A stretch of DNA of 64,000 bases from positions 137,889-201,888 of the forward strand of contig JAGNJD010000001.1 in NCBI GenBank assembly GCA_018000835.1. The letters run 5' to 3'. How positions within the stretch are numbered: position 1 is the stretch's first letter; every line of letters starts with the position of its first letter. Positions 1 through 64,000 of the stretch are shown here, piece after piece. The notes under the pieces were generated by a model. That model ran no database searches. It was given only the letters and a program-made list of their open reading frames with translations, and had not been told where the DNA came from. Made by a program: the position numbers and the translations under genes. Source of the stretch: Candidatus Goldiibacteriota bacterium (GTDB lineage: Bacteria > Oederibacteriota > PGYV01 > DSYL01).

Positions 1-829
1 TAAAACTTGACTTGCCATGTTTAAAAATATTTTTTTCTTCCGGCAGCAAGCTGCCTTTTTCAAAAGCCACAATTGCAGCACCAAGGGCTTCAAAATAAGG
101 AGACTCGTCTAATATGACAATGCCCGGTACGTATCTTTTAAGATGCTTCATAACCGCCCTGTTTAACGACGTTCCGCCGATGACAAGAACGTTGTCATGT
201 GGAATTACTTTTGATACAAGTTCAACTATTTTCATTGCTATCATCTCACAGAGTCCCGCCGTTACGTTTTCAATCGGCTCACCCTTATTTAAGGCATGTG
301 TGCAATCAGATTTACAAAAAACAGAACATCTACCTGATACATGGTATGGCTCACCTTTTTCACCGAGTTCAACAGCTTTCTCGAGAGGTAAATTCATCCT
401 TTTTATTTGCTGAAGAAAAAATTCACCTGTTCCGGATGCGCATTTATTGCCTGTAAAAACCCGCGATATCCTGTTTTTACCGTCCATTGCATATACCATA
501 AAAGTTTCGCCGCCGGCAGTTACTACTGCATCAAAATGCCGGCCATTTTTTACGGTAAATTCGAGTGCATATTCAACGGCCTCTGGTTCAGTAATTGAAG
601 GTAAATTTACAAATTCCCTTAATTTCCTGCCTGTTATCAGAATTTTGTTATTCCCGGGATTTAGTTCTTTTAAAACCTCAATAAACGAATTTTTTGGATT
701 GCCTTCATGCGGTTTTCTTATTGTTTTTGTAATTTTTAAAGAATCCCCTTCTTTTGTAAGTTCAACGGCGCTTATTGTAGATGCCCCGAGACAAATGCCT
801 ATGCTTCTTGTATTTTCTGTATTTTGCAT
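1..829 (-). CDS. CoA-substrate-specific enzyme activase, BadF/BadG/BcrA/BcrD-type ATPase (2-hydroxyacyl-CoA dehydratase activator-like). Partial: the C-terminus runs off the window start.
   Basis: Manual translation of the minus strand from the ATG at 829-827 gives MQNTENTRSIGICLGASTISAVELTKEG...VTAGGETFMVYAMDG...GNKCASGTGEFF...VIGGTSLNRAVMKHL. The ASKHA fold and a Cys pair are typical of HgdC/BcrD activators. The frame stays open to position 1. The + strand ORFs listed at 114-851 are antisense artefacts. Confidence 0.6.
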   Translation of the reverse strand, partial: MQNTENTRSIGICLGASTISAVELTKEGDSLKITKTIRKPHEGNPKNSFIEVLKELNPGNNKILITGRKLREFVNLPSITEPEAVEYALEFTVKNGRHFDAVVTAGGETFMVYAMDGKNRISRVFTGNKCASGTGEFFLQQIKRMNLPLEKAVELGEKGEPYHVSGRCSVFCKSDCTHALNKGEPIENVTAGLCEMIAMKIVELVSKVIPHDNVLVIGGTSLNRAVMKHLKRYVPGIVILDESPYFEALGAAIVAFEKGSLLPEEKNIFKHGKSSF

Positions 830-953
830 TATTTTATCTCCTTTTAAATAATGGTATATTTTATAAAAACAAAAACAAATATGCAAATGTTATTTTATGT
901 ATGATTTTAAATTGAATTCCTGGTCTTTTATTCCGTTATGCAGAAAATTTATT

Positions 954-2678
954 TTAATTAATCTGTTTTCTTAATCCATCAATTATGTTCAGTACTTCAT
1001 CAATTGTTTTATCCAAATCAATTAATATCGTTTTTCCGTCTCTTCTCATTTTTATCTCTGTTTTTTTATTTTTAAAATTCTTCTCTCCTATTATTATCCG
1101 GATGGGAAAGCCTATCAAATCGGAATCCTTGAATTTAACTCCGGGGGAGCAGTCCCTGTCATCAAGAATGACGTCAACGCCTTTTTCCCGCAACTCATTA
1201 TAAATTTTTTCCGCATATTCAAAACCTTCCGTATATTTTACGTTAACAGGTATTACAGAGACCTCGTAAGGCGCAATTGCAATGGGCCAGATAATACCGT
1301 TTTCGTCGTAATTTTGTTCTATTGCAGCCGCAACCATCCTGGTTACCCCTATACCATAGCACCCCATTACAAAATATTGTGATTTACCATTTTCATCAAG
1401 AAAAGTTGCATTCATTGACGTTGAATATTTTGTTCCCAGAAAAAACACGTGGCCTACTTCTATGCCTTTTTGTTCCTGCAGTTTTTTCCCGCACTTCGGA
1501 CATCCATCGCCTGCTTTTATCTTTACGACGTCAACTATTTTATCCTCCTTAAAATCCCTGCCGCGCACGACGCCGGTATAATGATAATCTTTTTCATTAC
1601 CCCCGCAGACGAGAGATTTCATACTTTCAACGGTTTTGTCAATAAGAAGCATAATTCCCTTTTCCCTCAGATTTACAGGTCCGGCAAATCCAACAGGGGC
1701 ATTGGTTGCTTTTTCTATTTCTTCCGGCGTTGCGAGGCGGATTTCCTCAGCAGACAAAACGTTTTTTAATTTTATCTCGTTTATTTCCCTGTCCCCTCTC
1801 ATCATTACCCCATACATTTTTCCGTCTGCAACATAAAGAATTGTTTTCGCGGTGTCTTCCGGTTTCAATTTTAAAAAAGATGCAAGTTCTTCAACGGTTC
1901 TGATGTCCGGCGTGTGAATTTTTTCCAATTTCTCTCCTGCATTTCCGCCTATTGCATCCACTGTTCCTGTTGCTTTCTCCACGTTTGCAGCATAACTGCA
2001 ATCAGGACAGTAAACTATTGTTTCTTCACCCGTGTCTGCAAGCACCATAAATTCGGCAGACGACGTCCCGCCTATTGCTCCGGTATCTGCTTCAACTGCA
2101 CGGAATTTAAAACCAATCCTTTTACATATATTGTTATACGTCTCAAACATCTTTTTATAACTTTCCTGGGCGTCATTTTCGTTTCTGTCAAACGAATATG
2201 CGTCCTTCATAATGAATTCCCTTGCACGCATTACTCCAAAACGTGGTCTTATTTCGTCCCTGAATTTTACCTGTATCTGGTAAAGATTTACGGGCAATTG
2301 TTTATATGAACTTATCTGACGCCGGACAATATCGGTTATTATTTCTTCATGCGTAGGCCCCAGTGCAAACTCGCCGTCGTTTCTGTCTTTTACTCTCATC
2401 ATTTCCTTTCCATACAATGACCATCTGCCGGTTTCCTGCCACAGTTCAGCAGGTGATAAAATAGGCATGAGTATTTCCTGTGCTCCGGATTTGTTCATTT
2501 CTTCTCTGATGATGTTTGTAACCTTACTTACCGACTTCCAACCAAGCGGCAGAAAATCATAAATGCCGGACGATAATTTTAAAATAAGGCCTGCTTTTAA
2601 CATGAGTTTATGACTTGCTGTTTCTGCTTCTTTCGGTGTTTCCCTTATGGTATTTATCAGGGCTTTGGTCCATTTCAT
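954..2678 (-). CDS. proS: Proline--tRNA ligase (bacterial type with editing domain).
   Basis: MKWTKALINTIRETPKEAETASHKLMLKAGLI... aligns residue-by-residue with the bacterial ProS N-terminus. Class II motifs (FRDE, GGTSSAEF, GCYGIGVTR) are present. The start was chosen at the internal Met that matches ProS rather than the longer ORF (2699). Confidence 0.9.
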   Translation of the reverse strand: MKWTKALINTIRETPKEAETASHKLMLKAGLILKLSSGIYDFLPLGWKSVSKVTNIIREEMNKSGAQEILMPILSPAELWQETGRWSLYGKEMMRVKDRNDGEFALGPTHEEIITDIVRRQISSYKQLPVNLYQIQVKFRDEIRPRFGVMRAREFIMKDAYSFDRNENDAQESYKKMFETYNNICKRIGFKFRAVEADTGAIGGTSSAEFMVLADTGEETIVYCPDCSYAANVEKATGTVDAIGGNAGEKLEKIHTPDIRTVEELASFLKLKPEDTAKTILYVADGKMYGVMMRGDREINEIKLKNVLSAEEIRLATPEEIEKATNAPVGFAGPVNLREKGIMLLIDKTVESMKSLVCGGNEKDYHYTGVVRGRDFKEDKIVDVVKIKAGDGCPKCGKKLQEQKGIEVGHVFFLGTKYSTSMNATFLDENGKSQYFVMGCYGIGVTRMVAAAIEQNYDENGIIWPIAIAPYEVSVIPVNVKYTEGFEYAEKIYNELREKGVDVILDDRDCSPGVKFKDSDLIGFPIRIIIGEKNFKNKKTEIKMRRDGKTILIDLDKTIDEVLNIIDGLRKQIN

Positions 2679-2733
2679 TTCATAACTCCTTTTTACCAAA
2701 TTAATGAAATATTATATATTAATAAAATAATTA

Positions 2734-4056
2734 TTAGTATCTTTTTCTTACTTTATATAATATTTCTGTCTGTTTCTGCGGTTCAACATCTATGTCAATC
2801 TGTATTGTCTGTTTATCTGTTTTTTTATAATTAAAATTACATTCGTTAATTTCCCAGTATGGAGAATCAATTTTTTCCAGAACTTTTATTTTTATTCCGA
2901 TATCCTTGAAATTCTTAAACGTTATGCCGTATTTTTCCTCCCATATATTGTTTGCAATTTTTTCGGAAAAAAGATGCTTCCTTTCTGCTTTTACGTCAAA
3001 AACCCTGCCTGTTTTTAATTCTATTTTTTCTTTTTCCGGGGTATCTTTTACCATATCTTTCCCGATAAAATGCAGAACGCCGTTCTTTTCAATGAACAGG
3101 GATGCTTCACCACCGGGCAATGGAAGTCCAAGATTATTTTCCTTAATATTATCAATCGTAAATTTGGCATTAACGCCTTCGTTATCAACTGCAGAATCAT
3201 AAACGTATTCTTTTAAAAAATTCAAATTATTATTTTTTAAAATATAGGTAGTTATATTTTGTCTCGCACCGATGTCATAAATCCCTTTTATGTCGTACTC
3301 ATAAAAATCAGAAAGTTTTTGCTGCTGAACGTTTTCTGTTTCGTCCGACTGAGCCTTTGCGGCTTTTAACGAGTATCTGTTATAAATGGGCCGGACGACG
3401 TCGGTTTTAACGTCCCCTGCTACGACATAAATTTTACTGTTTTTATAACTTTTATTTCCGTTATTTTGTACGTTTATGTTCAAATCCATTTTTAACGTGT
3501 TTTTATCTTCATTAAAAATAAAATTATAATTGGAAAACCACGATAATGAATTTGTAAAATAATTTAAATTAATTATATTTTCCTTTCGTTCCTTTGATTC
3601 AAACTGGATAATCAGATTGCCGGGCGTTAATGAGATAAAATCATCCGAAGGATATTCAATGTATGAGATTTTTGTCCTGTTTATTTTATAAATCATATTG
3701 TTTGTTTTTAATACAAGGTCATCAAGACTGGATAAAACTTCGCCTTCTATGACTCTGGCTTCCATGTATACCCTGACTTTTTTCCCGGTTATTTCTTCAG
3801 AAACGTAATTTTCAACGAATTTATAGGATAGATTCTTAATGTCATTTTTTTCCGACGTTATAAAAATCGTATTTTTTAAAATACCACTATCGTTATTGAA
3901 AAAATAAAATATATTGTCTCCCTTTTTAGTTTCAACTTTTTTCTTCTCGGTAATGAACCCCTGGTTTTTATAAATAACGACAATATTTTCCGGTTCACCG
4001 GAATACAACATGGAAAAGAACAAAAACAGGACCAATATATAATTAAATTTTTTCAT
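2734..4056 (-). CDS. Secreted hypothetical protein, possibly DUF4139-like.
   Basis: N-terminal signal peptide (MKKFNYILVLFLFFSMLYSG); no catalytic motifs recognised. It overlaps the upstream anti-sigma gene by 4 bp, which suggests an operon. Confidence 0.45.
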   Translation of the reverse strand: MKKFNYILVLFLFFSMLYSGEPENIVVIYKNQGFITEKKKVETKKGDNIFYFFNNDSGILKNTIFITSEKNDIKNLSYKFVENYVSEEITGKKVRVYMEARVIEGEVLSSLDDLVLKTNNMIYKINRTKISYIEYPSDDFISLTPGNLIIQFESKERKENIINLNYFTNSLSWFSNYNFIFNEDKNTLKMDLNINVQNNGNKSYKNSKIYVVAGDVKTDVVRPIYNRYSLKAAKAQSDETENVQQQKLSDFYEYDIKGIYDIGARQNITTYILKNNNLNFLKEYVYDSAVDNEGVNAKFTIDNIKENNLGLPLPGGEASLFIEKNGVLHFIGKDMVKDTPEKEKIELKTGRVFDVKAERKHLFSEKIANNIWEEKYGITFKNFKDIGIKIKVLEKIDSPYWEINECNFNYKKTDKQTIQIDIDVEPQKQTEILYKVRKRY

Positions 4057-4517
4057 TTTTCCTTTCTCCCTTTTAGCATGATGGTAAATAAAACGATAAA
4101 ACCAAATAGAATCAAAAAAGGAACCAGTAAATTTTTTCCACCATGCATATATTTAAACAGGACCACAAGAGAAATCAAAACGATAAGAATCTCAACTATC
4201 AGGCGGGCCTTTGTGCTGGACCATATTTTTCCCATTGAATGTAATTTACGTGCAGCAGGGGGCAAAGACGCCTCCCTCTGTGATTGTTTTACCCTGTATT
4301 TTATTCTGTCCCTTAAATCCTGTGGTAAATTATCCTGCATGTCAGAAATTTCTTTTTGTTTATTAATTACTTCCTGCCATAAATAAAGTTCGCGCTTACA
4401 AACTGCACAGTTTTTTATGTGCTCCTCTAATTCTTTTTTCTCGTCCGGATTAATTATGTTTCCTTTTACGTAATCCTTTAATTTTTTCCTTGCAATCTGG
4501 CATTCCATTTTATTCAA
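4053..4517 (-). CDS. Membrane-anchored zinc-finger (zf-HC2-like) anti-sigma factor.
   Basis: Has an N-terminal H-x3-C-x2-C motif (HIKNCAVCKRELYLWQ). The C-terminal segment is strongly hydrophobic, a single TM (IVEILIVLISLVVLF...LILFGFIVLFTIML). Size is 154 aa. Confidence 0.5.
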   Translation of the reverse strand: MNKMECQIARKKLKDYVKGNIINPDEKKELEEHIKNCAVCKRELYLWQEVINKQKEISDMQDNLPQDLRDRIKYRVKQSQREASLPPAARKLHSMGKIWSSTKARLIVEILIVLISLVVLFKYMHGGKNLLVPFLILFGFIVLFTIMLKGRKEK

Positions 4518-4863
4518 GACCTTCCATCAGGATTATCATTTTTTTTACGGTTTTCTTGTTTACGTTGTATCGTCTTATATACGACCTGTCTTTTTCTATT
4601 CTATGCACAAAGTCCTTTATAAATTTTTTTGGAGGATTAAATCTGTTTATGTAATAAATAAATTCGGGCATATTTTTATAAACAAAATTTAAAGGTAACT
4701 GCCTGTTAAAATAATCGCCTTCTCCTTTTGCATTGCATGGGAAAGCATCGTGCACGATCTGAATATTTTCAATAATTTTATTTGATTTTTCAAAATGCCA
4801 TCTTACGATTGCATTCTGAGCCTGTATTTTACGGTTACAGACGTCACATTCAAAAGGTTTCAT
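4510..4863 (-). CDS. Small Cys-containing hypothetical protein.
   Basis: 117 aa with CDVC near the N-terminus. The C-terminal region (NVNKKTVKKMI) loosely resembles a sigma region-4 HTH but is far too short for an ECF sigma. Overlaps the anti-sigma gene start. Confidence 0.35.
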   Translation of the reverse strand: MKPFECDVCNRKIQAQNAIVRWHFEKSNKIIENIQIVHDAFPCNAKGEGDYFNRQLPLNFVYKNMPEFIYYINRFNPPKKFIKDFVHRIEKDRSYIRRYNVNKKTVKKMIILMEGLE

Positions 4864-4864
4864 T

Positions 4865-6115
4865 TTAAAGCATTTTTATTTTGCTTAAAATTTCCCTGAC
4901 TCTTATTGCCTCAACTGATTTGCCTGTTTTTTCGTAAATTTTATAAAGTTTTTCATATTCTTCTATAAGAAAGTTTTTCATGTTTTTCTTTGTATAAATC
5001 TCTATTAGATTTTCGTGTAAGATAACGTTTTCCGCATCGACGTTTAAAACTTTGTTTGACATGGCTATGGCTTCATCCAGCATATTCTGGGATTTAAGCA
5101 GCAAAAATGCCTTTAAATAATATTCTGCGGCTTTTTTGTATTCTGCCATTTTCAAAAAAACATCTCCTATTTGTTCCAGAAGTTCTTCGTTTTCATTTAT
5201 TACGTTTGCTTCCAGGGATAAAAGCATTGATTTTGATTTTTGATATTCCCCGGTTTTAAAATAAATTTTCCCAAGCAGTACTTTCTCTTCCTGCGTAAGT
5301 TCATTTTGTGATTCAAGAAGTTTTTTTGCTTCGTCAATCTTATTGTCTTTAAAAAGAAAATAAGCGTAAAATTGTTTCCCGTAGGAAATTGACAATTCCA
5401 TTGCTCTTTTTGCAATCTGTATGCCCGTCTGAATTGAGTTTTCCTCTGCAAGGGTAATAAAAATGTCTTTAAATGTTTCTTCTGCTTTTTCTTTTTCGCC
5501 GTTTTTTATCATCTCTTCTGCAAGCATTGCAAGTGCATCGGCGTTTGTTTTGTCAAGATTGATTATTTTTTTTGCTATATCAATTGCTTCGTTTATTCTG
5601 TTCATTTCCTTATATAGCCTTAACGCCTTTTCATACGCTTCTATTGCATCGCCAATAAGCATTTGTTTTTCACATGCCTCACCAAGGCAGAGTAAAACGT
5701 CAATGTTTTTACCGTCCAGTTTATCCGCCTCTTTAAGCGCTGGTATTGCCCTCGAAAAATCACCTTTATTGAATAAATCCTGGGCTTCAATAATTTTCGT
5801 AAATTTCTCGTGTAATGCTTTTCCTTCAAGGTCAAATTTTCTTGGATTTAATTTTGCTATCTTTTTATACAAAAAACCTATTTTTGAATAATTTTCTTTT
5901 TGCTGATAATCCTTTAATACGACAAGATAATGCTCAAAAGCTTTTCTATCCTGGTCAATTCTGGCATAAGCATCACCTATGGAATTATGGAGGGAAACGT
6001 CATCAGGGTCCATTTGCAGTAATTTTTCATATTCTGCTATTACTTTATCCCATTGCCCTGACTGGGCATATCTCGTTACTGTTTTTAATATGTCTTTCTT
6101 ATTTTCAATTGTCAT
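4865..6115 (-). CDS. Tetratricopeptide (TPR) repeat protein.
   Basis: Repeated 34-aa units with the W/LG/Y..A..Y..A pattern run throughout the 416-aa product. Confidence 0.7.
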   Translation of the reverse strand: MTIENKKDILKTVTRYAQSGQWDKVIAEYEKLLQMDPDDVSLHNSIGDAYARIDQDRKAFEHYLVVLKDYQQKENYSKIGFLYKKIAKLNPRKFDLEGKALHEKFTKIIEAQDLFNKGDFSRAIPALKEADKLDGKNIDVLLCLGEACEKQMLIGDAIEAYEKALRLYKEMNRINEAIDIAKKIINLDKTNADALAMLAEEMIKNGEKEKAEETFKDIFITLAEENSIQTGIQIAKRAMELSISYGKQFYAYFLFKDNKIDEAKKLLESQNELTQEEKVLLGKIYFKTGEYQKSKSMLLSLEANVINENEELLEQIGDVFLKMAEYKKAAEYYLKAFLLLKSQNMLDEAIAMSNKVLNVDAENVILHENLIEIYTKKNMKNFLIEEYEKLYKIYEKTGKSVEAIRVREILSKIKML

Positions 6116-6137
6116 AGTTTTTATATTTTACCATAAA

Positions 6138-7424
6138 TTATATATTTTTTTTATTTAAAATTTCAATAAAAAGTTCGGTAATTTCCGGGTCAAACTGTTT
6201 TCCTTTATTTGCCCGTAATTCATAAATCGCTTCTTCCATGGATAATGCGTCTTTAAATTCTCTTTTCGTCGTCATTGCATCAAAGGCATCAGTTATTGCC
6301 AGAATTTTTGCCTCAAGACTTATCTGATTTCCTCTTAACCCCTGTGGATAACCAAGTCCATCATATCTTTCGTGATGTTGCAAAATAATCGGGATAACAT
6401 CCTGAAGTTGTTTGATGTTTTTTAGAATTTTTATGCTGTTTTCCGGATGTTTCTGGATTTTTATGAGTTCGTCAGGCGTCAGGACATCCTTTTTTGACAA
6501 AATGTCTTTTTCTATCCCAACGTTACCCAGATCTTTTAAAATTGATGCGATTCTTAAATTTTCTATCTGCTGGGGTTTTAAATTTAATTTTTTCGCTATT
6601 TCAACGGAATACTGGGAGACCCTTTTGGCGTGGCCCGGTGCATATTTATCCGTCAAATCAAGCGTAATCATAAAGGCATTTAAAATACCTTCGTAATAAT
6701 CGTCCAGTTTATCGGTCATATCGTTAAAACTATTTGCAAGAATACGAAATTCATTTTTAACGTTTACTTTTATTTTATGTTTTAAGTTACCTGAGGATAT
6801 TATTTCCGTCCCTTTTATTAATTCAAATAACGGAGAAGTAATTTTGTTGGTAATAATAAATATTAATAAAGTAGCAAAAAATATCAAAACAATTGCAATT
6901 ATCCCGCTTTTTACGTAAATGCTTATTATTTCATTTTCAATTTTTGACTTATCAAACCCGAGATGAATGTGACCTAAAACAATTTTTTCATTTTTTAATT
7001 GAATTTCTATCGGAGTAACGATGTTTTTTACGTATGTTTCCGTCCCGTCTCTTTTGAAATAAACATTATCGTTATTATTTATAATTTCAGGAAACATTGT
7101 TTTCAGATTTTTACCAAGGTCTGCAGTGTTATTGCTTGAAAAAATTATATACTCTTTATCGGTAATAAATAAATATGCAATTTCCGGTGTCTCCATTACT
7201 TTTTTTATATATATGGAAAGGGAAATCTGGTCTTTACCGAGAATTGATTCCGCAGAAACGCCAAGAAGATATTTGTTTATCAGATTGGATTTTTCTTCTA
7301 AATTATTTAACAAAAGTTTTTTTGTATCGTTAACAATTAAAAACGTAGTAGAGGAAACGGTTACTATGACTATCAGTATTACGCTAATGATAAACTGGGT
7401 TTTTATCTTCAAAATCCCCTCCAA
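6138..7424 (-). CDS. HD-GYP domain protein (putative c-di-GMP phosphodiesterase) with N-terminal TM/periplasmic sensor and HAMP.
   Basis: Contains HHERYDGLGYPQGL (the HD-GYP signature) and an HD motif (HAKRVSQYSVEIA). Has two TM segments flanking a ~150-aa extracytoplasmic region and a HAMP-like linker. Confidence 0.8.
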   Translation of the reverse strand: MEGILKIKTQFIISVILIVIVTVSSTTFLIVNDTKKLLLNNLEEKSNLINKYLLGVSAESILGKDQISLSIYIKKVMETPEIAYLFITDKEYIIFSSNNTADLGKNLKTMFPEIINNNDNVYFKRDGTETYVKNIVTPIEIQLKNEKIVLGHIHLGFDKSKIENEIISIYVKSGIIAIVLIFFATLLIFIITNKITSPLFELIKGTEIISSGNLKHKIKVNVKNEFRILANSFNDMTDKLDDYYEGILNAFMITLDLTDKYAPGHAKRVSQYSVEIAKKLNLKPQQIENLRIASILKDLGNVGIEKDILSKKDVLTPDELIKIQKHPENSIKILKNIKQLQDVIPIILQHHERYDGLGYPQGLRGNQISLEAKILAITDAFDAMTTKREFKDALSMEEAIYELRANKGKQFDPEITELFIEILNKKNI

Positions 7425-7484
7425 CTATCTATAAAATTTTTCATAGTTTATCACAACCAATCCCTTTGTCAATACAATATGGGC

Positions 7485-7592
7485 GTGGAGTTTTCCCGTT
7501 TTTTTGTCTTTGTAGCCGCAGGCTTTATGCCTGCGTAAGCATCTGTTTTTTTTCTGATATTTATTATATTTTTAAAAACGGGAAAACTCCAC
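7485..7592. mobile_element. MITE-like 108-bp element with perfect 19-bp terminal inverted repeats (GTGGAGTTTTCCCGTTTTT / AAAAACGGGAAAACTCCAC).
   Basis: TIR copies lie at 7485-7503 and 7574-7592, with an internal GCAGGC/GCCTGC palindrome between them. This forms the left boundary of the larger TIR-bounded insertion. Confidence 0.5.
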
Positions 7593-7668
7593 TAAATATC
7601 ATATTGACATTTAATTTATATTGCGATTTGATAAAATTTGTCATACAAAGACATACTTGGGGTGACAA

Positions 7669-7857
7669 GTGAAAAACAGGGATAAAAGATTAAGCGTTAG
7701 AACAACAAAGAAAGTAGAAGAGTTGCTTAAAAGTACTTTAAAAAGAAAAGAATACAAATTCTACTCTAAATCCGATATAATCAACCTCGTTTTAGAAGAC
7801 ACCCTTCCAGGATATGCGGAAGGTAAGACAACCGCAGGTAAGAACAATGACAGATAA
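7669..7857 (+). CDS. Ribbon-helix-helix (Arc/MetJ/CopG-like) DNA-binding protein, candidate regulator of the adjacent R-M module.
   Basis: Has a beta-strand-like KRLSVRTTKK followed by two predicted helices (EELLKSTLKRKEY / KSDIINLVLED). Uses a GTG start with a GGGGTG SD-like sequence upstream. 62 aa. Confidence 0.45.
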   Translation: MKNRDKRLSVRTTKKVEELLKSTLKRKEYKFYSKSDIINLVLEDTLPGYAEGKTTAGKNNDR

Positions 7858-7881
7858 ATTTAATATGCTGGTTATTATACT

Positions 7882-9006
7882 ATGAAACCTTTAATTAAAT
7901 GGGCTGGTGGGAAATCAAGCGAAATTATACACGTAGAAGAAATGATACCTGAATTTAAGAAGTATATAGAACCATTTTTTGGTGGTGGTGCTCTATATTT
8001 TGATTTGGAACCTGACAACGCAGTAATTAACGATATCTCTGACGAACTAATTAGTTTTTATAAAATGATTAAGGACAGTTCTTTAAGGGAAGCGTTCAAA
8101 GAAGAATTGTATAAGTATGTTGAGGCGTGGGAAAAAATAGACGTGTATCTGGAAGAGTTTGGAGACGCAATACTTCAACAATATACAAAATACAAGAAAG
8201 ACGACATTGACATTGACGAACTTGAAAAAGCAATAGGTAAATTGTTTAAGAATAAAATCGTTCCTTTCAATGGACTGTTTAAGAAGGATTTTTGCATAGA
8301 CCAGTCCAGTTTACTTGAAAAAATGGAAACTAATTTAATTTCTAAATTGGAACGAACAAAGGAAAAAGTTAATAAGAAGAATAGTTTCTCGGACTCGGAA
8401 ATATCTAAAAATATTGAGTCGGCATTACGTAGTGGTTTATATATGCACTTCCGCAGTATCTTTAATGAAGCCAAAAAGAAAACAATTAGTATCATAAATG
8501 CAAAGAAAATTGCTAATTGGTATTTTATCAGAGAGTTCTGCTATGGCGGTATGTTCAGATTTAATAGTAAAGGCGAATTCAATGTCCCTTATGGTGGTAT
8601 AGCATATAACAAAAAGGATTTACGTTCAAAAGTTGATTATTTGTTCTCTGACGAAATTAAAAACCTTTTATCAAACTCTAAAATATATAGCAAAGATTTT
8701 GAAACGCTTTTTAAGGATATAAATCCTACAAAGAATGATTTTATATTCCTTGACCCACCTTACGACTCTGAATTCAGTGAATATGAAGAAAATGCTTTTA
8801 CAAAATATGACCAAGAACGTTTGGCGAAGTTATTATATACGTGTAAGGCACAGTGGATTCTTGTTATCAAGGAAACTCCATTTATCAAAGGTCTATATAC
8901 TGGACACAAAGGTATAAAAATAAAAAAGTTTAGTAAATCATATCTTTTTAATATCAAAGAAAGAAACGAAAGAAAAGTTCTACACTTGATAATTCATAAT
9001 CTATGA
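7882..9006 (+). CDS. Dam-family (D12 class, alpha-type) N6-adenine DNA methyltransferase.
   Basis: N-terminus KWAGGKSSEI...EPFFGGGALYF matches Dam motif X/I (KWAGGK, F-G-G). DPPY motif IV is present (FLDPPYDSEF). A ~120-aa insertion lies between them, probably the target-recognition domain. Confidence 0.85.
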   Translation: MKPLIKWAGGKSSEIIHVEEMIPEFKKYIEPFFGGGALYFDLEPDNAVINDISDELISFYKMIKDSSLREAFKEELYKYVEAWEKIDVYLEEFGDAILQQYTKYKKDDIDIDELEKAIGKLFKNKIVPFNGLFKKDFCIDQSSLLEKMETNLISKLERTKEKVNKKNSFSDSEISKNIESALRSGLYMHFRSIFNEAKKKTISIINAKKIANWYFIREFCYGGMFRFNSKGEFNVPYGGIAYNKKDLRSKVDYLFSDEIKNLLSNSKIYSKDFETLFKDINPTKNDFIFLDPPYDSEFSEYEENAFTKYDQERLAKLLYTCKAQWILVIKETPFIKGLYTGHKGIKIKKFSKSYLFNIKERNERKVLHLIIHNL

Positions 9007-9009
9007 GTA

Positions 9010-9741
9010 TCAGCGTCCTCTTTGATTTGCAATGATACTTTTTAATTGGTCAATCGTGAGCATAGGGTCTTTTTTATGAATAATACTATGGCAATTTGAA
9101 CATACTGGGACTACTTTTTTAAGTGCTTCATCTACCGATTGCTTCCTTCCAGTGCCATCAACAAGATGGATTGGTTCCGTGTGATGAATGACAATGAAAT
9201 CCTTACCCACGCCATCATATAAATCTTCAAAATTAAAACCACAAGCACAACATGCTATTGGGTTACCGCTTTGTTTTAATTGTCTAATTTTAAGTATGCG
9301 TAATTTCGTTGAACGTGCCCTTTGTTTTCTTGTTGTTTCCGTTACGTTGCCTTCTTCAATAACCAAATTTTTGTAATCGTTATCCATCTCGTCTTCTCTT
9401 TGTTTCGGAGAAAATCCTTGTGAGATTAAAGACATATATGTTCCATTGTTGTTTTGTAAAAACAATTGACCTTTTTTCGTTAACTTATATTTTTTAGTCC
9501 TATAACTATATGTTACAAGTCCGTTAGTAAAAATTCTTCTCCTCCGAAATTTCGTAAAGTTTCCAATACGCTGGTGAAGCATTATCTCGCCTTTGCGTTT
9601 TTTACTTCTTTGAGCAGAAGTGCCAGTAGGATTAAGACGTTGTAGAAGTGTAGTTTTAATAGAACTCATTGGTAGTCCAGAAGGATTTTCAGATAAAACC
9701 TTCATAAAAGGAATTTCCAAATCTTTTTCAAAATAATCCAT
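9010..9741 (-). CDS. HNH-family endonuclease, candidate restriction partner of the Dam-like methyltransferase.
   Basis: C-terminal C-x2-C...HH...C-x2-C-H arrangement (IACCACGF...VIHHTEPIHL...VPVCSNCHSIIHKK). It is convergent with the methyltransferase and only 3 bp away, tail-to-tail. Confidence 0.65.
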   Translation of the reverse strand: MDYFEKDLEIPFMKVLSENPSGLPMSSIKTTLLQRLNPTGTSAQRSKKRKGEIMLHQRIGNFTKFRRRRIFTNGLVTYSYRTKKYKLTKKGQLFLQNNNGTYMSLISQGFSPKQREDEMDNDYKNLVIEEGNVTETTRKQRARSTKLRILKIRQLKQSGNPIACCACGFNFEDLYDGVGKDFIVIHHTEPIHLVDGTGRKQSVDEALKKVVPVCSNCHSIIHKKDPMLTIDQLKSIIANQRGR

Positions 9742-9998
9742 TTTTGCCCTCCTATTAACCCAAGAATTATATTATCATTAAAACACACTTAATAATATAT
9801 ATAATACGGTGGCCCCGTTTGTCAAGACCGATTTTTCCAGAATTTAAGGTGGATACCAAGCTAACGGAAGCAACCTCCTTTCTCATCGGATTTTTGTAAC
9901 TTGACCGCCTGAAATTTCTCTCTAGGATGTCTTCTGTTGCGACTTCTTGAATCAGGTAAGGGGCCAGCACCCCGGACTTTTTCTCTAACTGCGGCATC

Positions 9999-10846
9999 TC
10001 AGGCAGCATTCTTTGCCTGCCTCTTGGCTTTGACTGCTGCGCCAAAATAAACTTCTGCCGGAGTACGATAATCAAGAGCCTGATGCAAGCGGATATTGTT
10101 ATGAATTTTGAAATACTTTTTAAGCCCGGACTCGTATTCAAACATTGTTTCGTACCCCTTTGGATAAACGTCATCATACTTTACACTCCGCCACAGCCTC
10201 TCTACAATGATGTTGTCGTGAGATCTGCCCTTACCATCCATGCTAATCTTTATCTTCTTGCCTTCAAGTATGTCAGTAAACGTTTTGTCCGTGAACTGAG
10301 AGCCCTGATCCGTGTTGAAATATTCCGGCTTGCCGTGTTTGTCAAGCGATTCCAGCAAAGCTGCCTTGCAGAAACTGCTGTCGAGGCTGTAAGACAAAAC
10401 ATACCTGCTGTGCCAGTCCACTATCGCCACAAGATACGCATATCCACGCCTAAGGCGTATGTACGTAATATCTGCTGCCCAAACCACGTTAGAACGCTTT
10501 ATTTTCAACCCTTTTAGCAGATACGGGTACTTCTTGTGCACCTTATTCGGAATACTTAGCCTTTTTTTCGGGCATATTGCCTCTATTCCCATGATTTTCA
10601 TCATACTGCAGGTTTTTTGCGTCCTATTTTTATCCCGTGCAGTTTATACAACGCCTTGGATATCTTTCTGGCTCCGTAGAACGGGCATTCTGTGTATATT
10701 TCGTCTATCCTGTCAAGGATCACTTTATCTAACTCTTTCATCGGCCGTTTTTCATAGTACAGCACCGATTTACATACTCCCAGCAGTTTGCATTGCCTGC
10801 TTATGCTGAAATTCTTGTCGTATGGGTCAACAAACATCCTCCTCAC
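9999..10846 (-). pseudogene. IS3-family transposase OrfB (integrase/rve core), split by a 1-nt frameshift in an A6/T6 run.
   Basis: Two ORFs are in different frames: 10601-10846 (MRRMFVDPYDKNFSISRQCKLLGV...HGIKIGRKKPAV*) and 9999-10604 (MMKIMGIEAICPKKR...DDE core). Inserting one A in the homopolymer (plus strand 10613-10618) restores ...GRKKTCSMMKIMGIEAI... Confidence 0.6.
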
Positions 10847-11130
10847 AACAGGTTCAACTTTTTTAAATTTTTTTTTAACCAGTTTATCTCCAGATCCTTC
10901 TCGCCGATCAGCCTCAGATACTCATCTTCTCGCGATTCCCGTTCTTTTTCTTCCTTGTTGTTCGGTTTCGCAAACAAACTCGCTGCGTTCAGAAGTAAAT
11001 GTTTCTTCCATTCCGTCACTTTATTCGGATGAACTCCGTATTTCGCCGCAACCTCGCTGATTCTTACGCCTTCCCGTGATGCTTCAAGTGCTACCTTTGC
11101 CTTAAAACTCTCCTCATAACGTTTTCACAT
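10843..11130 (-). pseudogene. IS3-family transposase OrfA; the initiator ATG is followed directly by an in-frame TGA.
   Basis: Minus-strand translation after the stop reads KRYEESFKAKVALEASREGVRISEVAAKYGVHPNKVTEWKKHL...LKKNLKKLNLL*, typical of IS3 OrfA. An AGGAGG RBS precedes ATG-TGA at 11130-11125, so codon 2 is a stop. Confidence 0.55.
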
Positions 11131-11191
11131 GATGAACCTCCTGGGTTTCTCTAATTTTACTACAGCAAATCCACCTTAAAAACCGAAAAAA

Positions 11192-11692
11192 TCAGTCCGA
11201 AAAACCTAGGCCATTATACCCATCGACCAGGGCATACTGCTTAAAAATTGAGACCTCAAAAAAACGCTTTGCCTTCTCCACAAACTTCTTAAACACAATA
11301 CTGAACCTCAAACGTATGCCAAGTTCTACGCTATTAACCGCCTTTAATATCTGTTTGTTCTCGCTTTCAGAATCTTCCGCACTTTGTGAATACGCCTTGC
11401 TGTACAACGGCGTCAACTCTTCGCCTTTTACTTCCGCCCCGATGACTTCGCATATCCAGTATCCATTCACAATCTCTTTTCTTGAACCATCATACACCCT
11501 GTCCATATTTTCCATTTTTTTCGCAAAATCTTTCCTTATATCGCTCAAATCTAACGCATGCACCGTATCTTTTTTTATCCTTCGGACTCCTTTTTCAAGC
11601 AACCGCATATTCAGTTTGTCTGTCAGATCTTCTCTTGCTAATTGATGCGTCAGCCGTATTTCCGTCTTTATCAGTTTTATTTTTTCACACAA
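11192..11692 (-). CDS. Hypothetical protein whose 3' end is truncated by the IS3 insertion.
   Basis: The 166-aa ORF terminates at a TGA located inside the IS3 terminal IR (11192-11194). No domain recognised. Confidence 0.3.
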   Translation of the reverse strand: MCEKIKLIKTEIRLTHQLAREDLTDKLNMRLLEKGVRRIKKDTVHALDLSDIRKDFAKKMENMDRVYDGSRKEIVNGYWICEVIGAEVKGEELTPLYSKAYSQSAEDSESENKQILKAVNSVELGIRLRFSIVFKKFVEKAKRFFEVSIFKQYALVDGYNGLGFSD

Positions 11693-11992
11693 ATTCCTGG
11701 ATACTTCTTATATCTTTATATCGCGCGTCGCCTGTATCCCATATATCATCTGCCTAAAAAATTTCTTCCTTGGCATTGTTAATACTTTGCTTATCTCTAT
11801 TATGAATTTTTCAATTCGCTCTTTTATTTCTTCCAAAATTTTGCTATTATTTTCATCGGGATTCCTCCTTTTGGGGAAAACTCTTTTCCCTCTTTTTTTC
11901 GTTAAAAACAGTATACAAAATTGGAATCCCTTTTTTAATCCTTATTTTTGTTTTCTTCTTATTTGATAAGCCTTTTCTGGATTTTGAATTAA

Positions 11993-12011
11993 AAAAACGG
12001 GAAAACTCCAC
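11993..12011. repeat. Solo copy of the 19-bp TIR (AAAAACGGGAAAACTCCAC), the right boundary of the 4.5-kb insertion.
   Basis: Exact match to the TIRs at 7485-7503 and 7574-7592. It is followed by G plus ATATGGGC (12013-12020), identical to the 8 bp at 7477-7484. Confidence 0.6.
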
Positions 12012-12279
12012 GATATGGGCTTACAATCTTTACTTAAAATCATTACCATCTGGTAAACTTACCATTTTATGTATGTCCAATCAATAAATTGCATAAAAGC
12101 ATATAATTTAAAAAGAGATTGTCTAAAATTTATATTTTTTTACCAAACAGTAGCATCTCGTCTTAGAATAGACAAAAATTCCAGTTTAGTATAAAAATAT
12201 TAATTCTTTTATTAAATTTAACAAAAATAATTGAAACCGTGTCCCCGATAATAAAACTCATATTCATTTAATAAAAAAA

Positions 12280-12342
12280 GGCGTAGGGATATAGAGGGGT
12301 TTTTACGAGCAAAGGTAGGCTCAACCCTACGCCAAAGTTATT
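12280..12342 (-). terminator. Possible Rho-independent terminator: 9-bp GC stem GGCGTAGGG/CCCTACGCC with a long loop, followed on the minus strand by T7.
   Basis: Stem halves are at 12280-12288 and 12325-12333; the minus-strand T-run corresponds to plus-strand A-run 12271-12279. The loop is unusually long (36 nt). Confidence 0.3.
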
Positions 12343-12515
12343 AATAGCAAAAAATAATTATTTTGTCAAGAATTTTAAATTTCAACGATGAGGCTTCTGC
12401 TTGATGCACTTCATTTTAAAATCTTTATTCAATAACCTGTCCTTTATAATAATATCAGAGATTTAAATTACATCAAAAATTTATAATTCGCCTATTGCAA
12501 GATAAAAATAAATTT

Positions 12516-12783
12516 TTAATCAGGGAGTGAATAAAACACATCATCTGCACCATTATTTGTAAAATCTTCCAGGTTTGAACCATCTGTGTTTATTAAGTAT
12601 ATCCCCCGGTTGCTGTCACAGTTGTCTGCAGCCGCTATCTTGCCCTTCACCGCCGCCAACAGGCGTATTTGTTATCGCCGGCTTTGCAGGCGTTTCGTCT
12701 TTTTTGCTGCATCCGATAATCATTATTCCCGTAAATACAAAACAAACCGTTAAAATCAATGCTAATCTTTTCATCGTTCCACC
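12516..12783 (-). pseudogene. Small lipoprotein gene with an internal frameshift.
   Basis: The minus strand reads MKRLALILTVCFVFTGIMIIGCSKKDETPAKPAITNTPVGGGEGQDSGCRQL*, with signal peptide and lipobox Cys. Translation continues in another frame as ...DSNRGIYLINTDGSNLEDFTNNGADDVFYSLPD*. Confidence 0.3.
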
Positions 12784-12822
12784 CTTTTATTTTTAATGAT
12801 ACAACAAACAGTTGGACCCCCT

Positions 12823-13008
12823 CGGGCTAAAACCCGAGGCTCCCACAAAAAATTCAATCAATTTGTCCCGTAGAAATTCTCTTTACGGGATTCGTTGATT
12901 GACCAGGGGACGAGGAATACCAGTGATATTCCGCATCGACCTTGGAACCCTCCTGGCAAAGTAGATAAAACATTTTTAATGTATGCATTCATAAAATATC
13001 TGCGTTTA
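12823..13008 (+). repeat. Intergenic repeat family A, copy 1 (~186 bp); candidate small RNA or MITE-like element.
   Basis: About 87% identical to 22251-22439. Contains local hairpins CCTCGGG-CTAAAA-CCCGAGG and CCCGTA...TACGGG, and GGAATA...TATTCC. Confidence 0.5.
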
Positions 13009-13166
13009 AAAACTTAATATGAATCCTGTTTCAATATTTTTTTTAAGTATTTTCTTGCTCTTCTTCTTCCTTTTTGTTTAAAAAATCTTTTTGACTTTGT
13101 ATGCGCCTCATCAGGATGGGCCGGCCTTTTTATGTTATAAAGTTTCTGTGACGATATTTTAATTTT

Positions 13167-13928
13167 TTACTCCTTTTTATTCAAGTCAAAAATTATTTTA
13201 AATCCCTTTAAAGTAAAATTTTTGTCCAGAATCTGGTATGGGTCAATTTCTATTTTTATCAGATCTGCTTCACCGCCGGTTAAAATAATTTTTATATCAC
13301 TGAATTTCATTTCCTTTTTTATCTCTTCAGTAATGTATTTTATTGCACCGGTTAATCCGTTTTTTATGCCGCTTAAAATACTCTTTTCAGTCGTATTGCC
13401 GATAATTTTGTTTATTTTTTTCATATTTACTTCCGGTAATCTGGCAGTATTTTCTGAAAGACAGCGTAAACAAAGATTAATCCCGGGCAATATCAGGCCG
13501 CCGAGATATTCTGCCTTTTGATTTATGACATCAAAAGTTATTGCTGTCCCGAAGTCAATGACAATGACGTTTTGATTTTTATAATAATGAGCCGCTGCTG
13601 CTGCATTTGCAATCCTGTCGTCACCAACTTCTTTTTTATTCTTATATTTATTTTTGATGTTTAACTTCGTGTTTTTATTAATAAATTCCGGCCGGATATT
13701 AAAATGTTTTTTTAACGTTTCATTTAAAATTATAGTTGCCTTAGGCACAACGCTTCCGACAAAAGCATCAGTAACGTTATATTTTCTTAAAATGGATTTT
13801 AATTCGGCAATAAATCTGACTTTATTTTGAATTAGATTAGTTTTTATACGATAGACATGAAATATTTTATCATTGTTAAAAATCCCTGTTGTAATATTTG
13901 TGTTGCCTGCATCAAAAATTGCGATCAT
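13167..13928 (-). CDS. coaX: Type III pantothenate kinase.
   Basis: MIAIFDAGNTNITTGIF... gives the N-terminal DxGNT phosphate-1 motif. Also has DFGTAITFD (phosphate-2) and GGLILPG; length 253 aa is typical. Confidence 0.8.
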   Translation of the reverse strand: MIAIFDAGNTNITTGIFNNDKIFHVYRIKTNLIQNKVRFIAELKSILRKYNVTDAFVGSVVPKATIILNETLKKHFNIRPEFINKNTKLNIKNKYKNKKEVGDDRIANAAAAAHYYKNQNVIVIDFGTAITFDVINQKAEYLGGLILPGINLCLRCLSENTARLPEVNMKKINKIIGNTTEKSILSGIKNGLTGAIKYITEEIKKEMKFSDIKIILTGGEADLIKIEIDPYQILDKNFTLKGFKIIFDLNKKE

Positions 13929-13931
13929 TTT

Positions 13932-14219
13932 TTAACCGTATCTGAAAGTTACACCAAAACCGCCCTGTGGATATTCCCATTCTATCTCATCTGGAGCCGC
14001 AACCCTGCACGTTCCGCATTCAAGGCAATTTTCAAAGGAAACAATTGCTTCACCCTTTTCGTTTAATTCATAAACCTTTGCGGGGCAGATAAATAATTTT
14101 CCTTCTATAAGTTCTTTTGCATTTACCCCCTGCTTTATTTTTAAATGCGTTTTTTCAAACGGCTTGAATTTATCAAGTCCTAATTTGTCTTCCATTGTTT
14201 TATAAATTCTTGTGCTCAT
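13932..14219 (-). CDS. Ferredoxin-like protein (FixX-type).
   Basis: 95 aa with CLECGTCRVAAP, and a Cys further upstream (FICPA); 4-bp overlap with the upstream oxidoreductase. Confidence 0.6.
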   Translation of the reverse strand: MSTRIYKTMEDKLGLDKFKPFEKTHLKIKQGVNAKELIEGKLFICPAKVYELNEKGEAIVSFENCLECGTCRVAAPDEIEWEYPQGGFGVTFRYG

Positions 14220-15523
14220 AATATGACTCTCCTTGCATCAAGCGCAGTTTTAATAAGACTAAAAATTGATTCCTTTTTAAGAAGCCTTTTGATAAGTCTT
14301 TTCTGCTTTTTATCTTTAGGTTCTCCATCAACTGTAAATAAATCAATGACAAATTCCTCCATAATTGCAGGATATTTGTCAAAAAGCCGGGTGTTTTTTT
14401 CAAGTACTTTTGAAAGTTTTCTGAATTTTTTTAAATCTTTTATTACAAAACTTTCGTTTAACCTTTTTTCATATAATGAAGTAATTTTTTCCGAATAATC
14501 GTTTTTTTTCTTTGCTTCAATTGCCGTTTCCCCTGCTATGCGTCCGGATTCCATTGCAAGGTTTGTTCCTTCATGAAAAAGTGAAGCATTAACGAAACCG
14601 GCGGCATCACCAACAACCATGACGTTATCTTTAAACAATTTTGATATACCGTTGTATCCCATATCCGGAATGAGATGGGCAGAGTATTCTTTTTGTTCCC
14701 CGTCTCTTATTAATGGTGCTATTGCCGAATGTTCCTTAAAATATTCGAGCAGGTCATTTGGATTGTATTTATGATCAAGCATTGATTTTATAGTCGCGCC
14801 TACGCCTATTGATATGGAATCCTTATTTGTATAAATAAATCCGGAACCTGTCGCCCCTTTTACGGAATACCCAAAGTATTCATACGCCACTCCTTCATCC
14901 CCCGTCAGATTAAATCTGTCTTTTATTTTTTCTTCAGGTAACGCGATTACCTCTTTAACTCCCGTTATCGTTGCTTCTTTTGGCAATTCTTTGTGCATCC
15001 CAAGTTTTTTTGCAAGGAGAGAATTAACTCCATCGGCTAATATTATGATATCACCATATATGTTACCATCTTCCATTCTCACCTTTACGCCTTTTATTTT
15101 ATTATTTTCAATTATAAAATCGTCGACTACGGCACCGGTTAATATCATTGCTCCTGCTTCTTCTGCTTTTTCGGACATCCATTTATCAAATTTTGCCCTG
15201 ATTACGGTATAACTGTTGTTACGCGGTTCATGGGAAAATCCTGAAAATTTAAAACCACCGGACATTTCCCCATCCGGAGTAAGAAATGACCATCTCCTTT
15301 TTGTTACAATACGTTCATAAGGCATTTCAGAAATTTTATCAGGCATTATCTGTTTTAAAACGTTTGTAAAAAAAATCCCGCCAAATACGTTTTTTGACCC
15401 GCAAAAATCGCCGCGTTCCAGAACGACAACCTGCAACCCGGCTTTTGCAGCAACATAAGCAGAAGAAAGTCCTGCAGGCCCGCCGCCAACTATTATTACG
15501 TCAAATTTTTCATTATCAGCCAT
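14216..15523 (-). CDS. FAD-dependent oxidoreductase (FixC / ETF-quinone oxidoreductase / geranylgeranyl reductase superfamily).
   Basis: N-terminal FDVIIVGGGPAGLSSAYVAAKAGLQVVVLERG is a Rossmann GxGxxG FAD-binding motif. 435 aa, translationally coupled to the ferredoxin gene. Confidence 0.7.
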   Translation of the reverse strand: MADNEKFDVIIVGGGPAGLSSAYVAAKAGLQVVVLERGDFCGSKNVFGGIFFTNVLKQIMPDKISEMPYERIVTKRRWSFLTPDGEMSGGFKFSGFSHEPRNNSYTVIRAKFDKWMSEKAEEAGAMILTGAVVDDFIIENNKIKGVKVRMEDGNIYGDIIILADGVNSLLAKKLGMHKELPKEATITGVKEVIALPEEKIKDRFNLTGDEGVAYEYFGYSVKGATGSGFIYTNKDSISIGVGATIKSMLDHKYNPNDLLEYFKEHSAIAPLIRDGEQKEYSAHLIPDMGYNGISKLFKDNVMVVGDAAGFVNASLFHEGTNLAMESGRIAGETAIEAKKKNDYSEKITSLYEKRLNESFVIKDLKKFRKLSKVLEKNTRLFDKYPAIMEEFVIDLFTVDGEPKDKKQKRLIKRLLKKESIFSLIKTALDARRVIL

Positions 15524-15526
15524 AAT

Positions 15527-16651
15527 TTATTTTTCTACCTTTAATTTTTTCATAACTTTTTTTGACTCGGGATAATTATCCTCTTTTTCAAAACTTTTTA
15601 CATTTTTAAACGCCTCCCTTAATCTGGAATCTACGTTTTTCGGCATTTCAACCTGCAAATGTATCTTTAAATCACCTCTATGTCCTGAATTAACGTCGGG
15701 AAATCCTTTGCCTTTTACTGTTATTATGTCGTTATTTTGCGTTCCTGACTTTATTTCAATTTCATAATTTCCGTATAACGTTGGAATTTCTATTTTATCG
15801 CCTAAAACCGCCTGCGAAACAGTTATTGGTAAAAATAATATACAATCATTATCTTCCCTTTTAAAAAATTCATGAGGTCTGACGTGCATCACGACGTATA
15901 AATCGCCGTTCATTCCACCACCAAGGCCACAATGCCCTAACCCGGTTAATTTTATATATGCTTCGTCATAAATGCCTGCCGGTATTTTTACGTCAATTTT
16001 TCTTTTCTGTGTAACAAATTTTTTTCCATTACAATTTCTGCATAACTCTTCTGCAATTCTGCCCTCACCGTGGCAGTCAGGACACGTAGTAACAACGGAA
16101 AAAAAGCCCTGACTCGTTCTGATTTTTCCATTGCCATTGCATGTTCTACATGTTTTTTTGGTAGTTCCCGGTTTAATTCCTTCCCCTTTGCAGACCTCAC
16201 ATGTTTCCCTGCGTGTAATTTCAATCTGATGCTGTGTTTCTCTTACTGTCTCTTCAAAATCAATTGTCAAATCAACTTTTATGTCTTCACCGTTCATTCT
16301 ACTCCTGGTTTGTCTTTTCCGTCCAAACCCAAAATCAAAAATGTCGTCAAAAATATCTGAAAAACCGGAAAATATATCTTCAAATCCGAACCCCTCAAAA
16401 CCGCCGGGGCCGGAATAACCACGATTTTTCATTCCTTCATATCCAAAAGTATCGTATGTATTTCTTTTTTCTGGGTCGCTTAAAATTTCATACGCTTCTG
16501 CAATTTTTTTAAACTTTTCTTCTGCTTCTTTTTTATTTCCCTGATAAATGTCGGGATGATATTGTTTTGCGAGTTTTCTAAATGCAGATTTTATTTCATC
16601 CTGACCGGCATTCTTTGAGACCCCAAGCGTTTTATATAAATCATCATCCAT
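15527..16651 (-). CDS. dnaJ: Chaperone DnaJ.
   Basis: J-domain with HPD (YHPDIYQG), a G/F-rich region and four CxxCxGxG zinc-finger repeats. Confidence 0.9.
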   Translation of the reverse strand: MDDDLYKTLGVSKNAGQDEIKSAFRKLAKQYHPDIYQGNKKEAEEKFKKIAEAYEILSDPEKRNTYDTFGYEGMKNRGYSGPGGFEGFGFEDIFSGFSDIFDDIFDFGFGRKRQTRSRMNGEDIKVDLTIDFEETVRETQHQIEITRRETCEVCKGEGIKPGTTKKTCRTCNGNGKIRTSQGFFSVVTTCPDCHGEGRIAEELCRNCNGKKFVTQKRKIDVKIPAGIYDEAYIKLTGLGHCGLGGGMNGDLYVVMHVRPHEFFKREDNDCILFLPITVSQAVLGDKIEIPTLYGNYEIEIKSGTQNNDIITVKGKGFPDVNSGHRGDLKIHLQVEMPKNVDSRLREAFKNVKSFEKEDNYPESKKVMKKLKVEK

Positions 16652-16687
16652 ATAAATTACCTCATTTAAAAATAGATTATTTATGTC

Positions 16688-17299
16688 TTAATTTTTTTCA
16701 GTATCCGAATCTTTTTTTTCTTCTTTTTCACAGGCGACTTTTACCATAGCCGGCCTTATTATTCTATTATCCAGTAAATATCCTTTTTGATATACTTCAA
16801 GTATCTCCCCTTCTGATTTGCCTTCAACGTATTCTTTATGCAGTGCATGGTGAAAGTCTGGATTAAAAATTCCTTTCGTTTCTATTTCCTTTACTCCCAT
16901 TTCTTTTAAAGTATCTTTAAATTGCTTAATAATCATTTCAATCCCTGCTTTTAACGAATTTACGTCTGTTGCGGTTTCTAACGATGCAAATGCTCTTTCA
17001 AGATTGTCAAAAATTGGAAGAAAAATACTTATTACTTCATTCTTTGTATTTTTTTCAAATTCCTGTTTTTCCTTTGCAACTCTTTTTCGGTAATTATCTA
17101 ATTCGGCTAATGCACGTAAATATTTGTCGGTTAATTCATAAATCTTTTTATCTTTTTCGGCAATAATTTCATCATATTTTTTCTGTTCTTGTACAATTTT
17201 TTCGTCAATCTTTTCCCCTGCTTCATTTTTTTCTTTACTTTTATCTGTGGTACCATTTTCCTGCTCTTTCTTTTGTTCATTTTTCATTTCTTTTTCCAT
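16688..17299 (-). CDS. grpE: Nucleotide exchange factor GrpE.
   Basis: Coiled-coil N-terminus; DNYRKRVAKEKQE; the C-terminal GrpE beta-domain motifs match. Confidence 0.85.
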   Translation of the reverse strand: MEKEMKNEQKKEQENGTTDKSKEKNEAGEKIDEKIVQEQKKYDEIIAEKDKKIYELTDKYLRALAELDNYRKRVAKEKQEFEKNTKNEVISIFLPIFDNLERAFASLETATDVNSLKAGIEMIIKQFKDTLKEMGVKEIETKGIFNPDFHHALHKEYVEGKSEGEILEVYQKGYLLDNRIIRPAMVKVACEKEEKKDSDTEKN

Positions 17300-17917
17300 G
17301 ATGTACTCCTTATAAATTTTTATATTATTTATTATAACAGAAAAATCAATAGTATGATTATTATTTTTAAGCCTACAAATGACTATAAGATTATTTTTTC
17401 ATATAATTTAGTTTTAATAATAATTAAATGTTATCTAAAATTTTTATTATTATAACATATTAAAATAAAAATTTAAATATTTTTTTAAAAATTTTATGAT
17501 TGGGGCAAATTGCAGGTTTTATTGCACCACACCCAAAATTTCACATGTTTTTTGTAAGAAAACAACTTGTTATATTATTGGATGTTTTATAGTTTAATAT
17601 TACTCTGGGATAACTATTTATCCAATTTTGTATTGCCTATTGCCCTCACTGTCTTTCTCGTTATTTTCCCTATATCTGTTATAAACCTTCTTATCATCCG
17701 GTTCTGGTTCTCGTTCATTCCTTTTTCATATGTTTTTGCAGATTAAACGCCTTCAACAAGATAAATGGAAAAATCCTATGCCTATACTCAATGGCAAATA
17801 TACGATATGAATCAATTGTTCAATGTTAAATTCTTTGGTTCGGAAACACAACATTGTTGACAGGTGTCGACGACGACATAAATTAACGTTTTATTTTTCA
17901 TTAAATTCCATTTATTA

Positions 17918-20200
17918 TTATTTGGTAAGCAATTCAACCTCTACCCGCTTTCCTGCTTTTTGAATTGTTTCCCTGCTTACCCCTTCAATTAAATTGCCGT
18001 CACCATAACTGGTCAAATAAATATTTTCAGGATTTATTTTTCTTACAGTGGTCAAATAATCATAAACTGCCTTGACTCTTTTTATAGATAATTCAAGATT
18101 TTTTTCCGGTTCTTCAAAATCACTTGCATAACCTTTTAATATTAAAAAATAATTTTTTGCGTATTTTGATACTGCTTCTGCTGCTTGATTTAAATACGCA
18201 TATTCATCAACAGGTATTTCAAATGATTTTTCTTCAAAATCAATTGCAGCAAGAATTAATTGAATGCCTATACCTTCAAAATCCGGGGCTTTTGTCTGTA
18301 TTATATAATCAGTTTCTATTTCTATTCCGTTTATTTGTTCAATGTTTATTTTTATGAAATATAAACTTCCTTTTCTTACGTATTCATTTTTTTCATTTGT
18401 CCCATCCCAGGATACAATGTAATTTATTGAACTCAAATTTTTCAATGTCTTTATTAAATTTTTATTATCATCAAAAATAATAATGTCAAATTTTTTAATT
18501 TTATTGGCATCTTTTTTATTGGATAAAAAATTAACTTTTTCTTTTCCTACATTCAGCATTCTTTTATCCGGAGTCAGATTAAAATTCGAGACAAATGTAT
18601 CAATAGTGACGTTTTCAATTTGTTCAAATACGTTTCCGGCAAAATCATTAGCCGAAAGTTTAATTTGATAGTTACCGTCAGCCACTACGTTTCCAAGTGC
18701 ATCATCACCATTCCAATATGTTTTATCCGTAATTCCTTCTCCCGAAATTTTTCTGATTACGTTATTTTTATTGTTAAATATGCTTATATTCCACGTATTT
18801 ATGTCTTTGTCTTTAAAATCCATATTTATTTGTAATTTATTGAATTTACTATTTTTTACGGGTGCGAATATCTTTGGATAAATACTTAATTTAAATAACG
18901 GTGGCGTTGTATCGACGGTTATGACTCTTTTTTTCTCCCAGATTGTTTTCTCATTAACAAAAAAACTGTACTTTATAGTATAATCACCATCCTTAACATT
19001 TTTCCCGTCATTGTCTTTTCCGTCCCATATTATCTTTGGTTGGATTACTTCAATGCCTTTAATTTCTTTCACTACTTTTTCATCCTTATCAGTTATTATT
19101 ATTTCCCATTTGCATCCGGGTATTTTTAACGGGCTGTTTCGTAAAATTAATTCTGTAGTATCGTATATATCGTCGTTATTTGGTGAAATATATTTATATG
19201 AAAGGCTGAATTCCATACTTTTTAGCGTTTGATTTAACAATTCAATGTCGGTCGTTTTAATTTCCTGAATTATTTCTTTTTTATGTTCTTTCCTCGTTTC
19301 TTCTCCTATAAAATACGTAAAATCCAATTTATGGGTTTGTCCCTGATTGTTAAATCCTGGAATAAAAACATAATTCAATGTAAATTCTTTTCTTTTGTAT
19401 GAAAGACCAAATGAAAGATTAAAATTTTCCATATATAACAATCCGGTTCTAAATCCAACGTCACCAAATTTATTGTTTAAAAAATATTTTTCTCCGCCAA
19501 GAGAAAATCCTGTTCTAAAAATTTTATTTTCATAATCTACGTTCGTAATTACAAGGTCAAATGCAGCAATGCCTGTATTATCAAATAAAAAACTTGCACC
19601 GGCTTTATAACTTACGGGTATTTTTTCAATAATGCCATTTGTCCATTTAATTCTTGCGTCAAGATCCGTGGCAACTAATGAAAATCTCATTTTTTTATCA
19701 AGAAAATCCGGATAAAAGATAAAACCCGCGTCAAATGCAGTTGTAAAACCATTGAATTCATAGTTTGCCATTGTAAAATTTAGTAATTTTAAATTAATTC
19801 CAAACGACGTGTATCTTTGTTCATGTAAAAATGTGGCAAATGACAAGTATACGAAATCATTAATAAAATTTGAATCAGTATATAATGTTTTAAGATATGA
19901 AACAGAAACCGTCATATCTGAAAATAGCGGTTGTATGTAATTTATTCCATATAAATTTTGTTTTCCTGAAAAGGCACTATCAAAAAAAATACTTGCATTT
20001 ATCTGATTTATATTAACAAGACCTGCGGGATTCCAGAAAAAAGATGAATAATCATCTGCAACCGAAGTAAATGCGCCACCCATTCCGGATGCTCTTGCTC
20101 CAATCGATTTAAAAATGTCGTCTTTTATTTCATTTGATATCAAATTTCTTTCTATGATTAAAAAAATAAAAACAAGAATAATTTTATAAATTTTTTTCAT
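17918..20200 (-). CDS. Large outer-membrane protein with Ig/FlgD-like repeats and a C-terminal OmpA-like domain.
   Basis: Signal peptide present. The N-terminal half is rich in beta-strand-forming aromatic and alternating residues. Repeats of the W(D/N)GxDxxGNxVxDGxY type occur. The C-terminus has the OmpA-like pattern (ILKGYASD...ELSIKRVKAVYDYL). Confidence 0.55.
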   Translation of the reverse strand: MKKIYKIILVFIFLIIERNLISNEIKDDIFKSIGARASGMGGAFTSVADDYSSFFWNPAGLVNINQINASIFFDSAFSGKQNLYGINYIQPLFSDMTVSVSYLKTLYTDSNFINDFVYLSFATFLHEQRYTSFGINLKLLNFTMANYEFNGFTTAFDAGFIFYPDFLDKKMRFSLVATDLDARIKWTNGIIEKIPVSYKAGASFLFDNTGIAAFDLVITNVDYENKIFRTGFSLGGEKYFLNNKFGDVGFRTGLLYMENFNLSFGLSYKRKEFTLNYVFIPGFNNQGQTHKLDFTYFIGEETRKEHKKEIIQEIKTTDIELLNQTLKSMEFSLSYKYISPNNDDIYDTTELILRNSPLKIPGCKWEIIITDKDEKVVKEIKGIEVIQPKIIWDGKDNDGKNVKDGDYTIKYSFFVNEKTIWEKKRVITVDTTPPLFKLSIYPKIFAPVKNSKFNKLQINMDFKDKDINTWNISIFNNKNNVIRKISGEGITDKTYWNGDDALGNVVADGNYQIKLSANDFAGNVFEQIENVTIDTFVSNFNLTPDKRMLNVGKEKVNFLSNKKDANKIKKFDIIIFDDNKNLIKTLKNLSSINYIVSWDGTNEKNEYVRKGSLYFIKINIEQINGIEIETDYIIQTKAPDFEGIGIQLILAAIDFEEKSFEIPVDEYAYLNQAAEAVSKYAKNYFLILKGYASDFEEPEKNLELSIKRVKAVYDYLTTVRKINPENIYLTSYGDGNLIEGVSRETIQKAGKRVEVELLTK

Positions 20201-20264
20201 ATTGCCCTCGTTTAAAACCTTTTTTACATTTTAAAACAAACTTAAAATTATTTCAATTTTTTTG

Positions 20265-21365
20265 TTAAATATCTTTAACTTTTCCTTTATCAACAAGAAA
20301 ATATTTGTCAATCTTTATATTTTTTACGTTCTCTTTATTTGTGGTTGTTATTATTATCTGTTTAAAAATATTGAACATTTCACTTATAAAATATTTGTTT
20401 GCTTCATCCAGTTCAGAAGTAAAGTCATCAAGTAATACAATAGGATATACATTTATTTTTTCTTTAATATAAATACCCTCTGCGAGTTTCAATATTATAC
20501 ACGATAATCTTTGTTGTCCTTCTGATCCAAAATATTTTAAAGATTTATTATTTAATAAAATCTCAATATCATCCCTATGAGGACCAATTAATGTTGATGT
20601 TCTATAAACTTCTTCATTAAAATATTTTTCAAAAAATGCTTCAAAATATCTATTTATTTCTATTTGTTCAATATTATCAAAGTTTTTTTGTTTATATTTT
20701 AATTTAATTACTATGTTTTTCTTAGTAAAATTATTATTTATTATTTCATTAATCCTTTCTATTGCATTTATTCTTTTATTAATTATTATTTCAGAATAAT
20801 TCTTTAATTGTAGGTTCCATATATCTATATCTTTTTTATTTGATCTATGTTCTTTTATTGATTTTAGTACATAATTTCTTTGGCAAACTATTTTATTATA
20901 TTTAGTTATTAGCATATAATATTCTTTATCAGTACTAATTAATATATTATCTATAAATTTTCTTCTTAGCAATGGTTCTCCGCTGATCATATAAATATGT
21001 TCTGGAGAAAAAAGGACTAATGGTATTTTTCCTATTAAATCAGATAATTTTCTTATATGTTTATTATTTTCAGTAATAATCCTTCTATTTGTTACATTAT
21101 TATATTCAATTTTAAAATTTTTGTTTATACCGTTTGTGTATTCCTGAACAACTTCTATCCTAAAATAATTGTTATTTTCATTTACTAAATATTTATCATT
21201 ACTACACCTAAATGATTTTCCTGTTGAGATATAGTAAATTGCTTCAATAATATTTGTTTTGCCAGAACTATTTTCCCCATGAAATAGATTAGTATCTTTA
21301 TTTAAGTCAATTGATAAATAATTATAGTTCCTAAAATTTTCTAATTTTATCTTTGAAATATACAA
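20265..21365 (-). CDS. recF: DNA replication and repair protein RecF.
   Basis: MYISKIKLENFRNY...FHGENSSGKTNIIEAIYY (Walker A). Also carries the ABC signature SEGQQR and Walker B LLDDFTSELD. Confidence 0.85.
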   Translation of the reverse strand: MYISKIKLENFRNYNYLSIDLNKDTNLFHGENSSGKTNIIEAIYYISTGKSFRCSNDKYLVNENNNYFRIEVVQEYTNGINKNFKIEYNNVTNRRIITENNKHIRKLSDLIGKIPLVLFSPEHIYMISGEPLLRRKFIDNILISTDKEYYMLITKYNKIVCQRNYVLKSIKEHRSNKKDIDIWNLQLKNYSEIIINKRINAIERINEIINNNFTKKNIVIKLKYKQKNFDNIEQIEINRYFEAFFEKYFNEEVYRTSTLIGPHRDDIEILLNNKSLKYFGSEGQQRLSCIILKLAEGIYIKEKINVYPIVLLDDFTSELDEANKYFISEMFNIFKQIIITTTNKENVKNIKIDKYFLVDKGKVKDI

Positions 21366-21465
21366 ACCTATCTCCTTTTATTTGTTCCACGTAGAACAAT
21401 CATTATTAGTATTTCACAATTTGTTCTATGTAGAACATTTTACTTTTCCACAATTATAATAAAAC

Positions 21466-22176
21466 TCACGAATGTGTTTTTCCTAATTTTTTATAGTTTC
21501 TTGGGTATTCATCCGGTGTTTTCCACATCTTTCTAACATAAAAAATGTAAAATAAAATATCATTTATTCTGTAATCAAAGATATTATAATCATTGCAACC
21601 AAATATTTTTATATTATTAAAATTTCTTTTTATCATTTTTAATGTGTTTTTTGACGCAAAATAAAAAATATATCCATCTATCTTTGTAAATGGAAAGGAT
21701 ACTTCCATTGCAATCTCAAAATTTGCAAGTGCTCTGGTTATTACACAATCAAATTTTTCTCTATATTCTGAATTATGAGCTAAGTTCTCACATCTATTAT
21801 TAATAACAGATATATTATCTAATTTTAAGTTATTTTTAATAATATTTAAAAAAAATGACTTTTTTTCATTTGATTCAATTAGTAATACTTTCTTTTTAGA
21901 AATTATTGCCAGTGGTATTCCAGGGAAACCAGCACCAGAACCAATATCCAATATTGTTTCGCATTGTGAAATTGTGTCTATTTTTAATAAATGTAATGAA
22001 TCAATAATATGTCTTTCAATTAATTTATCAACATTTATATCAGATGTTAATTTAAGTAATGAATTATATTTAAGTATTAACGTTATGTAATCGGATATTT
22101 GATTAACTTTTTTTTTATCAATATTTTTAAAATCATATTTATTTAGCATTGAAATTATTCTTTCACATATATTCAT
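21466..22176 (-). CDS. rsmG: 16S rRNA (guanine527-N7)-methyltransferase RsmG (GidB).
   Basis: LLKLTSDINVDKLIERHIIDSLHLL and ILDIGSGAGFPGIPLAI are characteristic GidB motifs; 236 aa. Confidence 0.85.
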   Translation of the reverse strand: MNICERIISMLNKYDFKNIDKKKVNQISDYITLILKYNSLLKLTSDINVDKLIERHIIDSLHLLKIDTISQCETILDIGSGAGFPGIPLAIISKKKVLLIESNEKKSFFLNIIKNNLKLDNISVINNRCENLAHNSEYREKFDCVITRALANFEIAMEVSFPFTKIDGYIFYFASKNTLKMIKRNFNNIKIFGCNDYNIFDYRINDILFYIFYVRKMWKTPDEYPRNYKKLGKTHS

Positions 22177-22250
22177 ATTTACATTATTACAGGAAATTTA
22201 TTATAAAACAATAATAATTTTATATATCAAACAATTTTATTTTATAATAG

Positions 22251-22439
22251 TGGGCCCCCCTCGGGCTAAAGCCAGAGGCTCCCCACAAAAAATTCAATCA
22301 ATTTGTTCCGTAGAAATTTTCTTTACTGGATTTGTTGATTGACCAGGGGACGAGGAATACCGGTTATATTCCCCAGCGAATTTGGAACTATCCTGGCAAA
22401 GTAGATAAAATATTTTTAATGTGTGTGTTCATAAAATAT
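22251..22439 (+). repeat. Intergenic repeat family A, copy 2 (~189 bp); candidate small RNA gene.
   Basis: Near-identical to 12823-13008. A TATAAT -10 hexamer at 22243-22248 sits ~7 nt upstream of the conserved block. A CCCCAAA...TTTGGGG hairpin plus TTTTCT at 22459-22484 sits just downstream. Confidence 0.5.
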
Positions 22440-22458
22440 TTCACTGAGATATTTTATT

Positions 22459-22484
22459 CCCCAAACTGAAATTTGGGGTTTTCT
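22459..22484 (+). terminator. Hairpin CCCCAAACTGAAATTTGGGG followed by TTTTCT; putative intrinsic terminator for a + strand transcript from repeat A copy 2.
   Basis: 7-bp perfect stem, 6-nt loop, U-rich tail. Confidence 0.45.
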
Positions 22485-22490
22485 GAATGA

Positions 22491-22605
22491 TGTTACAATA
22501 AGTAAAAAGAAATATGAGAAAGATATGCATTACTTTGAGGTATGGAAATAACGGAAAATAAAGGGTGTTTGCGACAGCCATACAAAACAGGTAAATAAAA
22601 ACTTG
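22491..22605. repeat. Intergenic repeat family B, copy 1 (~115 bp).
   Basis: Shares the blocks CAATAAGT...GATATGCATTAC...GGAAATAA..GGTGTTTGCG...GCCA.ACA...CAGGTAAA..AAAACTTG with 53945-54058. Confidence 0.45.
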
Positions 22606-22802
22606 TCTTTATTTTGCTTTCAACTGCCATCCGGCACAAGCCATTTGCTGTTTGTTATCAAATCTTTTTATTAAAATAATCTGGTTGTAATGTTTTTCAT
22701 AGGTTTTTAAATGTTATTATAATAAAATATTAAAATTATATTATATTTAAATTTTTGTATATAAAAGATTTTCTTAATTGATTTATTTTAAATGGTAAAT
22801 TA

Positions 22803-24455
22803 TTACCATGAAGTTACTTTTGATTTTTTAGGACCTTTTTTAATCAGTTTTTCAAAAATATTTTTGGGTTTTGGTGTAGGTGATGGAGTTGGTTCCGGCG
22901 TTGGAGTATCTATTGCTTCTGTTTCCGGTGTATTTAAATCATTAATTATTTTGTTTTCTTCTGCTTTTATTAATTTAATTAATATTTCCGCGCGTCTGTT
23001 TGTATACATGTTTTCCGGTGTATCGTTTGGCATAAGAGGTTGCTTGTCAGCATAACCTTCAATTGAAACTCTTTGTTCATTAATACCACTTTTTATTAAA
23101 TATTTACGAACTTCATTTGCTCTATCCAATGATAATTCATAATTAGATGGATATTTTATTGTATGAATTGGTACATTATCGGTATGTCCTTTTATGACAA
23201 TAGGGGATTCATATTTTTTTAAAATTATCAACATTTCATCTAAAATTGGATAAAATTCCTGTTTTATGCTTGCAGCACCAGAGTCAAAATGAATTACAGG
23301 ATAAAATAGTAAATTATCGCCTTGTTTGACTAATTTTACCGATAACTCATTCACGTCATACCGGGAAGGAATTGTTGAAATAACAGGTTCTTGAATTTCT
23401 TCTGTTATTTCCTGAGTTTCAAATATTAAAGGTTCTTCTATTTTTTCCGTTTTTACTTCTTTATTCAATATTATTGGAGTAATTTGTGGTTCAGCCAGAA
23501 TTCTGTAAAGCCAGCTTGGTGAATAACCGCCATCACTTGTAACTTTATTTTTACCTGAACCATCTGCATTCATAATCCATATTTCCGGTTGATATTTATC
23601 AAGAACAAAGTTTGTATATACTATTTTATCATTGCTATGTGAAAACTTTGGGGAGAAACTTTTACCATCATAAGTAATCTGGTCTATTTTCTTACTATCT
23701 AAATTCATAATTAAAATATCAATGTTTTCACCATAATTTAATGCAAATGTTATTTTTTTACCATCATTTGAAAAATCAGGTGAGATTACTTTTTTATCTT
23801 TGTAATTAGTTAATTTTTCTTCATTTGCCATATTTATGTCTTTAATGTATAAATTATATGCATCCATTGATTCAATTTTAACATATACGATTTTATTATC
23901 TTTTGATAAAGATGGTGAAATACAATTATTTGAAAATGTCAATGATTCCTGATTAAAACCATCCTTTGTTATCCTCCATATGTTTTTGTTTCTTGAATAA
24001 ATTATATATGATTCATCGTAACTCCATGCAGGAGTATTGTTTATTTTGAAATTCTGTATGTCGCCTTCAATTTTATCTTCGTCAAAAGTTAATTGTATTG
24101 ATTTATTATTATGTAAATCAGCCAACCATAAATTATAATATTCGTTTTTCTGCACCCAATAAGTTATATACCACCCGGATGGCGATACAGAAGGAAACCA
24201 TTTTGAATTATTATCCTGAAATAATAATTCCTTTCCACTTCCATCTGTATTAATCCAGTAAAGATTTCCATTATAGGTATAAACTATTTTTTCCATGCTT
24301 GGAACAGGAGTATTTGTAGGGGTAGGGGTAGGAGGTGGTGTTTCCTTTTTATTTTTACAATTAGTCAGACTAATCAACGACAAACATAACAAAAAAATAA
24401 TAACTATGGTATGAAATGATTTGTCTTTATTATTCATTATTATTTCTGCTTTCAT
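22803..24455 (-). CDS. Lipoprotein with TolB-like beta-propeller (PD40 repeats) fused to a C-terminal OmpA/Pal-like peptidoglycan-binding domain.
   Basis: Signal peptide with lipobox (LISLTNC), then Pro/Thr-rich linkers. Has repeated ...DG..I.F.S.R.GN..I..... motifs. The C-terminus reads NEVRKYLIKSGINEQRVSIEGYADKQP...NRRAEILI (OmpA_C-like). Confidence 0.6.
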   Translation of the reverse strand: MKAEIIMNNKDKSFHTIVIIFLLCLSLISLTNCKNKKETPPPTPTPTNTPVPSMEKIVYTYNGNLYWINTDGSGKELLFQDNNSKWFPSVSPSGWYITYWVQKNEYYNLWLADLHNNKSIQLTFDEDKIEGDIQNFKINNTPAWSYDESYIIYSRNKNIWRITKDGFNQESLTFSNNCISPSLSKDNKIVYVKIESMDAYNLYIKDINMANEEKLTNYKDKKVISPDFSNDGKKITFALNYGENIDILIMNLDSKKIDQITYDGKSFSPKFSHSNDKIVYTNFVLDKYQPEIWIMNADGSGKNKVTSDGGYSPSWLYRILAEPQITPIILNKEVKTEKIEEPLIFETQEITEEIQEPVISTIPSRYDVNELSVKLVKQGDNLLFYPVIHFDSGAASIKQEFYPILDEMLIILKKYESPIVIKGHTDNVPIHTIKYPSNYELSLDRANEVRKYLIKSGINEQRVSIEGYADKQPLMPNDTPENMYTNRRAEILIKLIKAEENKIINDLNTPETEAIDTPTPEPTPSPTPKPKNIFEKLIKKGPKKSKVTSW

Positions 24456-25479
24456 TTAATTCATTAATATTTGTAATTTCTGCTATGATTGGATAATATG
24501 CATTAAAATAATATGTTAAACGATGCTTTTTTAAATTATTTATATTAATAACAAAAATATCGTTATTTTCAACGAATAACAATGTCTGACTATCTAACCA
24601 GAAAGGGAATTCACCGAAATTTTTTGTTATTTGTTTTATGTTTTTACCGTTTTCATTCATTATATAAATGTTATAATCATTGTAAATATATGCAATTAGA
24701 TTGTTTTCTGCCCTATTATTGTCAAATTTTGACCATGTAATTTCATTATTTAAATTATTAATGTTTAAAATTATTTGATAGTTTGTGCCGTCATAATTAA
24801 TTCTGGATATACCTCTGTTTTCCAGAAAAACTATTTTATTATTAAGTCCCCAGTCAAAAACAGGATTAAAAATATTACTTTCGGTTAACTGAATTAAACC
24901 AGACGTATCATAATTCATTGTCCATAAACTGTTATGAAATTTTGTTTTTTCCCTTGAAAACAGCCATTTTTTTCCATCGGGTGACAGCTTAAAAGATGTT
25001 ACGTCATTAGTTTTTGTTATATATGACTGCGAATTGCCGTTTTTGTCAATTTTGCAAATATTGTTATTTCTTAAAAAGTATATTTCTTCAGCATCAGAAT
25101 TCCATGAAATCTGCCCTCTGTTTTTCAGATCAATTTTATTAATGTTCTCTTTATCAAAAGTAATCTGGGTTTGTTGAGAACCATTGGTATTCATTATAAA
25201 TAAATTTACATAATTACTTCTGTCAGAATAGAAAGTTACTTTATTTCCATCCGGTGAAACAGCAGGACACCAATTATTGCCTTTATTTGTCAAAATCTTT
25301 TTATTTTCACCATTTATATCCATCATTCCAATCTGATACAAACCATTTTTATCTTCCAAAATAAAATATATCTTTTTATAAGTTTCTTTTACCGTCTTTT
25401 CCGGTTCCTGGGAATAAATTAAAGAAAAATTAAACATTAAAATTAATAATGTAAGAATTTTAAGTGATGTTTTTTTCAT
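24430..25479 (-). CDS. TolB-like periplasmic beta-propeller protein.
   Basis: Signal peptide, then PD40-type repeats (SPDGNKVTFYSDRS, LSPDGKKWLFSRE...). Confidence 0.55.
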   Translation of the reverse strand: MKKTSLKILTLLILMFNFSLIYSQEPEKTVKETYKKIYFILEDKNGLYQIGMMDINGENKKILTNKGNNWCPAVSPDGNKVTFYSDRSNYVNLFIMNTNGSQQTQITFDKENINKIDLKNRGQISWNSDAEEIYFLRNNNICKIDKNGNSQSYITKTNDVTSFKLSPDGKKWLFSREKTKFHNSLWTMNYDTSGLIQLTESNIFNPVFDWGLNNKIVFLENRGISRINYDGTNYQIILNINNLNNEITWSKFDNNRAENNLIAYIYNDYNIYIMNENGKNIKQITKNFGEFPFWLDSQTLLFVENNDIFVININNLKKHRLTYYFNAYYPIIAEITNINELNESRNNNE

Positions 25480-25575
25480 CTAAACCTCAATTATCTATTT
25501 TTTATATATTATATAGTTTTAGGTATGGTGTCAAGGATTTTTTGGTATAATATATAATAAAATTGCCAAATTTAA

Positions 25576-26613
25576 TTATTTAATCAGCATAACGTCACCA
25601 TACGAATAAAATTTGTAACGTTTTTTTATTGCTTCATCATAACATCTTTTTATGTTTTGAATGCCGCCAAATGCACAAACAAGAATATATAGTGAACTTT
25701 TCGGTAAATGAAAATTAGTAATTAAATAATCTGAAACACTGAATTTAAAACCAGGATATATGTATAAAGATGTAGATTCCATGGTTGACGAAACCATACC
25801 ATTTTTATTGGCACTTTCAATGGCACGTAAAGAAGTTGTTCCGCATGCAATTATTTTATTATTTGCTTTCTTTGCTTTATTTATTATTTTACCAGTAACT
25901 GGTGGTATGTAGTATTGTTCAGTATGTATTTTATAATTTCTTATATCAACCGTGTCAACAGGATTAAAAGTTCCTAAACCGATGTGTAACGTTATTTCAG
26001 TTATTTTAATGCCATTATTTTGTAATTTTTCCAATAATTCTTTCGTGAAATGTAAACCAGCGGTTGGAGCAGCCTTTGAACCCGGAATTTTTGCATAAAT
26101 TGTCTGATATCTTAACCTGTGAATCGGATCCAGATTATTTTTTTTTATATAGGGTGGGATTGGCATTACCCCAATTTTCCATAAAATATTAATTAAATCG
26201 TTATATGATAAGTTAAACTCAACAATTACTTCTTTCCCGATTTTCCCGATTATTTTTAAATTTACATCATTATTTATTATTATCACGTCATTTTCTTTTA
26301 CCCGGCGCGAATTTTTTACCAATACATTCCATCTTTTTTCATCAATATTTTTAAGCAATAAAATTTCAATTTTTGCATTTGTATCTGCTTTTTTACCAAA
26401 AATTCTTGCAGGGATTACCTGAGTATTGTTTAAAACCAGAACATCATCTTTATTAAAATATTTATAAACATTATAAAAAAAATCATGGGATATTTTACCG
26501 GAACTTCTGTCAAATACGAGAAGTCGTGAATTATCTCTTTTTTTTATTGGTTCCAGTGCAATTAATTCTTTTGGTAAATAATAATCATAATTTTCAATGT
26601 CATAAATATTCAT
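25576..26613 (-). CDS. queA: S-adenosylmethionine:tRNA ribosyltransferase-isomerase.
   Basis: MNIYDIENYDYYLPKELIALEPIKKRDNSRLLVF...VIPARIFGKK matches the QueA N-terminus, and ...TAGLHFT...CGTTSLRAIESA... are conserved QueA blocks. Confidence 0.85.
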   Translation of the reverse strand: MNIYDIENYDYYLPKELIALEPIKKRDNSRLLVFDRSSGKISHDFFYNVYKYFNKDDVLVLNNTQVIPARIFGKKADTNAKIEILLLKNIDEKRWNVLVKNSRRVKENDVIIINNDVNLKIIGKIGKEVIVEFNLSYNDLINILWKIGVMPIPPYIKKNNLDPIHRLRYQTIYAKIPGSKAAPTAGLHFTKELLEKLQNNGIKITEITLHIGLGTFNPVDTVDIRNYKIHTEQYYIPPVTGKIINKAKKANNKIIACGTTSLRAIESANKNGMVSSTMESTSLYIYPGFKFSVSDYLITNFHLPKSSLYILVCAFGGIQNIKRCYDEAIKKRYKFYSYGDVMLIK

Positions 26614-26930
26614 TTAAATCTGCCTTTTTGTTAAATTATATATAAAATAATCGTTTACTGCAAATTAAAATTATGATTATATTATAAACGGGCATAATGA
26701 AAATCAAAAAGTATTACCATTGGAAAATCCGGAATAATTATACCGGAACAAAAAGTATTTTTTAAAAACGGGAAAATAAAGAAGGAAATAATAAGAAAAA
26801 TTTACAAAAAATACATTAAATTTTAATTGACATATTTTTTTATTTTGATAATATTATATGTGCATAGAAAATATTATGCAATTTGTAGATTTTGTTCTAC
26901 AAGTAATTTTTTTCAGGAGGTAGTAGATTT

Positions 26931-27134
26931 ATGGCAACAGGAAAGGTGAAATGGTTCAATGAAAAGAAAGGTTATGGTTTCATTGAACAAGAAGGCGGTA
27001 AGGATGTTTTCGTTCATTACGAGGCTATTCAGATGGACGGTTTCAAGACGTTAAAAGAAGGCGAAACGGTTACATTTGACATAGTTGATGGAGCAAAAGG
27101 TCCTCAGGCATCAAATGTCCAGCGGCCGAAATAA
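26931..27134 (+). CDS. cspA: Cold-shock protein (CspA family).
   Basis: [30 protein letters not shown] carries the RNP1/RNP2 motifs; 67 aa; long 5' UTR after a TTGACA promoter near 26827. Confidence 0.9.
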
Positions 27135-27156
27135 ATAGCCGTTAAATAATAACAAA

Positions 27157-27191
27157 CCCGATAAGAAGAAATTCTTATCGGGTTTTTTTTT
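27157..27191 (+). terminator. Textbook intrinsic terminator downstream of cspA.
   Basis: Perfect 11-bp stem CCCGATAAGAA/TTCTTATCGGG, GAAA tetraloop, then T9. Confidence 0.8.
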
Positions 27192-27345
27192 ATTAATAAA
27201 TTAAGCAATTTTAAAATTACACTCCAAAATTATCTCATAAATATTTATCATAATTTAACCATAAACATAAAGTCATTTGACTTTAAATATTCTTAATGAT
27301 ATATTATTTTAAAGAAAAGTAACGATACGTAATGGAGGTATAAAG

Positions 27346-27753
27346 ATGAGTTTTAAAAAAATTGCTTTTGTTTTAGTTTTGCTCATTTTTATTGCCCTTT
27401 ACGTAGTAGGTAAATCTGATAAAATAGCCACAAAATTACAGGAATTTGCAGATAAAAATTATATTGAAAAAAATATACCAAGGCATGAAAAAATATCATT
27501 TTTTAACATAGAATATTGCTATTGGACGGCAAAATACGAATTTGGTCTTACACTAATTGAAAAATATATGGAAAGATATAATCTGGAAGAAAACAGGGAA
27601 AAAGCACAATACATGAAGGCAAAATACTACGATGCAAATCTAAATCATAGACAGGCAAGTGAAGAATATAAAAAATTTTTTGAGGAATTTCCTTTTTCAA
27701 AAAAAGCAGAAAAAGCAAAACAAAGGTATATGGAAATAAAATCATATTTATAA
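27346..27753 (+). CDS. Small membrane-anchored hypothetical protein.
   Basis: N-terminal TM segment (IAFVLVLLIFIALYVV), then a helical, Lys/Glu/Tyr-rich region; RBS GGAGG upstream. Confidence 0.4.
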   Translation: MSFKKIAFVLVLLIFIALYVVGKSDKIATKLQEFADKNYIEKNIPRHEKISFFNIEYCYWTAKYEFGLTLIEKYMERYNLEENREKAQYMKAKYYDANLNHRQASEEYKKFFEEFPFSKKAEKAKQRYMEIKSYL

Positions 27754-27757
27754 AGAG

Positions 27758-29461
27758 GTGAAAATGAAAAAAACGTTTCTTTTTACTTTTATTTTTATAA
27801 TAATAGCACAAATAAGTTTTTCATCTTCCATACATCTTATAGGCGGGCAATTCGGCATTTCCTTTCCAGGCGGAAAAGAAATAACAGATATTTATCCTGC
27901 AATCGCTACAGACACAAATATATATTCTTATAATACAGGCATAGAATATAATTTTAAATTTTTCCCTTATTTATCCATAGGTGCCGGATGTAATTATTTA
28001 TTTAAAAGTTATCTAATTGATTTTTTAACTAAGCAGATTACTTATAATTACAATGCGGTTGAGCCATACGGAATAGTCCGCGGATATTTACAGGTTATGA
28101 ACGGGATTGACATATTTGCAGGCGCAGGTGCAGGATATAGTTTCCTCATAGGAAGCACGATATCCGACAGTTTAACTGCAACAAAGACAGACGTAAATGG
28201 TTCCGGAGTTTCATTAAAATTCTGTGGTGGTCTTGCTTATGAAGGTTCTGGTTTTACGACAATGCTTGAAGGTGGTTATAAAATAATGACAATTTCACCT
28301 TTAAAAACCAACAGTGGTGAAATTAAAAATAGTGATGATTCTTCTGCTGTTGCAAATTTTGGAGGTCCTTTTATCAATGTTCTAATTTTCCTTTCTTTTG
28401 GAAACAACCAGGAACAAAAAACAAATGGTGAAATAAAAGCAGAAAAACAAACCAGCCGGAACGCACAGGAGCAGACAGGCGAAGTATCAGAAAAAACGGA
28501 AAATATAAATCCAGTTGAAACCCAGGAACAAAGACAGGAAGCAGAAGGAAGCGTCCAACCAGATAAAACCGGTTATGCAACAATGCAGGAAGACGATACC
28601 GAAGGAATAATTATATTATCCCCGGGTGAATCAGAAATAAACGAACTTGAAAAATACATAGCTTCCAAACGCAGACAAATAATTCCGGAAGAAGAAACAA
28701 AAGAAGGCGAAGAAATTGAATTTGAATACGATGCCGAACAGGCCGGGGTGCTTCTCTTAGAAGCAGATGCAAAAAGTAAAGTAGAAAAAGCAGGCTATGT
28801 CCTTGTTGAAAAGGCCGGTTTTATCACAAATAATTTTACTGAAGATGGTTTTATTTTTACGAAAAAAAAAGAAAAAATGTTTTTGTATCCTGCTGATTTT
28901 GCATATATAAGATTAACCGTTGGAAAAAGTGCAAATAAAGGAAAAGAATTCATAATTTACGACGATAGTGAAGACGTTATGGACAATATATCCGGACAGC
29001 CAATGGGAAAAATGATAAATATACTCGGCGTTGCAAAAATAGTTGAACCCGTGGAAAATAATATTTTTAAAGTTCAGATAACAAAGGCTTATGCTCCGAT
29101 AAAAGAAGAAATGAAAATAAAAGAAAGAAATAATATAAGGGATTACCATAGAACATTATCAAAAAAAATCAAAAATAAAAATCTTAACGTGGAAGGTTAT
29201 ATAGTAAAGGTTCAAAAAGACGTCCTAAATATAAAAAACAAAGACATAGTTTATTTAAACGTTGGTGTTTCAAAAGGAATTTTGCCTGGGGAAAAATTAA
29301 ATATTTATCGTAGGACGTATAATAAAGATGAAGATAAAGAAGAAAATTTTCATAAAATCGGCTCGCTTTTGATTATCAATTCCGTCCAGAACTCTTCGGT
29401 TGGTCTGGTAACTGAACAAAATGAATTGATAAATATCGGCGACATAGTAAAAACAAAATAA
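27758..29461 (+). CDS. Secreted hypothetical protein, possibly an outer-membrane beta-barrel with an acidic linker and a C-terminal globular domain.
   Basis: Signal peptide present. The N-terminal ~200 aa has Gly/aromatic alternation typical of OMP barrels. A Glu/Gln-rich low-complexity linker follows. Confidence 0.4.
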   Translation: MKMKKTFLFTFIFIIIAQISFSSSIHLIGGQFGISFPGGKEITDIYPAIATDTNIYSYNTGIEYNFKFFPYLSIGAGCNYLFKSYLIDFLTKQITYNYNAVEPYGIVRGYLQVMNGIDIFAGAGAGYSFLIGSTISDSLTATKTDVNGSGVSLKFCGGLAYEGSGFTTMLEGGYKIMTISPLKTNSGEIKNSDDSSAVANFGGPFINVLIFLSFGNNQEQKTNGEIKAEKQTSRNAQEQTGEVSEKTENINPVETQEQRQEAEGSVQPDKTGYATMQEDDTEGIIILSPGESEINELEKYIASKRRQIIPEEETKEGEEIEFEYDAEQAGVLLLEADAKSKVEKAGYVLVEKAGFITNNFTEDGFIFTKKKEKMFLYPADFAYIRLTVGKSANKGKEFIIYDDSEDVMDNISGQPMGKMINILGVAKIVEPVENNIFKVQITKAYAPIKEEMKIKERNNIRDYHRTLSKKIKNKNLNVEGYIVKVQKDVLNIKNKDIVYLNVGVSKGILPGEKLNIYRRTYNKDEDKEENFHKIGSLLIINSVQNSSVGLVTEQNELINIGDIVKTK

Positions 29462-29621
29462 AATGTATGATTTACTTTCCGTAAGATGCTACGGGTTATG
29501 TTTTCGTTTTTATTCAGTTTTTTACGTGGGGTCAGGGTTAATATGAATGAAGGTGAATATGACATATTTCAAGTGTCAAAACAAATTTTTTTATAAATCT
29601 ATCATAAAACTATAATATTTT

Positions 29622-30425
29622 ATGGATGAAAAAACAGCATTTGAAAAATTAAAAGATGCCATATTGAATAAATCAGGGCTTGATTTAAATCAATATAAGG
29701 AAAATTATCTTAAAAGACGTATTGCAGTAAGAATGAGGTCTTTACAGATGATTTCCTATGAGGAATATTTAAAATATATTCTTATCAGGGATGAGGAATG
29801 TGATTTATTACTTGATAAACTTACTATAAACGTTACGCAATTTTTCAGGGACATGGAAGCATTTGAAGAGATAGACAAAAACGTTCTCCCTGATTTAATA
29901 CGAAACAATTTTAGAATAAAAATATGGAGCGCTGGATGTTCAACCGGCGAAGAAGCGTATTCAATTGCAATATTGATGGAAGAAATAGCAGAAAATCTTG
30001 GCATATTAAATTATAGATACAACGTTATAGGAACAGACATAGACGAAAAAGCATTATACAGGGCAAATCTGGGATGCTATGAGGGAAGAACCCTTGATAA
30101 TGTTTCGGCCGAGAGAAAAAAAAAGTATTTTGATTTTGATGGTAAAAATTATATAATAAAAGAAAACATAAAGAAAAAAGTGGAATTTTTAAAATTTAAT
30201 CTAATGGAACCATTTAAAACGGACTATTTTAACGTGATTTTTTGCAGAAACGTCATAATTTATTTTACGAGAGAATTGCAAAATAAGGTTATCGGCTATT
30301 TTTATGATTCATTAAAAGATAACGGCATTTTTGTGATGGGAAAGACAGAAACAATGCTCATTAATTTCAGAAATAAATTTGAATGCTTAAACATAAGGGA
30401 AAGGATATTCATAAAAAGGAAATAA
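29622..30425 (+). CDS. cheR: Chemotaxis protein methyltransferase CheR.
   Basis: N-terminal all-helical domain; SAM-binding IWSAGCSTGEEAYSIAI; ...FCRNVIIYF... Confidence 0.85.
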   Translation: MDEKTAFEKLKDAILNKSGLDLNQYKENYLKRRIAVRMRSLQMISYEEYLKYILIRDEECDLLLDKLTINVTQFFRDMEAFEEIDKNVLPDLIRNNFRIKIWSAGCSTGEEAYSIAILMEEIAENLGILNYRYNVIGTDIDEKALYRANLGCYEGRTLDNVSAERKKKYFDFDGKNYIIKENIKKKVEFLKFNLMEPFKTDYFNVIFCRNVIIYFTRELQNKVIGYFYDSLKDNGIFVMGKTETMLINFRNKFECLNIRERIFIKRK

Positions 30426-30426
30426 A

Positions 30427-31608
30427 ATGGAAACTGCGCAGGACCACATCAATTTAGGACTTGCCTTTACAATATCAAAAAATTACGTAATGGCAATAAA
30501 AGAATTTGAAAAAGCTCTAACGTTAAATCCGGATGATGCAGAAGTCCACGCTCATCTTGCAGACGTTTATGTTTACAAAGGCGATTATAACGGCGCAATA
30601 CAGGAGTATGAAAAAGCATTAAGGATAAATCCCGTTAACGTAAACATAATAATTAAACTTGGTAAGTTGTATGCAAATCTTGGTAAAACAGATAAGGCAA
30701 TTGAACAATACAAACGAGCGATTGAAATTAATCCCGATGACTTAAACATCAGACACGCAATGGGCGATGTTTACGTAAAAATGGAAAAACTTGCTGAAGC
30801 AGAAAAAGAATATAAATACATCCTTGAAAAAGACAGCGATAACATAGAAATAAGGTTTAAAATAGGTTATATTTATGAACTGACGAAAAAATATAAAGAA
30901 GCAGCAATTGAATACGAAAGTGTTTTAAAAAAAAATCCAAAAAGCCATGGTCTGTATTCGATACTTGGTAATATATATAAAAACATGAAAAATTATGATA
31001 AAGCAGTTGAATATTATGAAAAAGCATTACAGATAAATCCCAGGGAAGCAGGCGCTGCATATAATCTTGGAGTAATATATTATGAAAAGGGAGAATATGA
31101 AAAAGCACTTAACGAATTTGAGCGTGCCAAAGAAAATAAATATAAAAGCAGTGAAATACACATAAAAATAGGAGAAATTTACAATAAACTGGGGAAAAAA
31201 GAACAGGCCATTGAAGAATACAAAAAAGTTTCTGAAAAGGGAATTAAAACTGATTTTGAAACTCATAAAGCAATGGGTATTGTTTACTTTGAAGAAGGAC
31301 AACTGGATGAAGCAATCAAAGAATTTGAAATGGCTCTTGAACAAAAAAAAGACGATCCGTTCATATATGAAAATCTCGGACACATCTATTATAAAAAAGT
31401 CGTGTATAATGAATCCAAAACAAATTTTTTAAAAGCCATTGAACTCGGCAGGGAAGACGCTGAAATTTTTTACAAACTCGGCAACATTGCAATGAAAGAA
31501 AACGACCCCAAAAAAGCAAAAGAATACTGGGAAAAATCGTTAAAAATAAATCCCGACAACCAGATAATAATAAAAAATCTTAAATTACTTTCAAGCAGCA
31601 ACATTTAA
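30427..31608 (+). CDS. TPR repeat protein.
   Basis: About ten tandem 34-aa TPR units (AxxxLGxxYxxxGxYxxAIxxYxKALxxxP). Confidence 0.7.
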   Translation: METAQDHINLGLAFTISKNYVMAIKEFEKALTLNPDDAEVHAHLADVYVYKGDYNGAIQEYEKALRINPVNVNIIIKLGKLYANLGKTDKAIEQYKRAIEINPDDLNIRHAMGDVYVKMEKLAEAEKEYKYILEKDSDNIEIRFKIGYIYELTKKYKEAAIEYESVLKKNPKSHGLYSILGNIYKNMKNYDKAVEYYEKALQINPREAGAAYNLGVIYYEKGEYEKALNEFERAKENKYKSSEIHIKIGEIYNKLGKKEQAIEEYKKVSEKGIKTDFETHKAMGIVYFEEGQLDEAIKEFEMALEQKKDDPFIYENLGHIYYKKVVYNESKTNFLKAIELGREDAEIFYKLGNIAMKENDPKKAKEYWEKSLKINPDNQIIIKNLKLLSSSNI

Positions 31609-31619
31609 AGGGAAAATTT

Positions 31620-32228
31620 ATGAACATTCTGAAACAGCAGCAGAAAACCCTGGGGGAATTGCTTATTAATTCAGGCATAATAAACAAAGAACAACTCGAA
31701 ATCGCATTAAATGAACAAAAAAATACGGATGAGCCACTCGGAAAAATTTTAGTCCGTATGGGCTTTGCACGCGAAGAAGATATCATAAACGTTTTAAAAG
31801 GCATGCTTGTCGTAATTTTTGAGATAAACAACGAAAGTTTTGGGGTTGAAATAATATTTGCGAAAGAAATAATAAAATATAAAAAAATAATCCCTTTGCC
31901 CACGGTTTCAAAATACATTAAAGGTCTGATAAGCATCAGGGATATTGTCGTACCCGTTATCAGTTTAAACCAGATTATATACAATAAAGAAGACGTCGTT
32001 ACGGAAGATACCAGAATCATCGTTATAGAAAATAAGGACGACGTTGCGGGCATCCTCGTTGACAAAGTCGTTGCCGTAAAAAATTTTCATACGGGTGATT
32101 TTGAAAAGTTAAGCAATAATTCGGTTAATGCTGAAAAAAAATACATCGCAGGAATCATAAAAGATAAAAACGGAATTATTACCCTTATAAAACCTGAATT
32201 TATATTCTCGGGGAAAATATATGTCTGA
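31620..32228 (+). CDS. CheW-like coupling protein with an N-terminal MshEN/T2SSE_N-like (putative c-di-GMP-binding) domain.
   Basis: The N-terminus has two ~24-aa MshEN-type motifs, LGELLINSGIINKEQLEIALNEQ and LGKILVRMGFAREEDIINVL. The C-terminal 140 aa is CheW-like (FGVEIIFAKEII...GLISIRDIVVPVISL...AGILVDKVVAV). Confidence 0.6.
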   Translation: MNILKQQQKTLGELLINSGIINKEQLEIALNEQKNTDEPLGKILVRMGFAREEDIINVLKGMLVVIFEINNESFGVEIIFAKEIIKYKKIIPLPTVSKYIKGLISIRDIVVPVISLNQIIYNKEDVVTEDTRIIVIENKDDVAGILVDKVVAVKNFHTGDFEKLSNNSVNAEKKYIAGIIKDKNGIITLIKPEFIFSGKIYV

Positions 32229-34413
32229 TAATACCGTTGCCCCGGTCAGAAAACAAAACGATGATAACAGTGCAATTGAACATAACAACGCAGGTGTTTA
32301 TTATTATTCAAAAGGAATGTATCAGGAAGCAATTGAAGAATTCAAAAAAGCGTTAAGCATAAATCCATCCTACGTTCAGGCTCAGGCAAACCTGAAAGCT
32401 GTAAATAAACAAACGGGAATATACGACAGAGCCATACTTGCATATAAAAAAGTCCTGCAAATGAGGTCGGATGACCCCGATGCTTTTTTTAATCTGGGAC
32501 ATGCACTAACCTATACCGGTGAATATAAAGAAGCCATAAAATATCTCACAAAAACACTTGAGTTGAATCCAGAGCACATAATTGCACAGAATCTGCTTGG
32601 AATAATTTATAAAAATACGGGAGAAATTGACAGGGCAGAGCAGGTTTTCAGGGAAGCCTTAAAAAAATACCCTAATTTTGTAGAACTAAATAATAACCTG
32701 GGGGAAACTCTTTATAAAAAAGGTTTGTATGAAGAAGCAGAAAGTTACCTGAAACAGGCAATAAAATTAAACAAAGAATATGCCATTGCTTATTACAACC
32801 TTGGTTTTGTATACGGAGAACTAGGCAGGAATGAAGAAGCAAATGCATGCTACAACAGGGCAATTGAATTAAATCCTTCTTTTATAAAATCAAATAAAAG
32901 TTTAATAATTGACTATCATGAAACAGCCGGCGTAAAACGTGAAGCAGAAATTGAAAACCTGAGCGATGACAGAAAAGCAGAGGCATTTTATCATCTTGCC
33001 AGCGTTTACAAAATGAAAGGATATATTGACGACGCAATTACGCAGATAAAAAGAGCAATAACTTTAAATACGAAAAATCCAAATTATTACAATTTTTTTG
33101 GCGAGTTATTGATAAAAAAAGGCATGGTAAAAGATGCCGTTGAAATCTTCAAACAAACCATAAAAATTGAACCATCTTTCTTTGAAGCAAAATTAAACAT
33201 AGCGGTTGCATACAGGGAAATGAAAGAATTTGACAGGGCAAGAGAAGTCATTAAAACAATCAAAGAAGAAAATCCGGAATTCACAAGGGATGACCTGCAT
33301 CTTGGAATAATAGATTATAAGGAAGAAAAAATAGAAGAAGCCATTGAAAAGTTTATGTCACAATTAAAAAAAGAACCTTATGACGACGAATCTCATTATT
33401 ACCTGGGGCTCTGTTTTTACAAAAAAAAGGGGTATGACATGGCTATTACGGCGCTTCGCAGGGCAATTGAGCTTACTCCGGCTTACATTAAAAAACCGGA
33501 AGTAAACCTTTATCTCGGGCTCGTTCTTACGGACAAAAACAGATATGACGAAGCAATCGTTGAGTACCAAAAGGTTCTATCCGTGCAGCCGGATAATGCA
33601 GTTGCACACAACAGCATGGGGGTTGCTTATAAAAATCTCGGCAATCTTGACAGAGCAATAGATGAATACAAAAAAGCAGTTTTAATAGACAAAAATTATT
33701 ATAAGGCCTATAACAACCTTGGAGTTGCTTATTACAAAAAAAATTTTTTTGATGAAGCAGAAAAATATTTCAAAAAAGCACTGGAAATCGAGCCCGGCTA
33801 CGAAGTTGCCAGAAAAAACCTTGAATCCGCACAAAAAAAAGACGTAATTTTTAAAGAAACCATTGACAGATTGCAGGAAAAAATAAAGGAAAAACCGGAT
33901 GAACCTTCATTTTATTATGACCTTGCAAACGCATACAGAAACACTGGACATTTAAAAGACGCTATTGTAAAATATAAAAAAGTAATTGAATTGCAACCCG
34001 AAAACGTTGATGCCTGTAATAATCTGGGTATGGTTTACATGGAAGACGGGAATTATGACGAAGCAATAAAGGTCTTTATAAATGTCCTTTCAAAGGATTC
34101 AAAAAATTCCAGAGCACATTTATTGCTCGCAGATGCTTATTGCAAAAAAGAATGGTGGGATGAAGCAGACATAGAATACCATAAAGCCCTTGAATTAAAC
34201 AACGACCTTGAAGAAGTATTTTTCAAACTTGGAGAAGTATACAGACAAAAATCATGGTGGGATGAGGCAATTGAAATGTGGACAAAATATCTGGATAGAA
34301 ACGATGGCTCTGAAATGGCAAGACAGGCACAGGAAAACATAAGAATGATTGAACTGTGGAAAAGGGAATTTCTGATTTCGCCTTCCCAGAGCAATCGCAA
34401 AATTATTAAGTAA
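32221..34413 (+). CDS. Large TPR repeat protein (730 aa).
   Basis: More than 15 TPR units; start overlaps the upstream gene stop. Confidence 0.7.
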   Translation: MSDNTVAPVRKQNDDNSAIEHNNAGVYYYSKGMYQEAIEEFKKALSINPSYVQAQANLKAVNKQTGIYDRAILAYKKVLQMRSDDPDAFFNLGHALTYTGEYKEAIKYLTKTLELNPEHIIAQNLLGIIYKNTGEIDRAEQVFREALKKYPNFVELNNNLGETLYKKGLYEEAESYLKQAIKLNKEYAIAYYNLGFVYGELGRNEEANACYNRAIELNPSFIKSNKSLIIDYHETAGVKREAEIENLSDDRKAEAFYHLASVYKMKGYIDDAITQIKRAITLNTKNPNYYNFFGELLIKKGMVKDAVEIFKQTIKIEPSFFEAKLNIAVAYREMKEFDRAREVIKTIKEENPEFTRDDLHLGIIDYKEEKIEEAIEKFMSQLKKEPYDDESHYYLGLCFYKKKGYDMAITALRRAIELTPAYIKKPEVNLYLGLVLTDKNRYDEAIVEYQKVLSVQPDNAVAHNSMGVAYKNLGNLDRAIDEYKKAVLIDKNYYKAYNNLGVAYYKKNFFDEAEKYFKKALEIEPGYEVARKNLESAQKKDVIFKETIDRLQEKIKEKPDEPSFYYDLANAYRNTGHLKDAIVKYKKVIELQPENVDACNNLGMVYMEDGNYDEAIKVFINVLSKDSKNSRAHLLLADAYCKKEWWDEADIEYHKALELNNDLEEVFFKLGEVYRQKSWWDEAIEMWTKYLDRNDGSEMARQAQENIRMIELWKREFLISPSQSNRKIIK

Positions 34414-34420
34414 AAATTTC

Positions 34421-34759
34421 ATGAAAAAAATTACGGTAATAATACCACCAAACAAATTTGATAATTTAAAGAAAAAACTGATAGAAGACGGAGTAAAAGG
34501 CATTACAATAACCAGAGTTGATGGTTTTGGATACGAAAAAAAACAGATGGACGTTTTGAAAAACAAGGAAATACTAATTGAATCGCTGCCAAAAATAAAA
34601 CTGGAAATCGTATTAAAAGATAACGAAGTTGACGACGTTATAAACAGCATAATAGCCGTAACAAGAACAGGCAGATTGGGCGATGGTAAGATATTTGTAT
34701 CGGAAATAACCGACGTCATAAGAATTAGAACCGGCGAGAGAAAAGAAGATGCGTTATAA
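34421..34759 (+). CDS. P-II (GlnB/GlnK family) signal-transduction protein homolog.
   Basis: The 112-aa product aligns with GlnB along its whole length: MKKI.VIIPP.KFD.L...L...GV.G.T.T.V.GFG...; ...RTGRLGDGKIFVSEITDVIRIRTGE. The T-loop lacks the Tyr51 uridylylation site. Confidence 0.75.
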   Translation: MKKITVIIPPNKFDNLKKKLIEDGVKGITITRVDGFGYEKKQMDVLKNKEILIESLPKIKLEIVLKDNEVDDVINSIIAVTRTGRLGDGKIFVSEITDVIRIRTGERKEDAL

Positions 34760-34779
34760 AAAACTTTCGGAGGTATTAT

Positions 34780-35145
34780 ATGTCAAAAAAAGTATTACTT
34801 GCTGATGACGCTTCTTTTATGCGCATGATGCTCAGGAACATACTTGAACCAGCAGGTTTTACAATAGTTGGCGAAGCATCAAACGGAAGAGAAGCCATAG
34901 AGTTATATAAAAAATTAAAACCTGACGTTTTTATTACGGACATGATAATGCCGGAAATTGGCGGTATTGACGTCGTCCGTGAGTTAATAAAGGAATTTCC
35001 TGACGCCAACATAATTATATGTAGTGCCATCGGGCAGCAGACCCTTGTGATAGAAGCCATCCAGGCAGGTGCAAAGGATTACATAGTAAAACCTTTTGAA
35101 CAGGCAAACGTCCTGGAAACAATAAATAAAATAATAGAAAAATAA
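34780..35145 (+). CDS. cheY: Chemotaxis response regulator CheY.
   Basis: Single REC domain with the DD pair (LLADDASFMR), the phospho-acceptor Asp (FITDMIMP) and the conserved Lys (YIVKPF). Confidence 0.85.
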   Translation: MSKKVLLADDASFMRMMLRNILEPAGFTIVGEASNGREAIELYKKLKPDVFITDMIMPEIGGIDVVRELIKEFPDANIIICSAIGQQTLVIEAIQAGAKDYIVKPFEQANVLETINKIIEK

Positions 35146-35146
35146 C

Positions 35147-35770
35147 ATGCAAAACGAAAAACTTACCGACATGCAAAGAGATGCATTAAAAGAACTTGGA
35201 AATATTGGTGCAGGAAGCGCGGCAACCGCACTTTCCCAGCTTCTTGGCAAAGACATTAAATTAAACGTTCCTGACGTAACGATCATTCCAATTGAAAAAG
35301 TAAACGAAAAAATAGCAAAACACCAGCAGATAATAGCAGCCGTTTATTTGCGTATCTATGGTGAAATACAGGCAAGAGCACTCCTTATTCTTCCACAGGA
35401 TAAAATATTTTATATAATTGATCTTCTTATGAAAAAAAAACTGGGCACCACGAGAGAATTCGGTGAAAATGAACAATCGGCAATAAAAGAAATCGGTAAC
35501 ATAATTATCTCTTCGTATCTGAATGCTCTTGCAAAATTCATCGGCTTAAATTCAGTTCCTTCCGTACCTGCCCTTGCCGTTGACATGGCAGATGCCATTA
35601 TACAAACCATTTCTGCAGAACTTGCAGAAGTAGGCCCCGATGCTTTTCTTATAGAAAACGAAATGGTAGAAAAAGAAATAGATCTTTCTACCACTCTTTT
35701 AATATTGCCTGAAATGACTTCTATGAAAAAAATATTAAAAGCATTAAATGATACCATAAAAGGTTCATAA
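35147..35770 (+). CDS. cheC: CheC-family CheY-P phosphatase.
   Basis: Two internal repeats carry the E-x2-N motif (ALKELGNIGAGSAATALS and AIKEIGNIIISSYLNALA). Confidence 0.8.
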   Translation: MQNEKLTDMQRDALKELGNIGAGSAATALSQLLGKDIKLNVPDVTIIPIEKVNEKIAKHQQIIAAVYLRIYGEIQARALLILPQDKIFYIIDLLMKKKLGTTREFGENEQSAIKEIGNIIISSYLNALAKFIGLNSVPSVPALAVDMADAIIQTISAELAEVGPDAFLIENEMVEKEIDLSTTLLILPEMTSMKKILKALNDTIKGS

Positions 35771-35778
35771 TGAAATAG

Positions 35779-36249
35779 ATGGCTCACATAAACGTAGAAA
35801 TGGGACAACTAAAAATCGGGAAGTATAACGACGTACTGACTGCTTATGGCATAGGTTCCTGCGTCGTCGTTATTTGTTATGACAGGATAAATCCGGTTGC
35901 AGGAATGCTCCATGGAATATTACCGGAAAAACCTGCAAAAAAATCCGGTGAAAACAGATACATAAACAGCGGAATAGAAAATTTGATAAAAACTTTGCTT
36001 GACATGGGCGTAAGCATAAAAAACATTGATGCAAAGATTCTTGGCGGAGCGAGCATGTTTGACGTAAAATTGAGCAGCGATACCATAGGAGAAAGAAACA
36101 TTAAAATGGCAAAGGAAGTGCTTACAAAAAAACAGATAAAAATAACCGGCGAAGATACCGGCTTAAATTACGGCAGAAATGTTGAATTTTTCGTTGAAAC
36201 GAAAAAAACAGTGATAAAAAGTTTTACGCATGGCTTAAAATACATTTAA
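35779..36249 (+). CDS. cheD: Chemoreceptor glutamine deamidase CheD.
   Basis: The conserved active-site Cys is present (GIGSCVVVICYD) with the HGILP context. Confidence 0.8.
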   Translation: MAHINVEMGQLKIGKYNDVLTAYGIGSCVVVICYDRINPVAGMLHGILPEKPAKKSGENRYINSGIENLIKTLLDMGVSIKNIDAKILGGASMFDVKLSSDTIGERNIKMAKEVLTKKQIKITGEDTGLNYGRNVEFFVETKKTVIKSFTHGLKYI

Positions 36250-36262
36250 AAGGTAAAAATTT

Positions 36263-37531
36263 ATGAACAAAACAAAACAGCGTTTAACTATATTTACGCA
36301 ACTTATAATTATAAATGTCATAATCGGAATTCTTGTCGTTGCATCAATAGTGATTATGTCTATTTTAAACAAAATAGAGGTAAAGAGTTTAAGTTTCTTT
36401 CTGCTATGTGCAGGTGCATTTACGCTCATGATAATTGCAAACGCTTTTATATCAATGAATATAATTTTTTCCCAGACCGACGTCATCTCAAAAGAAAGCA
36501 AAAAAATAGCAAATGGTGATTTAACCATCCGGTTGATTAAAGAGGAAGGCCCGTTTGGCCAGATTACCGAATCCATAAATCAGATAACTGATGGAATAAA
36601 ATCTATCGTCAAAAAAGTAAACGAGTCCATAGAATCCATAATGACAATGGTTGAAAACCTGTCTGCATCGACGCAGGAGATAAACGCAAGCAGTGAGGAA
36701 ATTGCCTCCACGGTCCAGCAGATAGCGCGGGGAGTTGAGCAGCAGGCAAACAGGACGTCCGAAACCTCAAGAATTATGGAAAAAATGTCCGATTCAATAC
36801 AAAACGTCGCAAAAAAATCAGAAGACGTTTTAGAGGTCTCAACTAACGCAAGACAGGCAACGGACAAAGGGATTTCGGCAATGAATGAAATAACAAAAAA
36901 AATGGAAGGAATAGTAGAAGCAACGAACAATGCAAAAAATTCCATATCTGAATTACGCATTTATTCAGATAAAATAGAAGAGATAGTTAACATAATAACA
37001 GAAATTGCGGATGAAACCAACCTTCTCGCTTTAAACGCTGCAATTGAAGCGGCGAGAGCCGGAGAAGCAGGACGTGGATTTGCAGTAGTGGCAGACGAGG
37101 TCAGAAAACTTGCAGAAGGTTCAGCCGGTGCAGCAAAGGAAATTTCAAAATTGGTTGAGGAAATACATGAAAAAACAAAAACAGTTGAAAAAGCGGTTTT
37201 AAAAAGCGTTGAAGAAAACGAAAAAGGTAAAAAAGCCGTATATACGAGTGAAGATGCATTAAAAGAAATTGACATGATTGTCGGAAAAGTGGTCGACATT
37301 GCAAAAGAAATTTTTAATCTTACGCGACAACAGGCAGAAGATACGGATAAAGTCGTAAAAGCAGTGGAAGAGATTTCAGCAGTTGCGGAACAAACAGCGG
37401 CGGGCACACAGCAGGCATCTGCTTCAACGCAGGAACAAACTGCGTCAATGCAGGAAATAGCTGCACAGGCACAGGAACTGGCACAAACGGCCGAAGCCCT
37501 TAAAAATTCAATCAAAAAATTTAATTTTTAA
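36263..37531 (+). CDS. Methyl-accepting chemotaxis protein (two TM segments, HAMP, MCP signalling domain).
   Basis: Has the highly conserved hairpin-tip [39 protein letters not shown] and methylation heptads. Confidence 0.85.
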
Positions 37532-37541
37532 AGGAAATTTT

Positions 37542-38033
37542 ATGGAAAAAAAAGTCGTGGGTTTTAAATTAAAAGAAGAAGAGTTTGCGTTTGACATTAT
37601 GAAAGTCATTGAAATAATAAAACTAAAAGAAATAACTGAGGTTCCGACCGCCCCTGATTTTATAGAAGGCGTAATTAATTTAAGAGGCAAAATAATCCCT
37701 ATAATTGATTTAAGAAAAAGATTTAACGTGGACATTGAAGAAAGGGACAAAAACTACAGAATAATAATAGTTGAAATTTCCCAATCCCAGAACGTGGGAA
37801 TAATAGTCGACGAAGTCACAAAGGTCTTTTCGGTTACCGATGAGCAGACAATGCCTGTGCCGCAGACGGTGAGTCAGGCAGGCGGTAAATATATTGAATC
37901 AATAATTAAAATTGACGACAGAATTATTATCCTTCTGGATGTGGAAAAAATTTTTACGGAATCAGAAAAAATAGAATTAAACGACATCATTAACGTAGAC
38001 GGAGGTCAAATTGAAAAAAGTCCTGGTAGTTGA
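37542..38033 (+). CDS. cheW: Chemotaxis coupling protein CheW.
   Basis: FAFDIMKVIEII...VPTAPDFIEGVINLRGKIIPIIDLR...VGIIVDEV. Confidence 0.85.
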   Translation: MEKKVVGFKLKEEEFAFDIMKVIEIIKLKEITEVPTAPDFIEGVINLRGKIIPIIDLRKRFNVDIEERDKNYRIIIVEISQSQNVGIIVDEVTKVFSVTDEQTMPVPQTVSQAGGKYIESIIKIDDRIIILLDVEKIFTESEKIELNDIINVDGGQIEKSPGS

Positions 38034-38376
38034 TGATACAAAATTTATGAGGGATATTTTAAAAAACATATTGAAAAAAAAAGAACTTGAAATAATCGGG
38101 GAAGCCTCAAACGGCAAAGAAGCCGTATTAAAGTATCAGGAACTAAAACCAGATCTGGTTACCATGGACATTATAATGCCCGAGATGGACGGCATAGAAG
38201 CAGTAAAAAAAATAATGCAGATAGACCCGTCTGCTCGCATCCTGATGTGCAGTGCGATGGGGCAGCAGGCACTCGTTATTGAGGCAATTCAATCAGGAGC
38301 CAGGGATTTCGTAATAAAGCCGTTTCAGCCGGCAAGAGTACTTGAGGCGGTTGACAGGGCACTACAGGGAGAATAA
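38011..38376 (+). CDS. cheY: Chemotaxis response regulator CheY (second copy).
   Basis: VLVVDDTKFMR...VTMDIIMPEMDG...FVIKPF. Confidence 0.85.
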   Translation: MKKVLVVDDTKFMRDILKNILKKKELEIIGEASNGKEAVLKYQELKPDLVTMDIIMPEMDGIEAVKKIMQIDPSARILMCSAMGQQALVIEAIQSGARDFVIKPFQPARVLEAVDRALQGE

Positions 38377-38378
38377 TT

Positions 38379-39443
38379 TTGGAACCCATAAAAGTTCTTG
38401 TGGTTGACGATTCTTCGTTTATGCGTAAAATCATTCCACAACTGCTTGAAGAAGACAGCGAAATAAAAGTGATAGACTCGGCCAGGGACGGCATGGAAGC
38501 GCTGAAAAAAATACAACGGTTAAGGCCGGACGTCGTAACTCTGGACATTGAAATGCCGGGTATGAACGGTCTGGAGACGCTATGCAAAATAATGAAAGAT
38601 TATCCAATGCCGGTCATAATGCTTTCGGCCTATACGCCGGAAGGTGCTGAAATAACGTTAAAAGCTCTCGAATATGGTGCAATTGATTTTATAAGAAAAC
38701 CTTCCGGAGAAATATCCCTTGACATCAAAAAAGTCCAGAAAGAACTCATAGAAAAAATTAAAATTGCAAAAACTATAGACCTCTCAAAACTCAAATGCAT
38801 AACAAAAAAAGAATTCACGATTGATAAGTCTTCCGGATTAAATGCCGAAATGGTAAAAACTCTGGTTATAATCGCTGCTTCAACCGGCGGTCCCAGAGCA
38901 CTCTATGAAATACTGCCAAAACTTGAAAAGAAAAATTTTCCGGTTTCTTTTCTTGTCATCCAGCACATGTCTTCCGGTTTTACAAGCACGCTTGCATCGC
39001 GTCTTAATTCAATTTCCATGCTAAACGTAAAAGAAGCCGAAGATGGTGAGGAAATACTGCCTGAAACAATTTACATAGCCCCTGGGAATTTTCATATGGG
39101 AATTAAAAACATCAATGACAAAATTTACGTTTTGTTAAACCAGGAACCGGCAATGCATGGAGTAAGGCCGGCTGCCGACATGACAATGGTATCGGTTGCA
39201 AAAAATTTTAACGGCAGCATAATTTCCGTAATACTTACGGGCATGGGAAAAGACGGAACAGCCGGTGCAGAAAAAATAAAAGAAAAAGGCGGCAGGGTAA
39301 TAGCCCAGGATAAGGAAACCAGCGTAATTTTTGGAATGCCGAGGATTGCAATTGAAAAAGGCGTAGTCGACGTCGTAGCACCGCTCCAGAAAATTTCTGA
39401 AATCATTAATGTGGAAATTGAAAAAATGCTGGAGAAAAAATGA
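38379..39443 (+). CDS. cheB: Protein-glutamate methylesterase CheB (REC plus methylesterase).
   Basis: N-terminal REC domain (VLVVDDSSFMR...VTLDIEMPGMNG). The C-terminal domain has the catalytic Ser (IAASTGGP), His (IQHMSSGF) and Asp (GMGKDG). Confidence 0.9.
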   Translation: MEPIKVLVVDDSSFMRKIIPQLLEEDSEIKVIDSARDGMEALKKIQRLRPDVVTLDIEMPGMNGLETLCKIMKDYPMPVIMLSAYTPEGAEITLKALEYGAIDFIRKPSGEISLDIKKVQKELIEKIKIAKTIDLSKLKCITKKEFTIDKSSGLNAEMVKTLVIIAASTGGPRALYEILPKLEKKNFPVSFLVIQHMSSGFTSTLASRLNSISMLNVKEAEDGEEILPETIYIAPGNFHMGIKNINDKIYVLLNQEPAMHGVRPAADMTMVSVAKNFNGSIISVILTGMGKDGTAGAEKIKEKGGRVIAQDKETSVIFGMPRIAIEKGVVDVVAPLQKISEIINVEIEKMLEKK

Positions 39444-41425
39444 ACATAGAAAATTACAAAGACGTTTTTCTGGAAGAGGCGGAAGAAAATATTAAAAATT
39501 TTAACATATCTCTCGTAATTTTTGAAAAAAACACCGATGATTTAACACCGTTAAACGAACTTTTCAGAATTGCGCATACAATAAAAGGCATGGCTGCAAC
39601 AATGGGTTATGACAGACTTACTGAATTTACGCATAACCTCGAAGAAATCCTTGATAACATCAGAAACGGGTCGTTACCTGTGTCCAGAAATATAATAAAC
39701 ATTCTCTATAAAAGCATTGATGCCATCCAGGAATTTATCGAAAATATAAAAGAAAAAAACTCTGATTTTGCCGGTAACACAAAGGAAATAATGGCAGCAA
39801 TCAGGGACGTATTGAAATATTCCGGTAAAAAAGAAATAAAAGAAGAAACGAAAGCAGAACAGGAATCACCGGAAGAAAAAATCGTTATTCCCGAAAACGT
39901 CATTGAAGAAGCACATTCACGCGGACTTAAGGTTTACATAGTAAAAGTTTACGTATCCCATTCATGCACCTTTAAAAACGTCAGAGCATTTATGATTGTC
40001 CGGAACCTTTCTGAAAAAGGTGAAATTATTAATTCCATACCTTCATCAAAAAACATAGAAGACGGAAATTTTGAGAAAATGATACAATTTGGTTTTGTTT
40101 CAAAGTTAGAAATTGCAGACATAGAAAAAGCAGTCATGAAAATATCCGAGATTGAAAAAGTTGAGGTTTTTCCAGTGGAAAAGCCGGTGCAGATGGAAAA
40201 AAACACAGAAGAAATTTCGGAAGAAGAAACATCAAGGGAGAAAAAAATTTCTGCCATTCCGCAGAATGTGCGCATAAACGTTGAAAAAATAGATGCTTTG
40301 ATGAACCTGGTCGGCGAACTCGTCATAACCAAAATTCGTCTGGACCAGATAACAAAAGAGAAAAAATTTCAATTGCTCAGAGAAGCAGTGGACGAGTTTG
40401 ACAGAATAATAAACCAGTTGCAAACAGAGGTAACGGACGTACGTATGCTCCCGGTTTCTCATATTTTTGAAAAATATCCGCGCATCATAAGAGACCTGGC
40501 CGTTGAATCCGAAAAGGAAATTGATTGTGAAATAGTCGGCGGCGACATAGAACTGGACAGAACCGTCCTGGAAGAAATAAACGAACCACTTCTTCACCTG
40601 GTGCGTAACGCGGTTTCGCACGGCATAGAAACCCCTGAGCAGCGCGAAATAGCAGGTAAACCCAAAAAAGGTCTCATAAAAATCGAAGCGAAAAGGGAAA
40701 AAAATTCCGTTCTGATAGAGGTTTCTGACGACGGCAGGGGAATATCGCTGGAAAAAGTAAGAAAAAAAGCAATAGAAAAAAACATCATCACGGAAGAACG
40801 TGCAAAATATATGAACGACGACGAGATAATAAATCTGATTGCAATACCAGGATTTTCAACGTCAGAAAAAGTTGATAAAATATCAGGAAGAGGCGTAGGC
40901 GTAGACGTCGTAAAAACAAAGGTTGAAAGGTTTGGAGGGCTTTTAAAAATAGAGAGTTACGAAGGTGAAGGGTCAAAATTCATAATGAAACTTCCTTTGA
41001 CGCTCGCGATTATCCAGTCGTTGCTCATAAAATCCGGAAAATCAACTTTTGCTCTGCCGGTTACGCACGTCGCGGAAATACTCGAAATAAACCGTGCAGA
41101 ACTTAAAAAAATACAAAAAAAAGACGTTATAATATTAAGAGGTGAAATCATTCAGGTCGTTCCTCTTTGTGAATTATTACACAGAAAAAAAACGGAAGAA
41201 AAAGAAATTATGAACCTTGTTGTGGTTGAATCAAGGGACAAACGCATAGCAATAGAAGTTGACGAGGTTTTATGTCAGCAGGAAATAGCAATTAAAAGTC
41301 TGGGAGATTTTTCAAAATATGCAAAAGGTTTTTCCGGGGTTACGATTCTTGGAGACGGCAGCATAAGCCTGATTCTAGACATACAGGCCCTGCTTGAAGG
41401 GATGGCCGTAAGCACAAACGCTTAA
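39440..41425 (+). CDS. cheA: Chemotaxis histidine kinase CheA.
   Basis: P1/Hpt domain with the phosphorylatable His (IAHTIKGMAATMGY). P4 HATPase (NAVSHGIE...DDGRGI...GRGVGVDVV). C-terminal P5 CheW-like domain. Confidence 0.9.
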   Translation: MNIENYKDVFLEEAEENIKNFNISLVIFEKNTDDLTPLNELFRIAHTIKGMAATMGYDRLTEFTHNLEEILDNIRNGSLPVSRNIINILYKSIDAIQEFIENIKEKNSDFAGNTKEIMAAIRDVLKYSGKKEIKEETKAEQESPEEKIVIPENVIEEAHSRGLKVYIVKVYVSHSCTFKNVRAFMIVRNLSEKGEIINSIPSSKNIEDGNFEKMIQFGFVSKLEIADIEKAVMKISEIEKVEVFPVEKPVQMEKNTEEISEEETSREKKISAIPQNVRINVEKIDALMNLVGELVITKIRLDQITKEKKFQLLREAVDEFDRIINQLQTEVTDVRMLPVSHIFEKYPRIIRDLAVESEKEIDCEIVGGDIELDRTVLEEINEPLLHLVRNAVSHGIETPEQREIAGKPKKGLIKIEAKREKNSVLIEVSDDGRGISLEKVRKKAIEKNIITEERAKYMNDDEIINLIAIPGFSTSEKVDKISGRGVGVDVVKTKVERFGGLLKIESYEGEGSKFIMKLPLTLAIIQSLLIKSGKSTFALPVTHVAEILEINRAELKKIQKKDVIILRGEIIQVVPLCELLHRKKTEEKEIMNLVVVESRDKRIAIEVDEVLCQQEIAIKSLGDFSKYAKGFSGVTILGDGSISLILDIQALLEGMAVSTNA

Positions 41426-41437
41426 TCAGGAGAAAAA

Positions 41438-42061
41438 ATGGAAAATAAACAGGAACTAAATCTTACGGAAGCGCAGATTGATGCATTAAAAGAGGTTGGA
41501 AACGTTGGTGCAGGTCACGCTGCAACCGCTCTATCCCAGCTTATAAAGAAAAAAATAATGATAACTGTCCCGGAAGTAAAAATAATAGGGTTGCAGGAAG
41601 TTCCGGGCTTAATAGGCGATTCCCAATCCCTTGTTGCAGGCGTCATTATGAACGTCCTGGGAGACATAACAGCTAAAATACTTTTGCTGCTTACCAGGGA
41701 AAGTGCACTATCCCTTGCCGACATGCTTTTACAAAAAAAGCCCGGCACGACAAAAGTTTTATCCGAGATAGGAAACTCTGCAATAAAGGAAACCGGAAAC
41801 ATTTTATCCGGTGCATACATGAATGCGTTAAACGAATTTCTGGGATTAATACTTCTGCCATCGGTACCGACGCTTGTTTTTGACATCGCAGGCGCGGTTC
41901 TTTCTGCCGTATCCGACGGTTTCGAAGGTGTATCGTCAAAAATATTGTCAATTGAAACGCAATTTTCAGAGACAAACGATAAAATAATAAAAGGCTATTT
42001 GTTGCTCATTCCTGACGTTTTGTCTGTAAGCGTCATTTTAGATGCAATAAAAGTAAAATAA
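41438..42061 (+). CDS. CheC-family phosphatase, paralog 2 (CheC/CheX/FliY-type).
   Basis: IDALKEVGNVGAGHAATALS...AIKETGNILSGAYMNAL. It is ~75% identical to the product of 45747-46373. Confidence 0.75.
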   Translation: MENKQELNLTEAQIDALKEVGNVGAGHAATALSQLIKKKIMITVPEVKIIGLQEVPGLIGDSQSLVAGVIMNVLGDITAKILLLLTRESALSLADMLLQKKPGTTKVLSEIGNSAIKETGNILSGAYMNALNEFLGLILLPSVPTLVFDIAGAVLSAVSDGFEGVSSKILSIETQFSETNDKIIKGYLLLIPDVLSVSVILDAIKVK

Positions 42062-42106
42062 AAAAGCAGCGGGTTTAAACGCAAAAAATAAATAATGGGA
42101 GCATAA

Positions 42107-44221
42107 ATGTTGACTTTTGCACTTGACATAGGAACCAGAAAAGTAGCAGGTATTTTAGGTCTGCAACAGGGAGAAAAAATAAAAATCGTTGATGCCGTGG
42201 TAAAAGAACATAATAAAAGATCCATGTATGACGGCCAGATACATAACATAGAAGAAGTTACTGCAATTGTTCGTTCAATAAAATCAGAACTTGAGGAAAA
42301 AAACAAAATAAAACTTTCAACGGTGTCTTCGGCACTTGCAGGCAGGGACCTTTATATCCAGACGTCATTTTCTGAAATAAACAAAAAGGGCGAAATAACA
42401 AAGGAAGACGTTTCTTTTGCCGAAATGGAAAGCGTAAGAAAGGCATGTGAGCAGTTAACCGAAAAACAAAAGAGGGAATATTACTGCGTTGGTTATTCTA
42501 CGGTTGCGTATCAGATAGACGGAGTCCCGATAAAAAATCCTTTATACCAGTTTGTCAGGAATAGTTTCAGTGTTGAAACCATTGCAACGTTTTTACCAAG
42601 GATGACTCTCGAATCAATGCTTGCCGTTTTGAAAAACAGTGGACTTGAAATAGAAACGATAACGCTGGAACCGATAGCAGCATTAAACGTAACAATTCCC
42701 GACGACATGCGGCTTTTAAACCTTGCGCTCGTTGACGTCGGAGCAGGCACGTCAGACGTTGCCATAACCGACAAAGGTAAAATAATTTCCTATGGCATGA
42801 TTCCTAAGGCAGGCGACGAAATAACAGAAGAAATATGTTCAAAATTTCTCGTTGACTTTAACGAAGCAGAAAAAATAAAAAGAACCATATCAGAAAAAAC
42901 AATTGTTGAATCGTCCAACATATTTAACAAAAAAATATCGGTCACGTCTGACGACTTCACGGCAGCGGTGGAAGAAAAAGTCAATGAAATTGCAAAGGAG
43001 ATTGCAGATACCATACTACAGTTAAACAAAAAACAACCTGCTGCAGTCGTAATGGTTGGCGGCGGAAGCGGGCTGAATTTGTTAAAAGAAAAAATTGCAG
43101 ATAATCTTGGTCTGCCTCATAGCAGGGTTGGCAGCAGGACCCCGCTTAACATATTAAATCTTGAAAACCTGCCTGAGAGGTTACTTGGCACGGAAGCCAT
43201 AACGCCGCTTGGCATTCTCGACGCCGCGGTGTTCAAACGCGGACTCGGGTTCATAGACGTTTATTTGAACGAAGAAAAAGAACACATAATAAACCTTGAA
43301 CAGGAAATAAAAGTCATTGACGTTCTTACAAACCGTGGAATTGACATGAAAAAACTTTACGGCAGGCCGGGCAATGCCATCACTTTTACCTTAAACGGGG
43401 AATTAAAAATAATAAGAGGCGAAAAAGCAGAACATGCAAAAATATTCATAAACAACGACGAAAAAGACATCTATTCAACCGTAAAGCAGGGTGACAAAAT
43501 ATTCATAACAAACGCAAAAGACGGTATGGACGCATCGGTTACCGTAAAACAGGTTATTTCACAAAACGACGTTCTGACCGTCTCAATAAACGGCGAAAAT
43601 CACACAATTTATCCCGACGTTTACGTTGACGAAAAACAGGTGACAGACATAAACGAAACGATAAACGACAGGGCAGACGTTTACGTCAGAAAAACAGATG
43701 CGTTAAAAGACGTCCTGCTAAAAGCAGGTCTTTCAATCGGGAAAACCGAAGAGAGGGACATCATAATCACGGTTAACAACGAACCGCTCACGCTAAAGCA
43801 GAGAAACTTCCGGCTTAAAGTAAATGGCATGGACGTTTCGCCGGATTACAAAGTAAAAAACATGGACAAAATAGAATATAAGGAAACTCCGTCGTATTAT
43901 AAAATAAAAGACATAATAAAAAACAGAAAAACTACGATTACGGTCAAAATAAACGGGAAGCCGTTTGAAATAGAACATACGGGCAGGGACATATACATGA
44001 ACGGAAAAAAGGCAGATGAAAACGAGTTCATAATAAACGGTGCAAACATAGAAGTAAAAATGAGCGAAGTAAGACCAATGCTTTCGTCAATTTTCCGGGT
44101 ATACCCCATTGACAGGGAACAGATGAGAGGCAGGATGCTCGAAATAAAATTAAACGGTGAAAAAGCAGGTTATACGACTGAAATCCGCGACGGTGACGAA
44201 ATAGAAATTCTGTTTGTATGA
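42107..44221 (+). CDS. FtsA/PilM-like actin-fold (ASKHA) ATPase with a ~330-aa C-terminal array of ThiS/MoaD-like beta-grasp-type repeats.
   Basis: N-terminus FALDIGTRKVAGILGL (phosphate-1), LALVDVGAGTSDVAI (phosphate-2) and VVMVGGGSGL (adenosine motif). The domain order resembles FtsA, including an SHS2-like insert. The C-terminal half holds ~9 repeats of a hydrophobic-x-hydrophobic-NGE motif and ends ...LNGEKAGYTTEIRDGDEIEILFV, which resembles the ThiS C-terminus but lacks the terminal GG. Confidence 0.5.
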   Translation: MLTFALDIGTRKVAGILGLQQGEKIKIVDAVVKEHNKRSMYDGQIHNIEEVTAIVRSIKSELEEKNKIKLSTVSSALAGRDLYIQTSFSEINKKGEITKEDVSFAEMESVRKACEQLTEKQKREYYCVGYSTVAYQIDGVPIKNPLYQFVRNSFSVETIATFLPRMTLESMLAVLKNSGLEIETITLEPIAALNVTIPDDMRLLNLALVDVGAGTSDVAITDKGKIISYGMIPKAGDEITEEICSKFLVDFNEAEKIKRTISEKTIVESSNIFNKKISVTSDDFTAAVEEKVNEIAKEIADTILQLNKKQPAAVVMVGGGSGLNLLKEKIADNLGLPHSRVGSRTPLNILNLENLPERLLGTEAITPLGILDAAVFKRGLGFIDVYLNEEKEHIINLEQEIKVIDVLTNRGIDMKKLYGRPGNAITFTLNGELKIIRGEKAEHAKIFINNDEKDIYSTVKQGDKIFITNAKDGMDASVTVKQVISQNDVLTVSINGENHTIYPDVYVDEKQVTDINETINDRADVYVRKTDALKDVLLKAGLSIGKTEERDIIITVNNEPLTLKQRNFRLKVNGMDVSPDYKVKNMDKIEYKETPSYYKIKDIIKNRKTTITVKINGKPFEIEHTGRDIYMNGKKADENEFIINGANIEVKMSEVRPMLSSIFRVYPIDREQMRGRMLEIKLNGEKAGYTTEIRDGDEIEILFV

Positions 44222-44240
44222 ATGAAGGGGAATAGGGTTT

Positions 44241-45566
44241 ATGCGGGCTTTGCTTATAAATCCATGGATATACGATTTTAAATGCCATGATTTCTGGATA
44301 AAACCACACGGTTTTCTGCGGATTGCTTCCATGTTAAAAAATAACGGCTTTGCCATAGATTTTATTGATTGCATGGACAGGTTTGACCCTGACATGAAGG
44401 ACTACAAAATAAAAGACGATGAATATGGCAAAGGAAAATTTTTTTACGAAGAAATTGAAAAACCAGACGTTTATTCAAAAATACCCAGAAAATATAAAAG
44501 ATACGGAACCCTGGTTTCGATTTTTAAAAATAAACTGGAGAAATTACAAAAGCCGGACGTTATTTTAATTACGTCTTCAATGACGTATAATTATGAAGGC
44601 GTTTTTTACGCAATTGATTTGTTAAAAGAAAAATTTGAAAACGTAAAAATAGTTCTGGGCGGTATTTATGCAACGCTTTGCAATGACCATGCAAAAAAAC
44701 GTTCAAAAGCAGATTTTGTGTGGAAAGGCCGGGTTAACGATACTTTTTTCAAACTGCTGAAACATTATACCGGCAAGGACATAATCTGTGATGAAAACAT
44801 AAACGAAGTTCTTCCGGATTATTCTTTTTATAAAAACGTGCCTTATGCTGCCGTGCGTTTTACTTTTGGATGTCCATTTAACTGCACATACTGTGCCGTA
44901 AAAAGTTTTAACGATGATTATTATCAGAGAGACGTGCAAAATATTATTTATGAACTAAAAAAATATTACGAGTCGGGCATTTCAGACGTTGCGTTTTATG
45001 ACGATGCATTGCTTTATAAAAATTTTTACGTAAAATCGATATTAAGAAAAATCATAAAAGAAAAACTGAAATTCCATTTCCACACTCCAAACGGATTACA
45101 CGCTTCATACGTTGACGCTGATATGGCAGAACTTCTAAAAGAGTCCGGTTTTGTTGACCTGCGCATCTCCCTTGAGACGTCTGATTATGAACTACAGAAA
45201 AAAACCGGAGGCAAAGTAACCGACGAAAATTTCATGCAATCCGTTAAAAATCTGAAAAACGCAGGTTTTAAGGGCTCTGACATAGGTGTCTATATACTCG
45301 CAGGACTGCCACATCAGAAATACGATTCTGTTTTAAAAGACGTTCATTATCTTATGGATAAAAAAGTAAAAATAAAAATTGCAAATTATTCTCCAATTCC
45401 AGGCACCGTTGACTTTTTGGAATTAAGGGAAGATATCAGGGCACAGATTGCAGCAGAACCGCTGAAACAAAACGAACTTTATTTTCTTACGATAAATAAT
45501 GATTTTACCTGGGAAGACAACGAAAAAATAAAAAAAATGGTGAATGACCACAATCATTCGTTGTAA
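44241..45566 (+). CDS. Radical SAM protein with an N-terminal B12-binding-like (Rossmann) domain.
   Basis: CPFNCTYC (CxxxCxxC) lies at ~aa 212. The N-terminus LLINPWIYDF...PHGFLRIASMLKNNGFAIDFIDC is typical of class-B / B12-rSAM enzymes. 441 aa. Confidence 0.7.
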   Translation: MRALLINPWIYDFKCHDFWIKPHGFLRIASMLKNNGFAIDFIDCMDRFDPDMKDYKIKDDEYGKGKFFYEEIEKPDVYSKIPRKYKRYGTLVSIFKNKLEKLQKPDVILITSSMTYNYEGVFYAIDLLKEKFENVKIVLGGIYATLCNDHAKKRSKADFVWKGRVNDTFFKLLKHYTGKDIICDENINEVLPDYSFYKNVPYAAVRFTFGCPFNCTYCAVKSFNDDYYQRDVQNIIYELKKYYESGISDVAFYDDALLYKNFYVKSILRKIIKEKLKFHFHTPNGLHASYVDADMAELLKESGFVDLRISLETSDYELQKKTGGKVTDENFMQSVKNLKNAGFKGSDIGVYILAGLPHQKYDSVLKDVHYLMDKKVKIKIANYSPIPGTVDFLELREDIRAQIAAEPLKQNELYFLTINNDFTWEDNEKIKKMVNDHNHSL

Positions 45567-45746
45567 CGTTGTAAAAAAATACTTTAATAATTCCCTTCTG
45601 ACAGGGACCGCCTGAATGGACGGGATGTTATTATATAGTAACGAATGCCATGTGTTAGATGAAAAAATTTCTGTATAAATCCCTTTCTGCCCATCTCTGC
45701 TTTTAACATATTTACTTTATGAATGATTAGATATATAATATAAAAC

Positions 45747-46373
45747 ATGGATGAACGGCAGGAACTTACACTCACAGAAGCACAAATAGATGCGTTAAAA
45801 GAAGTAGGCAACATAGGTGCAGGACATGCCGCAACTGCACTCTCACAGATGGTAAACAAAAAAAAGATAATGATAACCGTACCTGAAGTAAAAGTAGTTG
45901 AAAAAGATAAAATTTTTAATTACACTGATGAACCCGATGCCCTGTCAACCGGAGTGATTATGAACGTGCTTGGTGACGTCGTATCAAAAATTATAATGCT
46001 TATAAAAAAAGAAAGTGCGTTATACCTTGCCGACCTGTTACTTAAAAAAAAGCCGGGCACGTCAAAATTACTTACAGAGATGGAAAATTCGGCAGTAAAA
46101 GAGATAGGCAACATTTTATCCGGTGCATACATGAATGCTTTAAATGAATTCCTCGGCCTGATGCTTCTGCCTTCTGTTCCAAACCTTGTTTTTGATACTT
46201 CTGCTGCAATACTTACTGCGGTTTTGGACAGTTTTGAAGACGTATCTTCAAAAATACTTTCCATTGAAACCCAGTTTATTGAGACAAACGAAAAAATTTT
46301 AAAAGGATACCTGCTTTTAATGCCAGACACTTCATCGGTAAAAATAATTCTTGATGCAATAAAGGTAAAATAA
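45747..46373 (+). CDS. CheC-family phosphatase, paralog 3 (near-duplicate of 41438-42061).
   Basis: IDALKEVGNIGAGHAATALS...AVKEIGNILSGAYMNALNEFLGL...ILDAIKVK. Own TATAAT at 45733-45738; no obvious RBS. Confidence 0.75.
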   Translation: MDERQELTLTEAQIDALKEVGNIGAGHAATALSQMVNKKKIMITVPEVKVVEKDKIFNYTDEPDALSTGVIMNVLGDVVSKIIMLIKKESALYLADLLLKKKPGTSKLLTEMENSAVKEIGNILSGAYMNALNEFLGLMLLPSVPNLVFDTSAAILTAVLDSFEDVSSKILSIETQFIETNEKILKGYLLLMPDTSSVKIILDAIKVK

Positions 46374-46446
46374 ATTTTTTGTATATCAAAAAAACAGGGA
46401 AATTTCATAAATTGTCCCTGCATATAAAATATATGATATAGGTATA

Positions 46447-47874
46447 GTGATGAAAAAAATTTCTGATTATAAATTTGAAATAGAAAAAAAACATGATATG
46501 AACGTCCCCGGTATAATTTATGCCAGTGAAAAACTTTTAAAGGACATAGGAAACGAACCGCTTATGCAGGTTGAAAACGTTGCATGTCTGCCCGGCATTC
46601 AGAAATATTCAATTGCCATGCCTGACATACACTGGGGATATGGATTTCCGATAGGCGGAGTAGCAGCATTTGATTACGACGATGGAATAATCTCGCCTGG
46701 CGGGGTTGGTTATGACATAAATTGCGGAGTAAGAATGATAAAAACAAACCTTGATTATGACGAAATCAGGGATAAAATTGACGACCTTGCAAATGGTTTG
46801 TTTAATGCAGTGCCGTCGGGCGTCGGCAGCAGTGGTGCCATAGTGCTTACAAAAAAGGAATTATTTAAAGTCCTGAAAAAAGGTCTGCTCTGGGCAGTAA
46901 GCAACGGTTACGGCAGTTCAACAGACGTTAACAGGGCAGAGGAAGGCGGCGTCCTAAATTTTGATTCTGATACGGATGACGTAAGCAGCAGGGCAATTGA
47001 ACGCGGACTTGACCAGTTGGGAACCCTCGGCGCCGGTAACCATTTTCTTGAAATACAAAAAGTAGATACTGTTTTCCTGCCTTCCATTGCAGATAAACTG
47101 GGTATATTTAAAAATCAGATTATTATCATGTTTCACACCGGTTCGCGCGGTCTTGGATACCAGATTTGTGACGATTATCTGCATTTGTTCAGGTCTGTCT
47201 TCCAGAAATACGGCATAAAATTAAAAGACCAGCAGTTGATAAGCGTTCCTATAACGTCAAAAGAAGGAAAAAAATATTTTAATGCAATGAGCGGTGCGGC
47301 AAATTATGCATGGGCAAACAGACAGGTAATAACAGGACTCATTGAAAATACTTTTGAAAATTTTTTTAAAAAAAGTGCCTCGTCTCTCGGTATAAGCGTT
47401 ATCTACGACGTTTCACATAACATTGCAAGGATGGAGGAACATGAAGTTGACGGAAAAATGAAAAAATTGTGCGTTCACAGAAAAGGCGCTACCCGTGCAC
47501 TTCCAAAAGGGCATGAAATGCTGCCAGAGGAGTTAAGAGACATCGGCCAGCCGGTTCTTGTGCCCGGAGATATGGGAAGGGCTTCTTTTATTTTAAAGGG
47601 AGAAGAAAATTCAAAGGAGGCATTTTATTCCTGCGCCCATGGTGCGGGAAGGATGCTGTCCCGCAGTCAGGCATTAAAGCAGGGAAGAAACAGAAATCTG
47701 TTTGATGAGATTGCAGGCCAGGGCGTTGTTGTAAAAGTCCGCAGTAAAAAACTTCTCGCAGAAGAAGCTCCGTTTGCATACAAAGATGCAGAAGATATAA
47801 CCGGAGTCGTGCAAAAAGCAGGCCTTGCTTCCCGTGTCGCAAAATTAAAACCAGTTGCAGTCATAAAAGGATAG
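46447..47874 (+). CDS. rtcB: RNA-splicing/repair ligase RtcB.
   Basis: The RtcB metal-binding blocks are present: DIHWGYGFPIGG, GYDINCGVRM, GAGNHFLEIQ, HTGSRGLG, CHRKGATRA. Confidence 0.85.
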   Translation: MMKKISDYKFEIEKKHDMNVPGIIYASEKLLKDIGNEPLMQVENVACLPGIQKYSIAMPDIHWGYGFPIGGVAAFDYDDGIISPGGVGYDINCGVRMIKTNLDYDEIRDKIDDLANGLFNAVPSGVGSSGAIVLTKKELFKVLKKGLLWAVSNGYGSSTDVNRAEEGGVLNFDSDTDDVSSRAIERGLDQLGTLGAGNHFLEIQKVDTVFLPSIADKLGIFKNQIIIMFHTGSRGLGYQICDDYLHLFRSVFQKYGIKLKDQQLISVPITSKEGKKYFNAMSGAANYAWANRQVITGLIENTFENFFKKSASSLGISVIYDVSHNIARMEEHEVDGKMKKLCVHRKGATRALPKGHEMLPEELRDIGQPVLVPGDMGRASFILKGEENSKEAFYSCAHGAGRMLSRSQALKQGRNRNLFDEIAGQGVVVKVRSKKLLAEEAPFAYKDAEDITGVVQKAGLASRVAKLKPVAVIKG

Positions 47875-47997
47875 CGTTTCGCATAAGACACACTACTTTA
47901 ATGAACTTTCAAAATATTGAAAAATTATTTTCGTCTGCTATAATAATTATGAATAAATTTTTATGGCTCAGTAAAAATCGTAAAGGAGGCGTTTGAT

Positions 47998-48666
47998 ATG
48001 AATCCAAAATACAAAAAATTTCTTTTCTGGATTTTTATATTCGGCGTTGCCTTTGGTTTCATTGAAGCATCGGTCGTGGTTTATCTGAGGCAGCTTTATT
48101 ATCCCGGTAATTTTTCCTTTCCCATAAAATTAATTTCGGACAAAACCATGCTTGTTGAATTTTTTCGTGAACTTGCCACTCTGATTCTCATATTTTCTGC
48201 CTCTTACGTTGCAGGCAGAACAAAAATGGAGAGATTTGGTTTTTTTATGTATATATTCGGAATCTGGGACATATTTTATTACGTATTTTTAAAAATCATT
48301 TTAAACTGGCCAGCCTCCATACTTGATTACGACCTTTTATTTTTCATACCGGTTGCATGGGTAGGTCCTGTGCTTGCACCTGTCATTATTTCCATATTAT
48401 TAATAACAGCAGGAATAACCATAATTTATTTTGAAAACAACGATTATAAAATATACAATACAAAATTAACGTGGATGCTTGAAATTACAGGCGGCCTTGT
48501 CGTAATTGTTTCTTTTATTTTGTCAGTCGGCGACGTTTTAAATCAGACGTATCCAAAACACTTTTACTGGTGGTTTTTTTTCCTGGGCGTTTTGATTGCG
48601 CTTGTCCCTTTCATTTATTCCGTTTATAAAACACTCAAAAACCGGAAAAACAAAATCTCACAATAA
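47998..48666 (+). CDS. Polytopic membrane protein, function unknown.
   Basis: About six predicted TM helices; good RBS (AGGAGG) upstream. Confidence 0.4.
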   Translation: MNPKYKKFLFWIFIFGVAFGFIEASVVVYLRQLYYPGNFSFPIKLISDKTMLVEFFRELATLILIFSASYVAGRTKMERFGFFMYIFGIWDIFYYVFLKIILNWPASILDYDLLFFIPVAWVGPVLAPVIISILLITAGITIIYFENNDYKIYNTKLTWMLEITGGLVVIVSFILSVGDVLNQTYPKHFYWWFFFLGVLIALVPFIYSVYKTLKNRKNKISQ

Positions 48667-48972
48667 TTAGCAGTTCAACTTTACAAAACCGTGATTATTA
48701 TCCATATTATATACCTATTTAACGTCGTAGTTTTCAATATTCAATAAGCAATCAACAACCCGCAATTTTTACATCTGAAACTTGCCACTGTCTTTATCTG
48801 CCATTTGACATCCGACACTTTGCATTTTTCAATATCAATCTTTCCATTCTAATTGTCTAATTGATGTCTACCTAATTGAAAACCTCATAAAAACATATAA
48901 ATTGAAAGGAAATATATAAGGCATATATTTCTCCGGACAGTGTTAATTAAATATATTAATTTTAAAAAACAC

Positions 48973-49001
48973 TTGACAAATTATGACAAATCTTGTATAA
49001 T
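48973..49001 (+). promoter_or_regulatory. Consensus sigma70-type promoter TTGACA-N17-TATAAT, embedded in an array of (A/T)TGACA direct repeats.
   Basis: TTGACA 48973-48978, 17-nt spacer, TATAAT 48996-49001. TGACA repeats sit at 48974, 48985, 49005, 49014 and 49025, roughly at helical-turn spacing. Confidence 0.6.
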
Positions 49002-49038
49002 TATGACAGAAATTGACAATATATGACAATTTATGAAA

Positions 49039-49059
49039 TTGTTCCTTTAGAAAGAACAA
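49039..49059 (+). promoter_or_regulatory. Inverted repeat TTGTTCC-N8-GAACAA immediately upstream of the RBS of the lexA-like gene; candidate operator.
   Basis: Perfect 6-bp arms TTGTTC/GAACAA lie between the predicted TSS and the GGAGG at 49070. The half-sites are GTTC/GAAC but in the reverse arrangement to a Cheo box. Confidence 0.4.
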
Positions 49060-49082
49060 AATAACATTCAGGAGGTAAGAAA

Positions 49083-49691
49083 ATGAATGAAGAAATAATG
49101 ACCGTAGAAGATGTTGCTTCTTATCTCAAGTTAGATGTGAGAACTATATATAGGAGGTTAAAGGCAAATGAAATACCGGCGTTTAAAATAGGCGGGCAAT
49201 GGCGTTTTAAAAAGCAGGACATTGACCTGTGGATAAAAAAACGTTATCCGGAAAATAAGCAGGACGTCGTTTCTGTTACAGAGGACGGAATAACGGGCAG
49301 TGAGCAGACAATAAACGTTCCTGTCGTGGGTAAGGTTTCGTGTGGCAGCCCGATGTTCGCAGTTGAAAACATTGAAACCACCATTTCTGTATCAACAAAG
49401 ATTGCAAAGCCGCCTTATAAATATTTTTTATTAAAAGCAAAAGGCGACTCTATGAATCTGGCAGGAATAAATGACGGTAATCTGGTTCTCGTCCGTCAGC
49501 AGCAGACCGCCAGGAATAAAGACATAGTAGTTGCACTTATTGACGACGAAGCAACAATAAAGGAATATAACGTTGCCCGGGATAAAATTATTTTAAAACC
49601 GCTATCTTCAAATCCGGCACACAAGCCGATAATTTTAACAAATGATTTTATTGTCCAGGGTGTTGTCGTATCAACAATCCCTGAAATTTAA
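49083..49691 (+). CDS. LexA-like repressor: HTH_17 (excisionase/MerR-type) DNA-binding domain fused to an S24 (LexA/UmuD) peptidase domain.
   Basis: N-terminus [37 protein letters not shown] (HTH_17). C-terminus [13 protein letters not shown]...[19 protein letters not shown]...IKEYN carries the Ser/Lys dyad context. It sits directly upstream of recA. Confidence 0.65.
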
Positions 49692-49702
49692 GGAGGTATA
49701 AA

Positions 49703-50791
49703 ATGAGTGGTGAAAAGAAAAAGGCATTGGAACTTGCAATCTCACAGATTGAAAAGGAGTTTGGAAAAGGCGCTATCATGAAACTCGGAAAAGCACCGAC
49801 GGCAAGAATTGAGTCAATTACAACAGGGGCACTATCGCTTGACCTTGCATTGGGCGGAGGCGGCGTGCCGCGCGGAAGAGTCATTGAAATTTATGGGCCT
49901 GAGTCATCAGGCAAATCCACACTTGCACTTAACATCATTGCCCAGTGTCAGAAAGCAGGCGGCTCTGCTGCATACGTTGACGCAGAAAACGCTCTTGATG
50001 CCGAGTATGCAAAAAAAATCGGAGTGAATACCGACGAGTTGCTCGTTTCCCAGCCGGATACCGGTGAGCAGGGGCTTGAAATCGTTGAAACCCTTGTGAG
50101 AAGCGGAGCAGTTGATATCATTGTCATTGACTCCGTTGCAGCGCTCGTGCCCAAAGCAGAAATAGAAGGCGATATGGGCGACCAGCATATGGGTTTGCAG
50201 GCACGGTTAATGTCACAGGCACTTAGAAAACTTACAAGCATCATCAGTAAATCAAGAACCGTGGTTATATTTATTAATCAGATAAGGGAAAAAATAGGCG
50301 TGATGTTTGGAAATCCTGAGACGACTCCCGGCGGCAGGGCATTAAAATTTTATGCATCCGTCAGAATAGACATAAGAAGAGTAGAAACAATAAAAGAAGG
50401 AGAAATGATAGTCGGTAACAGGGTAAAGGCAAAAATAGTAAAAAATAAAGTTGCTCCTCCTTTCAGGGAAGCATTGTTTGACATAATTTTTGGCAAAGGT
50501 ATTTTGCGGGAAACAGCAGCACTTGATGCAGCGGTTGATTACGGCATCGTTGAAAAAAGCGGCACCTGGTTTACGTATGGCAGCGGCAAACTCGGTCAGG
50601 GCAGGGATTCGGCAACCAAATTTCTTTCCGATAATCCAAAGATACTGGAAGAAATAGAACAAAAAACGAGAGATAAATTCTTCGGAAAAGAAAAAGAAGA
50701 AGAGAAAAAGGAAGAAAAGGAAATCAACGAAGATAAAAAATCAAATGTCATAAATGCAAAGGATATAAAAGCAAAGGTAATAAATCCGTAA
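49703..50791 (+). CDS. recA: Recombinase RecA.
   Basis: Begins [25 protein letters not shown] and carries Walker [10 protein letters not shown]. Loops L1/L2 are conserved; acidic, low-complexity C-terminal tail. Confidence 0.95.
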
Positions 50792-50974
50792 AGGTTATAA
50801 CACGGGGGCAGAATGCAGGACCGTTCTGCTCCCGTATTAATATGCTAAATTTCAGAATAACCGGTAATAAACAATGGTCAATAATTAAGATAATTAAAAA
50901 TTTAATAAGTTAATTCTTATTAAAACATAATTTTCTTGACAAATATTTCCATTTTTGTTAATTTATCTTTATAA

Positions 50975-50990
50975 GTTAACAATTGTTAAT
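50975..50990 (+). promoter_or_regulatory. Near-perfect palindrome GTTAACAATTGTTAAT upstream of the HTH antitoxin gene; candidate autoregulatory operator.
   Basis: 16-bp dyad downstream of a TTGACA (50936-50941) and ~30 bp upstream of the ATG at 51022. Confidence 0.45.
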
Positions 50991-51021
50991 TTTAATAAAT
51001 AAATTAACACAAAGGATAAAA

Positions 51022-51279
51022 ATGCAAATTAAAAATTATTATTCATTACAAGAAATTGCAAAATTGCTTGGCATAAGCAGGATATCGGTATACAAAAAAG
51101 TAAAAAAGGGGGAAATTGCGGCAGAGAGGATTGGAAGATCTTATGCTGTACCAAAAAAAGAAATTTCGTATATAACCGGTGAAAAACTTCGTAAGGAGGA
51201 TATGAAACAGATTGATAATGCCGTAAAAAAAATAATTGATAACTATGCAGAAGTTTTAATAAAACTTGGTAAAGAATGA
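51022..51279 (+). CDS. HTH_17-type DNA-binding protein, putative antitoxin of the downstream Doc toxin.
   Basis: MQIKNYYSLQEIAKLLGISRISVYKKVKKGEIAAERIGRSYAV; its stop overlaps the start of the doc-like gene (ATGA). Confidence 0.6.
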   Translation: MQIKNYYSLQEIAKLLGISRISVYKKVKKGEIAAERIGRSYAVPKKEISYITGEKLRKEDMKQIDNAVKKIIDNYAEVLIKLGKE

Positions 51280-51689
51280 AAATAAAAATTCTTACCATAA
51301 AAGAAGTTGAGCATATTGCTTTTAGACTGGCAAAAGAATTAATGAAATATAACGAATCCATTCCTGATTATACTACAAGATATCCCAACATACTTGAAAG
51401 TTGTATTGCAACTCCTTTTTCAGGATATTATAACGGGTTAATACAAGAATCGGCTATATTATTTTATCTCATTATAAAAAATCATCCTTTTCAGAATGGT
51501 AATAAAAGAATTGCAATTACAATCCTGTTTACGTTTCTTTATAAAAATAAAAAATGGTTAAAAGTCGGCTTAGATGAATTGTACGATTTTACAATGTGGA
51601 TTGCAAACAGTCCTGCAAAATCAAAAAATGAAGTTGTTAAAGCAATAGAAGAATTTGTAAAAAATAAAATAGTGAATTTGAACCTGTAA
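51276..51689 (+). CDS. doc: Doc (death-on-curing)/Fic-family toxin.
   Basis: Fic/Doc motif HPFQNGNKRIAITIL (HxFx(D/N)GNKR); 137 aa; translationally coupled to the upstream HTH gene. Confidence 0.75.
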   Translation: MKIKILTIKEVEHIAFRLAKELMKYNESIPDYTTRYPNILESCIATPFSGYYNGLIQESAILFYLIIKNHPFQNGNKRIAITILFTFLYKNKKWLKVGLDELYDFTMWIANSPAKSKNEVVKAIEEFVKNKIVNLNL

Positions 51690-51983
51690 ATTTAATTAAA
51701 GCATTAGATAACAAATGGCAAATGTAATGTGCCGGATTGCAGATGAAAATAAAGGCGGGATTTCGTTTACCTGCTTTGCGTAACTTACGCCTTTCCACCC
51801 TCTTTTAATTATATCCGATCTTTTTCCTGCTTTATTTTATTTATCGTAATAAATTATTCAAAAAATACAATCAATCCTTTTATTCTGATTTATGTTTAAC
51901 TCATCAAAAACTTCATAAAATGCTTTGCTGCCATAAATCAGCGTCATTATTCCTTGCAAATTAAAAAATAAATACGTATAATA

Positions 51984-52003
51984 TTTTGACTTTAACGTCA
52001 AAA
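51984..52003 (+). promoter_or_regulatory. Inverted repeat TTTTGAC-N6-GTCAAAA between a TATAAT (51977-51982) and the thiC RBS; candidate repressor operator.
   Basis: Perfect 7-bp arms; lies at the predicted +1 to RBS region of thiC. Confidence 0.4.
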
Positions 52004-52012
52004 GGAGTATTT

Positions 52013-53299
52013 ATGACGCAGTTGGAAGCAGCAAAAAAGGGAATTATAACAGAGGAAATGAAACAGGTGGCACAGCAGGAAAACATAAACGTAAAAGAAC
52101 TCTGCGGACTTGTTGCAAAAGGTGAAGTGGTAATAACTAAAAACAAAAACCGCTCTTTTAAAAAATTAATTGGTATAGGCAGTAGAATGCGCGTTAAGGT
52201 AAACGCAAACATAGGTTCGTCGCAGGACGTGTCGGACGTTACAAACGAACTTATAAAATTAAAAGCATCTATTGACGTCGGGGCAGATACCGTTATGGAT
52301 TTATCAACCGGCGGGGACATAAAAGCAATTAGAAAGGCAATAATAGAAAAATCATCTGTGCCTATTGGAACCGTGCCCATATATGAAACGGCAGTAAATG
52401 CATTAAATAATAAGAAATCAATAGATAAAATTACGGCAGACGAGTTTTTTGCAACCATTGAAGAACATGCAAAAGAAGGCGTTGATTTTATTACTGTGCA
52501 TTGTGGATTAAACCAAAAATCGCTATCGGCACTAATATCCCAGGGCAGATTGCTTGATATAGTAAGCAGGGGCGGTTCAATGCTCGCAGTATGGATAGTG
52601 AAAAATAACATGGAAAACCCGCTTTATGCTGATTTTGACCGGCTGCTTCAGATTGCATATGAATATGATTTAACGTTGTCATTGGGAGATGGCATGAGGC
52701 CCGGTTGTCTTGCCGATGCAACCGATAGGGCGCAGATACAGGAATTAATAACGCTGGGCGAACTTGCAAAAAGGGCCTATGAAAAAAACGTTCAGGTAAT
52801 GATAGAGGGACCCGGCCACGTTCCCCTAAACGAAATTGAGGCAAACATAAAATTACAAAAAAGTTTATGTAAAAATGCACCTTTTTACGTGCTTGGGCCT
52901 ATTGTTACGGACATTGCTCCTGGTTATGACCACATAACGTCTGCAATAGGAGGTGCTCTTGCTGCATATTTTGGAGCCGATTTTTTATGTTATGTAACTT
53001 CAGCAGAACATCTGAAACTTCCGGACATAGAAGAGGTTAAGGAAGGGGTAATAGTAAGCAGGATTGCAGCACACGCAGCAGACATTGCAAGAGGTTATCC
53101 GGGTGCCAGAGACATTGATGACCAGATGGCTCTTGCAAGAAAAAATCTTGACTGGGAAAAACAAATTTCACTTGCTATAAATCCGGACCTTGCAAAAAAA
53201 TTAAGGGAAAAGTGTCCACCTGAAAATAAAGACGTATGTTCCATGTGCGGGGAATTCTGTGCCATAAAAGAACTAAAAAACGTTATAAATAAAATCTAA
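52013..53299 (+). CDS. thiC: Phosphomethylpyrimidine synthase ThiC.
   Basis: MTQLEAAKKGIITEEMK...MRVKVNANIGSS...DTVMDLSTGG... and the C-terminal CSMCGEFCA Fe-S motif. Start placed at ATG 52013 with a GGAG RBS, not the longer ORF. Confidence 0.9.
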   Translation: MTQLEAAKKGIITEEMKQVAQQENINVKELCGLVAKGEVVITKNKNRSFKKLIGIGSRMRVKVNANIGSSQDVSDVTNELIKLKASIDVGADTVMDLSTGGDIKAIRKAIIEKSSVPIGTVPIYETAVNALNNKKSIDKITADEFFATIEEHAKEGVDFITVHCGLNQKSLSALISQGRLLDIVSRGGSMLAVWIVKNNMENPLYADFDRLLQIAYEYDLTLSLGDGMRPGCLADATDRAQIQELITLGELAKRAYEKNVQVMIEGPGHVPLNEIEANIKLQKSLCKNAPFYVLGPIVTDIAPGYDHITSAIGGALAAYFGADFLCYVTSAEHLKLPDIEEVKEGVIVSRIAAHAADIARGYPGARDIDDQMALARKNLDWEKQISLAINPDLAKKLREKCPPENKDVCSMCGEFCAIKELKNVINKI

Positions 53300-53709
53300 T
53301 TTTTATAAATAAGTGATATTGAAATTCCAGCGGCGACATAACTTACAAGCCCCTGTATAATCCACGATACAAGTAAATCCATCGTAAATTTTCCAATGAC
53401 TATCATTGTAATAAGTGGCTGGTGGACTATTATCAGCCATACGATAAATCCCCAGAAAATGCCTTTAAAAATATTTCCGCCAGGTAGTCCGGTATAAATG
53501 ATTGAATAAAAAATAGACATTATTATTCCGGTTCCAGCCGTAATTATCAAAAGTTTATAAAACCATTTCATTGAAATTTTTTCCCTAAAAATGTGACTTA
53601 ATGATGGGTCAGAAATATGTCCGGTATAATTATAAACAATGCTTGAAACGATAAAAAGAATCATTCCTGCTACAATTCCTGAAATTATTATTTTAAATAA
53701 TTTTTCCAT
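53296..53709 (-). CDS. Small integral membrane protein (4 TM), function unknown.
   Basis: Hydropathy only. Confidence 0.35.
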   Translation of the reverse strand: MEKLFKIIISGIVAGMILFIVSSIVYNYTGHISDPSLSHIFREKISMKWFYKLLIITAGTGIIMSIFYSIIYTGLPGGNIFKGIFWGFIVWLIIVHQPLITMIVIGKFTMDLLVSWIIQGLVSYVAAGISISLIYKN

Positions 53710-53944
53710 AAATACCTCCTTTGTTTTTATATTATTATATCAAAATCTTTTATAAAGTAAATAAAAATGATTCCATTACGTAAATTACGATTAAACCGGG
53801 ATGGGGCATATACTGCACTCCTGTCCGAAAAAAATATAGATTTCATATAATTACTTTCAAATTATATGCTTTTATGAAATTTTTAATTGTGCAGGCATTA
53901 ATTATTAATTAAAATGGAAGGTTGATTGTATTTTTTGAGTAATT

Positions 53945-54058
53945 CATTGCAATAAGTTACAGGAAAAAGCAGAAGGATATGCATTACGGCAAGGCACGGG
54001 AATAATGGAAATAAGAGGTGTTTGCGTAAGCCACACAGACCAGGTAAACGAAAACTTG
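53945..54058. repeat. Intergenic repeat family B, copy 2.
   Basis: Blockwise similarity to 22491-22605 (GATATGCATTAC, GGAAATAA, GGTGTTTGCG, CAGGTAAA, AAAACTTG). The flank at 53800-53940 may hold a degenerate remnant of the family-A 3' half. Confidence 0.45.
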
Positions 54059-54197
54059 ATTAATGCAAGTAAACAATTTATAACGAAAAAAATGTAACAA
54101 TCTTTCCATTAAATTAACTGGACAGTAATAATTATACTGCCATGGGTTTTTATGCCATGGCAGTATAACGACAATTTGGATTTAACTCAATTTACTG

Positions 54198-54626
54198 CTA
54201 TTTAATCTTTATTTCTTTTGTCTTTTTGCTTTCCGTTTTTGGAATCTTTATTTCCAAAACCCCATTTTCATATTTAGCATCAATTTTGTCTTCATCAACA
54301 TTGGGAGGAAGCACAAATCTGCGTTCGAAAGAACCAAAGCTTCTTTCATAATAATGATATTTCTTTTCCTTGTCTTCTTCTGTTTTTTCTGATTTTCTCT
54401 CTCCGGAAATTTTTAGAATTCCATCATCAACTTCAATTTTTATCTGGTCCTGCTTCATTCCTGGGATGTCTGCTTTTACCACGTATTTTTCCTTGTCTTC
54501 TTCAATGTCAACTGCCGGAGATAGAATGTCAGTGGATGGAAGAAGGTCTGTGTTAAAAAACGAATCAAAAAAATCAGCAAATACATCTCTTTTTGTCGGG
54601 ACTCCTTCTCTTTTCATGAGTTTCAT
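54198..54626 (-). CDS. Small heat-shock protein (Hsp20/alpha-crystallin family).
   Basis: Alpha-crystallin domain: KEKYVVKADIPGMKQDQIKIEVDDGILKISGER...FERRFVLPPNVDEDKIDAKYENGVLEIKIPK. Start placed at the ATG at 54626, which follows GGAGGTG. Confidence 0.85.
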   Translation of the reverse strand: MKLMKREGVPTKRDVFADFFDSFFNTDLLPSTDILSPAVDIEEDKEKYVVKADIPGMKQDQIKIEVDDGILKISGERKSEKTEEDKEKKYHYYERSFGSFERRFVLPPNVDEDKIDAKYENGVLEIKIPKTESKKTKEIKIK

Positions 54627-55090
54627 ATCAACCACCTCCTTTTTTAATATTGTTGTTTTTTTATTAAGCATAAGGCGTGCCAGGAAAAACAAAAATAAGA
54701 TATGCATTTTTATTTCTTTTGTTAAAATTTGAAACAAGCAGAAGTAAAAAAATGAAACAACATTCATTTATGCGTTTCATAATTATATACAGATATATCA
54801 TTAAAATGCTTAATAAACTTAATGGGAGGATTGTTTCATTTTTTGCAACAAATTTTTTGCTCACTTCAATCAGGTCTTCGTTTACCTGTACTTATCTAAT
54901 AAAATTTAATTTTTAATATTGCAATTTTATTTTTTTATAGTATAATGTGTATAATTAAATATTGGATTTATTAACAATTATGTTAATAATATGTTGATAA
55001 GTTTGTAGATAATATGTTAATAAATAAAAAACTCTTTTATTTATTATATTTTATTGCATATTTAAAATTTTTTATTGTTTATATTGTTTT

Positions 55091-56476
55091 GTGGATAAAG
55101 TAAACATATGGAGAAATTTAAAATTGAAAAATAATGAATTACTGGCAAATGAAATTTCAGATATTTTAAGAAAAGAAGGGGCAGGACTTTCGCTATGGCT
55201 TGATAATTCCATAATCTTATTTGATGAAGAAAAAAAAACGTTGACAATAAGGGTATCTGATTCTTTGCATAAGAAAACTTTAAACGTCAAATATAATAAT
55301 GACATTGTAAAAATAGTAAAAAAACATCTTGGATATCCGGTTTCCTTAAATGTAGAAATCAGAAAAGATGCAGAAGCAATAAAAAACGCTTCACCAAAAA
55401 TTACAATCAAAGAGCAACAGATACAGTTGCCCCTCGAACCAAAGATTAATTATATTCCATCTATTAACAACAGGTTCAGATTTGAAAATTTTATAGTAGG
55501 AGATTCAAATAAATTTGCTCATGCTGCATGCAGGTCTGTTGCAGAAGCACCGGGCCAGACGTATAATCCTCTTTTCATTTATGGCGGCGTAGGACTTGGT
55601 AAAACTCATCTTTTACACGCAATAGGAAACTACGTGTATGACCATTATCCTTCCTTTAAAATAATAATAACTACCGCTGAAAAATTTCTTTATGAAGTCG
55701 TACAAAAGATAAGGGAAAGCAGAATGGATGAATTTAAGGAAAAATATCGCAGTGCTGATTTGTTGCTTGTTGACGATATTGAATTTTTGCAAAAAGGCGA
55801 GGCAGCAAAAGAAGAATTTTTTCATACGTTTAACGAACTATACAATCTTAACAAACAAATTGTTGCTACGTCCGATTCACCACCGCAGGAATTAAAACTT
55901 GAAGAAAGATTAAAATCAAGATTTGGTGCAGGTATTATAGTTGACATACTGCCGCCGAATTTTGAAATGCGCGTTGCAATTCTTAAGCAAAAAGCAAAAG
56001 AATTAAATAAATTTGTTCCTGACAACGTAATAGGCTACATAGCAGAACATGTTGAAAATAACATACGTTATCTCGGCTCTACGCTTTTAACGATGTTTGC
56101 CATTGCATCACAAAACAACGATGAAATAACCATAGAAACTGCAAGGCAGGCAATCAAGACATCAAATCCATCTTTTGATGCAATAAAAAAAATAGGCATT
56201 GATCAGATACAACAAAACGTATCAGAATATTTTGGAATAAAAATACAGGATCTTACTTCCAAAAAAAGACCTGATAATATTTCAAAAGCAAGACAAATAG
56301 CCATGTATATTACAAGGCAATTAACCAATTATTCGCTCGTTCAGATTGGACAGTATTTTGGCGGAAAAGATCATACAACAGTGATGCATGCTATTAATAA
56401 AGTTGAAAAAATATTAAGCACTGACGAAAAATTCAAAAAAACGATTGATGAATTAATTACAAGGATAAAAAAGTAA
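55091..56476 (+). CDS. dnaA: Chromosomal replication initiator DnaA.
   Basis: AAA+ Walker A GGVGLGKTHLL; Walker B LLLVDDIEF; sensor/box VII; the C-terminal DnaA-box-binding HTH (...ISKARQIAMYITRQLTNYSLVQIGQYFGGKDHTTVMHA). The exact start is uncertain: GTG 55091 overlaps a DnaA box, and TTG 55122 is an alternative. Confidence 0.9.
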   Translation: MDKVNIWRNLKLKNNELLANEISDILRKEGAGLSLWLDNSIILFDEEKKTLTIRVSDSLHKKTLNVKYNNDIVKIVKKHLGYPVSLNVEIRKDAEAIKNASPKITIKEQQIQLPLEPKINYIPSINNRFRFENFIVGDSNKFAHAACRSVAEAPGQTYNPLFIYGGVGLGKTHLLHAIGNYVYDHYPSFKIIITTAEKFLYEVVQKIRESRMDEFKEKYRSADLLLVDDIEFLQKGEAAKEEFFHTFNELYNLNKQIVATSDSPPQELKLEERLKSRFGAGIIVDILPPNFEMRVAILKQKAKELNKFVPDNVIGYIAEHVENNIRYLGSTLLTMFAIASQNNDEITIETARQAIKTSNPSFDAIKKIGIDQIQQNVSEYFGIKIQDLTSKKRPDNISKARQIAMYITRQLTNYSLVQIGQYFGGKDHTTVMHAINKVEKILSTDEKFKKTIDELITRIKK

Positions 56477-56893
56477 AATTATGCATTTATTGATGTTTAT
56501 TTTATAGGAAGTGACCTTAAATTTTGAATTGAAAATTGTATTTTAATTATATAAAAATATAATGGAACAATTGATGTATTTAAGGTTTCCTGATATGAAA
56601 CGAACATATGTTCTTTGAAAATTGTTAATAATTATATGAATATTATGCAATTTTAATGTGGATAATTATTTTTCCGATTTTAAATGTGGATAATTGCTGA
56701 TTATTATATTAAAATAATATAATTATTAACATTAAAAAAAATTTTTTTATATTTTATTTTATTATATTTTTTTACTTTTAAACATATTAACAATACAACA
56801 ACAATAACAACAGTTTTATAAATTATTAAATATGTATTTATTGTTATGTGTATAAATTAAAATTAATTAAAAATTTTAATAGGAGGTATTTTT
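56477..56893. promoter_or_regulatory. Putative oriC: dnaA-dnaN intergenic region with DnaA boxes and a very AT-rich unwinding element.
   Basis: TGTGGATAA at 56657-56665 and 56685-56693; nearly pure A/T DNA from ~56700 to 56880. A further box, TGTGGATAA at 55090-55098, lies just upstream of dnaA. Confidence 0.6.
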
Positions 56894-58000
56894 ATGAAAA
56901 TTAAAACGAAGAGGAATGAAATTTTAAATCCGCTTTTGGTAGCACAGTATTTTATTTCACCAACGTCAACTTTACCACTTTTATCAAACATATTGTTTGA
57001 CGTTAAAGAAGATGGAATTTACATTTCTGCAACGGATATGGACATGAGCGTTTGCATTAAATCTAACGTTGATAAAATAGAAGAAACGGGCAAAACTACC
57101 ATTCCCAAAAAGATTATTTCACTTTTAAAAGAAGCCCCAGATTCAGAAATAAAAATAGAATCGGATAAAAATGACAGCATAAAAATTCAATGGAAGGGTG
57201 GATATTGTAAAATTCCAGGTTTGCCAGCAGAGGATTTCCCTTTATTAAAAATTGAAAACAATAAATTATCAAAAGTAAAATTACCACAAAAAATATTAAA
57301 GGAAATAATAAAATATACTTCATTTGCAGCATTAAAAGATTCAACAAAAAGAAATTTGAACGGCGTTTTCATTAAATTTGAAGGCGATAAAATTGAAGCA
57401 GTATCTACGGATGCCCATCGTCTATCATATTACAAAATAACGACAAAAATAGACATAAAAACGCCCTATGAATACATTATTCCTTTAAAGACCATTAATG
57501 AAATTGCAAAAATAATAGAGGATAAAGAAGGCAAAGATATAGAAATAAATTTGTATGAAAAATTGGTTGAATTTAAAATGGATAACATAAACATAATAAC
57601 AAGGGTAATAGATGAAAATTTTCCAAACTATGACCAGGTAATTCCAAAAGATTTCAATACAAAAGGAGTAGTAAAAAAAGCCGACTTTGAGAGTGCTTTA
57701 AAAAGAACGTCAATGATATTAAGCGACAGGACAAGAATAATAACGTTAAAGTTTGATAAAGATAAAATGTTTGTTACTGCTTCCGCACAGGATGAGGGGG
57801 AAGCTTACGAAGAAATAGACATAAAATATGATGCTACTCCCATAGATATTACTTTTAATTCCAATTATCTACTGGATGTTTTAAAAAGCATTGAAACGGA
57901 TGAAATTGAAATTAAGTTAAATAGTTCCACCGATCCAGGCGTTATTTCGTTTGTTGGAAACAATGATTTTGTTTACGTTGTAATGCCAATCAGAAAATAA
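56894..58000 (+). CDS. dnaN: DNA polymerase III beta sliding clamp.
   Basis: 368 aa with three-domain organisation and conserved N-terminal blocks ([25 protein letters not shown]); it sits between dnaA and gyrA. Confidence 0.9.
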
Positions 58001-58013
58001 ATTTCTAAAAGGG

Positions 58014-60497
58014 ATGGATATGACTGAAAATAATAACGAAAAAATAAAAACAGGAAAGTTATTACAAACTCCCATAGAAGAGGAGATGAAAACTTCTTAT
58101 CTTGATTACTCCATGAGTGTCATTGTAGGAAGAGCTTTGCCGGATGTTCGCGATGGATTAAAACCGGTTCAGAGAAGGATAATATATTCCATGAATATCA
58201 TGGGTTTACATTATACAAAGCCATATAGAAAATCAGCAAAAATAGTCGGTGAAGTTATGGGTAATTTTCATCCCCACGGAGATACGGCTATATATGATAC
58301 CATGGTGAGAATGGCCCAGAATTTTACTTTTAGGATGCCTCTTGTTCAGGGACAGGGTAACTTTGGATCAATTGACGGTGACCCGCCTGCCGCAATGCGT
58401 TATACGGAAGCAAGATTAAGCAAAATAGCTGAGGAATTAACAACTGATATTGAAAAAGATACAGTGGATTTTGTTCCAAATTATGATGAGACAACGAAAG
58501 AGCCGGTTGTTTTTCCAGTTTCTTTTCCTCATCTGCTGGTAAACGGTTCTTCCGGCATTGCCGTAGGAATGGCAACAAACATACCGCCACACAATCTTGG
58601 TGAAATTATAGATGCGGTTATATATAGAATAGATAATATGGATGATAAAATATCTGTTGATGATTTAATGAAAATTGTAAAAGGCCCGGATTTCCCGACT
58701 GGTGCATATATCATTGGAAAAACAGGCATTAAACAGGCATATTCAACCGGCAGAGGGTCGATAACGTTGCAGGCAAAAGTAAAAATAGAAGAAACCCCAA
58801 AAGGCAAGAAGCAGATTATCATAACGGAATTACCATACATGGTTAATAAAGCACAATTACTTGAAAACATTGCAGATCTTGTCCGTAATAAAAAAATTGA
58901 CGGAATTACGGATATAAGGGATGAATCAGACAAAGACGGCATACGGGCGGTAATTGAAATCGGCAGAAATGAAAATCCGGATATCATTTTAAATCAATTA
59001 TATAAACATACTTCTTTAAGAAGCAGTTTTGGAATAATTCTGCTGGCATTAGTTGATGGAAAACCACGGATATTGAGTTTGCTTGATATCATCGATGATT
59101 TTATTAATTACAGAAAAGAAATCATAATAAGAAGAACGAAGTTTGACCTTGATAAGGCCGAGAAAAGGGCGCATATTCTTGAAGGTCTTAAAATTGCCTT
59201 AAAATATCTTGACAGGATTATAAAATTAATAAGAAATTCAAAATCAGTTGAAGATGCAAAGACTGGTTTAATGGAAAGTTTTAAACTTACCGACGTTCAG
59301 GCTCAGGCTATCCTTGACATGAAATTACAGCAGTTAACTGCCCTTGAAATTGAAAGAATAGAAAAAGAATACAAAGATTTAATAAAACTTATAGAAGAAC
59401 TAAAATTTCTCCTTGCCAGCGAGAAAAAAATTTATAATCTTATGAAAGATGAATTACAGGAGATAAAAAACAAATATGCAGACCCAAGGAGGACGGAAAT
59501 AATCAACAGGGAAAAAGAAATTTCCATTGAGGATCTTATAAAGGAAGAAGATATGGTTGTTACGATAACCCATACCGGTTATATTAAAAGGACGCCGGTC
59601 TCCGTATATAAGGCACAACGCAGGGGCGGCAGAGGCATAATTGCAGTAACGACCAATGAGGAAGATTTTGTTCAGGACCTTTTTGTATCAAACACACATG
59701 ATTATCTGATGTTTTTTACAAACAAGGGAAGATGTTACTGGTTGAAGGTATATGAAATACCAGAAGCGGGCAGGCAGAACAGAGGCAAGGCAATAGTTAA
59801 CCTTATAAAACTTGAAGAAGGCGAAAGTATTTCTTCTTATGTTTCCGTGAAGGACTTTGTGGAAGATAAATTTATTATTATGGTAACTGAAAACGGAACG
59901 GTAAAAAGAAGTAATCTGTCACTTTTTTCAAAACCAAGGGCAGGAGGCATTATTGCCATAAATTTAAGCAAAGGGGATAATCTTATTGAAACGAAAATTG
60001 CGGAAGAAAAGGCAGAAATTTTTATAGCAACGTCAGAAGGCATGGCGATACGTTCAATGGTTAAAAATTTCCGTGAAATTGGAAGAACCGGAATGGGAGT
60101 AAGGGGAATAAAATTAGGCAAAAATGATAAAGTTGTAAGCATGACAATTTTACATTCCGGCGACAAAGATAAAACGCTTCTTTCCGTTACTGAAAAAGGT
60201 TTTGGAAAAAGGACAAAAGTATCTGAATACAGATTGCAGGCAAGAGGCGGTAAAGGAATTATAAATATTAAAGTTACTGAAAAAACAGGGAACGTTGTAG
60301 CAATTAAACTTGTTTCAGACGAAGATGAACTAATGATAATAACTACAAAAGGCACTCTTATAAGAACAAAGATAAAAGATATTAAAACGACAGGCAGGAA
60401 TACTCAGGGTGTCAGATTGATAAAATTAAAAGAAGGCGAAAAAGTAAGCGCGGTTGCAAGAATTGCAGAAGAAGACGAAGATGAAAAGGAAAAATAG
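58014..60497 (+). CDS. gyrA: DNA gyrase subunit A.
   Basis: Begins [28 protein letters not shown]; active-site Tyr context AMRYTEARL; C-terminal beta-pinwheel repeats and an acidic tail. Confidence 0.9.
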
Positions 60498-60506
60498 GAG
60501 GACATA

Positions 60507-62996
60507 ATGAAAAAGTCAACGTTTTTTCAGATTATATTAATATTGCTTCTTTTAACCGCCGTTCCTACGGGATTATTTTATTATTATGATAATTTAAAAA
60601 CAACACAGTTAAATAATTTAAGATCCGAATTAATGAGGACGGAAAATCAGAAAGAAATTGAAATTATCAAAGAACAAATATCAAAAAAGCTTGACGAAAT
60701 GTATGCCGACATTAATAATTTATCCCTTTCCAGCATTGCAAAAAAATACGCTTCATTTTTAAACGATAGAATTATTAAAAATTACAGTTATTCAAAAAAA
60801 GAATCATTAGATGCCATTAAAACACAGTTTATGAAATTAAGCCAAAACAGAAGTGAAAACATAATTCTTTTATTAAGAAATGGGAACGTTTTAATTTCAA
60901 ACAGCGAAGAATTACAGAATTTGTCACTTAAAAATAATTCAAATTTTCTTCAGACAATATCATCTGAAAAAATTTCTGGTAATATTAATTTTTCAACGGG
61001 TGTTGCAGAATTTTTTATGCCAATTTTTGACGTAAAAAACAGACTTGTATCTGTTCTTTATGTAAAAGAGAACATATCAAACATGGTTCAAAAAATAAGG
61101 ACACAGAAACAGTCAGCCCACGGGTATAATTTTATTATTAACTCAACCGGGAAAATGCTTTTAAATACAGACATTGCAAAAGAAAATACTGAAAACGTTC
61201 TTTCATATCCCGATATCAAGTCAATATTATATGACGAAACCGATTACGGCATTAAAGAAGTTGAATACAATAATTTAAAAGGTTTGCTGGGTTATAAAAA
61301 AATAAACGAAATGGAATACATCATTTGTATTTTTACCCCATATGCTGATTATCCATTTATGAAAAAGAAGGTTGAACAATATAAGTTAAGTTTTTTTGAT
61401 ACGACGTTTGTTTTACCATCGTATGCATATATAATCATAATTTTTATCATATCCCTTCTATTAATTAATATGATTTTAAATCAAACAAATCTACCTTTAA
61501 GAAAAATTGTAAAAGCAATGACAAAAATAGACGATGAAAATTTCCAGGAAATTTTACCAAAAGTAAAAACGGGAGATTATAAAAAATTAATTGATTCAAT
61601 TCTGATTTTAAAAGGCAGAATTGCAGCAGCGGAAGAAAAAACGCAAAAACTTTCGCTGATGTCCAAAGAACTGGAAGAGGAATTATCAAAAGAAGCATCA
61701 AGATACGATGCGGAACTTTCGCAATTGCGTGATGCCGTAAAAATTGCCGAAAATGAAAAAATGTCCAATGAAGAAAAACTATTAAAATTAAAAGAGGAAT
61801 ATGAAAAAGAGAAATCATCATTGAAAAAGAAATTAGAAGAAGAAAAAGACGAAATTTTCAGAAAATATACCGATTTGCAGATAGAATTTGATAAATTAAA
61901 AAAAGAAATCAGAAATACACAAACTTCAAAAATACCGGCAGAAAAAGAAGACATGAGAATTCAGTCAATACTTGCAATGAATAACGAATTAAAGGGAGTT
62001 TTGTCGGTCATAAAAACGTATATATCAACGGTTCTTGGCGGGGAAGGCAAAATAACGGACACACAGCAGCAATTTCTGGGAGTTGTCATTAACAAATCGG
62101 CAAGACTGGAAAGGCTGATAAATGATTTAACTGAATTATCATTGCTTGAAAAAGGGGAGATTAAATTATCACAACAACCAGTAGACATTAATAACATTGT
62201 TCAGGATATTTTATTTACAATTCAGCCGCAGGCAGATGTAAAAAAAATAGATATAAAGATTAATTTTGCACCAACGCTTCCTACGGTAATAAGTGATAAA
62301 ACAAGAATATCAAACGTAATCAGTCAGCTTTTAAATCAGGCGATAAAAGTTTCTCCAAGAGGCTCAAAAATTATAATAGAAACAAAAGATACGCCAAAGG
62401 ACGTAGTCCTGCGAATAACGGACTTTGGAATGAGCATGCCACAATCAAAATCAAATTTATTATTTATTAATTTTCATGGACCTGAGTCACCGGCAGGTCC
62501 TGAATTTATAAATACCGGCTTACGTTTTCCGATTATGAAAGCGGTTTTAAATAATTTAAACGGCGATATCTGGATTGAATCAGAAATTGGAAAAGGTAAA
62601 ACTTTTATAGTTTCTCTTCCAAAACAGAACATAGAAAGTACTGGCACGGCAAAAAATGAAATAAAATCTGATAATATTATTCAAGCAGTGGATTTTGGTT
62701 CAAAAGAAGAAACAACCGTTAAACCTGTAATTATACAAAAAAATGTAACACCAATGAAGGAAGAACCACTCCAACAGGATTCTAACATACCTACCGTATC
62801 TGAACTTTTGTCTTTTGACGTGCCTTTTAAGACAAAAGAACCTGAAATTCCCGGAAAGGACATAAACGTCCCCAAGGATTTACTTAATAAAAAAGAAACA
62901 ACGGATAAAAACAAAGATTCTTCACAATCATTGCCGGAAGAACTCCCCCCATTACCCGAACTGGAAGATGACAAAGGCACGGACATTTTTAAATAA
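60507..62996 (+). CDS. Sensor histidine kinase with a periplasmic sensor domain, coiled coil, HisKA and HATPase domains, plus a C-terminal low-complexity extension.
   Basis: Two TM segments flank a ~270-aa extracytoplasmic region. The H-box reads LAMNNELKGVLSVIKTYIS (His not obvious; Lys/Glu-rich coiled coil upstream). The N/G-box context is SQLLNQAIKVS...DFGMSMP...GLRFPIMKAV. The C-terminal ~130 aa is Pro/Glu/Thr-rich. Confidence 0.6.
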   Translation: MKKSTFFQIILILLLLTAVPTGLFYYYDNLKTTQLNNLRSELMRTENQKEIEIIKEQISKKLDEMYADINNLSLSSIAKKYASFLNDRIIKNYSYSKKESLDAIKTQFMKLSQNRSENIILLLRNGNVLISNSEELQNLSLKNNSNFLQTISSEKISGNINFSTGVAEFFMPIFDVKNRLVSVLYVKENISNMVQKIRTQKQSAHGYNFIINSTGKMLLNTDIAKENTENVLSYPDIKSILYDETDYGIKEVEYNNLKGLLGYKKINEMEYIICIFTPYADYPFMKKKVEQYKLSFFDTTFVLPSYAYIIIIFIISLLLINMILNQTNLPLRKIVKAMTKIDDENFQEILPKVKTGDYKKLIDSILILKGRIAAAEEKTQKLSLMSKELEEELSKEASRYDAELSQLRDAVKIAENEKMSNEEKLLKLKEEYEKEKSSLKKKLEEEKDEIFRKYTDLQIEFDKLKKEIRNTQTSKIPAEKEDMRIQSILAMNNELKGVLSVIKTYISTVLGGEGKITDTQQQFLGVVINKSARLERLINDLTELSLLEKGEIKLSQQPVDINNIVQDILFTIQPQADVKKIDIKINFAPTLPTVISDKTRISNVISQLLNQAIKVSPRGSKIIIETKDTPKDVVLRITDFGMSMPQSKSNLLFINFHGPESPAGPEFINTGLRFPIMKAVLNNLNGDIWIESEIGKGKTFIVSLPKQNIESTGTAKNEIKSDNIIQAVDFGSKEETTVKPVIIQKNVTPMKEEPLQQDSNIPTVSELLSFDVPFKTKEPEIPGKDINVPKDLLNKKETTDKNKDSSQSLPEELPPLPELEDDKGTDIFK

Positions 62997-63097
62997 GATT
63001 AACTTATGGTTAAATAAAGTTCTTGTTCAATTCTACACAGGTATCTAATTAAAAATAATATTACGGGTAATGTTTTACGTAAAGCAGGGTGATTTAA

Positions 63098-64000
63098 TTG
63101 AAAAAAATAATTTTATTATCTTTATTAATTTTCGTTTTCAGATTGAATATTTTTTCTGGAACGAACGTTTCAGGACTAATTGAAAAAACTGAAAACTGGA
63201 TTCCACAATCATCGCCTTATGTCATTGATGAAATGGCAATTATAGGAAAAAAAGGTTTTGTTACCATATATCCAGGAACGGAAGTTAAATTCAAGAAAGG
63301 TGCAAAATTACTTGTTTGCGGGACTCTTTATGTAAAAGGAGATGCAAATAATCCGGTCAGGTTCGTTCCTTTTGATAACGAAAGCTTTTATGAAGGCATA
63401 TATTTTAGTTCCGGAACAAAATCAATAATAGAATTTTCAATAATGATGCGTGGTTCAATTACCGTGGAAGCAACAAGAGTTGAATTAAATAATAATTACA
63501 TTTTAAATTCTACAGGCGTAATTCTTAAAAATTTTTCAGACGTTGTAATAAAAAACAATTATTTTTATAATAATACTTATGGTGTTCACATAGAAGGAAG
63601 CAACGTTAATTTAAACATTTTTGAAAATACATTTTTTAACAACAGATACGGCATTTATATTATGCAATATTACGGAAAAGGCGAAACGATAAAAAGGAAT
63701 AATTTCATTAACAATAAAAATAACATAACTAATTATTCAATAGGACAAATTAATTGCAAAGAAAATTACTGGGGCACGGATGATGAAAAAAAGATTGTCG
63801 GGACAATAATGGATAAAAGAATCAATCCGAAAGTCGGCGAAGTAATATTTAAACCGTATGCAAAAGAAAAATTCAAATTATATTTACCGTCACCATCGTA
63901 TATTTCTCTCGTTAAGACTTATTTAAGCAAGAAAAAACCGGAAGAAGATATCTACAGATTTTCGTTTGGCGGTGGCATGAGCGGATTTTTCCCCTTAACT
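63098..64000 (+). CDS. Secreted right-handed parallel beta-helix (pectin-lyase-fold) repeat protein. Partial: continues past the window end.
   Basis: TTG start with signal peptide (KKIILLSLLIFVF), then repeated ...N..I.N..GV.I..S..V.I.NN.F.NN.YGI.I... units typical of PbH1 repeats. The frame is open to position 64000. Confidence 0.5.
   Translation, partial: MKKIILLSLLIFVFRLNIFSGTNVSGLIEKTENWIPQSSPYVIDEMAIIGKKGFVTIYPGTEVKFKKGAKLLVCGTLYVKGDANNPVRFVPFDNESFYEGIYFSSGTKSIIEFSIMMRGSITVEATRVELNNNYILNSTGVILKNFSDVVIKNNYFYNNTYGVHIEGSNVNLNIFENTFFNNRYGIYIMQYYGKGETIKRNNFINNKNNITNYSIGQINCKENYWGTDDEKKIVGTIMDKRINPKVGEVIFKPYAKEKFKLYLPSPSYISLVKTYLSKKKPEEDIYRFSFGGGMSGFFPLT

Follow-up and report, generated by a model that had tools for sequence, protein, structure and literature searches.

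The spacer between the CoaX and HD-GYP genes of a Candidatus Goldbacteria chromosome contains a block of about 4.5 kb that carries R-M-like genes between repeated sequences. Two key questions raised by this locus are: (i) whether the block is a transposon-type insertion and, if so, which element supplied its ends; and (ii) whether the block as it now stands is the unit that moved. The window referred to below is the whole 64-kb stretch of DNA analysed around it. We conclude that the block is a real transposon-type insertion, bounded by a MITE at one end and by a dead copy of its parent IS at the other; the answer to the second question is less direct, and depends on a sister strain with different genes at the same site.

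Terminal repeats and flanking duplication

The 19-bp repeat GTGGAGTTTTCCCGTTTTT has three exact copies in the window, at 7485-7503 (+), 7574-7592 (-) and 11993-12011 (-), as the initial annotation had described. The outermost inverted pair extends this match, being perfect over 22 nt (7484-7505 and 11991-12012). No further copy was found in the 64 kb when a 12-nt core was searched with one mismatch tolerated, and shuffled sequences gave a mean of 0.09 matches with three mismatches permitted.

Outside this pair, the 8-mer ATATGGGC occurs as a direct repeat that we take to be the target duplication. The left copy (7477-7484) abuts the terminal repeat and lies 5 nt upstream of a promoter-like -35 for the HD-GYP gene. 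The right copy (12013-12020) is split from the repeat terminus by a G at 12012, so that the earlier claim of an 8-bp duplication directly outside both ends holds on the left and must be corrected by 1 nt on the right. Because of this extra G, the duplication can be read as 8 bp with a 1-nt offset, as 9 bp with one mismatch (AATATGGGC / GATATGGGC), or as 7 bp if the C/G is counted into the repeat. Judged from base composition, the chance that ATATGGGC recurs is about 1e-5 at any one position and rises to about 3e-5 when the three offsets are allowed for. The terminal inverted repeats and the flanking duplication thus support the transposon-like insertion first proposed from these features.

A contrary possibility is that the repeat belongs among the REP-like intergenic palindromes and that the match between the 8-mers is fortuitous. 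Apart from the palindromic appearance of the 108-bp unit at the left end, nothing favours this idea, and we give it practically no credence: the repeat is far from abundant, its three copies in 64 kb all lie inside the element, a search of 185,579 species genomes returned only two isolated, seemingly chance matches, identical ends bound a transposase-encoding IS (below), and the coincidence of the 8-mers would be a rare one.

A MITE and a dead insertion sequence at the two ends

The same ends are found on metagenome contigs (L001-L007), where they bound a 1,429-1,430-bp IS4-like insertion sequence that we name IS-X. Alignment to the 1,430-bp IS-X reveals a dead copy, amounting to its 5' ~800 bp, at the right end of the block, on the minus strand at 11214-12011 (remnant 11218-12011). 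IS-X nt 1-679 correspond to window positions 12011 to 11332 with 93.8% identity, and nt 1192-1306 to positions 11332 to 11218 with 96.5% identity; the intervening 512 bp are deleted, and with them two residues of the DDE triad, its second Asp and its Glu. The IRL repeat is that at 11993-12011; a repeat-like motif also occurs internally, at 11873-11890. At nt ~1306 the copy is interrupted by an IS3 insertion, and its 3' end (nt 1307-1410) is absent. The transposase remnant, running from 11856 to 11218, consists of the N-terminal third and the C-terminal tail of an IS4-like DDE transposase. A 1-nt frameshift follows its start codon, and one stop codon interrupts the frame. The disrupted ORF beside the right repeat, as identified by homology, is therefore the cognate transposase of these repeats. 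This overturns the earlier statement that no transposase matching the repeats was evident; full 1,430-bp copies whose ends are identical occur in related metagenomes.

The family assignment of IS-X draws on several comparisons. Of the 69 homologues of the remnant protein, many have PF01609, and a relative with an intact ORF (P0150) matches DDE_Tnp_1 (PF01609) at E=3.4e-13 and contains the motifs ALDLSD, VIDRGGDR and YLTRWKCEESFRFLK. The IS-X transposase has a YREK-type signature, Y-(2)-R-(3)-E-(6)-K. No PDB entry matched its sequence, and the cut-offs of the NCBIfam models for IS4, IS701 and IS1634 were not reached (best IS701/IS4 scores of 34-45 bits, compared with cut-offs of 115-250). Because these curated thresholds are unmet, we call IS-X IS4-like and assign it to no named subgroup. 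One copy (L002) has an 11-bp duplication; the other copies have no clear duplication in metagenome assemblies, which are unreliable across a 1.4-kb repeat.

The left end of the block is a true MITE of 108 bp (7485-7592), as had been suspected. Its terminal repeats at 7485-7503 and 7574-7592 are identical to those of IS-X, and its 70-nt interior is non-coding, unrelated to IS-X, and contains the hairpin GCAGGC-TTTAT-GCCTGC. Copies of 108-110 bp that are 96-99% identical occur at several sites: in the window, in L010, in L019 and twice in the sister strain (L014/L032). The MITE has no target duplication of its own here, since it is preceded by ATATGGGC (7477-7484) and followed by TAAATATC (7593-7600); the partner of the left 8-mer sits beyond the far repeat rather than beside the MITE.

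The R-M cargo and a nested IS3

As cargo the block carries an intact, putative type II R-M cassette, composed of a small putative regulator, an m6A methyltransferase and a predicted wHTH-HNH endonuclease. A leader or promoter-like region (7593-7668, plus strand) precedes the operon. The first gene (7669-7857, +), upstream of the methyltransferase, encodes a small basic protein of 62 aa that is a putative controller or regulator. The initial annotation had called it an RHH protein; the small ORF is present, but an RHH fold finds no backing in a protein that has no family match and whose AF2 model is all-helical with low confidence. In homologues of the cassette, its position is occupied by non-homologous small proteins. 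The second gene (7882-9006, +) encodes a full-length Dam-family (D12 class) N6-adenine DNA methyltransferase of 374 aa, which matches PF02086 (E=2.7e-36) and TIGR00571 (180 bits, cut-off 115), is called MTase_II by PADLOC, and has FGGG and DPPY motifs.

Convergent with it is a putative restriction endonuclease of 243 aa (9010-9741, -), with an N-terminal winged-helix-like domain and a C-terminal HNH motif (CxxC...HH...CxNCH...H). Of the gene products listed in the initial annotation, the Dam methyltransferase and the IS3 stand on family matches; the HNH nuclease is identified by motifs and homologues and not by a direct Pfam match, as direct profile matches are weak (HNH, E=0.12; Mrr_N, E=0.07). 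Several of its 22 homologues have a precomputed PF01844 match and are named 'predicted HNH restriction endonuclease', and the Cys, His and Asn residues of the CxxC...HH...NCH...H pattern are invariant across 16 of the homologues. There is no PDB sequence match, and a fold search with the AF2 model (pLDDT 85.7) gives only weak wHTH matches.

The pairing of the two genes is conserved. The HNH homologues are always convergent with a D12 methyltransferase of ~381 aa, to which the window enzyme is 52-57% identical over its full length, and the convergent pair occurs in two unrelated contexts (L024-L028 and L029-L031). Across the paired contexts the methyltransferases are 52-59% identical and the nucleases 60-67%. 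The reading of the cargo as an R-M module is supported, and the cassette is predicted to have R-M activity. Its proteins have no relative at 90% identity or above in 15 billion sequences.

Between the cassette and the dead IS-X lies a decayed IS3-family element of 1,404 bp (9810-11213, -), identified as in the initial annotation and confirmed by HTH_Tnp_1, HTH_21 and rve/rve_3 matches and by imperfect 45-nt terminal repeats (TGGCC...GGCCA). Its orfA (HTH) and orfB (rve DDE) are in a -1 register, and both are disrupted: orfA has a TGA at codon 2, and orfB is split near 10601-10604. Its GC content is 0.44 (window, 0.33). No 3-4-bp target duplication was found at its flanks, which read ACGG on one side and TTAT on the other. 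The missing duplication fits a deletion adjoining the IS3, which would also account for the absence of IS-X nt 1307-1410; at least one undocumented deletion must therefore be assumed.

Two alleles at one site

In related species the locus is arranged FixC-FixX-CoaX-(~500 bp)-HD-GYP-TPR, with nothing between CoaX and HD-GYP; in L021, L022 and L023 these two genes are ~430-500 bp apart. The empty site that the initial annotation had proposed to look for is thus found at the gene level, with spacers too diverged for an alignment to reveal a single ATATGGGC, and the closest strain has a different allele instead. In that sister strain (L032), whose flanks are 99.2-99.3% identical to those of the window, the same site and the same 8-mer enclose a different cargo of four genes, MITE-PNPOx/radical-SAM/172-aa/159-aa-MITE, with its two MITEs in direct orientation. 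Its junctions are those of the window (CTCCAC/GATATGGGC and ATATGGGC/GTGGAG), its left MITE is oriented as in the window and shares the variant base, and homology to the window ends exactly at 7592/7593. The sister allele is corroborated by a TPA MAG contig with HD-GYP, PNPOx and radical SAM genes and by L014, whose sequence is the same as L032 3279-6100; L014 was considered as a MITE-only site and rejected, because it belongs to the L032 allele.

The sister allele has two implications. Since it shares ends and 8-mer with the window and differs in cargo, the 4.5-kb unit is not necessarily the original transposing unit, and the R-M genes may postdate the original insertion. Identical junctions around other genes point to one ancestral insertion that was later remodelled among its repeated ends. 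We consider it probable that the block is one allele of such a single transposon-type insertion with IS-X ends. The IS-X transposase, acting originally in cis or in trans, would have synapsed the two outermost inverted repeats; the intervening DNA would have been moved by DDE cut-and-paste, and repair of a staggered target cut would have left the 8-9-bp duplication. The interior would also have been reshaped, through recombination or deletion involving 19-bp repeats or 108-bp MITEs in direct orientation, giving two alleles with identical junctions, MITE-RM-IS3-IS-X' in the window and the PNPOx/radical-SAM arrangement in the sister strain. Decay after transposition would comprise the frameshift, the stop codon, the 512-bp deletion, the IS3 insertion and the loss of the IS-X 3' end beside the IS3, and the element would now be immobile unless transposase were supplied in trans.

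Several observations sit less easily with this scenario. At least one allele did not arise through simple insertion into an empty site, the relatives' site is empty in genes and not in nucleotide detail, the undocumented deletion is needed, and the offset duplication of 8-9 bp differs from the 11 bp at the L002 copy of IS-X. In addition, no second site with the R-M-carrying unit was found. That last point also counts against the history of the initial annotation, in which exactly the 4.5-kb unit was transposed in trans into an empty site; the sister allele would then be a later replacement of the interior of that unit. The outer inverted repeats and the 8-mer do bound exactly this unit, and IS-X copies that might act in trans occur in the same populations. 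The pairing of a MITE end of the 7485 type with the IS-X IRL also recurs at a different site, in a 235-bp element (L019) in which a MITE is fused to IS-X nt ~128 to 1 via the microhomology GGGAAAACTC, with the same relative orientation as in the window; possibly it recurs at a third, since L006 and L010 have AAAACTGAAC in common at their element borders. However, two or more additional events would be needed to reach the sister allele from the window allele, or else a double crossover with only 19-23 bp of homology on one side, and we regard this history as possible but doubtful.

A different order of events, to which we attach no more than tentative belief, is that a single MITE or a MITE-bounded unit arrived first and made the duplication, and that both cargos integrated beside it later and independently, when circular or incoming DNA recombined with the resident MITE or repeat by a Campbell-type or a transposase-assisted route. 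In its favour, the two alleles have unrelated interiors between identical junctions and 8-mers, with homology breaking exactly at the repeat termini, and the two direct MITEs of the sister strain are the expected product of a Campbell integration. The transposase-assisted route resembles that of IS26 translocatable units, in which cargo beside one repeat could integrate next to a resident copy and the old duplication is kept. Direct repeats around cargo are also the geometry of the sister allele; however, IS26, a member of the IS6 family, uses a conservative, targeted reaction dedicated to this purpose, and no sign of such chemistry was seen here for an IS4-like enzyme.

In a variant covered by the same tentative judgement, each allele would have arisen by its own deletion from a larger MITE-RM-ISX-cargo'-MITE ancestor. 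The three outward 'right-end' repeats of such an ancestor would be direct, so that single deletions could yield each allele, and the fusion in L019 indicates that deletion between repeat-like sequences occurs in the IS-X/MITE family. Both versions predict further junctions (IS-X IRL followed by GATAAAAAAATAC, a MITE-only site, circle junctions); yet a single-MITE allele, the larger ancestor and a circular form were none of them observed, and no more than 19-23 bp of homology would be available to a crossover on the IS-X side.

Two other accounts fare worse. Some IS4-family elements prefer certain target sequences, and proper inverted ends bound both alleles, so two composite transposons might have inserted independently at the same hot-spot nucleotide in two strains. 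This is very improbable, given that the three readable insertion sites (ATATGGGC, AATAACAAAAA and AAAACTGAAC) have no common consensus, and that the junctions are base-identical down to the odd 1-nt offset, with the left MITE alike in orientation and variant base. The source is also a metagenome-assembled genome, and a mis-join through the 108-bp MITE or the repeat is conceivable, in which case the R-M/IS3/IS-X' segment would belong elsewhere. MITE and IS-X are multi-copy, metagenome IS-X contigs have mixed flank combinations, and the window allele is known from one assembly only. We nonetheless think an artefact highly implausible, because a return to the right flank would be possible via just 19-23 bp of shared sequence, the GC content of the cassette (0.318) fits that of the host (0.33), and the arrangement is coherent internally, with an end pairing that recurs in L019.

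The single remodelled insertion that we favour has parallels among known elements. In the IS4-family composite transposons Tn5 (IS50) and Tn10 (IS10), IS-derived modules with outward inverted ends likewise bracket passenger genes, the DDE enzyme is of the DDE_Tnp_1/YREK type, and a short direct duplication, of 9 bp in their case, surrounds the whole unit. The block similarly has two IS-derived modules, a flanking duplication and a cognate transposase, which is dead locally and has an intact relative in P0150. Unlike Tn5 and Tn10, this putatively mobile unit has a 108-bp MITE as one module and a truncated, dead IS as the other; its transposase also falls below the NCBIfam IS4/IS701 thresholds and lacks a PDB sequence match.

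The sister allele has exactly the MITE-cargo-MITE design of known MITE-flanked structures, among them Acinetobacter MITEs around class 1 integrons and MITE-297 around a 76-kb mer region; two miniature non-autonomous copies bracketing cargo were there described as 'comparable to a composite transposon' (PMC6382973). The IS family, the host phylum and the cargo differ here, and two different cargos occupy one and the same chromosomal site. Transposon-like R-M units and IS-linked R-M systems are also known (Furuta, Abe & Kobayashi 2010, PMC2853133; Takahashi et al. 2011, PMC3031569). These reports include R-M genes between IS elements and, in Xanthomonas oryzae and Neisseria gonorrhoeae, type II R-M systems bounded by inverted repeats, where an 8-bp target duplication was seen and a relative had the site empty. 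In those compact units the repeats are unique to the unit and the transposase was not identified, whereas the present repeats can be assigned to a particular IS and MITE family, and a cargo without R-M genes forms the other allele.

Finally, we note that the element itself, a composite transposon with R-M cargo, is ordinary in kind; it is the swap of cargo that is instructive.

Terminal repeats and a related insertion sequence

The 4.5-kb feature at 7477-12020 is real. The 19-mer GTGGAGTTTTCCCGTTTTT has exactly three copies in the 64-kb window (7485-7503, plus strand; 7574-7592 and 11993-12011, minus strand); shuffled sequence gave 0.09 matches with three mismatches tolerated, and a looser scan of the window with the 12-nt repeat core gave zero additional copies. 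The outer pair forms a perfect 22-nt inverted repeat (7484-7505 and 11991-12012), and outside it lies the 8-mer ATATGGGC in direct orientation (7477-7484 and 12013-12020), whose chance of recurring at the right place is about 3e-5 (composition-based, three offsets allowed). The inverted repeats and 8-bp target duplication described in the initial annotation are thus confirmed, with the sole caveat that the left ATATGGGC abuts the repeat and the right one is set off by a single G (12012), such that the length of the duplication is 8 bp if an offset is allowed, 9 bp if one mismatch is allowed, or else 7 bp.

The repeat is not an abundant REP-like palindrome, because a scan of 185,579 GTDB species genomes returned only two isolated and apparently chance matches (Lentzea and Desulfobulbus), and a scan of viral contigs returned none. 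The 22-nt left-flank pattern had no match in the metagenome_contigs collection, which is weak evidence of absence because the repeat scan there also missed the L001 and L032 metagenome contigs discussed below, and that sample is apparently not in the collection. Exact-protein look-ups left HD-GYP, the methyltransferase, CoaX and the database proteins P0001 and P0070 unmatched; the positional index does not include the source MAG. Rfam gave no match over 7000-13400.

The initial interpretation was only partly right: the boundaries stood, but the statement that no transposase matches these ends did not. What had been taken for a disrupted ORF is the remnant of the cognate transposase (11856 down to 11218, minus strand), with 69 homologues, many of which carry PF01609 (DDE_Tnp_1); a Candidatus Goldiibacteriota MAG encodes the nearest one (88% identity). 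Contigs encoding the remnant's relatives (L001-L007) contain an element of 1,429-1,430 bp, here called IS-X, whose ends GTGGAGTTTTCCCGTTTTTTT... and ...AAAAAACGGGAAAACTCCAC are the same as those of the window element. IS-X nt 1-679 correspond to window 12011 down to 11332 (93.8%) and nt 1192-1306 to window 11332 down to 11218 (96.5%). The local copy has lost one nucleotide in an A-run just past the start codon, has one in-frame stop, and has a 512-bp deletion through which the catalytic triad loses its second Asp and its Glu. Intact relatives match DDE_Tnp_1 (E=3.4e-13) and have the motifs ALDLSD, VIDRGGDR and YLTRWKCEESFRFLK, a YREK-type signature. Because the curated IS4, IS701 and IS1634 models were matched below threshold only, we call IS-X IS4-like and assign no subgroup; a PDB sequence search with the transposase gave nothing useful.

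The metagenomic IS-X copies (L001 2805-4234, L002, L004 and L006) are 99.6-100% identical to each other, and all switch reading frame at nt ~540-560, a region that is read without a shift in a 379-aa cluster-mate (P0150). Either the copies share an inactivating mutation through recent amplification of one copy, or the frameshift is programmed.

A nested IS3, as initially annotated, is borne out by HTH_Tnp_1, HTH_21 and rve domains and 45-nt imperfect repeats (9810-11213). It is compositionally foreign (GC 0.44 vs 0.33) and decayed, with TGA as codon 2 of orfA and a split orfB. It breaks into IS-X after nt ~1306; IS-X nt 1307-1410 were not found in the window, and there is no target duplication at the IS3 flanks. 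The loss of the IS-X 3′ end and the lack of a duplication at IS3 are both best accounted for by a deletion beside IS3. As it stands, the element is not capable of autonomous movement.

The left end of the block is a genuine 108-bp MITE (7485-7592), as had been proposed, since copies of 96-99% identity recur in L010 and L019 and twice in the L032/L014 locus. The MITE and IS-X have only their terminal repeats in common. At a different site, L019 is a 235-bp element in which the MITE is joined to IS-X nt ~128 down to 1 through the microhomology GGGAAAACTC, which occurs both in the MITE inner repeat and in a repeat-like motif inside IS-X (window 11873-11890); the outer ends of L019 are paired and oriented as in the window element. 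This fusion indicates that deletions between repeat-like sequences happen in the IS-X/MITE family. Two contigs from different samples, L006 (1-15, flank of the IS-X left terminal repeat, ending in GAAAACTGAAC) and L010 (55-80, flank of the 7485-type MITE end, beginning with AAAAACTGAACC), have 10 nt in common at the element borders, which hints at a second site that pairs an IS-X end with a MITE end, or at which IS and MITE alternate.

The putative restriction-modification cargo

The Dam-family (D12) adenine methyltransferase of the initial annotation is full-length (7882-9006) and well supported by PF02086 (E=2.7e-36), TIGR00571 (180 bits vs a cut-off of 115) and PADLOC, which labels it a type II MTase. 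The adjacent minus-strand gene (9010-9741) encodes a 243-aa putative HNH nuclease, whose assignment is from its motif and homologues: the product has no direct family match at normal thresholds (weak matches are HNH, E=0.12, and Mrr_N, E=0.07), while its CxxC...HH...CxNCH...H pattern is invariant in 16 homologues, and homologues bear PF01844 and the label 'predicted HNH restriction endonuclease'. A PDB sequence search with the nuclease gave nothing useful, and Foldseek on its model gave weak winged-helix matches only. The protein has only 22 homologues in a database of 5.8 billion clusters. In both of the independent genomic contexts that could be read, the nuclease gene is convergent with that of a ~381-aa D12 methyltransferase; identities to the window's cassette are 60-61% for the nucleases and 52-57% for the methyltransferases.

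The gene upstream of the long-Dam methyltransferase differs among three cassettes, in which non-homologous versions encode an unclassified 62-aa protein (window 7669-7857), an AbrB/MazE-like protein (L024 6876-7070) and a Zn-ribbon-like ORF (L029 6873-7322). The comparison suggests an exchangeable controller slot. For the 62-aa protein, the initial RHH label found no family match, and the AF2 model is of low confidence (pLDDT 62). In our reading, the cargo is a putative type II R-M cassette that is intact and horizontally mobile and whose controller slot varies.

GATC occurs 33 times in the window vs 137 expected, with no sites in the R-M cassette and five in the foreign IS3. Also depleted window-wide are CTAG (4 vs 26), AGCT (26 vs 90), GTAC (33 vs 98) and TCGA (35 vs 89). 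Because the depletion is window-wide and shared by other palindromes, it is not attributable to the cassette, and GATC avoidance was dropped as a hint to its specificity.

Two alleles at one site

The names attached to the proteins P0070, P0124 and P0168 place the source MAG in Candidatus Goldbacteria. At this locus, related species (HD-GYP protein identity 75-78%) have the gene order FixC-FixX-CoaX-(~430-500 bp)-HD-GYP-TPR with nothing inserted, and the block is therefore an insertion at the gene level. The site is empty in this sense only, as the spacer is too diverged for a nucleotide-level reading.

The insertion point is 5 nt upstream of a promoter-like TTGACA-16-TGnTAAACT for the HD-GYP gene (window 7445-7472, minus strand); this putative core promoter is intact after insertion, and all sequence upstream of it is replaced. 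The same spacer contains a candidate small RNA (12270-12385, minus strand) with a perfectly conserved promoter-like TTGACA-17-TATTAAT; a ~55-nt hairpin (GGCGUAGGG...CCCUACGCC) comes next, and then a U-run. Identity over this block is 93% in a species with a neighbouring protein of only 75% identity. There is one compensatory change (U-A to C-G), and the MFE z-score is -4.3; Rfam gave no match.

A sister strain, reached via a cluster-mate of the HD-GYP protein, carries different cargo at the site. This contig (L032; JGI 3300010347, 15.3 kb) is 99.2-99.3% identical to both window flanks and has the same junctions, ATATGGGC followed by GTGGAG and CTCCAC followed by GATATGGGC. Its interior consists of MITE#1, genes for a 159-aa protein, a 172-aa protein, a B12-binding radical-SAM protein and a PNPOx-like protein, and MITE#2, the two MITEs being in direct orientation; the alternative cargo (5271-8414) has a GC of 0.375 vs 0.33 in the flanks. 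A TPA MAG contig with HD-GYP, PNPOx and radical SAM corroborates this allele. The contig L014 equals L032 3279-6100 at 100%; its flank X being unexplained, it was a candidate 'MITE-only' allele or assembly chimera, a reading that was rejected because L032 shows X to be the first alternative-cargo gene.

The 159-aa and 172-aa proteins have no family match. Relatives at least 90% identical to three of the four cargo proteins occur in several metagenomes, none of them from the window's MAG, and the 172-aa sequence is absent from the collection. Outside the element, the window differs from the sister strain (L014/L032) by two strain-specific indels, one of ~515 bp (12477-12991) with a small lipoprotein-like ORF (12616-12774, minus strand; signal ...IIGCSKK) and one a 44-bp AT-rich segment (12186-12229).

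The alleles cease to be homologous precisely where the shared left MITE has its inner terminus and, on the other side, inside the 19-nt repeat. A MAG mis-join through the MITE is a minor possibility; to return to the right flank, the assembly path would have only 19-23 bp of common sequence. The readable insertion sites (ATATGGGC, AATAACAAAAA and AAAACTGAAC) have no common target, which makes two independent hits at the same nucleotide unlikely. Most probably, to judge from these comparisons, both alleles go back to a single insertion, the interior of which was remodelled later.

IS4-family enzymes are DDE cut-and-paste transposases and form composite transposons of the Tn5/Tn10 type. For this element we infer, by analogy, that a Tn5/Tn10-like cut-and-paste step is most likely, in which the outermost inverted IS-X-type ends would have been used and an 8-9-bp duplication generated, with the interior remodelled after insertion. 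Three 'right-end' repeats (the MITE inner end, the left terminal repeat of IS-X and the MITE#1 outer end) would be direct repeats, so a single deletion from a larger structure (MITE-RM-ISX-cargo'-MITE or MITE-cargo'-MITE-RM-ISX) would yield each present allele. Another possible origin of the alleles is Campbell-type integration, in which repeat-linked cargo would have recombined into a resident MITE. None of the predicted intermediates, larger ancestors or Campbell-type forms, was observed. That the R-M cassette belonged to the unit that first inserted is close to an even question, if slightly on the doubtful side.

An improbable alternative is that the resident MITE or repeat is a fixed docking site, at which repeat-linked cargos would be swapped by a transposase-assisted, IS26-like reaction or by very-short-homology recombination. 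If this were true, the IS4-like family would be capable of exchanging cassettes without altering the original target duplication, and defence (R-M) and metabolic (radical-SAM/PNPOx) cassettes would be alternative alleles. The possibilities predict different junctions: (i) a larger ancestor with both cargos, IS-X-specific GAATTAAAAAAACGGGAAAACTCCAC and then GATAAAAAAATAC; (ii) a single-MITE allele, ATATGGGC, MITE and GATATGGGC in succession; (iii) a true empty site, CAATACAATATGGGCTTACAATC; and (iv) the fixed docking site, circle junctions of MITE plus cargo.

Relation to known systems and implications

PMC2853133 documents R-M genes with IS elements at their flanks as well as compact R-M units that have inverted repeats and 8-bp duplications, and movement of an IS-linked R-M system is among what PMC3031569 reports. 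In Acinetobacter, cargo between MITE pairs is described as 'comparable to a composite transposon' (PMC6382973). What this element adds to these cases is an IS/MITE family to which its ends are traced, a rare pairing of nuclease and methyltransferase, and two alleles that differ in cargo at a single site. It poses no challenge to current concepts, and is further evidence for R-M systems as transposon cargo.

In Goldbacteria, a poorly studied candidate phylum, an IS/MITE pair brackets, and presumably mobilised, a complete putative type II R-M cassette. The pairing of a wHTH-HNH nuclease with a long-Dam methyltransferase is rare, and the pair is a candidate new restriction enzyme. Finally, unrelated cargos between identical ends and the same target duplication, in 99%-identical strains, are a clean natural example of cargo turnover after insertion, for which repeated transposon ends may be the driver, and the junction predictions are testable on read data.

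Follow-up and report, generated by a model that had tools for sequence, protein, structure and literature searches.

This locus raises the question of whether a 108-bp palindromic unit is a mobile element in its own right, one end of something larger, or a piece of host DNA. The unit lies in a 64,000-nucleotide stretch from a metagenome-assembled genome (MAG) of Candidatus Goldbacteria, the whole of which is referred to here as the window. A preliminary description of the window had called it a MITE-like unit (MITE, for miniature inverted-repeat transposable element), with 19-bp perfect terminal inverted repeats (TIRs) and an internal palindrome, and had taken a partial match near 26766 as a hint of more degenerate copies.

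Anatomy of the 108-bp unit

The terminal inverted repeats proved exact: arms of 19 nt at 7485-7503 (GTGGAGTTTTCCCGTTTTT) and 7574-7592 (AAAAACGGGAAAACTCCAC) are 100% complementary and spaced 70 nt apart. The inner palindrome is also present, as a dyad (GCAGGCTTTATGCCTGC) at 7518-7534 whose full stem is 7 bp long (CGCAGGC-TTTAT-GCCTGCG, 7517-7535). The parts of the unit are the following.

7485-7592, no strand assigned: the 108-bp miniature element, made of two insertion sequence (IS) tips and a core of ~70 bp
7485-7505, plus strand: tip L, the outer end, which faces the HD-GYP gene promoter
7504-7573, no strand assigned: the core of the unit, with a REP-like hairpin at 7517-7535
7574-7592, minus strand: tip M, the inner end, repeated in direct orientation at 11993-12011

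If up to three mismatches are tolerated, the GTGGAGTTTTCCCGTTTTT 19-mer would be expected 0.09 times in the window and was found three times, all exact, so that the tip repeat is not a product of chance. The third full copy lies at 11993-12011, and tip L is inverted-identical over 19 nt to 7574-7592 and over 21-22 nt to 11991-12012. The supposed degenerate copy near 26766 did not hold up. The match at 26764, a 13-mer without mismatch that grows to an A/T-rich 18-mer (26759-26776) once the neighbouring T-run is counted, lies in a 730-bp intergenic region; it was rejected because it has neither the terminal CTCCAC hexamer nor a partner arm and nothing else around it is alike.

The unit of the window is 99% identical to copies in the metagenome contigs L012 and L016-L019, and in an alignment of six copies the edges of homology are sharp and fall exactly at GTGGAG and CTCCAC(G). 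It carries no transposase gene; the single open reading frame (ORF) across it (7466-7672, 68 aa, TTG start) enters from the host flank and is without family support. The predicted fold of the 108 bp is very stable (-44 kcal/mol, z about -7 to -8). This hairpin, the position of the unit between two divergent genes and the outward-pointing -35-like hexamers on both of its flanks would suit a cis-regulatory or structural element of the host, such as an operator palindrome, a bidirectional terminator, an insulator, a small structured RNA or a promoter that can be inverted. Such a role is very improbable, since related species have no part of the unit in this intergenic region although their HD-GYP promoter is conserved, and since its arms match exactly the tips of an IS that bears a transposase. 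Moreover, no promoter or terminator is predicted within the 108 bp, and Rfam returned no family at gathering thresholds over the whole window or, even at E <= 1, over 7300-12500. An inverton was rejected on similar grounds: there is no promoter inside, the core has one orientation in 6/6 sequences (five assemblies), and the genes nearby encode a methylase, an HNH nuclease and transposases but no invertase, with no recombinase gene adjacent.

Two simple derivations of the unit from an IS were also ruled out. Abutted IS ends, as in a circle junction or a tandem dimer, are incompatible with the 70 bp of unrelated DNA between the tips, and an internal-deletion remnant is incompatible with the lack of significant similarity between the core and the IS subterminal regions on both sides (p >= 0.19). 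In addition, the stop codon of the full-length IS lies only ~10 bp from the right tip, so the core cannot derive from the IS interior. The core hairpin is near-identical to one arm of free-standing REP-like units in the L003 genome, which suggests that the core may be captured host DNA. The REP-like units of L003 (11486-11540 and 19460-19515) are double hairpins (GGTAGTCGCAGGCTTTAGCCTGCG...CCGCAGGCTAAAGCCTGCGACTACC) that recur in intergenic DNA of this related metagenomic genome.

The unit is not a single occurrence without relatives, as its tips recur on an IS and further copies exist in a sister strain. The number of copies, which the preliminary description had proposed to check genome-wide, is low in the data searched (one in the window and two in the sister strain). 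A scan of 185,579 reference genomes for the exact 19-mer returned two one-armed matches, in Lentzea and Desulfobulbus, neither of which was accepted as a copy because each is single, one-armed and at chance level (roughly 4 expected). A two-armed pattern scan of metagenome contigs returned at least one contig, a lower bound given that it missed L016, which was found later via a protein. Scans of viral contigs gave no match for the tip or the transposase.

The parent insertion sequence

The third tip copy belongs to the remains of an IS.

11991-12011, minus strand: tip R, at once the IS's IRL tip and an outer end of the composite described below
11218-12011, minus strand: decayed parent IS of the IS4 family, 94-96% identical to L004 2805-3483 and 3996-4110

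This decayed IS retains the IRL tip and the N-terminal part of its transposase gene. This gene (minus strand, 11192-11836), whose relatives carry DDE_Tnp_1 (PF01609), is broken by a frameshift around codon 3, by a TAA in frame and by the loss of 512 bp from its interior, and an IS3-type element truncates the C-terminal piece. Seven related metagenome contigs (L004-L010) yielded near-complete copies, 1430 bp in length, that share 94% identity with window 11332-12011. The 1430-bp IS starts with GTGGAGTTTTCCCGTTTTTT and ends with its reverse complement, and the 19-21-nt tips of the unit are identical to the IRL and IRR of these copies. No intact transposase gene was present among the retrieved copies, all of which are frameshifted and/or contain an in-frame stop.

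A transposase sequence pieced together from the fragments P0002, P0005, P0007 and P0009 is colinear with a single ORF. It scores 50.7 bits against PF01609 (cutoff 23), has D103, D190 and E309 with spacers of 86 and 118, and contains the motif YLTRWKCEESFRFLK, which reads as Y(2)R(3)E(6)K. The IS4 family has been described (PMC2266710) by a DDE transposase, encoded in one uninterrupted ORF, whose residues are spaced D(60-110)D(100-150)E, by the presence in it of Y(2)R(3)E(6)K and by a target duplication of roughly one turn of the helix (7-13 bp). Target duplications of 11 bp are seen around the IS in L005/L008 (AATAACAAAAA) and around a 55%-identical IS relative in L003 (TAACACTTTTT), and the insertion in L011 is flanked by a duplication matching at 8/9 over 9 bp. 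Scores against the NCBIfam IS4 models are all below cutoff (the best is 64 bits against 152), with IS701 models scoring alike, and the tips begin GTGGAG, in contrast to the CA/CT of the named IS4 subgroups. Judged by these sequence features, the low NCBIfam scores and the GTGGAG tips mark the parent IS as a divergent member of the IS4 family that no named subgroup fits.

The IS copy in L004 (2805-4234) has the same left flank as the L005 copy and the same right flank as the L007/L009 copy. Mixed flanks of this kind in L004 and L009 mean that the IS is present at at least three genomic sites in the L004/L005/L008/L009 populations, and that recombination between copies or chimeric assembly occurs.

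The 4.5-kb structure and its cargo

Tip L (7485) and tip R (12011), which lie 4.5 kb apart, are perfect inverted repeats of each other over 21-22 bp. The features between and immediately outside them, apart from those already given, are listed here.

7476-7484, no strand: left putative duplication, AATATGGGC, which matches 12012-12020 at 8/9
7669-7857, plus strand: cargo ORF of 62 aa upstream of the methylase, with no significant family
7882-9006, plus strand: cargo Dam-family N6-adenine DNA methyltransferase (PF02086, 2.7e-36)
9010-9741, minus strand: cargo HNH-type nuclease of 243 aa (phrog_2255 HNH endonuclease, 7.8e-8)
9810-11213, minus strand: IS3-type element with rve and HTH_21 ORFs and 45-nt imperfect terminal repeats
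12012-12020, no strand: right putative duplication, GATATGGGC

For random 9-mer pairs drawn from the window, a flank match of 8/9 has P = 4.4e-4. If the tips are instead read as CGTGGAG/CTCCACG, the flanks become a perfect 7-bp duplication, ATATGGG, with its left copy at 7477-7483. The duplication of the composite is shorter than the 11 bp of the two clean IS insertions. The unit taken alone has mismatching flanks (AATATGGGC / TAAATATCA) and hence no duplication of its own. The outer tips are inverted around cargo and the duplication flanks the whole structure, from which it follows that 7485-12011 has, as far as its sequence can tell, the layout of a composite transposon, with the 108-bp unit as one arm and a dead IS as the other. 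The expected empty-target sequence is ...GTAAGCCCATATTGTATTGACA.... The earlier label of MITE-like is therefore apt for the anatomy of the unit, which is small, non-coding and bounded by the tips of an IS4-family IS, but not for a stand-alone insertion; likewise, matching flanks are found around the composite but not around any of the examined unit copies by itself.

The methyltransferase (MBP7791550.1) scores 180 bits against TIGR00571 (cutoff 115). The 243-aa nuclease has no Pfam match and is a candidate restriction partner of the Dam-type methylase. The inner IS tip that would be expected in a true IS-cargo-MITE composite is missing, and is presumed to have been lost together with the IS3-type insertion. 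This element is richer in GC than the window (about 43-46% against 33%), and the absence of a visible target duplication at 9810-11213 implies an adjacent deletion or rearrangement.

Taken together, the 108-bp unit is probably a non-autonomous derivative of the 1430-bp IS and an arm of a 4.5-kb composite whose other arm is a dead IS, the ~20-bp terminal repeats presumably being the sites of transposase binding and cleavage. By analogy with IS4-family cut-and-paste elements, we infer mobilisation in trans: an intact IS copy would supply the transposase, and any two correctly oriented tips could be paired. The DNA between them would then be excised and inserted by a staggered cut, leaving a short duplication. 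At this locus the paired tips would be L and R, the cargo would comprise the small ORF, the Dam-type methylase and the HNH nuclease, and the insertion would have hit a target 12 bp upstream of the HD-GYP gene's -35 box. The best-supported reading overall is that pairs of tips (unit and IS, or unit and unit) mobilised the DNA between them.

A second copy of the unit and a strain polymorphism are observed in a 15-kb contig from a sister strain (L016), whose sequence agrees with that of the window at 99.2-99.3% identity on either side. Its two unit copies, in direct orientation, bracket 3144 bp that hold four genes not present in the window; these encode proteins of 159 aa and 172 aa, a B12-binding radical-SAM enzyme and a PNPOx-like protein. 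Copy A (5163-5270) has the same right-hand host junction as tip R of the window (...GTAAGCCCATATC followed by GTGGAG), and copy B (8415-8524) has the same HD-GYP promoter junction as the unit of the window (CTCCAC followed by GCCCATATTGTATTGACA). Neither copy is flanked by a duplication (copy A, GCCCATATC / GAGAGATAC; copy B, TTTTTTATC / GCCCATATT). The junction between copy A and the cargo was found again in three further samples, and the suspicion that L012 is a chimeric contig was dropped because the junction is confirmed by L016 and two further samples.

The window and L016 share their outer junctions, down to the one mismatch of the duplication, but differ in the cargo between them, and in both strains direct copies of the 19-bp tip bound the variable segment. 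The identity of the outer junctions argues for their origin in one ancestral insertion, after which the cargo would have been either replaced or independently gained by recombination at the tips. The first state may have been a single unit, a unit-cargo-unit arrangement or an IS-cargo-unit composite. Different cargo at the same outer junctions suggests that the tips have also served as breakpoints of cargo exchange or cargo gain.

An empty site is observed in related species (L013-L015), in which coaX (pantothenate kinase), a small-RNA-like element and the HD-GYP gene are adjacent, without the unit and without the cargo. This comparison covers other species only, with HD-GYP proteins of 75-78% amino-acid identity. 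The HD-GYP promoter, TTGACA-N16/17-TAAACT, is kept in the insertion-free L013 and L015. L016 thus has two copies of the unit in unlike flanks, the window has one and the related species have none.

The main alternative, which we hold to be possible rather than probable, is that a lone unit inserted first, creating the duplication and then acting as a landing pad to which the cargoes were added by recombination at the tip or unit. In the window, circular or linear DNA would have brought the restriction-modification genes and the dead IS through a crossover in the 19-21-bp tip, and in the sister strain the four-gene cluster and the second unit would have arrived through a crossover within the 108 bp. 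The unit would still be an IS-derived MITE, and the 4.5 kb would never have moved as a composite transposon. This course of events is consistent with the direct repeats M and R exactly bounding the strain-specific segment of the window, as two M-type tips do in L016, and with the inheritance of both strains' outer junctions, mismatch included, from one event. The flank of tip M in the window is also IS-like (CTCCAC followed by T) and not unit-like (CTCCAC followed by G), as expected for a crossover inside the tip, and homologous recombination has also been invoked for MITE-flanked integrons (PMC3934969). However, 19-21 bp is very short for RecA-dependent recombination, and no strain was found with a solo unit at the site. 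Targeted conservative integration is not known for IS4-family enzymes, which likewise counts against the landing-pad alternative.

The join at the 108-bp repeat lies in a MAG contig and could be an assembly error. A mis-join or collapse there would mean that the adjacency of the cassette to the HD-GYP promoter is not real; in the real genome, for example, two copies of the unit might enclose the four-gene cluster as well. The species does have two direct copies at a distance of 3.25 kb (L016), an arrangement in which short-read assemblers skip loops, and the mixed flanks around the IS copies of L004 and L009 indicate that chimeric or recombinant joins occur. In addition, copies A and B of L016 differ by one substitution and in homopolymer lengths, and the unit of the window has the substitution typical of copy B together with the homopolymer lengths of copy A. 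However, the proteins of the four L016 genes are without a member from the source MAG in 90%-identity clusters, which argues weakly against such an error, and the junction of tip R with GATATGGGC rests on a 21-bp repeat that is too short to mislead an assembler, so that the segment with the IS and the restriction-modification genes really abuts the coaX side. An artefact at this join is therefore unlikely, and the unit, the three tips and the parent IS are real whatever the join.

Further features were observed around these junctions. The left flanks of copies B and A in L016 (8395-8414 and 5143-5162) are identical at 13/20 positions (AAAnATTGTA.......ATC), and the 8-mer ATTGTATT occurs on both sides of copy B (right side 8525-8542), out of register. 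Both the flank likeness and the 8-mer may reflect chance, a target preference or the trace of an older rearrangement. Outside the composite, positions 12477-12991 of the window (515 bp), which contain a short lipoprotein-like ORF and a GC-rich hairpin (CTCGGGTTTTAGCCCGAG), are represented by ~10 bp in L012 and L016.

Possible promoter-proximal targets and known systems

Five independent junctions of the IS family share a promoter-like hexamer just outside one tip, at the following positions.

7445-7472, minus strand: HD-GYP gene promoter, TTGACA-16-TAAACT, the -35 of which starts 13 nt outside tip L
7467-7472, minus strand: TTGACA of the HD-GYP promoter, with the same junction at L016 8537-8542
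7604-7609, plus strand: TTGACA in the flank of the restriction-modification cassette
L016 5282-5287: TTGACA in the promoter of the 159-aa gene
L004 ~4247 and L011 ~2261: TTGACA at a ribonucleotide reductase gene and a TPR gene

In all, TTGACA is found 12-13 nt outside one tip in five independent IS-family junctions (chance probability < 1e-12), with a plausible -10 box 16-17 nt downstream in 4/5 of them, and a sixth junction has TTGAAA at +15. This pattern suggests that the IS family may pick targets just upstream of promoters. The presence of TTGACA outside both tips of the unit also accounts for an extra imperfect inverted repeat outside the 108 bp (TGTCAATAcaATAT / ATATcaTATTGACA). We tentatively propose that the transposase targets positions ~12 bp upstream of sigma-70-type -35 boxes and that the tips could act as docking points for cassette exchange between 99%-identical strains. 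Some elements of IS4 subgroups show strong target-arm specificity (PMC2266710), so that promoter targeting would extend a known property and not found a new one. If confirmed on more insertions, promoter-proximal targeting would be the more interesting result.

Among known systems, Tn5 and Tn10 similarly have two IS4-family end modules flanking cargo, one of them defective, with a duplication of ~9 bp outside. However, one arm is here a 108-bp miniature, the tips begin GT and not CT, and the transposase is only distantly related. Another likeness is found in MIC231 of Bacillus cereus, cassettes of IS231 (IS4 family) that are reportedly mobilised in trans by the cognate transposase. These too have IS4-family tips around non-transposase DNA, but their passenger gene lies between one tip pair, whereas the unit described here is gene-less, with the genes placed between it and another element. 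The reference list of PMC2266710 names studies of MIC231 by Chen et al. (1999) and by De Palmenaer et al. (2004).

The unit resembles prokaryotic IS-derived MITEs (MITEAba12, PMC6382973; PMC10969869) in being ~100 bp long and non-coding, with perfect TIRs that equal IS tips, and in having sharp boundaries in different sequence contexts. In contrast to these, it is without a duplication of its own, was seen in one or two copies per genome and has a core unrelated to the IS. In Acinetobacter, class 1 integrons are flanked by 439-bp MITEs, for which transposition or homologous recombination has been proposed (PMC3934969). As in these MITE-integrons and in TIME-COMPs (PMC4133298, PMC13367494), end elements bracket genes, a direct repeat flanks the whole and the cargo varies, the ends being here one miniature element and one IS. 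Unlike those systems, the ends are IS4-derived, where theirs are Tn3-family or unassigned; the cargo is a restriction-modification pair or a radical-SAM cluster and not resistance genes; and the host is an uncultivated Goldbacteria MAG.

The locus thus adds to known kinds an IS of the IS4 family, a miniature element derived from an IS and a composite bounded by a MITE and an IS, and it documents all three in Candidatus Goldbacteria; a full-text literature search pairing Goldbacteria with transposase returned no papers. The apparent strain-level replacement of cargo between identical tips sets a restriction-modification pair (defence-type) against a metabolic cluster. In annotation, the 108-bp palindrome and the tip 4.4 kb from it should be considered jointly.

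The intergenic region between coaX and the HD-GYP gene also holds a small-RNA-like module (window ~12270-12375, minus strand; L013 7795-7880; L015 375-470; L016 4850-4945), for which Rfam gave no match. It consists of a near-consensus promoter (TTGACA...TATTAAT), followed by GGCGTAGGGTTGAGCCTACCTTTGCTCGTAAAAACCCCTCTATATCCCTACGCC and then a T-run. The module is almost invariant across species, in contrast to the flanking intergenic DNA, which is not conserved. Its fold has a z-score of -4.1, and one compensatory pair (GCGTAGGG/CCCTACGC vs GCGCAGGG/CCCTGCGC) is seen.

Follow-up and report, generated by a model that had tools for sequence, protein, structure and literature searches.

In McrA-like and winged-helix/HNH (wH-HNH) nucleases, the dependence on methylated DNA resides in the reader domain and not in the HNH core. 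EcoKMcrA belongs to Type IV, whose members by definition lack a cognate methylase. In restriction-modification (R-M) systems with a controller (C) protein, such as PvuII, BamHI, and Esp1396I, the C gene codes for an Xre-type HTH protein, precedes the nuclease gene, and is co-transcribed with it, C boxes serving as operators. Among the catalytic classes of Type II enzymes, HNH ranks second in frequency, and the GATC cutter MboI is built on a PD-(D/E)XK framework (PMC4081073). One published criterion for modification-dependent enzymes is that they stand alone, 87% of them having no methylase within three genes (PMC11037411). On the methylase side, the residues with which EcoDam contacts GATC are K9, Y119, N120, L122, R124, P134, and Y138, of which K9 and Y138 read the first base pair (PMC4417163). 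Here we describe a module in a stretch of 64,000 nucleotides from a Candidatus Goldiibacteriota bacterium (the window), which is likely a Type II R-M system composed of a Dam-family methylase, acting most probably on GATC, and a cognate wH-HNH endonuclease. This reading is based on conserved gene linkage, replacement of the nuclease by another in the same slot, and a natural fusion protein.

Gene order and DNA context

All three ORFs of a preliminary description of the module are present (Table 1). The methylase and nuclease genes lie tail-to-tail, their stop codons 3 nt apart with no terminator-like site seen between them (9007-9009); in relatives, the 3' ends of the two genes overlap by approximately 9-18 nt. 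A promoter and terminator scan returned matches at chance level (13 vs. 10.8 expected), so we draw no regulatory conclusion from it. As previously proposed, the module is in a mobile DNA setting. IS elements adjoin it in the window and in three related loci (L001, L004, and L007), and an outer pair of inverted repeats (7484..7505 and 11990-12012) encloses the module together with the IS fragment; the IS3-family remnants themselves are mobile-DNA context and lie outside the R-M mechanism. The hosts span archaea, bacteria, and phage: a Goldbacteria MAG, DPANN archaea (Woese-, Pace-, and Nanoarchaeota), Marsarchaeota, and Methanosarcinales, with a distant copy in a temperate Monoglobales phage, beside its integrase.

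Table 1. Features of the module and its flanks (positions in the window).
Feature	Position	Strand	Remark
22-nt repeat CGTGGAGTTTTCCCGTTTTTTT	7484..7505	+	Inverted partners at 7574-7592 and 11990-12012
62-aa ORF	7669..7857	+	GTG start; putative small DNA-binding regulator
Dam-family (D12, alpha-class) N6-adenine DNA methyltransferase, long form, 374 aa	7882..9006	+	
KWAGGK motif, aa 6-11	7897..7914	+	Invariant in A2; K6 aligned with EcoDam K9
~120-aa insertion, aa 67-186	8080..8439	+	Relative to Dam/DpnM, in target-recognition region
DNA-reading beta-hairpin region, aa 221-242	8542..8607	+	EcoDam alignment, invariant columns
DPPY catalytic motif IV, aa 291-294	8752..8763	+	Invariant in A2
3-nt spacer	9007..9009		Between stop codons of convergent methylase and nuclease genes
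Winged-helix/HNH nuclease, 243 aa	9010..9741	-	
C-terminal HNH (beta-beta-alpha-Me) domain, aa 160-243 and stop	9010..9264	-	Two CxxC pairs
Helical linker of nuclease, aa 109-159	9265..9417	-	Secondary structure of model
Predicted N-terminal winged-helix domain of nuclease, aa 1-108	9418..9741	-	
IS3-family transposase remnants, 3 ORFs (HTH_21, rve)	9999..11019	-	Flanks module

In the annotation, the small upstream ORF appears as hypothetical protein KA120_00605; the GGGGTG in front of it resembles a Shine-Dalgarno sequence. A homologue search with it found only itself, and tblastn against the first 16 related loci as well as Pfam, NCBIfam, and PADLOC searches gave no match. The RHH fold that had been assigned to it was not borne out: RHH models gave no match at E<=1, and a single-sequence structure model displayed two helices and no strand at low confidence (pLDDT 61.6). 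ORFs at the equivalent position in two related loci (L013 and L016) have sub-threshold matches to RHH_3 (0.0025 and 0.00097, respectively), and the proteins found there across relatives are RHH-like, AbrB/MazE, Zn-ribbon, or Cro/C1 HTH proteins, the phage relative (L177) having a Cro/C1-type HTH gene before its methylase. An Xre-type HTH C gene before the nuclease gene is absent; the 62-aa ORF precedes the methylase gene and has no HTH. The unrelated small DNA-binding proteins that fill its position in relatives suggest that the 62-aa ORF may serve as a controller.

The methylase and its probable target site

By sequence, the methylase is a Dam/D12-class N6-adenine DNA methyltransferase, scoring above the curated thresholds of Pfam PF02086 (MethyltransfD12: 2.7e-36, 126 bits; cutoff 22) and NCBIfam TIGR00571 ("dam": 180.1 bits; cutoff 114.85), and it also matches PADLOC MTase_II (2.1e-60). 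The Dam motifs reported earlier (KWAGGK, F-G-G, and DPPY) are all in place, the second as FFGGG at aa 32-36 (AdoMet-binding FxGxG), in the alpha-class order of N-terminal AdoMet-binding motif I, recognition region, and catalytic motif IV. The closest solved relatives, DpnM (2dpm; 6e-27), EcoDam, and T4Dam, are all GATC enzymes; a protein 100% identical to the window methylase is encoded in a Candidatus Goldbacteria MAG under the name "DNA adenine methylase". The insert of about 120 aa that the preliminary description had pointed out is real, as HMMER alignments to DpnM (2dpm) and EcoDam (2g1p) skip the query from ~67 to ~187. It is common to the whole subfamily of 373-404-aa methylases and contains conserved columns. 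Judged from these alignments, the extra residues are an enlarged target-recognition region in an enzyme that has kept the Dam DNA-reading hairpin.

Of the seven residues with which EcoDam contacts GATC, six are kept or changed only conservatively: K9, Y119, L122, R124, P134, and Y138 correspond to K6, Y221, M224, R226, P236, and Y242 of the window methylase, all invariant in the subfamily, and N120 is replaced by G222. In 140 kb around systems with only the HNH nuclease, GATC is the most depleted 4-mer (119 observed vs. 379 expected; O/E 0.31; z -13.3), the next most depleted palindrome having a z of -6.8. For comparison, viral controls have a GATC O/E of 0.81, and the surroundings of sister-clade systems one of 0.77-0.86. 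GATC occurs 33 times in the window against 137 expected (O/E 0.24) and is absent from 7400-9800. The GATC depletion around these systems could partly stem from the host lineage or from other GATC systems; CTAG, AGCT, GTAC, and TCGA are likewise avoided in the window. The longer words GGATC, RGATCY, and TGATCA display no depletion beyond that of GATC itself. Taken from residues and word counts, the target site of the module is probably GATC. A CATG system of the NlaIII/iceA type was considered and dropped: the depletion of CATG is not notable (O/E 0.73-0.79), and the G-reading arginine of Dam is retained in the methylase.

We consider it rather unlikely that the module is a genuine Type II system whose site is not plain GATC but a related or longer one, for example an ATC-containing or interrupted site. 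Such a site would be consistent with the insertion in the recognition region, which could modify the specificity of the methylase, with the change of EcoDam N120 to G222, and with the sister clade, whose members have the same invariant DNA-reading hairpin in hosts without GATC depletion and around which GAATC is the most depleted 5-mer after AAAAA. Around the HNH-only systems, however, no other word comes close to GATC in depletion, no 5- or 6-mer containing it is depleted further, and the two readers of the first base pair are retained in the methylase, arguing for GATC as the site.

The nuclease and its linkage to the methylase

The N-terminal region of the nuclease, previously described as of unknown fold and as a possible specificity domain, is predicted to form a winged helix at aa ~1-108, with a helical linker after it, and its role as a sequence reader remains probable; a helix with conserved Q57 and N61 within it reads HQRIGN in the window and SQKVRN in distant members. 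The CxxC...HH...CxxCH pattern noted earlier in this tail-to-tail partner is invariant in 16 homologues: CxxC (C164 and C167), HH (H186 and H187), and CSNCH...H (C214, N216, C217, H218, and H222). The catalytic His/Asn/His and the zinc-binding Cys pairs thus follow in the correct order and align with the HNH domain of EcoKMcrA. In a Pfam HNH search, PF01844 matched 16/16 family members (best 2e-06), whereas the window protein alone reached 13 bits (E 0.12), under the cutoff of 21.4. The family profile matches the EcoKMcrA HNH domain (6ghc; E 4.4e-4), the N-terminal domain has weak Mrr_N matches, and fusions to EVE modified-base readers occur among more distant relatives of the HNH domain. PADLOC REase_II models and Pfam RE_* families did not match the nuclease, none of the solved HNH enzymes of Type II showed sequence similarity to it, and the sequence libraries searched contained no characterised member of the family. 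Homologues carry the JGI label "predicted HNH restriction endonuclease"; the plasmid collection gave only matches to the C-terminal HNH domain and no full-length homologue.

The linkage of the two genes was counted in methylase-anchored loci of the window's methylase clade with enough flank. The HNH gene is present in 16 of these 20 loci, which come from DPANN and other archaea, and is nearly always convergent with the methylase gene, the 3' ends touching or overlapping. In the remaining four, the slot that the HNH gene occupies in sister loci, at the 3' end of the methylase gene, is taken by a convergent TdeIII-like nuclease. A TdeIII-like PD-(D/E)XK nuclease (PF09520) holds this slot in L017 and L024, the HNH gene holds it in their sister loci L019 and L023, and L020 and L026 are arranged as L017 and L024. 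Every HNH-anchored contig (5/5) has a convergent D12 methylase of ~381-404 aa, and every genome locus found by the methylase alone (6/6) has a convergent HNH homologue; a D12 methylase adjoins the HNH gene in every HNH-carrying locus examined. The preliminary description had held that an orphan methylase in relatives would speak against an R-M pair. Among metagenome loci anchored on the methylase, an HNH and/or TdeIII-like nuclease lies beside the methylase in 71 of 80; seven of the others are too short in flank, one (L066) has a DpnI-like small nuclease, and only one (L095) looks orphan. Lastly, a single 634-aa ORF (P0162/L178) joins a long-form D12 methylase to a wH-HNH nuclease, with identities of 39% and 31% over the full length of the two parts, respectively. 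The linkage, the replacement of the nuclease in the same slot, and the fusion protein agree with the earlier proposal that the HNH protein is the cognate endonuclease of a Type II system.

The sister clade is less uniform. The position and orientation of the HNH gene vary, and in nine loci the HNH gene occurs together with a TdeIII-like nuclease, two nucleases on one methylase being unusual. An upstream neighbour in this clade that had been considered as R.DpnII was identified by Pfam scan as RE_TdeIII (PF09520) instead. In another locus (L008), the HNH gene lies between D12 and N6_N4 methylase genes, followed by a DpnI-like ORF; a DpnII/MboI-like GATC cassette was considered and rejected because the N6_N4 enzyme is CcrM-like (6pbd, 1.4e-89; NF050803, 2e-113). 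This methylase and the small DpnI-like nuclease are most simply a second, separate R-M system.

That the HNH protein is a selfish homing-type or nicking endonuclease, or a MutH-like nickase for strand discrimination working with Dam-type methylation, appears highly improbable. In favour of such readings, free-standing HNH genes are common as mobile elements, IS elements are often neighbours of the module, and the gene is variably placed in the sister clade, sometimes with another nuclease. In contrast, the avoidance of GATC by the carriers fits restriction pressure and not repair or homing, the fusion to the methylase and the presence of a TdeIII-family nuclease in the very slot of the HNH gene indicate an equivalent role in restriction, and the carriers examined include small-genome DPANN archaea.

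A modification-dependent Type IV nuclease (of the SruGXI/HhiV4I or the McrA/Mrr type), with the methylase as a separate and non-conflicting partner such as a defence-island neighbour or an anti-restriction methylase, is an improbable reading too. All wH-HNH enzymes characterised so far are Type IV enzymes that depend on Gm6ATC. In architecture and in length (243 aa), the window nuclease matches these enzymes of 224-283 aa, whose toxicity is confined to Dam+ E. coli (PMC11037411). The similarity of the HNH core to EcoKMcrA, the weak Mrr_N matches, and the EVE fusions of distant HNH-domain relatives point the same way. Against this reading stand the nearly obligate linkage to one methylase subfamily through convergent, overlapping 3' ends, the existence of a methylase-nuclease fusion, and the occupation of the HNH slot by a nuclease of the TdeIII family, listed in Pfam among the Type II restriction endonucleases. 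Moreover, the methylase retains the GATC-reading residues of Dam, which would be suicidal beside a Gm6ATC-dependent nuclease. No similarity in sequence was found between the nuclease and the winged-helix domain of DpnI or other solved readers, and tblastn of the phage collection, to which HHPV4 possibly does not belong, gave no haloarchaeal-virus record. The preliminary description had taken clustering with McrA-like nucleases as a sign against Type II. The HNH core is indeed closest to EcoKMcrA, but the family is tied to a methylase, and McrA-likeness does not refute a Type II assignment because methyl-dependence lies in the reader domain. Furthermore, the published methyl-dependent wH-HNH enzymes are mostly stand-alone (PMC11037411).

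Proposed mechanism and comparison with known systems

In the Type II R-M system that we propose, the methylase would modify host DNA at the adenine of its target site, which is most probably GATC. The winged helix of the nuclease would read the unmethylated site, methylation blocking recognition, and the zinc-stabilised HNH domain would cut both strands, presumably as a dimer. We infer the methylation sensitivity from the gene linkage, the TdeIII-family replacement, and the avoidance of GATC. The product of the small upstream ORF would probably bind DNA and regulate the methylase operon, the face-to-face genes may interfere with the transcription of each other, and the module would move horizontally as one unit among archaea, bacteria, and phages.

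More tentatively, the nuclease could be a methylation-blocked mirror image of the Gm6ATC-dependent wH-HNH Type IV enzymes, using the same scaffold on the same 4-bp word. If so, it would be the HNH-class counterpart in a DpnI/DpnII-like pair and the first GATC-cutting HNH-class Type II enzyme in the literature and libraries searched. In the same scheme, nucleases (HNH, TdeIII-like, or DpnI-like) may be swapped freely around one long-form Dam methylase, as may the small regulators (RHH-like, AbrB, Zn-ribbon, or HTH).

The module is a small, horizontally mobile new example of a well-known kind of defence system, and its wH-HNH nuclease is uncharacterised. With confirmation, the restriction enzymes that cut GATC would come to include one of the HNH class; such an enzyme could differ in cut geometry and may serve as a reagent. 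The nuclease would also offer a natural case in which to study how a winged helix tells unmethylated from methylated GATC, wH-HNH enzymes of the opposite preference having just been described. The family illustrates modular R-M evolution, in which unrelated folds take the place of the nuclease and of the small regulator around one conserved methylase, and the whole cassette crosses between DPANN archaea, bacteria, and phages. The linkage would justify annotating these hypothetical proteins as putative restriction endonucleases.

With the DpnII/MboI systems the module shares the methylase family (DpnM being the best solved match, 6e-27), the likely GATC site, the occurrence on mobile cassettes, and, by inference here, protection by methylation and cleavage of unmethylated DNA. 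It differs from them in that their nuclease is a PD-(D/E)XK enzyme and that of the window a winged-helix/HNH enzyme, in the ~120 additional residues of the methylase, in its convergent genes, and in the small non-HTH ORF upstream; the DpnA-type second methylase and the DpnII-type nuclease of the DpnII cassette are both absent from the window. The HNH-class Type II enzymes (among them KpnI, SphI, and MboII; PMC4081073) are likewise methylase-linked and have a beta-beta-alpha-Me domain, whereas the window nuclease has a winged-helix reader separate from its HNH domain. As in the C-protein systems, the gene of a small putative DNA-binding protein heads the module, and in the phage relative that gene codes for a Cro/C1-type HTH protein. 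In contrast to those systems, the window ORF lies before the methylase gene and has no HTH, and its counterparts in relatives are RHH-like, AbrB/MazE, or Zn-ribbon proteins.

EcoKMcrA (6ghc) has the closest solved HNH core (profile E 4.4e-4) with the same CxxC...HH...CxNCH pattern and differs in its unrelated N-terminal 5mC-reading domain, NEco (PMC11037411). The Gm6ATC-dependent wH-HNH Type IV enzymes (PMC11037411), compared with the window nuclease by architecture and description, share with it the two-domain build, the size (224-283 vs. 243 aa), and probably the 4-bp context. They require methylated GATC and are mostly stand-alone, whereas the window family is tied to, and in one case fused with, a Dam-family methylase; for this reason, its nuclease should be blocked by methylation.

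Linkage of the methylase and nuclease genes

The module comprises a small open reading frame, a Dam-family (D12) methylase gene and a winged-helix (wH)-HNH nuclease gene, all three exactly where the preliminary description had placed them. The methylase and nuclease genes are convergent, with stop codons 3 nt apart, and a sCache-HAMP-HD signalling gene adjoins the module on its left.

Features of the module, its surroundings and related loci (L numbers denote relatives' loci; unprefixed coordinates are window positions)
Feature	Locus or position	Strand	Remarks
62-aa ORF	7669-7857	+	100% identical to KA120_00605, Candidatus Goldbacteria MAG
374-aa Dam-family methylase ORF	7882-9006	+	100% identical to 'DNA adenine methylase', Candidatus Goldbacteria MAG
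243-aa HNH nuclease ORF	9010-9741	-	100% identical to KA120_00615, Candidatus Goldbacteria MAG
IS3-family transposase remnants	9999-11019	-	right of module; three ORFs: 58 aa; 81 aa (HTH_21); 201 aa (rve)
Perfect 19-22-nt repeat CGTGGAGTTTTCCCGTTTTTTT, three copies	7484-7505 / 7574-7592 / 11990-12012	+ / - / -	0.09 expected by chance
Module of Monoglobales phage CHVD 5762 (L177)	PV036456.1 2535-5282		Cro/C1 HTH gene, then 372-aa methylase, convergent with wH-HNH
DpnI-like proteins (139-143 aa) beside methylases	L008 1622-2833; L066 1829-2248		PF06044, 3.5e-07
Upstream ORF, RHH-like	L013, L016		sub-threshold RHH_3 matches
Upstream ORF, RHH-like	L011, L019, L023		sequence pattern only
Upstream ORF, AbrB/MazE	L009, L025		above threshold
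Upstream ORF, AbrB-like	L004, L012		by pattern
Upstream ORF, Zn-ribbon	L001, L014, L018		sequence pattern
Upstream ORF, Cro/C1 HTH	L177 (phage)		4e-18

All HNH-anchored contigs of close homologues (L001, L004, L007, L009/L010) carried a convergent D12 methylase of ~381-404 aa with overlapping 3' ends, and genome loci found by the methylase alone had a diverged HNH homologue (35-38% identity) in the same arrangement in six of six cases. We also retrieved 80 metagenome loci with the methylase alignment and scanned them for nuclease neighbours: HNH was present in 19, a TdeIII-like PD-(D/E)XK nuclease (PF09520) in 62, and both in 10. Among the 9 loci with neither, the flank was long enough to judge only in L095, where the methylase looks like an orphan, and in L066, where a DpnI-like 139-aa ORF lies beside it. 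The methylase is thus not the orphan that the preliminary description had envisaged as a counterargument.

In the methylase tree, the window's clade and its sister clade form separate branches. Within the former, 16 of 20 informative loci have the two-gene convergent architecture; in L017 and L024 a TdeIII-like nuclease is convergent at the methylase 3' end, and their sisters L019 and L023 carry an HNH gene in that same slot. The unrelated HNH and TdeIII-like nucleases are therefore interchangeable partners of one methylase, the pattern expected of same-specificity restriction enzymes. Furthermore, a single 634-aa ORF on a 2.25-kb contig fuses a D12 methylase of the long form (39% identity) to wH-HNH (31%), both matching over the full length. 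The cassette occurs in a bacterium, several archaeal phyla and a temperate Monoglobales phage, beside an integrase (there, an extra 223-aa ORF without family match sits between nuclease and methylase), frequently with IS elements alongside. Linkage, slot replacement within the phylogeny, fusion and mobility together argue for a restriction-modification (R-M) pair, so that the Type II pairing proposed at the outset was essentially right: the module is real and well delimited, most likely an ordinary Type II R-M system with an uncharacterised nuclease family.

In the sister clade, a TdeIII-like PD-(D/E)XK gene is followed by the long-form D12 methylase and an N6_N4 (N4C-like) methylase whose closest solved matches are N4-cytosine enzymes, an operon conserved in ~50 metagenome loci (among L031-L094, e.g., L054 and L093). 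Nine sister-clade loci have wH-HNH and TdeIII-like genes together, and in the clade's flanks GAATC is second only to AAAAA in depletion among 5-mers (O/E 0.65). The small DpnI-like proteins match the catalytic part of DpnI only; their partner methylase is CcrM-like (GANTC-type) in L008 and long-form D12, convergent, in L066. These wH-less DpnI-fold nucleases may be methylation-blocked derivatives.

The nuclease family and its modification-dependent relatives

The nuclease alone fell below every curated threshold in Pfam, NCBIfam and PADLOC. Across 16 full-length homologues, the catalytic and zinc residues C164/C167, H186/H187 and C214-x-N216-C217-H218...H222 are invariant, all 16 family members match PF01844, and the Type IV enzyme EcoKMcrA aligns to the family profile over its HNH domain (E 4.4e-4); judged by sequence, the family is clearly HNH, as first assigned. 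Among 1.8 billion representatives, the profile detected 98 clusters at E<=1e-30, mostly near full length, and thousands more with the HNH domain only, behind other N-terminal modules including EVE. The HNH module has thus been joined by nature to differing readers, and the reader domain determines the target of cutting.

The predicted wH domain, whose conserved helix is HQRIGN in the window protein and SQKVRN in distant members, is weakly Mrr_N-like, and the HNH core is McrA-like, features that would suit a modification-dependent Type IV nuclease. The same architecture is found in haloarchaeal wH-HNH proteins (224-283 aa) and PUA-wH-HNH enzymes such as HhiV4I, which are Gm6ATC-dependent Type IV enzymes (PMC11037411). 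The criterion for modification dependence in that study was the lack of a neighbouring methylase, with none within three genes in 87% of cases, whereas the window's family has a methylase essentially always adjacent and once fused. Moreover, a Gm6ATC-dependent nuclease beside a methylase with retained GATC-reading residues would be lethal, and HNH is replaced in its slot by a nuclease of the TdeIII family, a family of Type II restriction endonucleases according to Pfam. Neither tblastn of the phage collection nor PDB searches found similarity to Gm6ATC-reader domains. We therefore regard a Type IV nuclease as improbable; the McrA likeness anticipated as an objection is present in the core, but does not overturn the Type II pairing.

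The methylase and its target site

The 374-aa protein matches PF02086 (126 bits; cutoff 22), TIGR00571 (180 bits; cutoff 114.85) and PADLOC MTase_II (2.1e-60), by which it is unambiguously assigned to the Dam family, in agreement with the initial call. Its closest solved relatives, DpnM, EcoDam and T4Dam, are all GATC enzymes. Alignments to DpnM and EcoDam jump over query residues ~67-186, so the ~120-aa insert noticed earlier is real; it belongs to the recognition region, after motif I and before the DNA-reading hairpin, and marks a large subfamily of 373-404-aa proteins (>120 clusters at >53% identity; mostly DPANN and other archaea, some bacteria). The GATC-reading residues R124, Y119, L122, P134, K9 and Y138 of EcoDam (PMC4417163) align to R226, Y221, M224, P236, K6 and Y242, invariant throughout the subfamily; N120, which gives way to G222 in the window methylase, is the sole contact residue neither kept nor conservatively replaced.

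Word avoidance was computed against expected counts from maximal-order Markov models. No 4-mer is as depleted as GATC in the 140 kb surrounding 18 HNH-only systems (119 observed vs. 379 expected; O/E 0.31, z -13.3; next palindrome CTAG, z -6.8), and the 64-kb window has 33 vs. 137 expected (O/E 0.24), with zero in 7400-9800. GATC O/E is 0.77-0.86 around sister-clade systems and 0.81 across viral contigs (524 kb) that carry distant Dam homologues. The extensions GGATC, RGATCY, TGATCA and AGATCT showed no additional depletion, which fits a plain 4-bp site. Other palindromes are also depleted in the window (O/E: CTAG 0.15, AGCT 0.29, GTAC 0.34, TCGA 0.40), suggesting a lineage exposed to several restriction systems. 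From the retained Dam contacts and GATC avoidance, which are independent of each other, we consider GATC the probable site, a preference kept modest by possible lineage effects, by these other palindromes, and by the sister clade, which has the invariant hairpin yet no GATC avoidance.

The small upstream gene, the surroundings and a proposed mechanism

The preliminary description had called the 62-aa ORF an RHH protein, which our searches did not bear out: it matched no family in Pfam (RHH models included), NCBIfam or PADLOC, the homologue search returned only itself, and a single-sequence model gave two helices at low confidence. Relatives have a 50-97-aa ORF directly upstream of the methylase, with a fold that differs from locus to locus; in most cases its stop overlaps with the start of the methylase gene. 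Replacement by unrelated proteins in one fixed position suggests a common task, the simplest candidate being control of the methylase operon's transcription. A promoter scan remained at chance level, and no operator was detected.

The IS3 remnants contain five of the window's 33 GATC sites in ~700 nt (10222-10906), a density several-fold above the window average, as if the transposase had recently arrived from a lineage not avoiding GATC. Copies 1 and 2 of the repeat, 70 nt from each other, make a hairpin-like pair around a GC-rich stem; copies 1 and 3 are inverted and flank a ~4.5-kb segment in which a 166-aa ORF accompanies the R-M module and the IS3 remnants. Every copy is in sense orientation to a gene that starts roughly 140-185 nt downstream of it, and the repeat could represent mobile-unit ends or a regulatory site. 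A ~10-kb stretch (17000-27000) with G+C of 0.22-0.29, vs. 0.30-0.43 elsewhere in the window, may be another acquired island.

In the mechanism we propose, the methylase would make Gm6ATC, the wH domain would read unmethylated GATC via its conserved helix, and a dimer of the HNH domain would cut at the site or close to it; expression of both genes would be balanced by the small ORF together with convergent transcription that lacks a terminator. The system shows nuclease and putative regulator freely exchanged around one conserved methylase. Classical C proteins are HTH proteins encoded before the nuclease gene, whereas the small ORFs here have varied folds and precede the methylase. The Gm6ATC-dependent wH-HNH enzymes share the architecture of the window nuclease but mostly lack a nearby methylase, and the methylase-linked window family may be their methylation-blocked counterpart.

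Follow-up and report, generated by a model that had tools for sequence, protein, structure and literature searches.

Family A, an intergenic sequence found in the window analysed here (a stretch of 64,000 nt of Candidatus Goldbacteria DNA), most likely represents one module of a lineage-specific, modular and hairpin-rich non-coding dispersed repeat, of the kind of the MITEs and BOX elements of other bacteria, a reading to which we give a probability of about 0.75. The element is small, has no coding capacity, and occurs in many copies between unrelated flanks, with at least ten insertion contexts besides the two of the window. Its parts (the hairpins P1 and P2b, the 3′ segment, the terminator module T and the related family B) occur independently of one another, which is the modularity typical of BOX elements. 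A first-pass annotation of this DNA had proposed a small-RNA gene and kept a MITE-like element as a fallback, and it is the fallback that the evidence favours: family A is probably an ordinary kind of bacterial repeat and not a conserved small-RNA gene. Judged by its sequence, which has no similarity in Rfam or in plasmid and phage collections, the family lies outside all named families.

The two copies of family A in the window

Both copies were located on the + strand, where the first-pass annotation had placed them, and the features of family A in the window are the following:

12814..13000 (+), copy 1: module A of the young subfamily, truncated at its 3′ side, 95-97% identical to other loci
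12820-12839, 12854-12902 and 12903-12945, hairpins of copy 1: P1, P2 with its inner P2b, and P3 with its inner P3b
22252..22440 (+), copy 2: old, diverged module A, with a G.A mismatch in P1 and a C.U mismatch in P2b
22431..22457 (+), A/U-rich hairpin of 12 bp, ATAAAATATTTC-ACT-GAGATATTTTAT, which joins module A to the terminator in full units
22459..22485 (+), module T: intrinsic terminator, CCCCAAAC-TGAA-ATTTGGGG and then TTTTCTG
22486..22501 (+), right-end segment of the A+T unit, AATGATGTTACAATAA; elsewhere the flanks diverge directly after ...CCAATAA

Copies 1 and 2, with 12814-13000 aligned to 22253-22440, are 89-90% identical over 184-187 nt with a single 1-nt indel (MAFFT, blastn), and their flanks cannot be aligned with each other. 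A 21-mer of the core occurs at two sites in the 64-kb window, which are the two copies, with 0 expected by chance. The element had been described as present twice, which holds within the window but not for the family, whose further insertion contexts lie in near-identical genomes. Copy 1 shows 95-97% identity to six copies found elsewhere (L010, L018, L019, L022, L024 and L025b), which makes it a member of a young and recently spread subfamily, whereas copy 2, 88-91% identical to every other copy, would be an old resident. Copy 1 stops within the 5′ arm of the 12-bp hairpin (...CATAAAATATC/TGCG, the slash marking the break) and lacks the terminator, and no promoter-like or terminator-like site of its own was found nearby on the + strand. 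Copy 2 is a full unit of 22252-22501. Its end had been set at 22439, but the repeat continues from there through the terminator up to 22501.

Anatomy of the full unit

In the aligned copies, the full A+T unit is about 250 nt long: module A with five hairpins is followed by the 12-bp hairpin and an intrinsic terminator, and the right end of the unit is sharp. The 5′ hairpin of the unit is P1 (CCTCGGGC/GCCCGAGG), and it is followed by P2, a long hairpin (TCAATCAA/TTGATTGA) drawn around the optional inner P2b (TCCCGTA/TACGGGA), and by P3 (CCAGGG/CCCTGG), which encloses P3b (GGAATA/TATTCC). Two small A/U hairpins come after P3, the second being that of 12 bp (helix 7), which is 100% paired in the 7 copies carrying it. 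The local hairpins listed by the first-pass annotation are thus genuine features of the alignment, where 95% of the cells pair with the eight helices drawn, as compared to 26-47% when the partners are slid. A K-turn-like motif in P3 (CCAGGG-GAC-GA ... GA-CCCTGG) was also considered and rejected, as two copies (L013 and L025a) have GC for GA, which merely makes the stem longer.

The hairpin and U-tract that had been noticed after copy 2 are real (22459-22485, +) and constitute the sole terminator-like site in the region 21900-22900 and the sole such site in the window. Module T is kept in 9 other copies, with the form CCCCAAAC-TGAA-GTTTGGGG-TTTT in the alignment, and about 20 bases follow it up to ...CCAATAA, where the divergence of the flanks starts. 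As the unit of copy 2 extends through this hairpin to 22501, the terminator belongs to the repeat, and it would act in one direction only, because the opposite strand has no U-tract. The TATAAT hexamer upstream of copy 2 (22243-22248, +) exists as well. However, of the promoter, transcript and terminator that had been proposed together, it is the terminator that stands, since the hexamer lies in a flank peculiar to copy 2. Upstream flanks are otherwise unrelated, with the exception of A(G/A)T, present just before the GGG of the unit in 9 of 9 flanks, and this short motif may itself be part of the element.

Family B and its link to module A

A second intergenic repeat, family B, is about 200 nt long and has four copies in the window, two in each orientation:

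22486..22640 (+), family B unit adjoining copy 2 and overlapping the right-end segment of the A+T unit
53913..54110 (+), complete family B unit with terminal inverted repeats of 37 nt (AATGGAAGGTTGATTGTATTTTTT... / ...AAAAAAATGTAACAATCTTTCCATT)
51728..51874 (-), family B unit upstream of thiC, inverted relative to the two above
54821..54888 (-), partial family B unit: left terminal repeat and ~45 nt, upstream of dnaA

Several observations indicate, at the level of sequence, that A and B belong, as modules, to a single repeat superfamily. The right-end segment of the A+T unit is homologous to the inner terminal repeat of B, whereas the core of the B terminal repeat, CAAAAAATACAATCAA, recurs within module A as the 5′ arm of P2. 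Together with the preceding bases, this arm (CAAAAAATTCAATCAAT; CAAAAAATTCAATCAA(T)) matches the right repeat of B at 15 of 16 and 16 of 17 positions, a score reached by 0-3 of 500 shuffles, so that P2 can be regarded as an inverted pair of the B-type repeat core. A wider similarity between the A and B cores (GCAAAGTAGATAAA vs GCAAAGCAGGTAAA) was not significant and was dropped. In one locus (L013), A+T sits just inside a left terminal repeat, giving a composite of ~370 nt between inverted repeats (16 nt, 88%), and a similar composite is seen by eye in L025, its end repeats being unreported by the repeat finder. The A+T units of the P1 type have two ends unlike each other and no terminal inverted repeats of their own. 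No consistent target duplication was seen on reading the flanks of L013, L025 and the complete B unit at 53913-54110.

When read as reverse complements, all the family B copies of the window point at the next downstream gene (rsmG, the membrane-protein gene 53296-53709, thiC and dnaA). The right repeat of the complete unit contains an outward sigma-70-like promoter on the minus strand, with TTGCAA (53952-53947), a 16-nt spacer and TACAAT (53930-53925). In the case of thiC (51986-53299), the 300-nt spacer upstream of the gene (51690-51985) contains a family B unit and no TPP riboswitch at the Rfam threshold.

Dispersal, modular variation and turnover

A scan of metagenomes with an exact 18-mer gave 18 loci, in 14 of which the element was confirmed by profile search, the other 4 being chance matches. 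Among the 14 element-bearing contigs, 13 come from samples ERZ795050 and Ga0116146, both of which also hold a strain ~99% identical to the window DNA across the 8-kb rsmG region, and one comes from Ga0116192. The count of at least ten additional insertion contexts was obtained after merging contigs with common flanks. Several contigs (L004, L018, L019 and L024) end within the element, as assembled contigs tend to do at multi-copy repeats. Since the copies were picked by an exact 18-mer, diverged copies are under-sampled and the core (GACCAGGGGACGAGGAAT) looks invariant in part because of the search itself; L025a, found by adjacency alone, has three differences within the 18-mer and its surroundings. 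Searches with a 19-mer (GACCAGGGGACGAGGAATA) gave no match in viral contigs and a single one, a chance match inside a Sphingomonadales coding region, in the GTDB representative genomes. The consensus unit had no match in plasmid and phage collections by distant blastn. With nhmmer profiles built from 3 and then 16 copies, no more copies were detected in the window or in L006-L009, except for a remnant in L007.

The copies vary by whole modules. P2b has been deleted exactly in three independent variants (L010; L016/L021; L013/L025a), P1 is swapped for a B-type terminal repeat (AATGGAAGGATTGTTGCATTTTTT) in L013, L020/L024/L026 and L025a, and the 3′ segment of the unit has two alternative forms. 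In L025 a partial copy is followed directly by a full one, in tandem, and in L012 the last ~17 codons and the stop of a radical-SAM gene (1277-1327) derive from the reverse strand of the terminator and right end. Gene order also differs around the repeats. The membrane-protein gene 53296-53709 is preceded by a B unit in the window and by A+T in L016, where the homologous DNA (98.9% identical) starts 15 nt past the end of A+T and a pilT-like gene lies on the other side. In L021 the left side and the unit are as in L016, but a PilZ gene follows, and L020 and L024 share the left flank but have different 3′ segments. Some of these junction differences (L016 vs L021, L020 vs L024) may be assembly chimeras at the repeat; chimeric or not, a copy of the repeat is present at each rearrangement junction.

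The spread of the family could have been achieved by a transposase acting in trans on B-type terminal repeats, by recombination between copies, or by both. No transposase gene bounded by such ends, which would make an autonomous partner, was seen, and those of the IS3-like element (9810-11213) are different. If module A is transcribed on the + strand, the RNA would be a by-product that stops at the terminator instead of a trans-acting regulator.

Orthologous sites and strain divergence

Four near-identical strains (L002-L005, RsmG 98% identical) carry copy 2 at the same place, with an orthologue 95.7% identical. Between the window and L002 the DNA is 99.1% identical over 8.2 kb, but copy 2 and the orthologue of the closest strain differ at 8 of 188 positions (4.3%), against a background of 0.9% over 8.2 kb and of 1.3-1.9% in the adjacent intergenic DNA. 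The terminator segment shows no differences over 45 positions in the same comparison. The changes in copy 2 are unique to one strain or the other, with no shift toward the family consensus.

In more distant relatives the site looks different. The 191 nt upstream of rsmG in L006 (RsmG 80%) contain no element: homology to the window flank stops at ATAATAG, 3 nt short of the position of the element, and the ~116 nt beyond are unrelated to module A. There is no copy at the orthologous site of L008 (RsmG 64%), whose spacer measures only ~90 bp. In the case of L007 (RsmG 66%), a 51-nt remnant of P2 occupies the same site in the same orientation. It scores 48 against the family consensus, as compared to 20.1 ± 2.5 in shuffles, and fits the consensus better than it fits copy 2, which shows that a more distant lineage also has this family or a related one. 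An alignment of module A to the spacer of L009 (MAFFT) was no better than shuffles and was discarded.

Of the 75 differences between the window and L002, 9 fall within 124 nt (17683-17806) of the spacer between grpE and the OmpA-like gene. This stretch may be a pseudogene remnant, since the relatives L007 and L008 carry an Rce1-like (CPBP protease) gene at that place, where no long ORF exists in the window.

Gene setting and orientation of the terminator

The window has 33% G+C and includes the dnaA-dnaN region. All the genes neighbouring copies 1 and 2 are encoded on the minus strand, and consequently both copies are antisense to them. In the direction of the genes, the order is a TolB/OmpA-like gene (22803-24455), the family B unit at 22486-22640, copy 2, rsmG, recF, an OmpA-like gene, grpE, dnaJ, fixC, fixX, coaX, copy 1, a truncated lipoprotein gene, transposase debris and the IS3-like element.

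The ORFs flanking the different copies are real genes in most cases. Wherever the genes on both sides of a unit share one direction, its terminator points against them (copy 1, copy 2, L012, L020, L021 and L022), although this count of 6 out of 6 is small, with a one-sided p of ~0.016. Two units in sense orientation follow the end of an upstream gene, 3 nt past the stop codon in L011 and ~90 nt past the ORF in L025. These positions suggest that the terminator would work in cells, and that insertions pointing it along an operon would be removed by selection, leaving those in antisense orientation, as at both copies of the window. Copies pointing the other way, or lying at the end of a gene, would be tolerated. 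The orientation pattern can be seen as a small natural experiment, which suggests that a one-directional terminator can be functional as part of a mobile repeat.

Directly downstream of copy 1, in the direction of the genes, there is a truncated and frameshifted lipoprotein gene (12516-12774, minus strand), whose remnant has a lipobox signal peptide and then, in another frame, a TolB/PD40-like stretch (IYLINTDGSN). Further on, the IS3-family element (9810-11213), with imperfect inverted ends of 45 nt and frameshifted HTH_21 and rve ORFs, is apparently inserted in the remnant of another transposase gene (11192-11870), which places copy 1 at the edge of a decayed region.

Could module A be a small-RNA gene or another kind of element?

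The proposal that copy 2 represents a single small-RNA gene with a transcript of ~200 nt finds no support in the family, whose copies share no promoter, match no Rfam entry and show no covariation. In a broader version, each A+T unit would belong to a multi-copy family of small RNAs and be transcribed on the + strand from near P1 to the terminator, giving a trans-acting RNA of ~230 nt, which we regard as unlikely. Such an origin would fit with a one-directional terminator built into the repeat, with eight hairpins kept at 95% pairing and with the TTTATA-18-TATAAT sequence that ends 3 nt before the first base of the copy 2 unit (22252). A(G/A)T before the GGG of all 9 flanks, accompanied by TAnnnT in 3 of them, points in the same direction, as does the folding of the copy 1 + strand, which beats shuffles (z = -3.96). 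However, the fold of copy 2 is no better than shuffles (z = -1.04), the copies have no pair of -35 and -10 boxes in common, and on the + strand of copy 1 nothing resembles a promoter. Of the 11 copies with a P1, 8 show one or more mismatches in it, copy 2 is evolving 4-5 times faster than the background, and neither L006 nor L008 has a detectable copy at the orthologous site. A selfish repeat also explains better why some copies are truncated, nested or overlap a gene.

At gathering thresholds, a scan of the whole window with Rfam 15 (including HEARO, 6S, tmRNA, SRP, RNase P and riboswitches) gave no match, in agreement with the first-pass annotation, which had recognised neither RNase P, tmRNA, SRP nor 6S RNA in the element. 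Around both copies, relaxed searches at E = 1-10 returned only noise of 10-19 bits. The covariation score equals that of shuffles (0.023 vs 0.023), in a test of low power since the copies are 80-97% alike. Changes on both sides of a helix that keep the pairing are two and isolated (the ACATT/AATGT helix of L013 and the terminator of L020). G.U cells number 14 on the + strand as compared to 11 on the - strand (A.C cells that would be G.U there), so the sequence is silent on which strand, if any, is read as RNA. The stem of P2 persists despite three separate deletions and, together with the 95% pairing and the two changes on both sides, this leaves room for a structural role: the hairpins may serve some such role, either in RNA or in DNA. 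As the terminator is real and part of the repeat, + strand transcription into it stays plausible as well. Taking all the tests together, module A does not behave as a constrained RNA gene. It is quite improbable that A+T is a mobile, self-terminating RNA gene, giving either a ~230-nt RNA from each insertion or a 75-nt RNA driven by sigma-54. If that were true, copy number and the variable 5′ flank would matter biologically, for example for an orphan guide-type RNA of a transposon nuclease encoded elsewhere, or for a multi-copy regulator in a candidate phylum without described small RNAs.

Three other origins can be considered for the repeat. The idea of a portable cis-regulatory cassette, in which the core would be a sigma-54-type promoter (TGGAAC-N5-TGGCA) and P2 the site of its activator, appears very unlikely. 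Its product would be an RNA of ~75 nt, made up of the 12-bp hairpin and the terminator, to which the Qrr small RNAs of Vibrio offer an analogy. The motif lies in the core of all the copies and, apart from the two of the window, occurs only once elsewhere in the 64 kb, with GG and GC at the canonical offset of 12 nt and 9 of 12 consensus positions matching. GGCAAAG is invariant in 16 of 16 copies, the 5-nt spacer occurs in eight forms, and the inverted repeat of P2 lies ~65-115 nt upstream of the predicted start. On the other hand, variation extends across the whole range of columns 125-146, beyond the spacer, the deletions of P2b alter by 29 nt the distance to the putative activator site, the GAFTGA signature of the activators is absent from all the fetched DNA, and the motif was found after several motif types were tried. 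Two positions that are well conserved in the sigma-54 consensus are also wrong here (C at -23 and T at -14), which counts against this promoter. Likewise highly doubtful is an IS200/IS605-derived palindrome-associated element, which the first-pass annotation had offered as a variant of the fallback, or an orphan omega-RNA, the guide-type RNA of a transposon-encoded nuclease; the repeat would in this case be mobilised as single-stranded DNA through hairpins near its ends. Hairpins do exist near both ends (P1 at ~7 nt from the left and the terminator at ~23 nt from the right), the P1-bearing units have neither terminal inverted repeats nor a visible target duplication, and the short A(G/A)T motif is conserved just outside the left end. 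Yet P1 (CCTCGGGC/GCCCGAGG) and T (CCCCAAAC/GTTTGGGG) are unrelated in sequence, and the related module B, the core of which sits in A, bears genuine terminal inverted repeats. Genes for a Y1 transposase, TnpB or IscB were recognised neither among the ORFs of the window (by eye, with nine of them scanned against Pfam) nor beside any of the 14 copies, HEARO and the IS605-associated families of Rfam gave no match even at E = 10, and a 3′ guide is impossible because the terminator precedes the right boundary.

The fragments of a decayed protein-coding gene, which the first-pass annotation had named as the finding that would speak against it, are not what is seen in these copies, and such an origin is extremely improbable. 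One + frame is open for ~78 codons through the consensus unit, and the ORF is found in several loci, but its translation has no Pfam match. Within this frame, copy 2 departs from the consensus by S>G, D>Y, P>I, P>Y, T>I, A>V and L>F, so that most changes alter the amino acid. Moreover, the 29-nt deletions of P2b and the alternative 3′ segments shift the frame, and there is no conserved start codon or ribosome-binding site.

Kinship with known repeats

The dispersed modular repeat proposed here has its closest parallels among the small repeats of other bacteria. The Correia elements of Neisseria and other bacterial MITEs are, like family A, non-autonomous and intergenic, of ~100-400 bp, and able to form hairpins. 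Such elements can extend into the ends of genes, bring promoters or terminators with them and be involved in rearrangements. Correia elements have clear terminal inverted repeats of 26 nt and a TA duplication, neither of which was found for the P1-bearing A+T units. The bcr1 repeats of the Bacillus cereus group, dispersed, ~155 nt long, transcribed and with predicted stable folds, stand at the borderline between MITEs and small RNAs; they have no sequence relation to family A, and differ by their defined target duplication (TTTAT). To our knowledge, no small interspersed repeats have been described from this candidate phylum. What is new here is the family itself, whereas this kind of element is already well known in other bacteria.

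Like family A, the BOX elements of Streptococcus pneumoniae (boxA, boxB and boxC) are short intergenic sequences without coding function, present in many copies and assembled from modules whose combinations and sizes vary; they also fold strongly, contain an accidental open frame and are confined to one species and its close relatives (PMC3049150). There is no sequence similarity between the two, the modules of family A are single hairpins plus a terminator, and terminal inverted repeats are found here on the B module and the composites but not on every unit. Another pneumococcal repeat, SPRITE, is also dispersed and resembles an intrinsic terminator, and its placement suggests selection against the disruption of transcription (PMC3049150). 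SPRITE is essentially a terminator-like hairpin alone, and it is enriched 3′ of genes, in sense orientation, whereas the terminator of family A forms a single module within a unit of 250 nt and mostly opposes the neighbouring genes.

The practical value of these repeats is modest. Families A and B account for several of the long spacers between genes in this Goldbacteria genome, mark differences in gene order between close strains, and break or mis-join metagenome assemblies. For annotation, both families should be masked, and neither small RNAs nor short ORFs should be called within them.

In L022, at ~1120-1390, two tandem units of ~100 nt of another repeat (…CCCCTTTGGAAAAGGGGGATGAAGGGGGATTTGAT…), each with a G/C-rich palindrome, adjoin the family A copy. 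In the window, the chemotaxis cluster contains three paralogous genes of ~207 aa (35147-35770, 41438-42061 and 45747-46373), and it is their similarity that the repeat finder registers as the long direct repeats D1 and D4.
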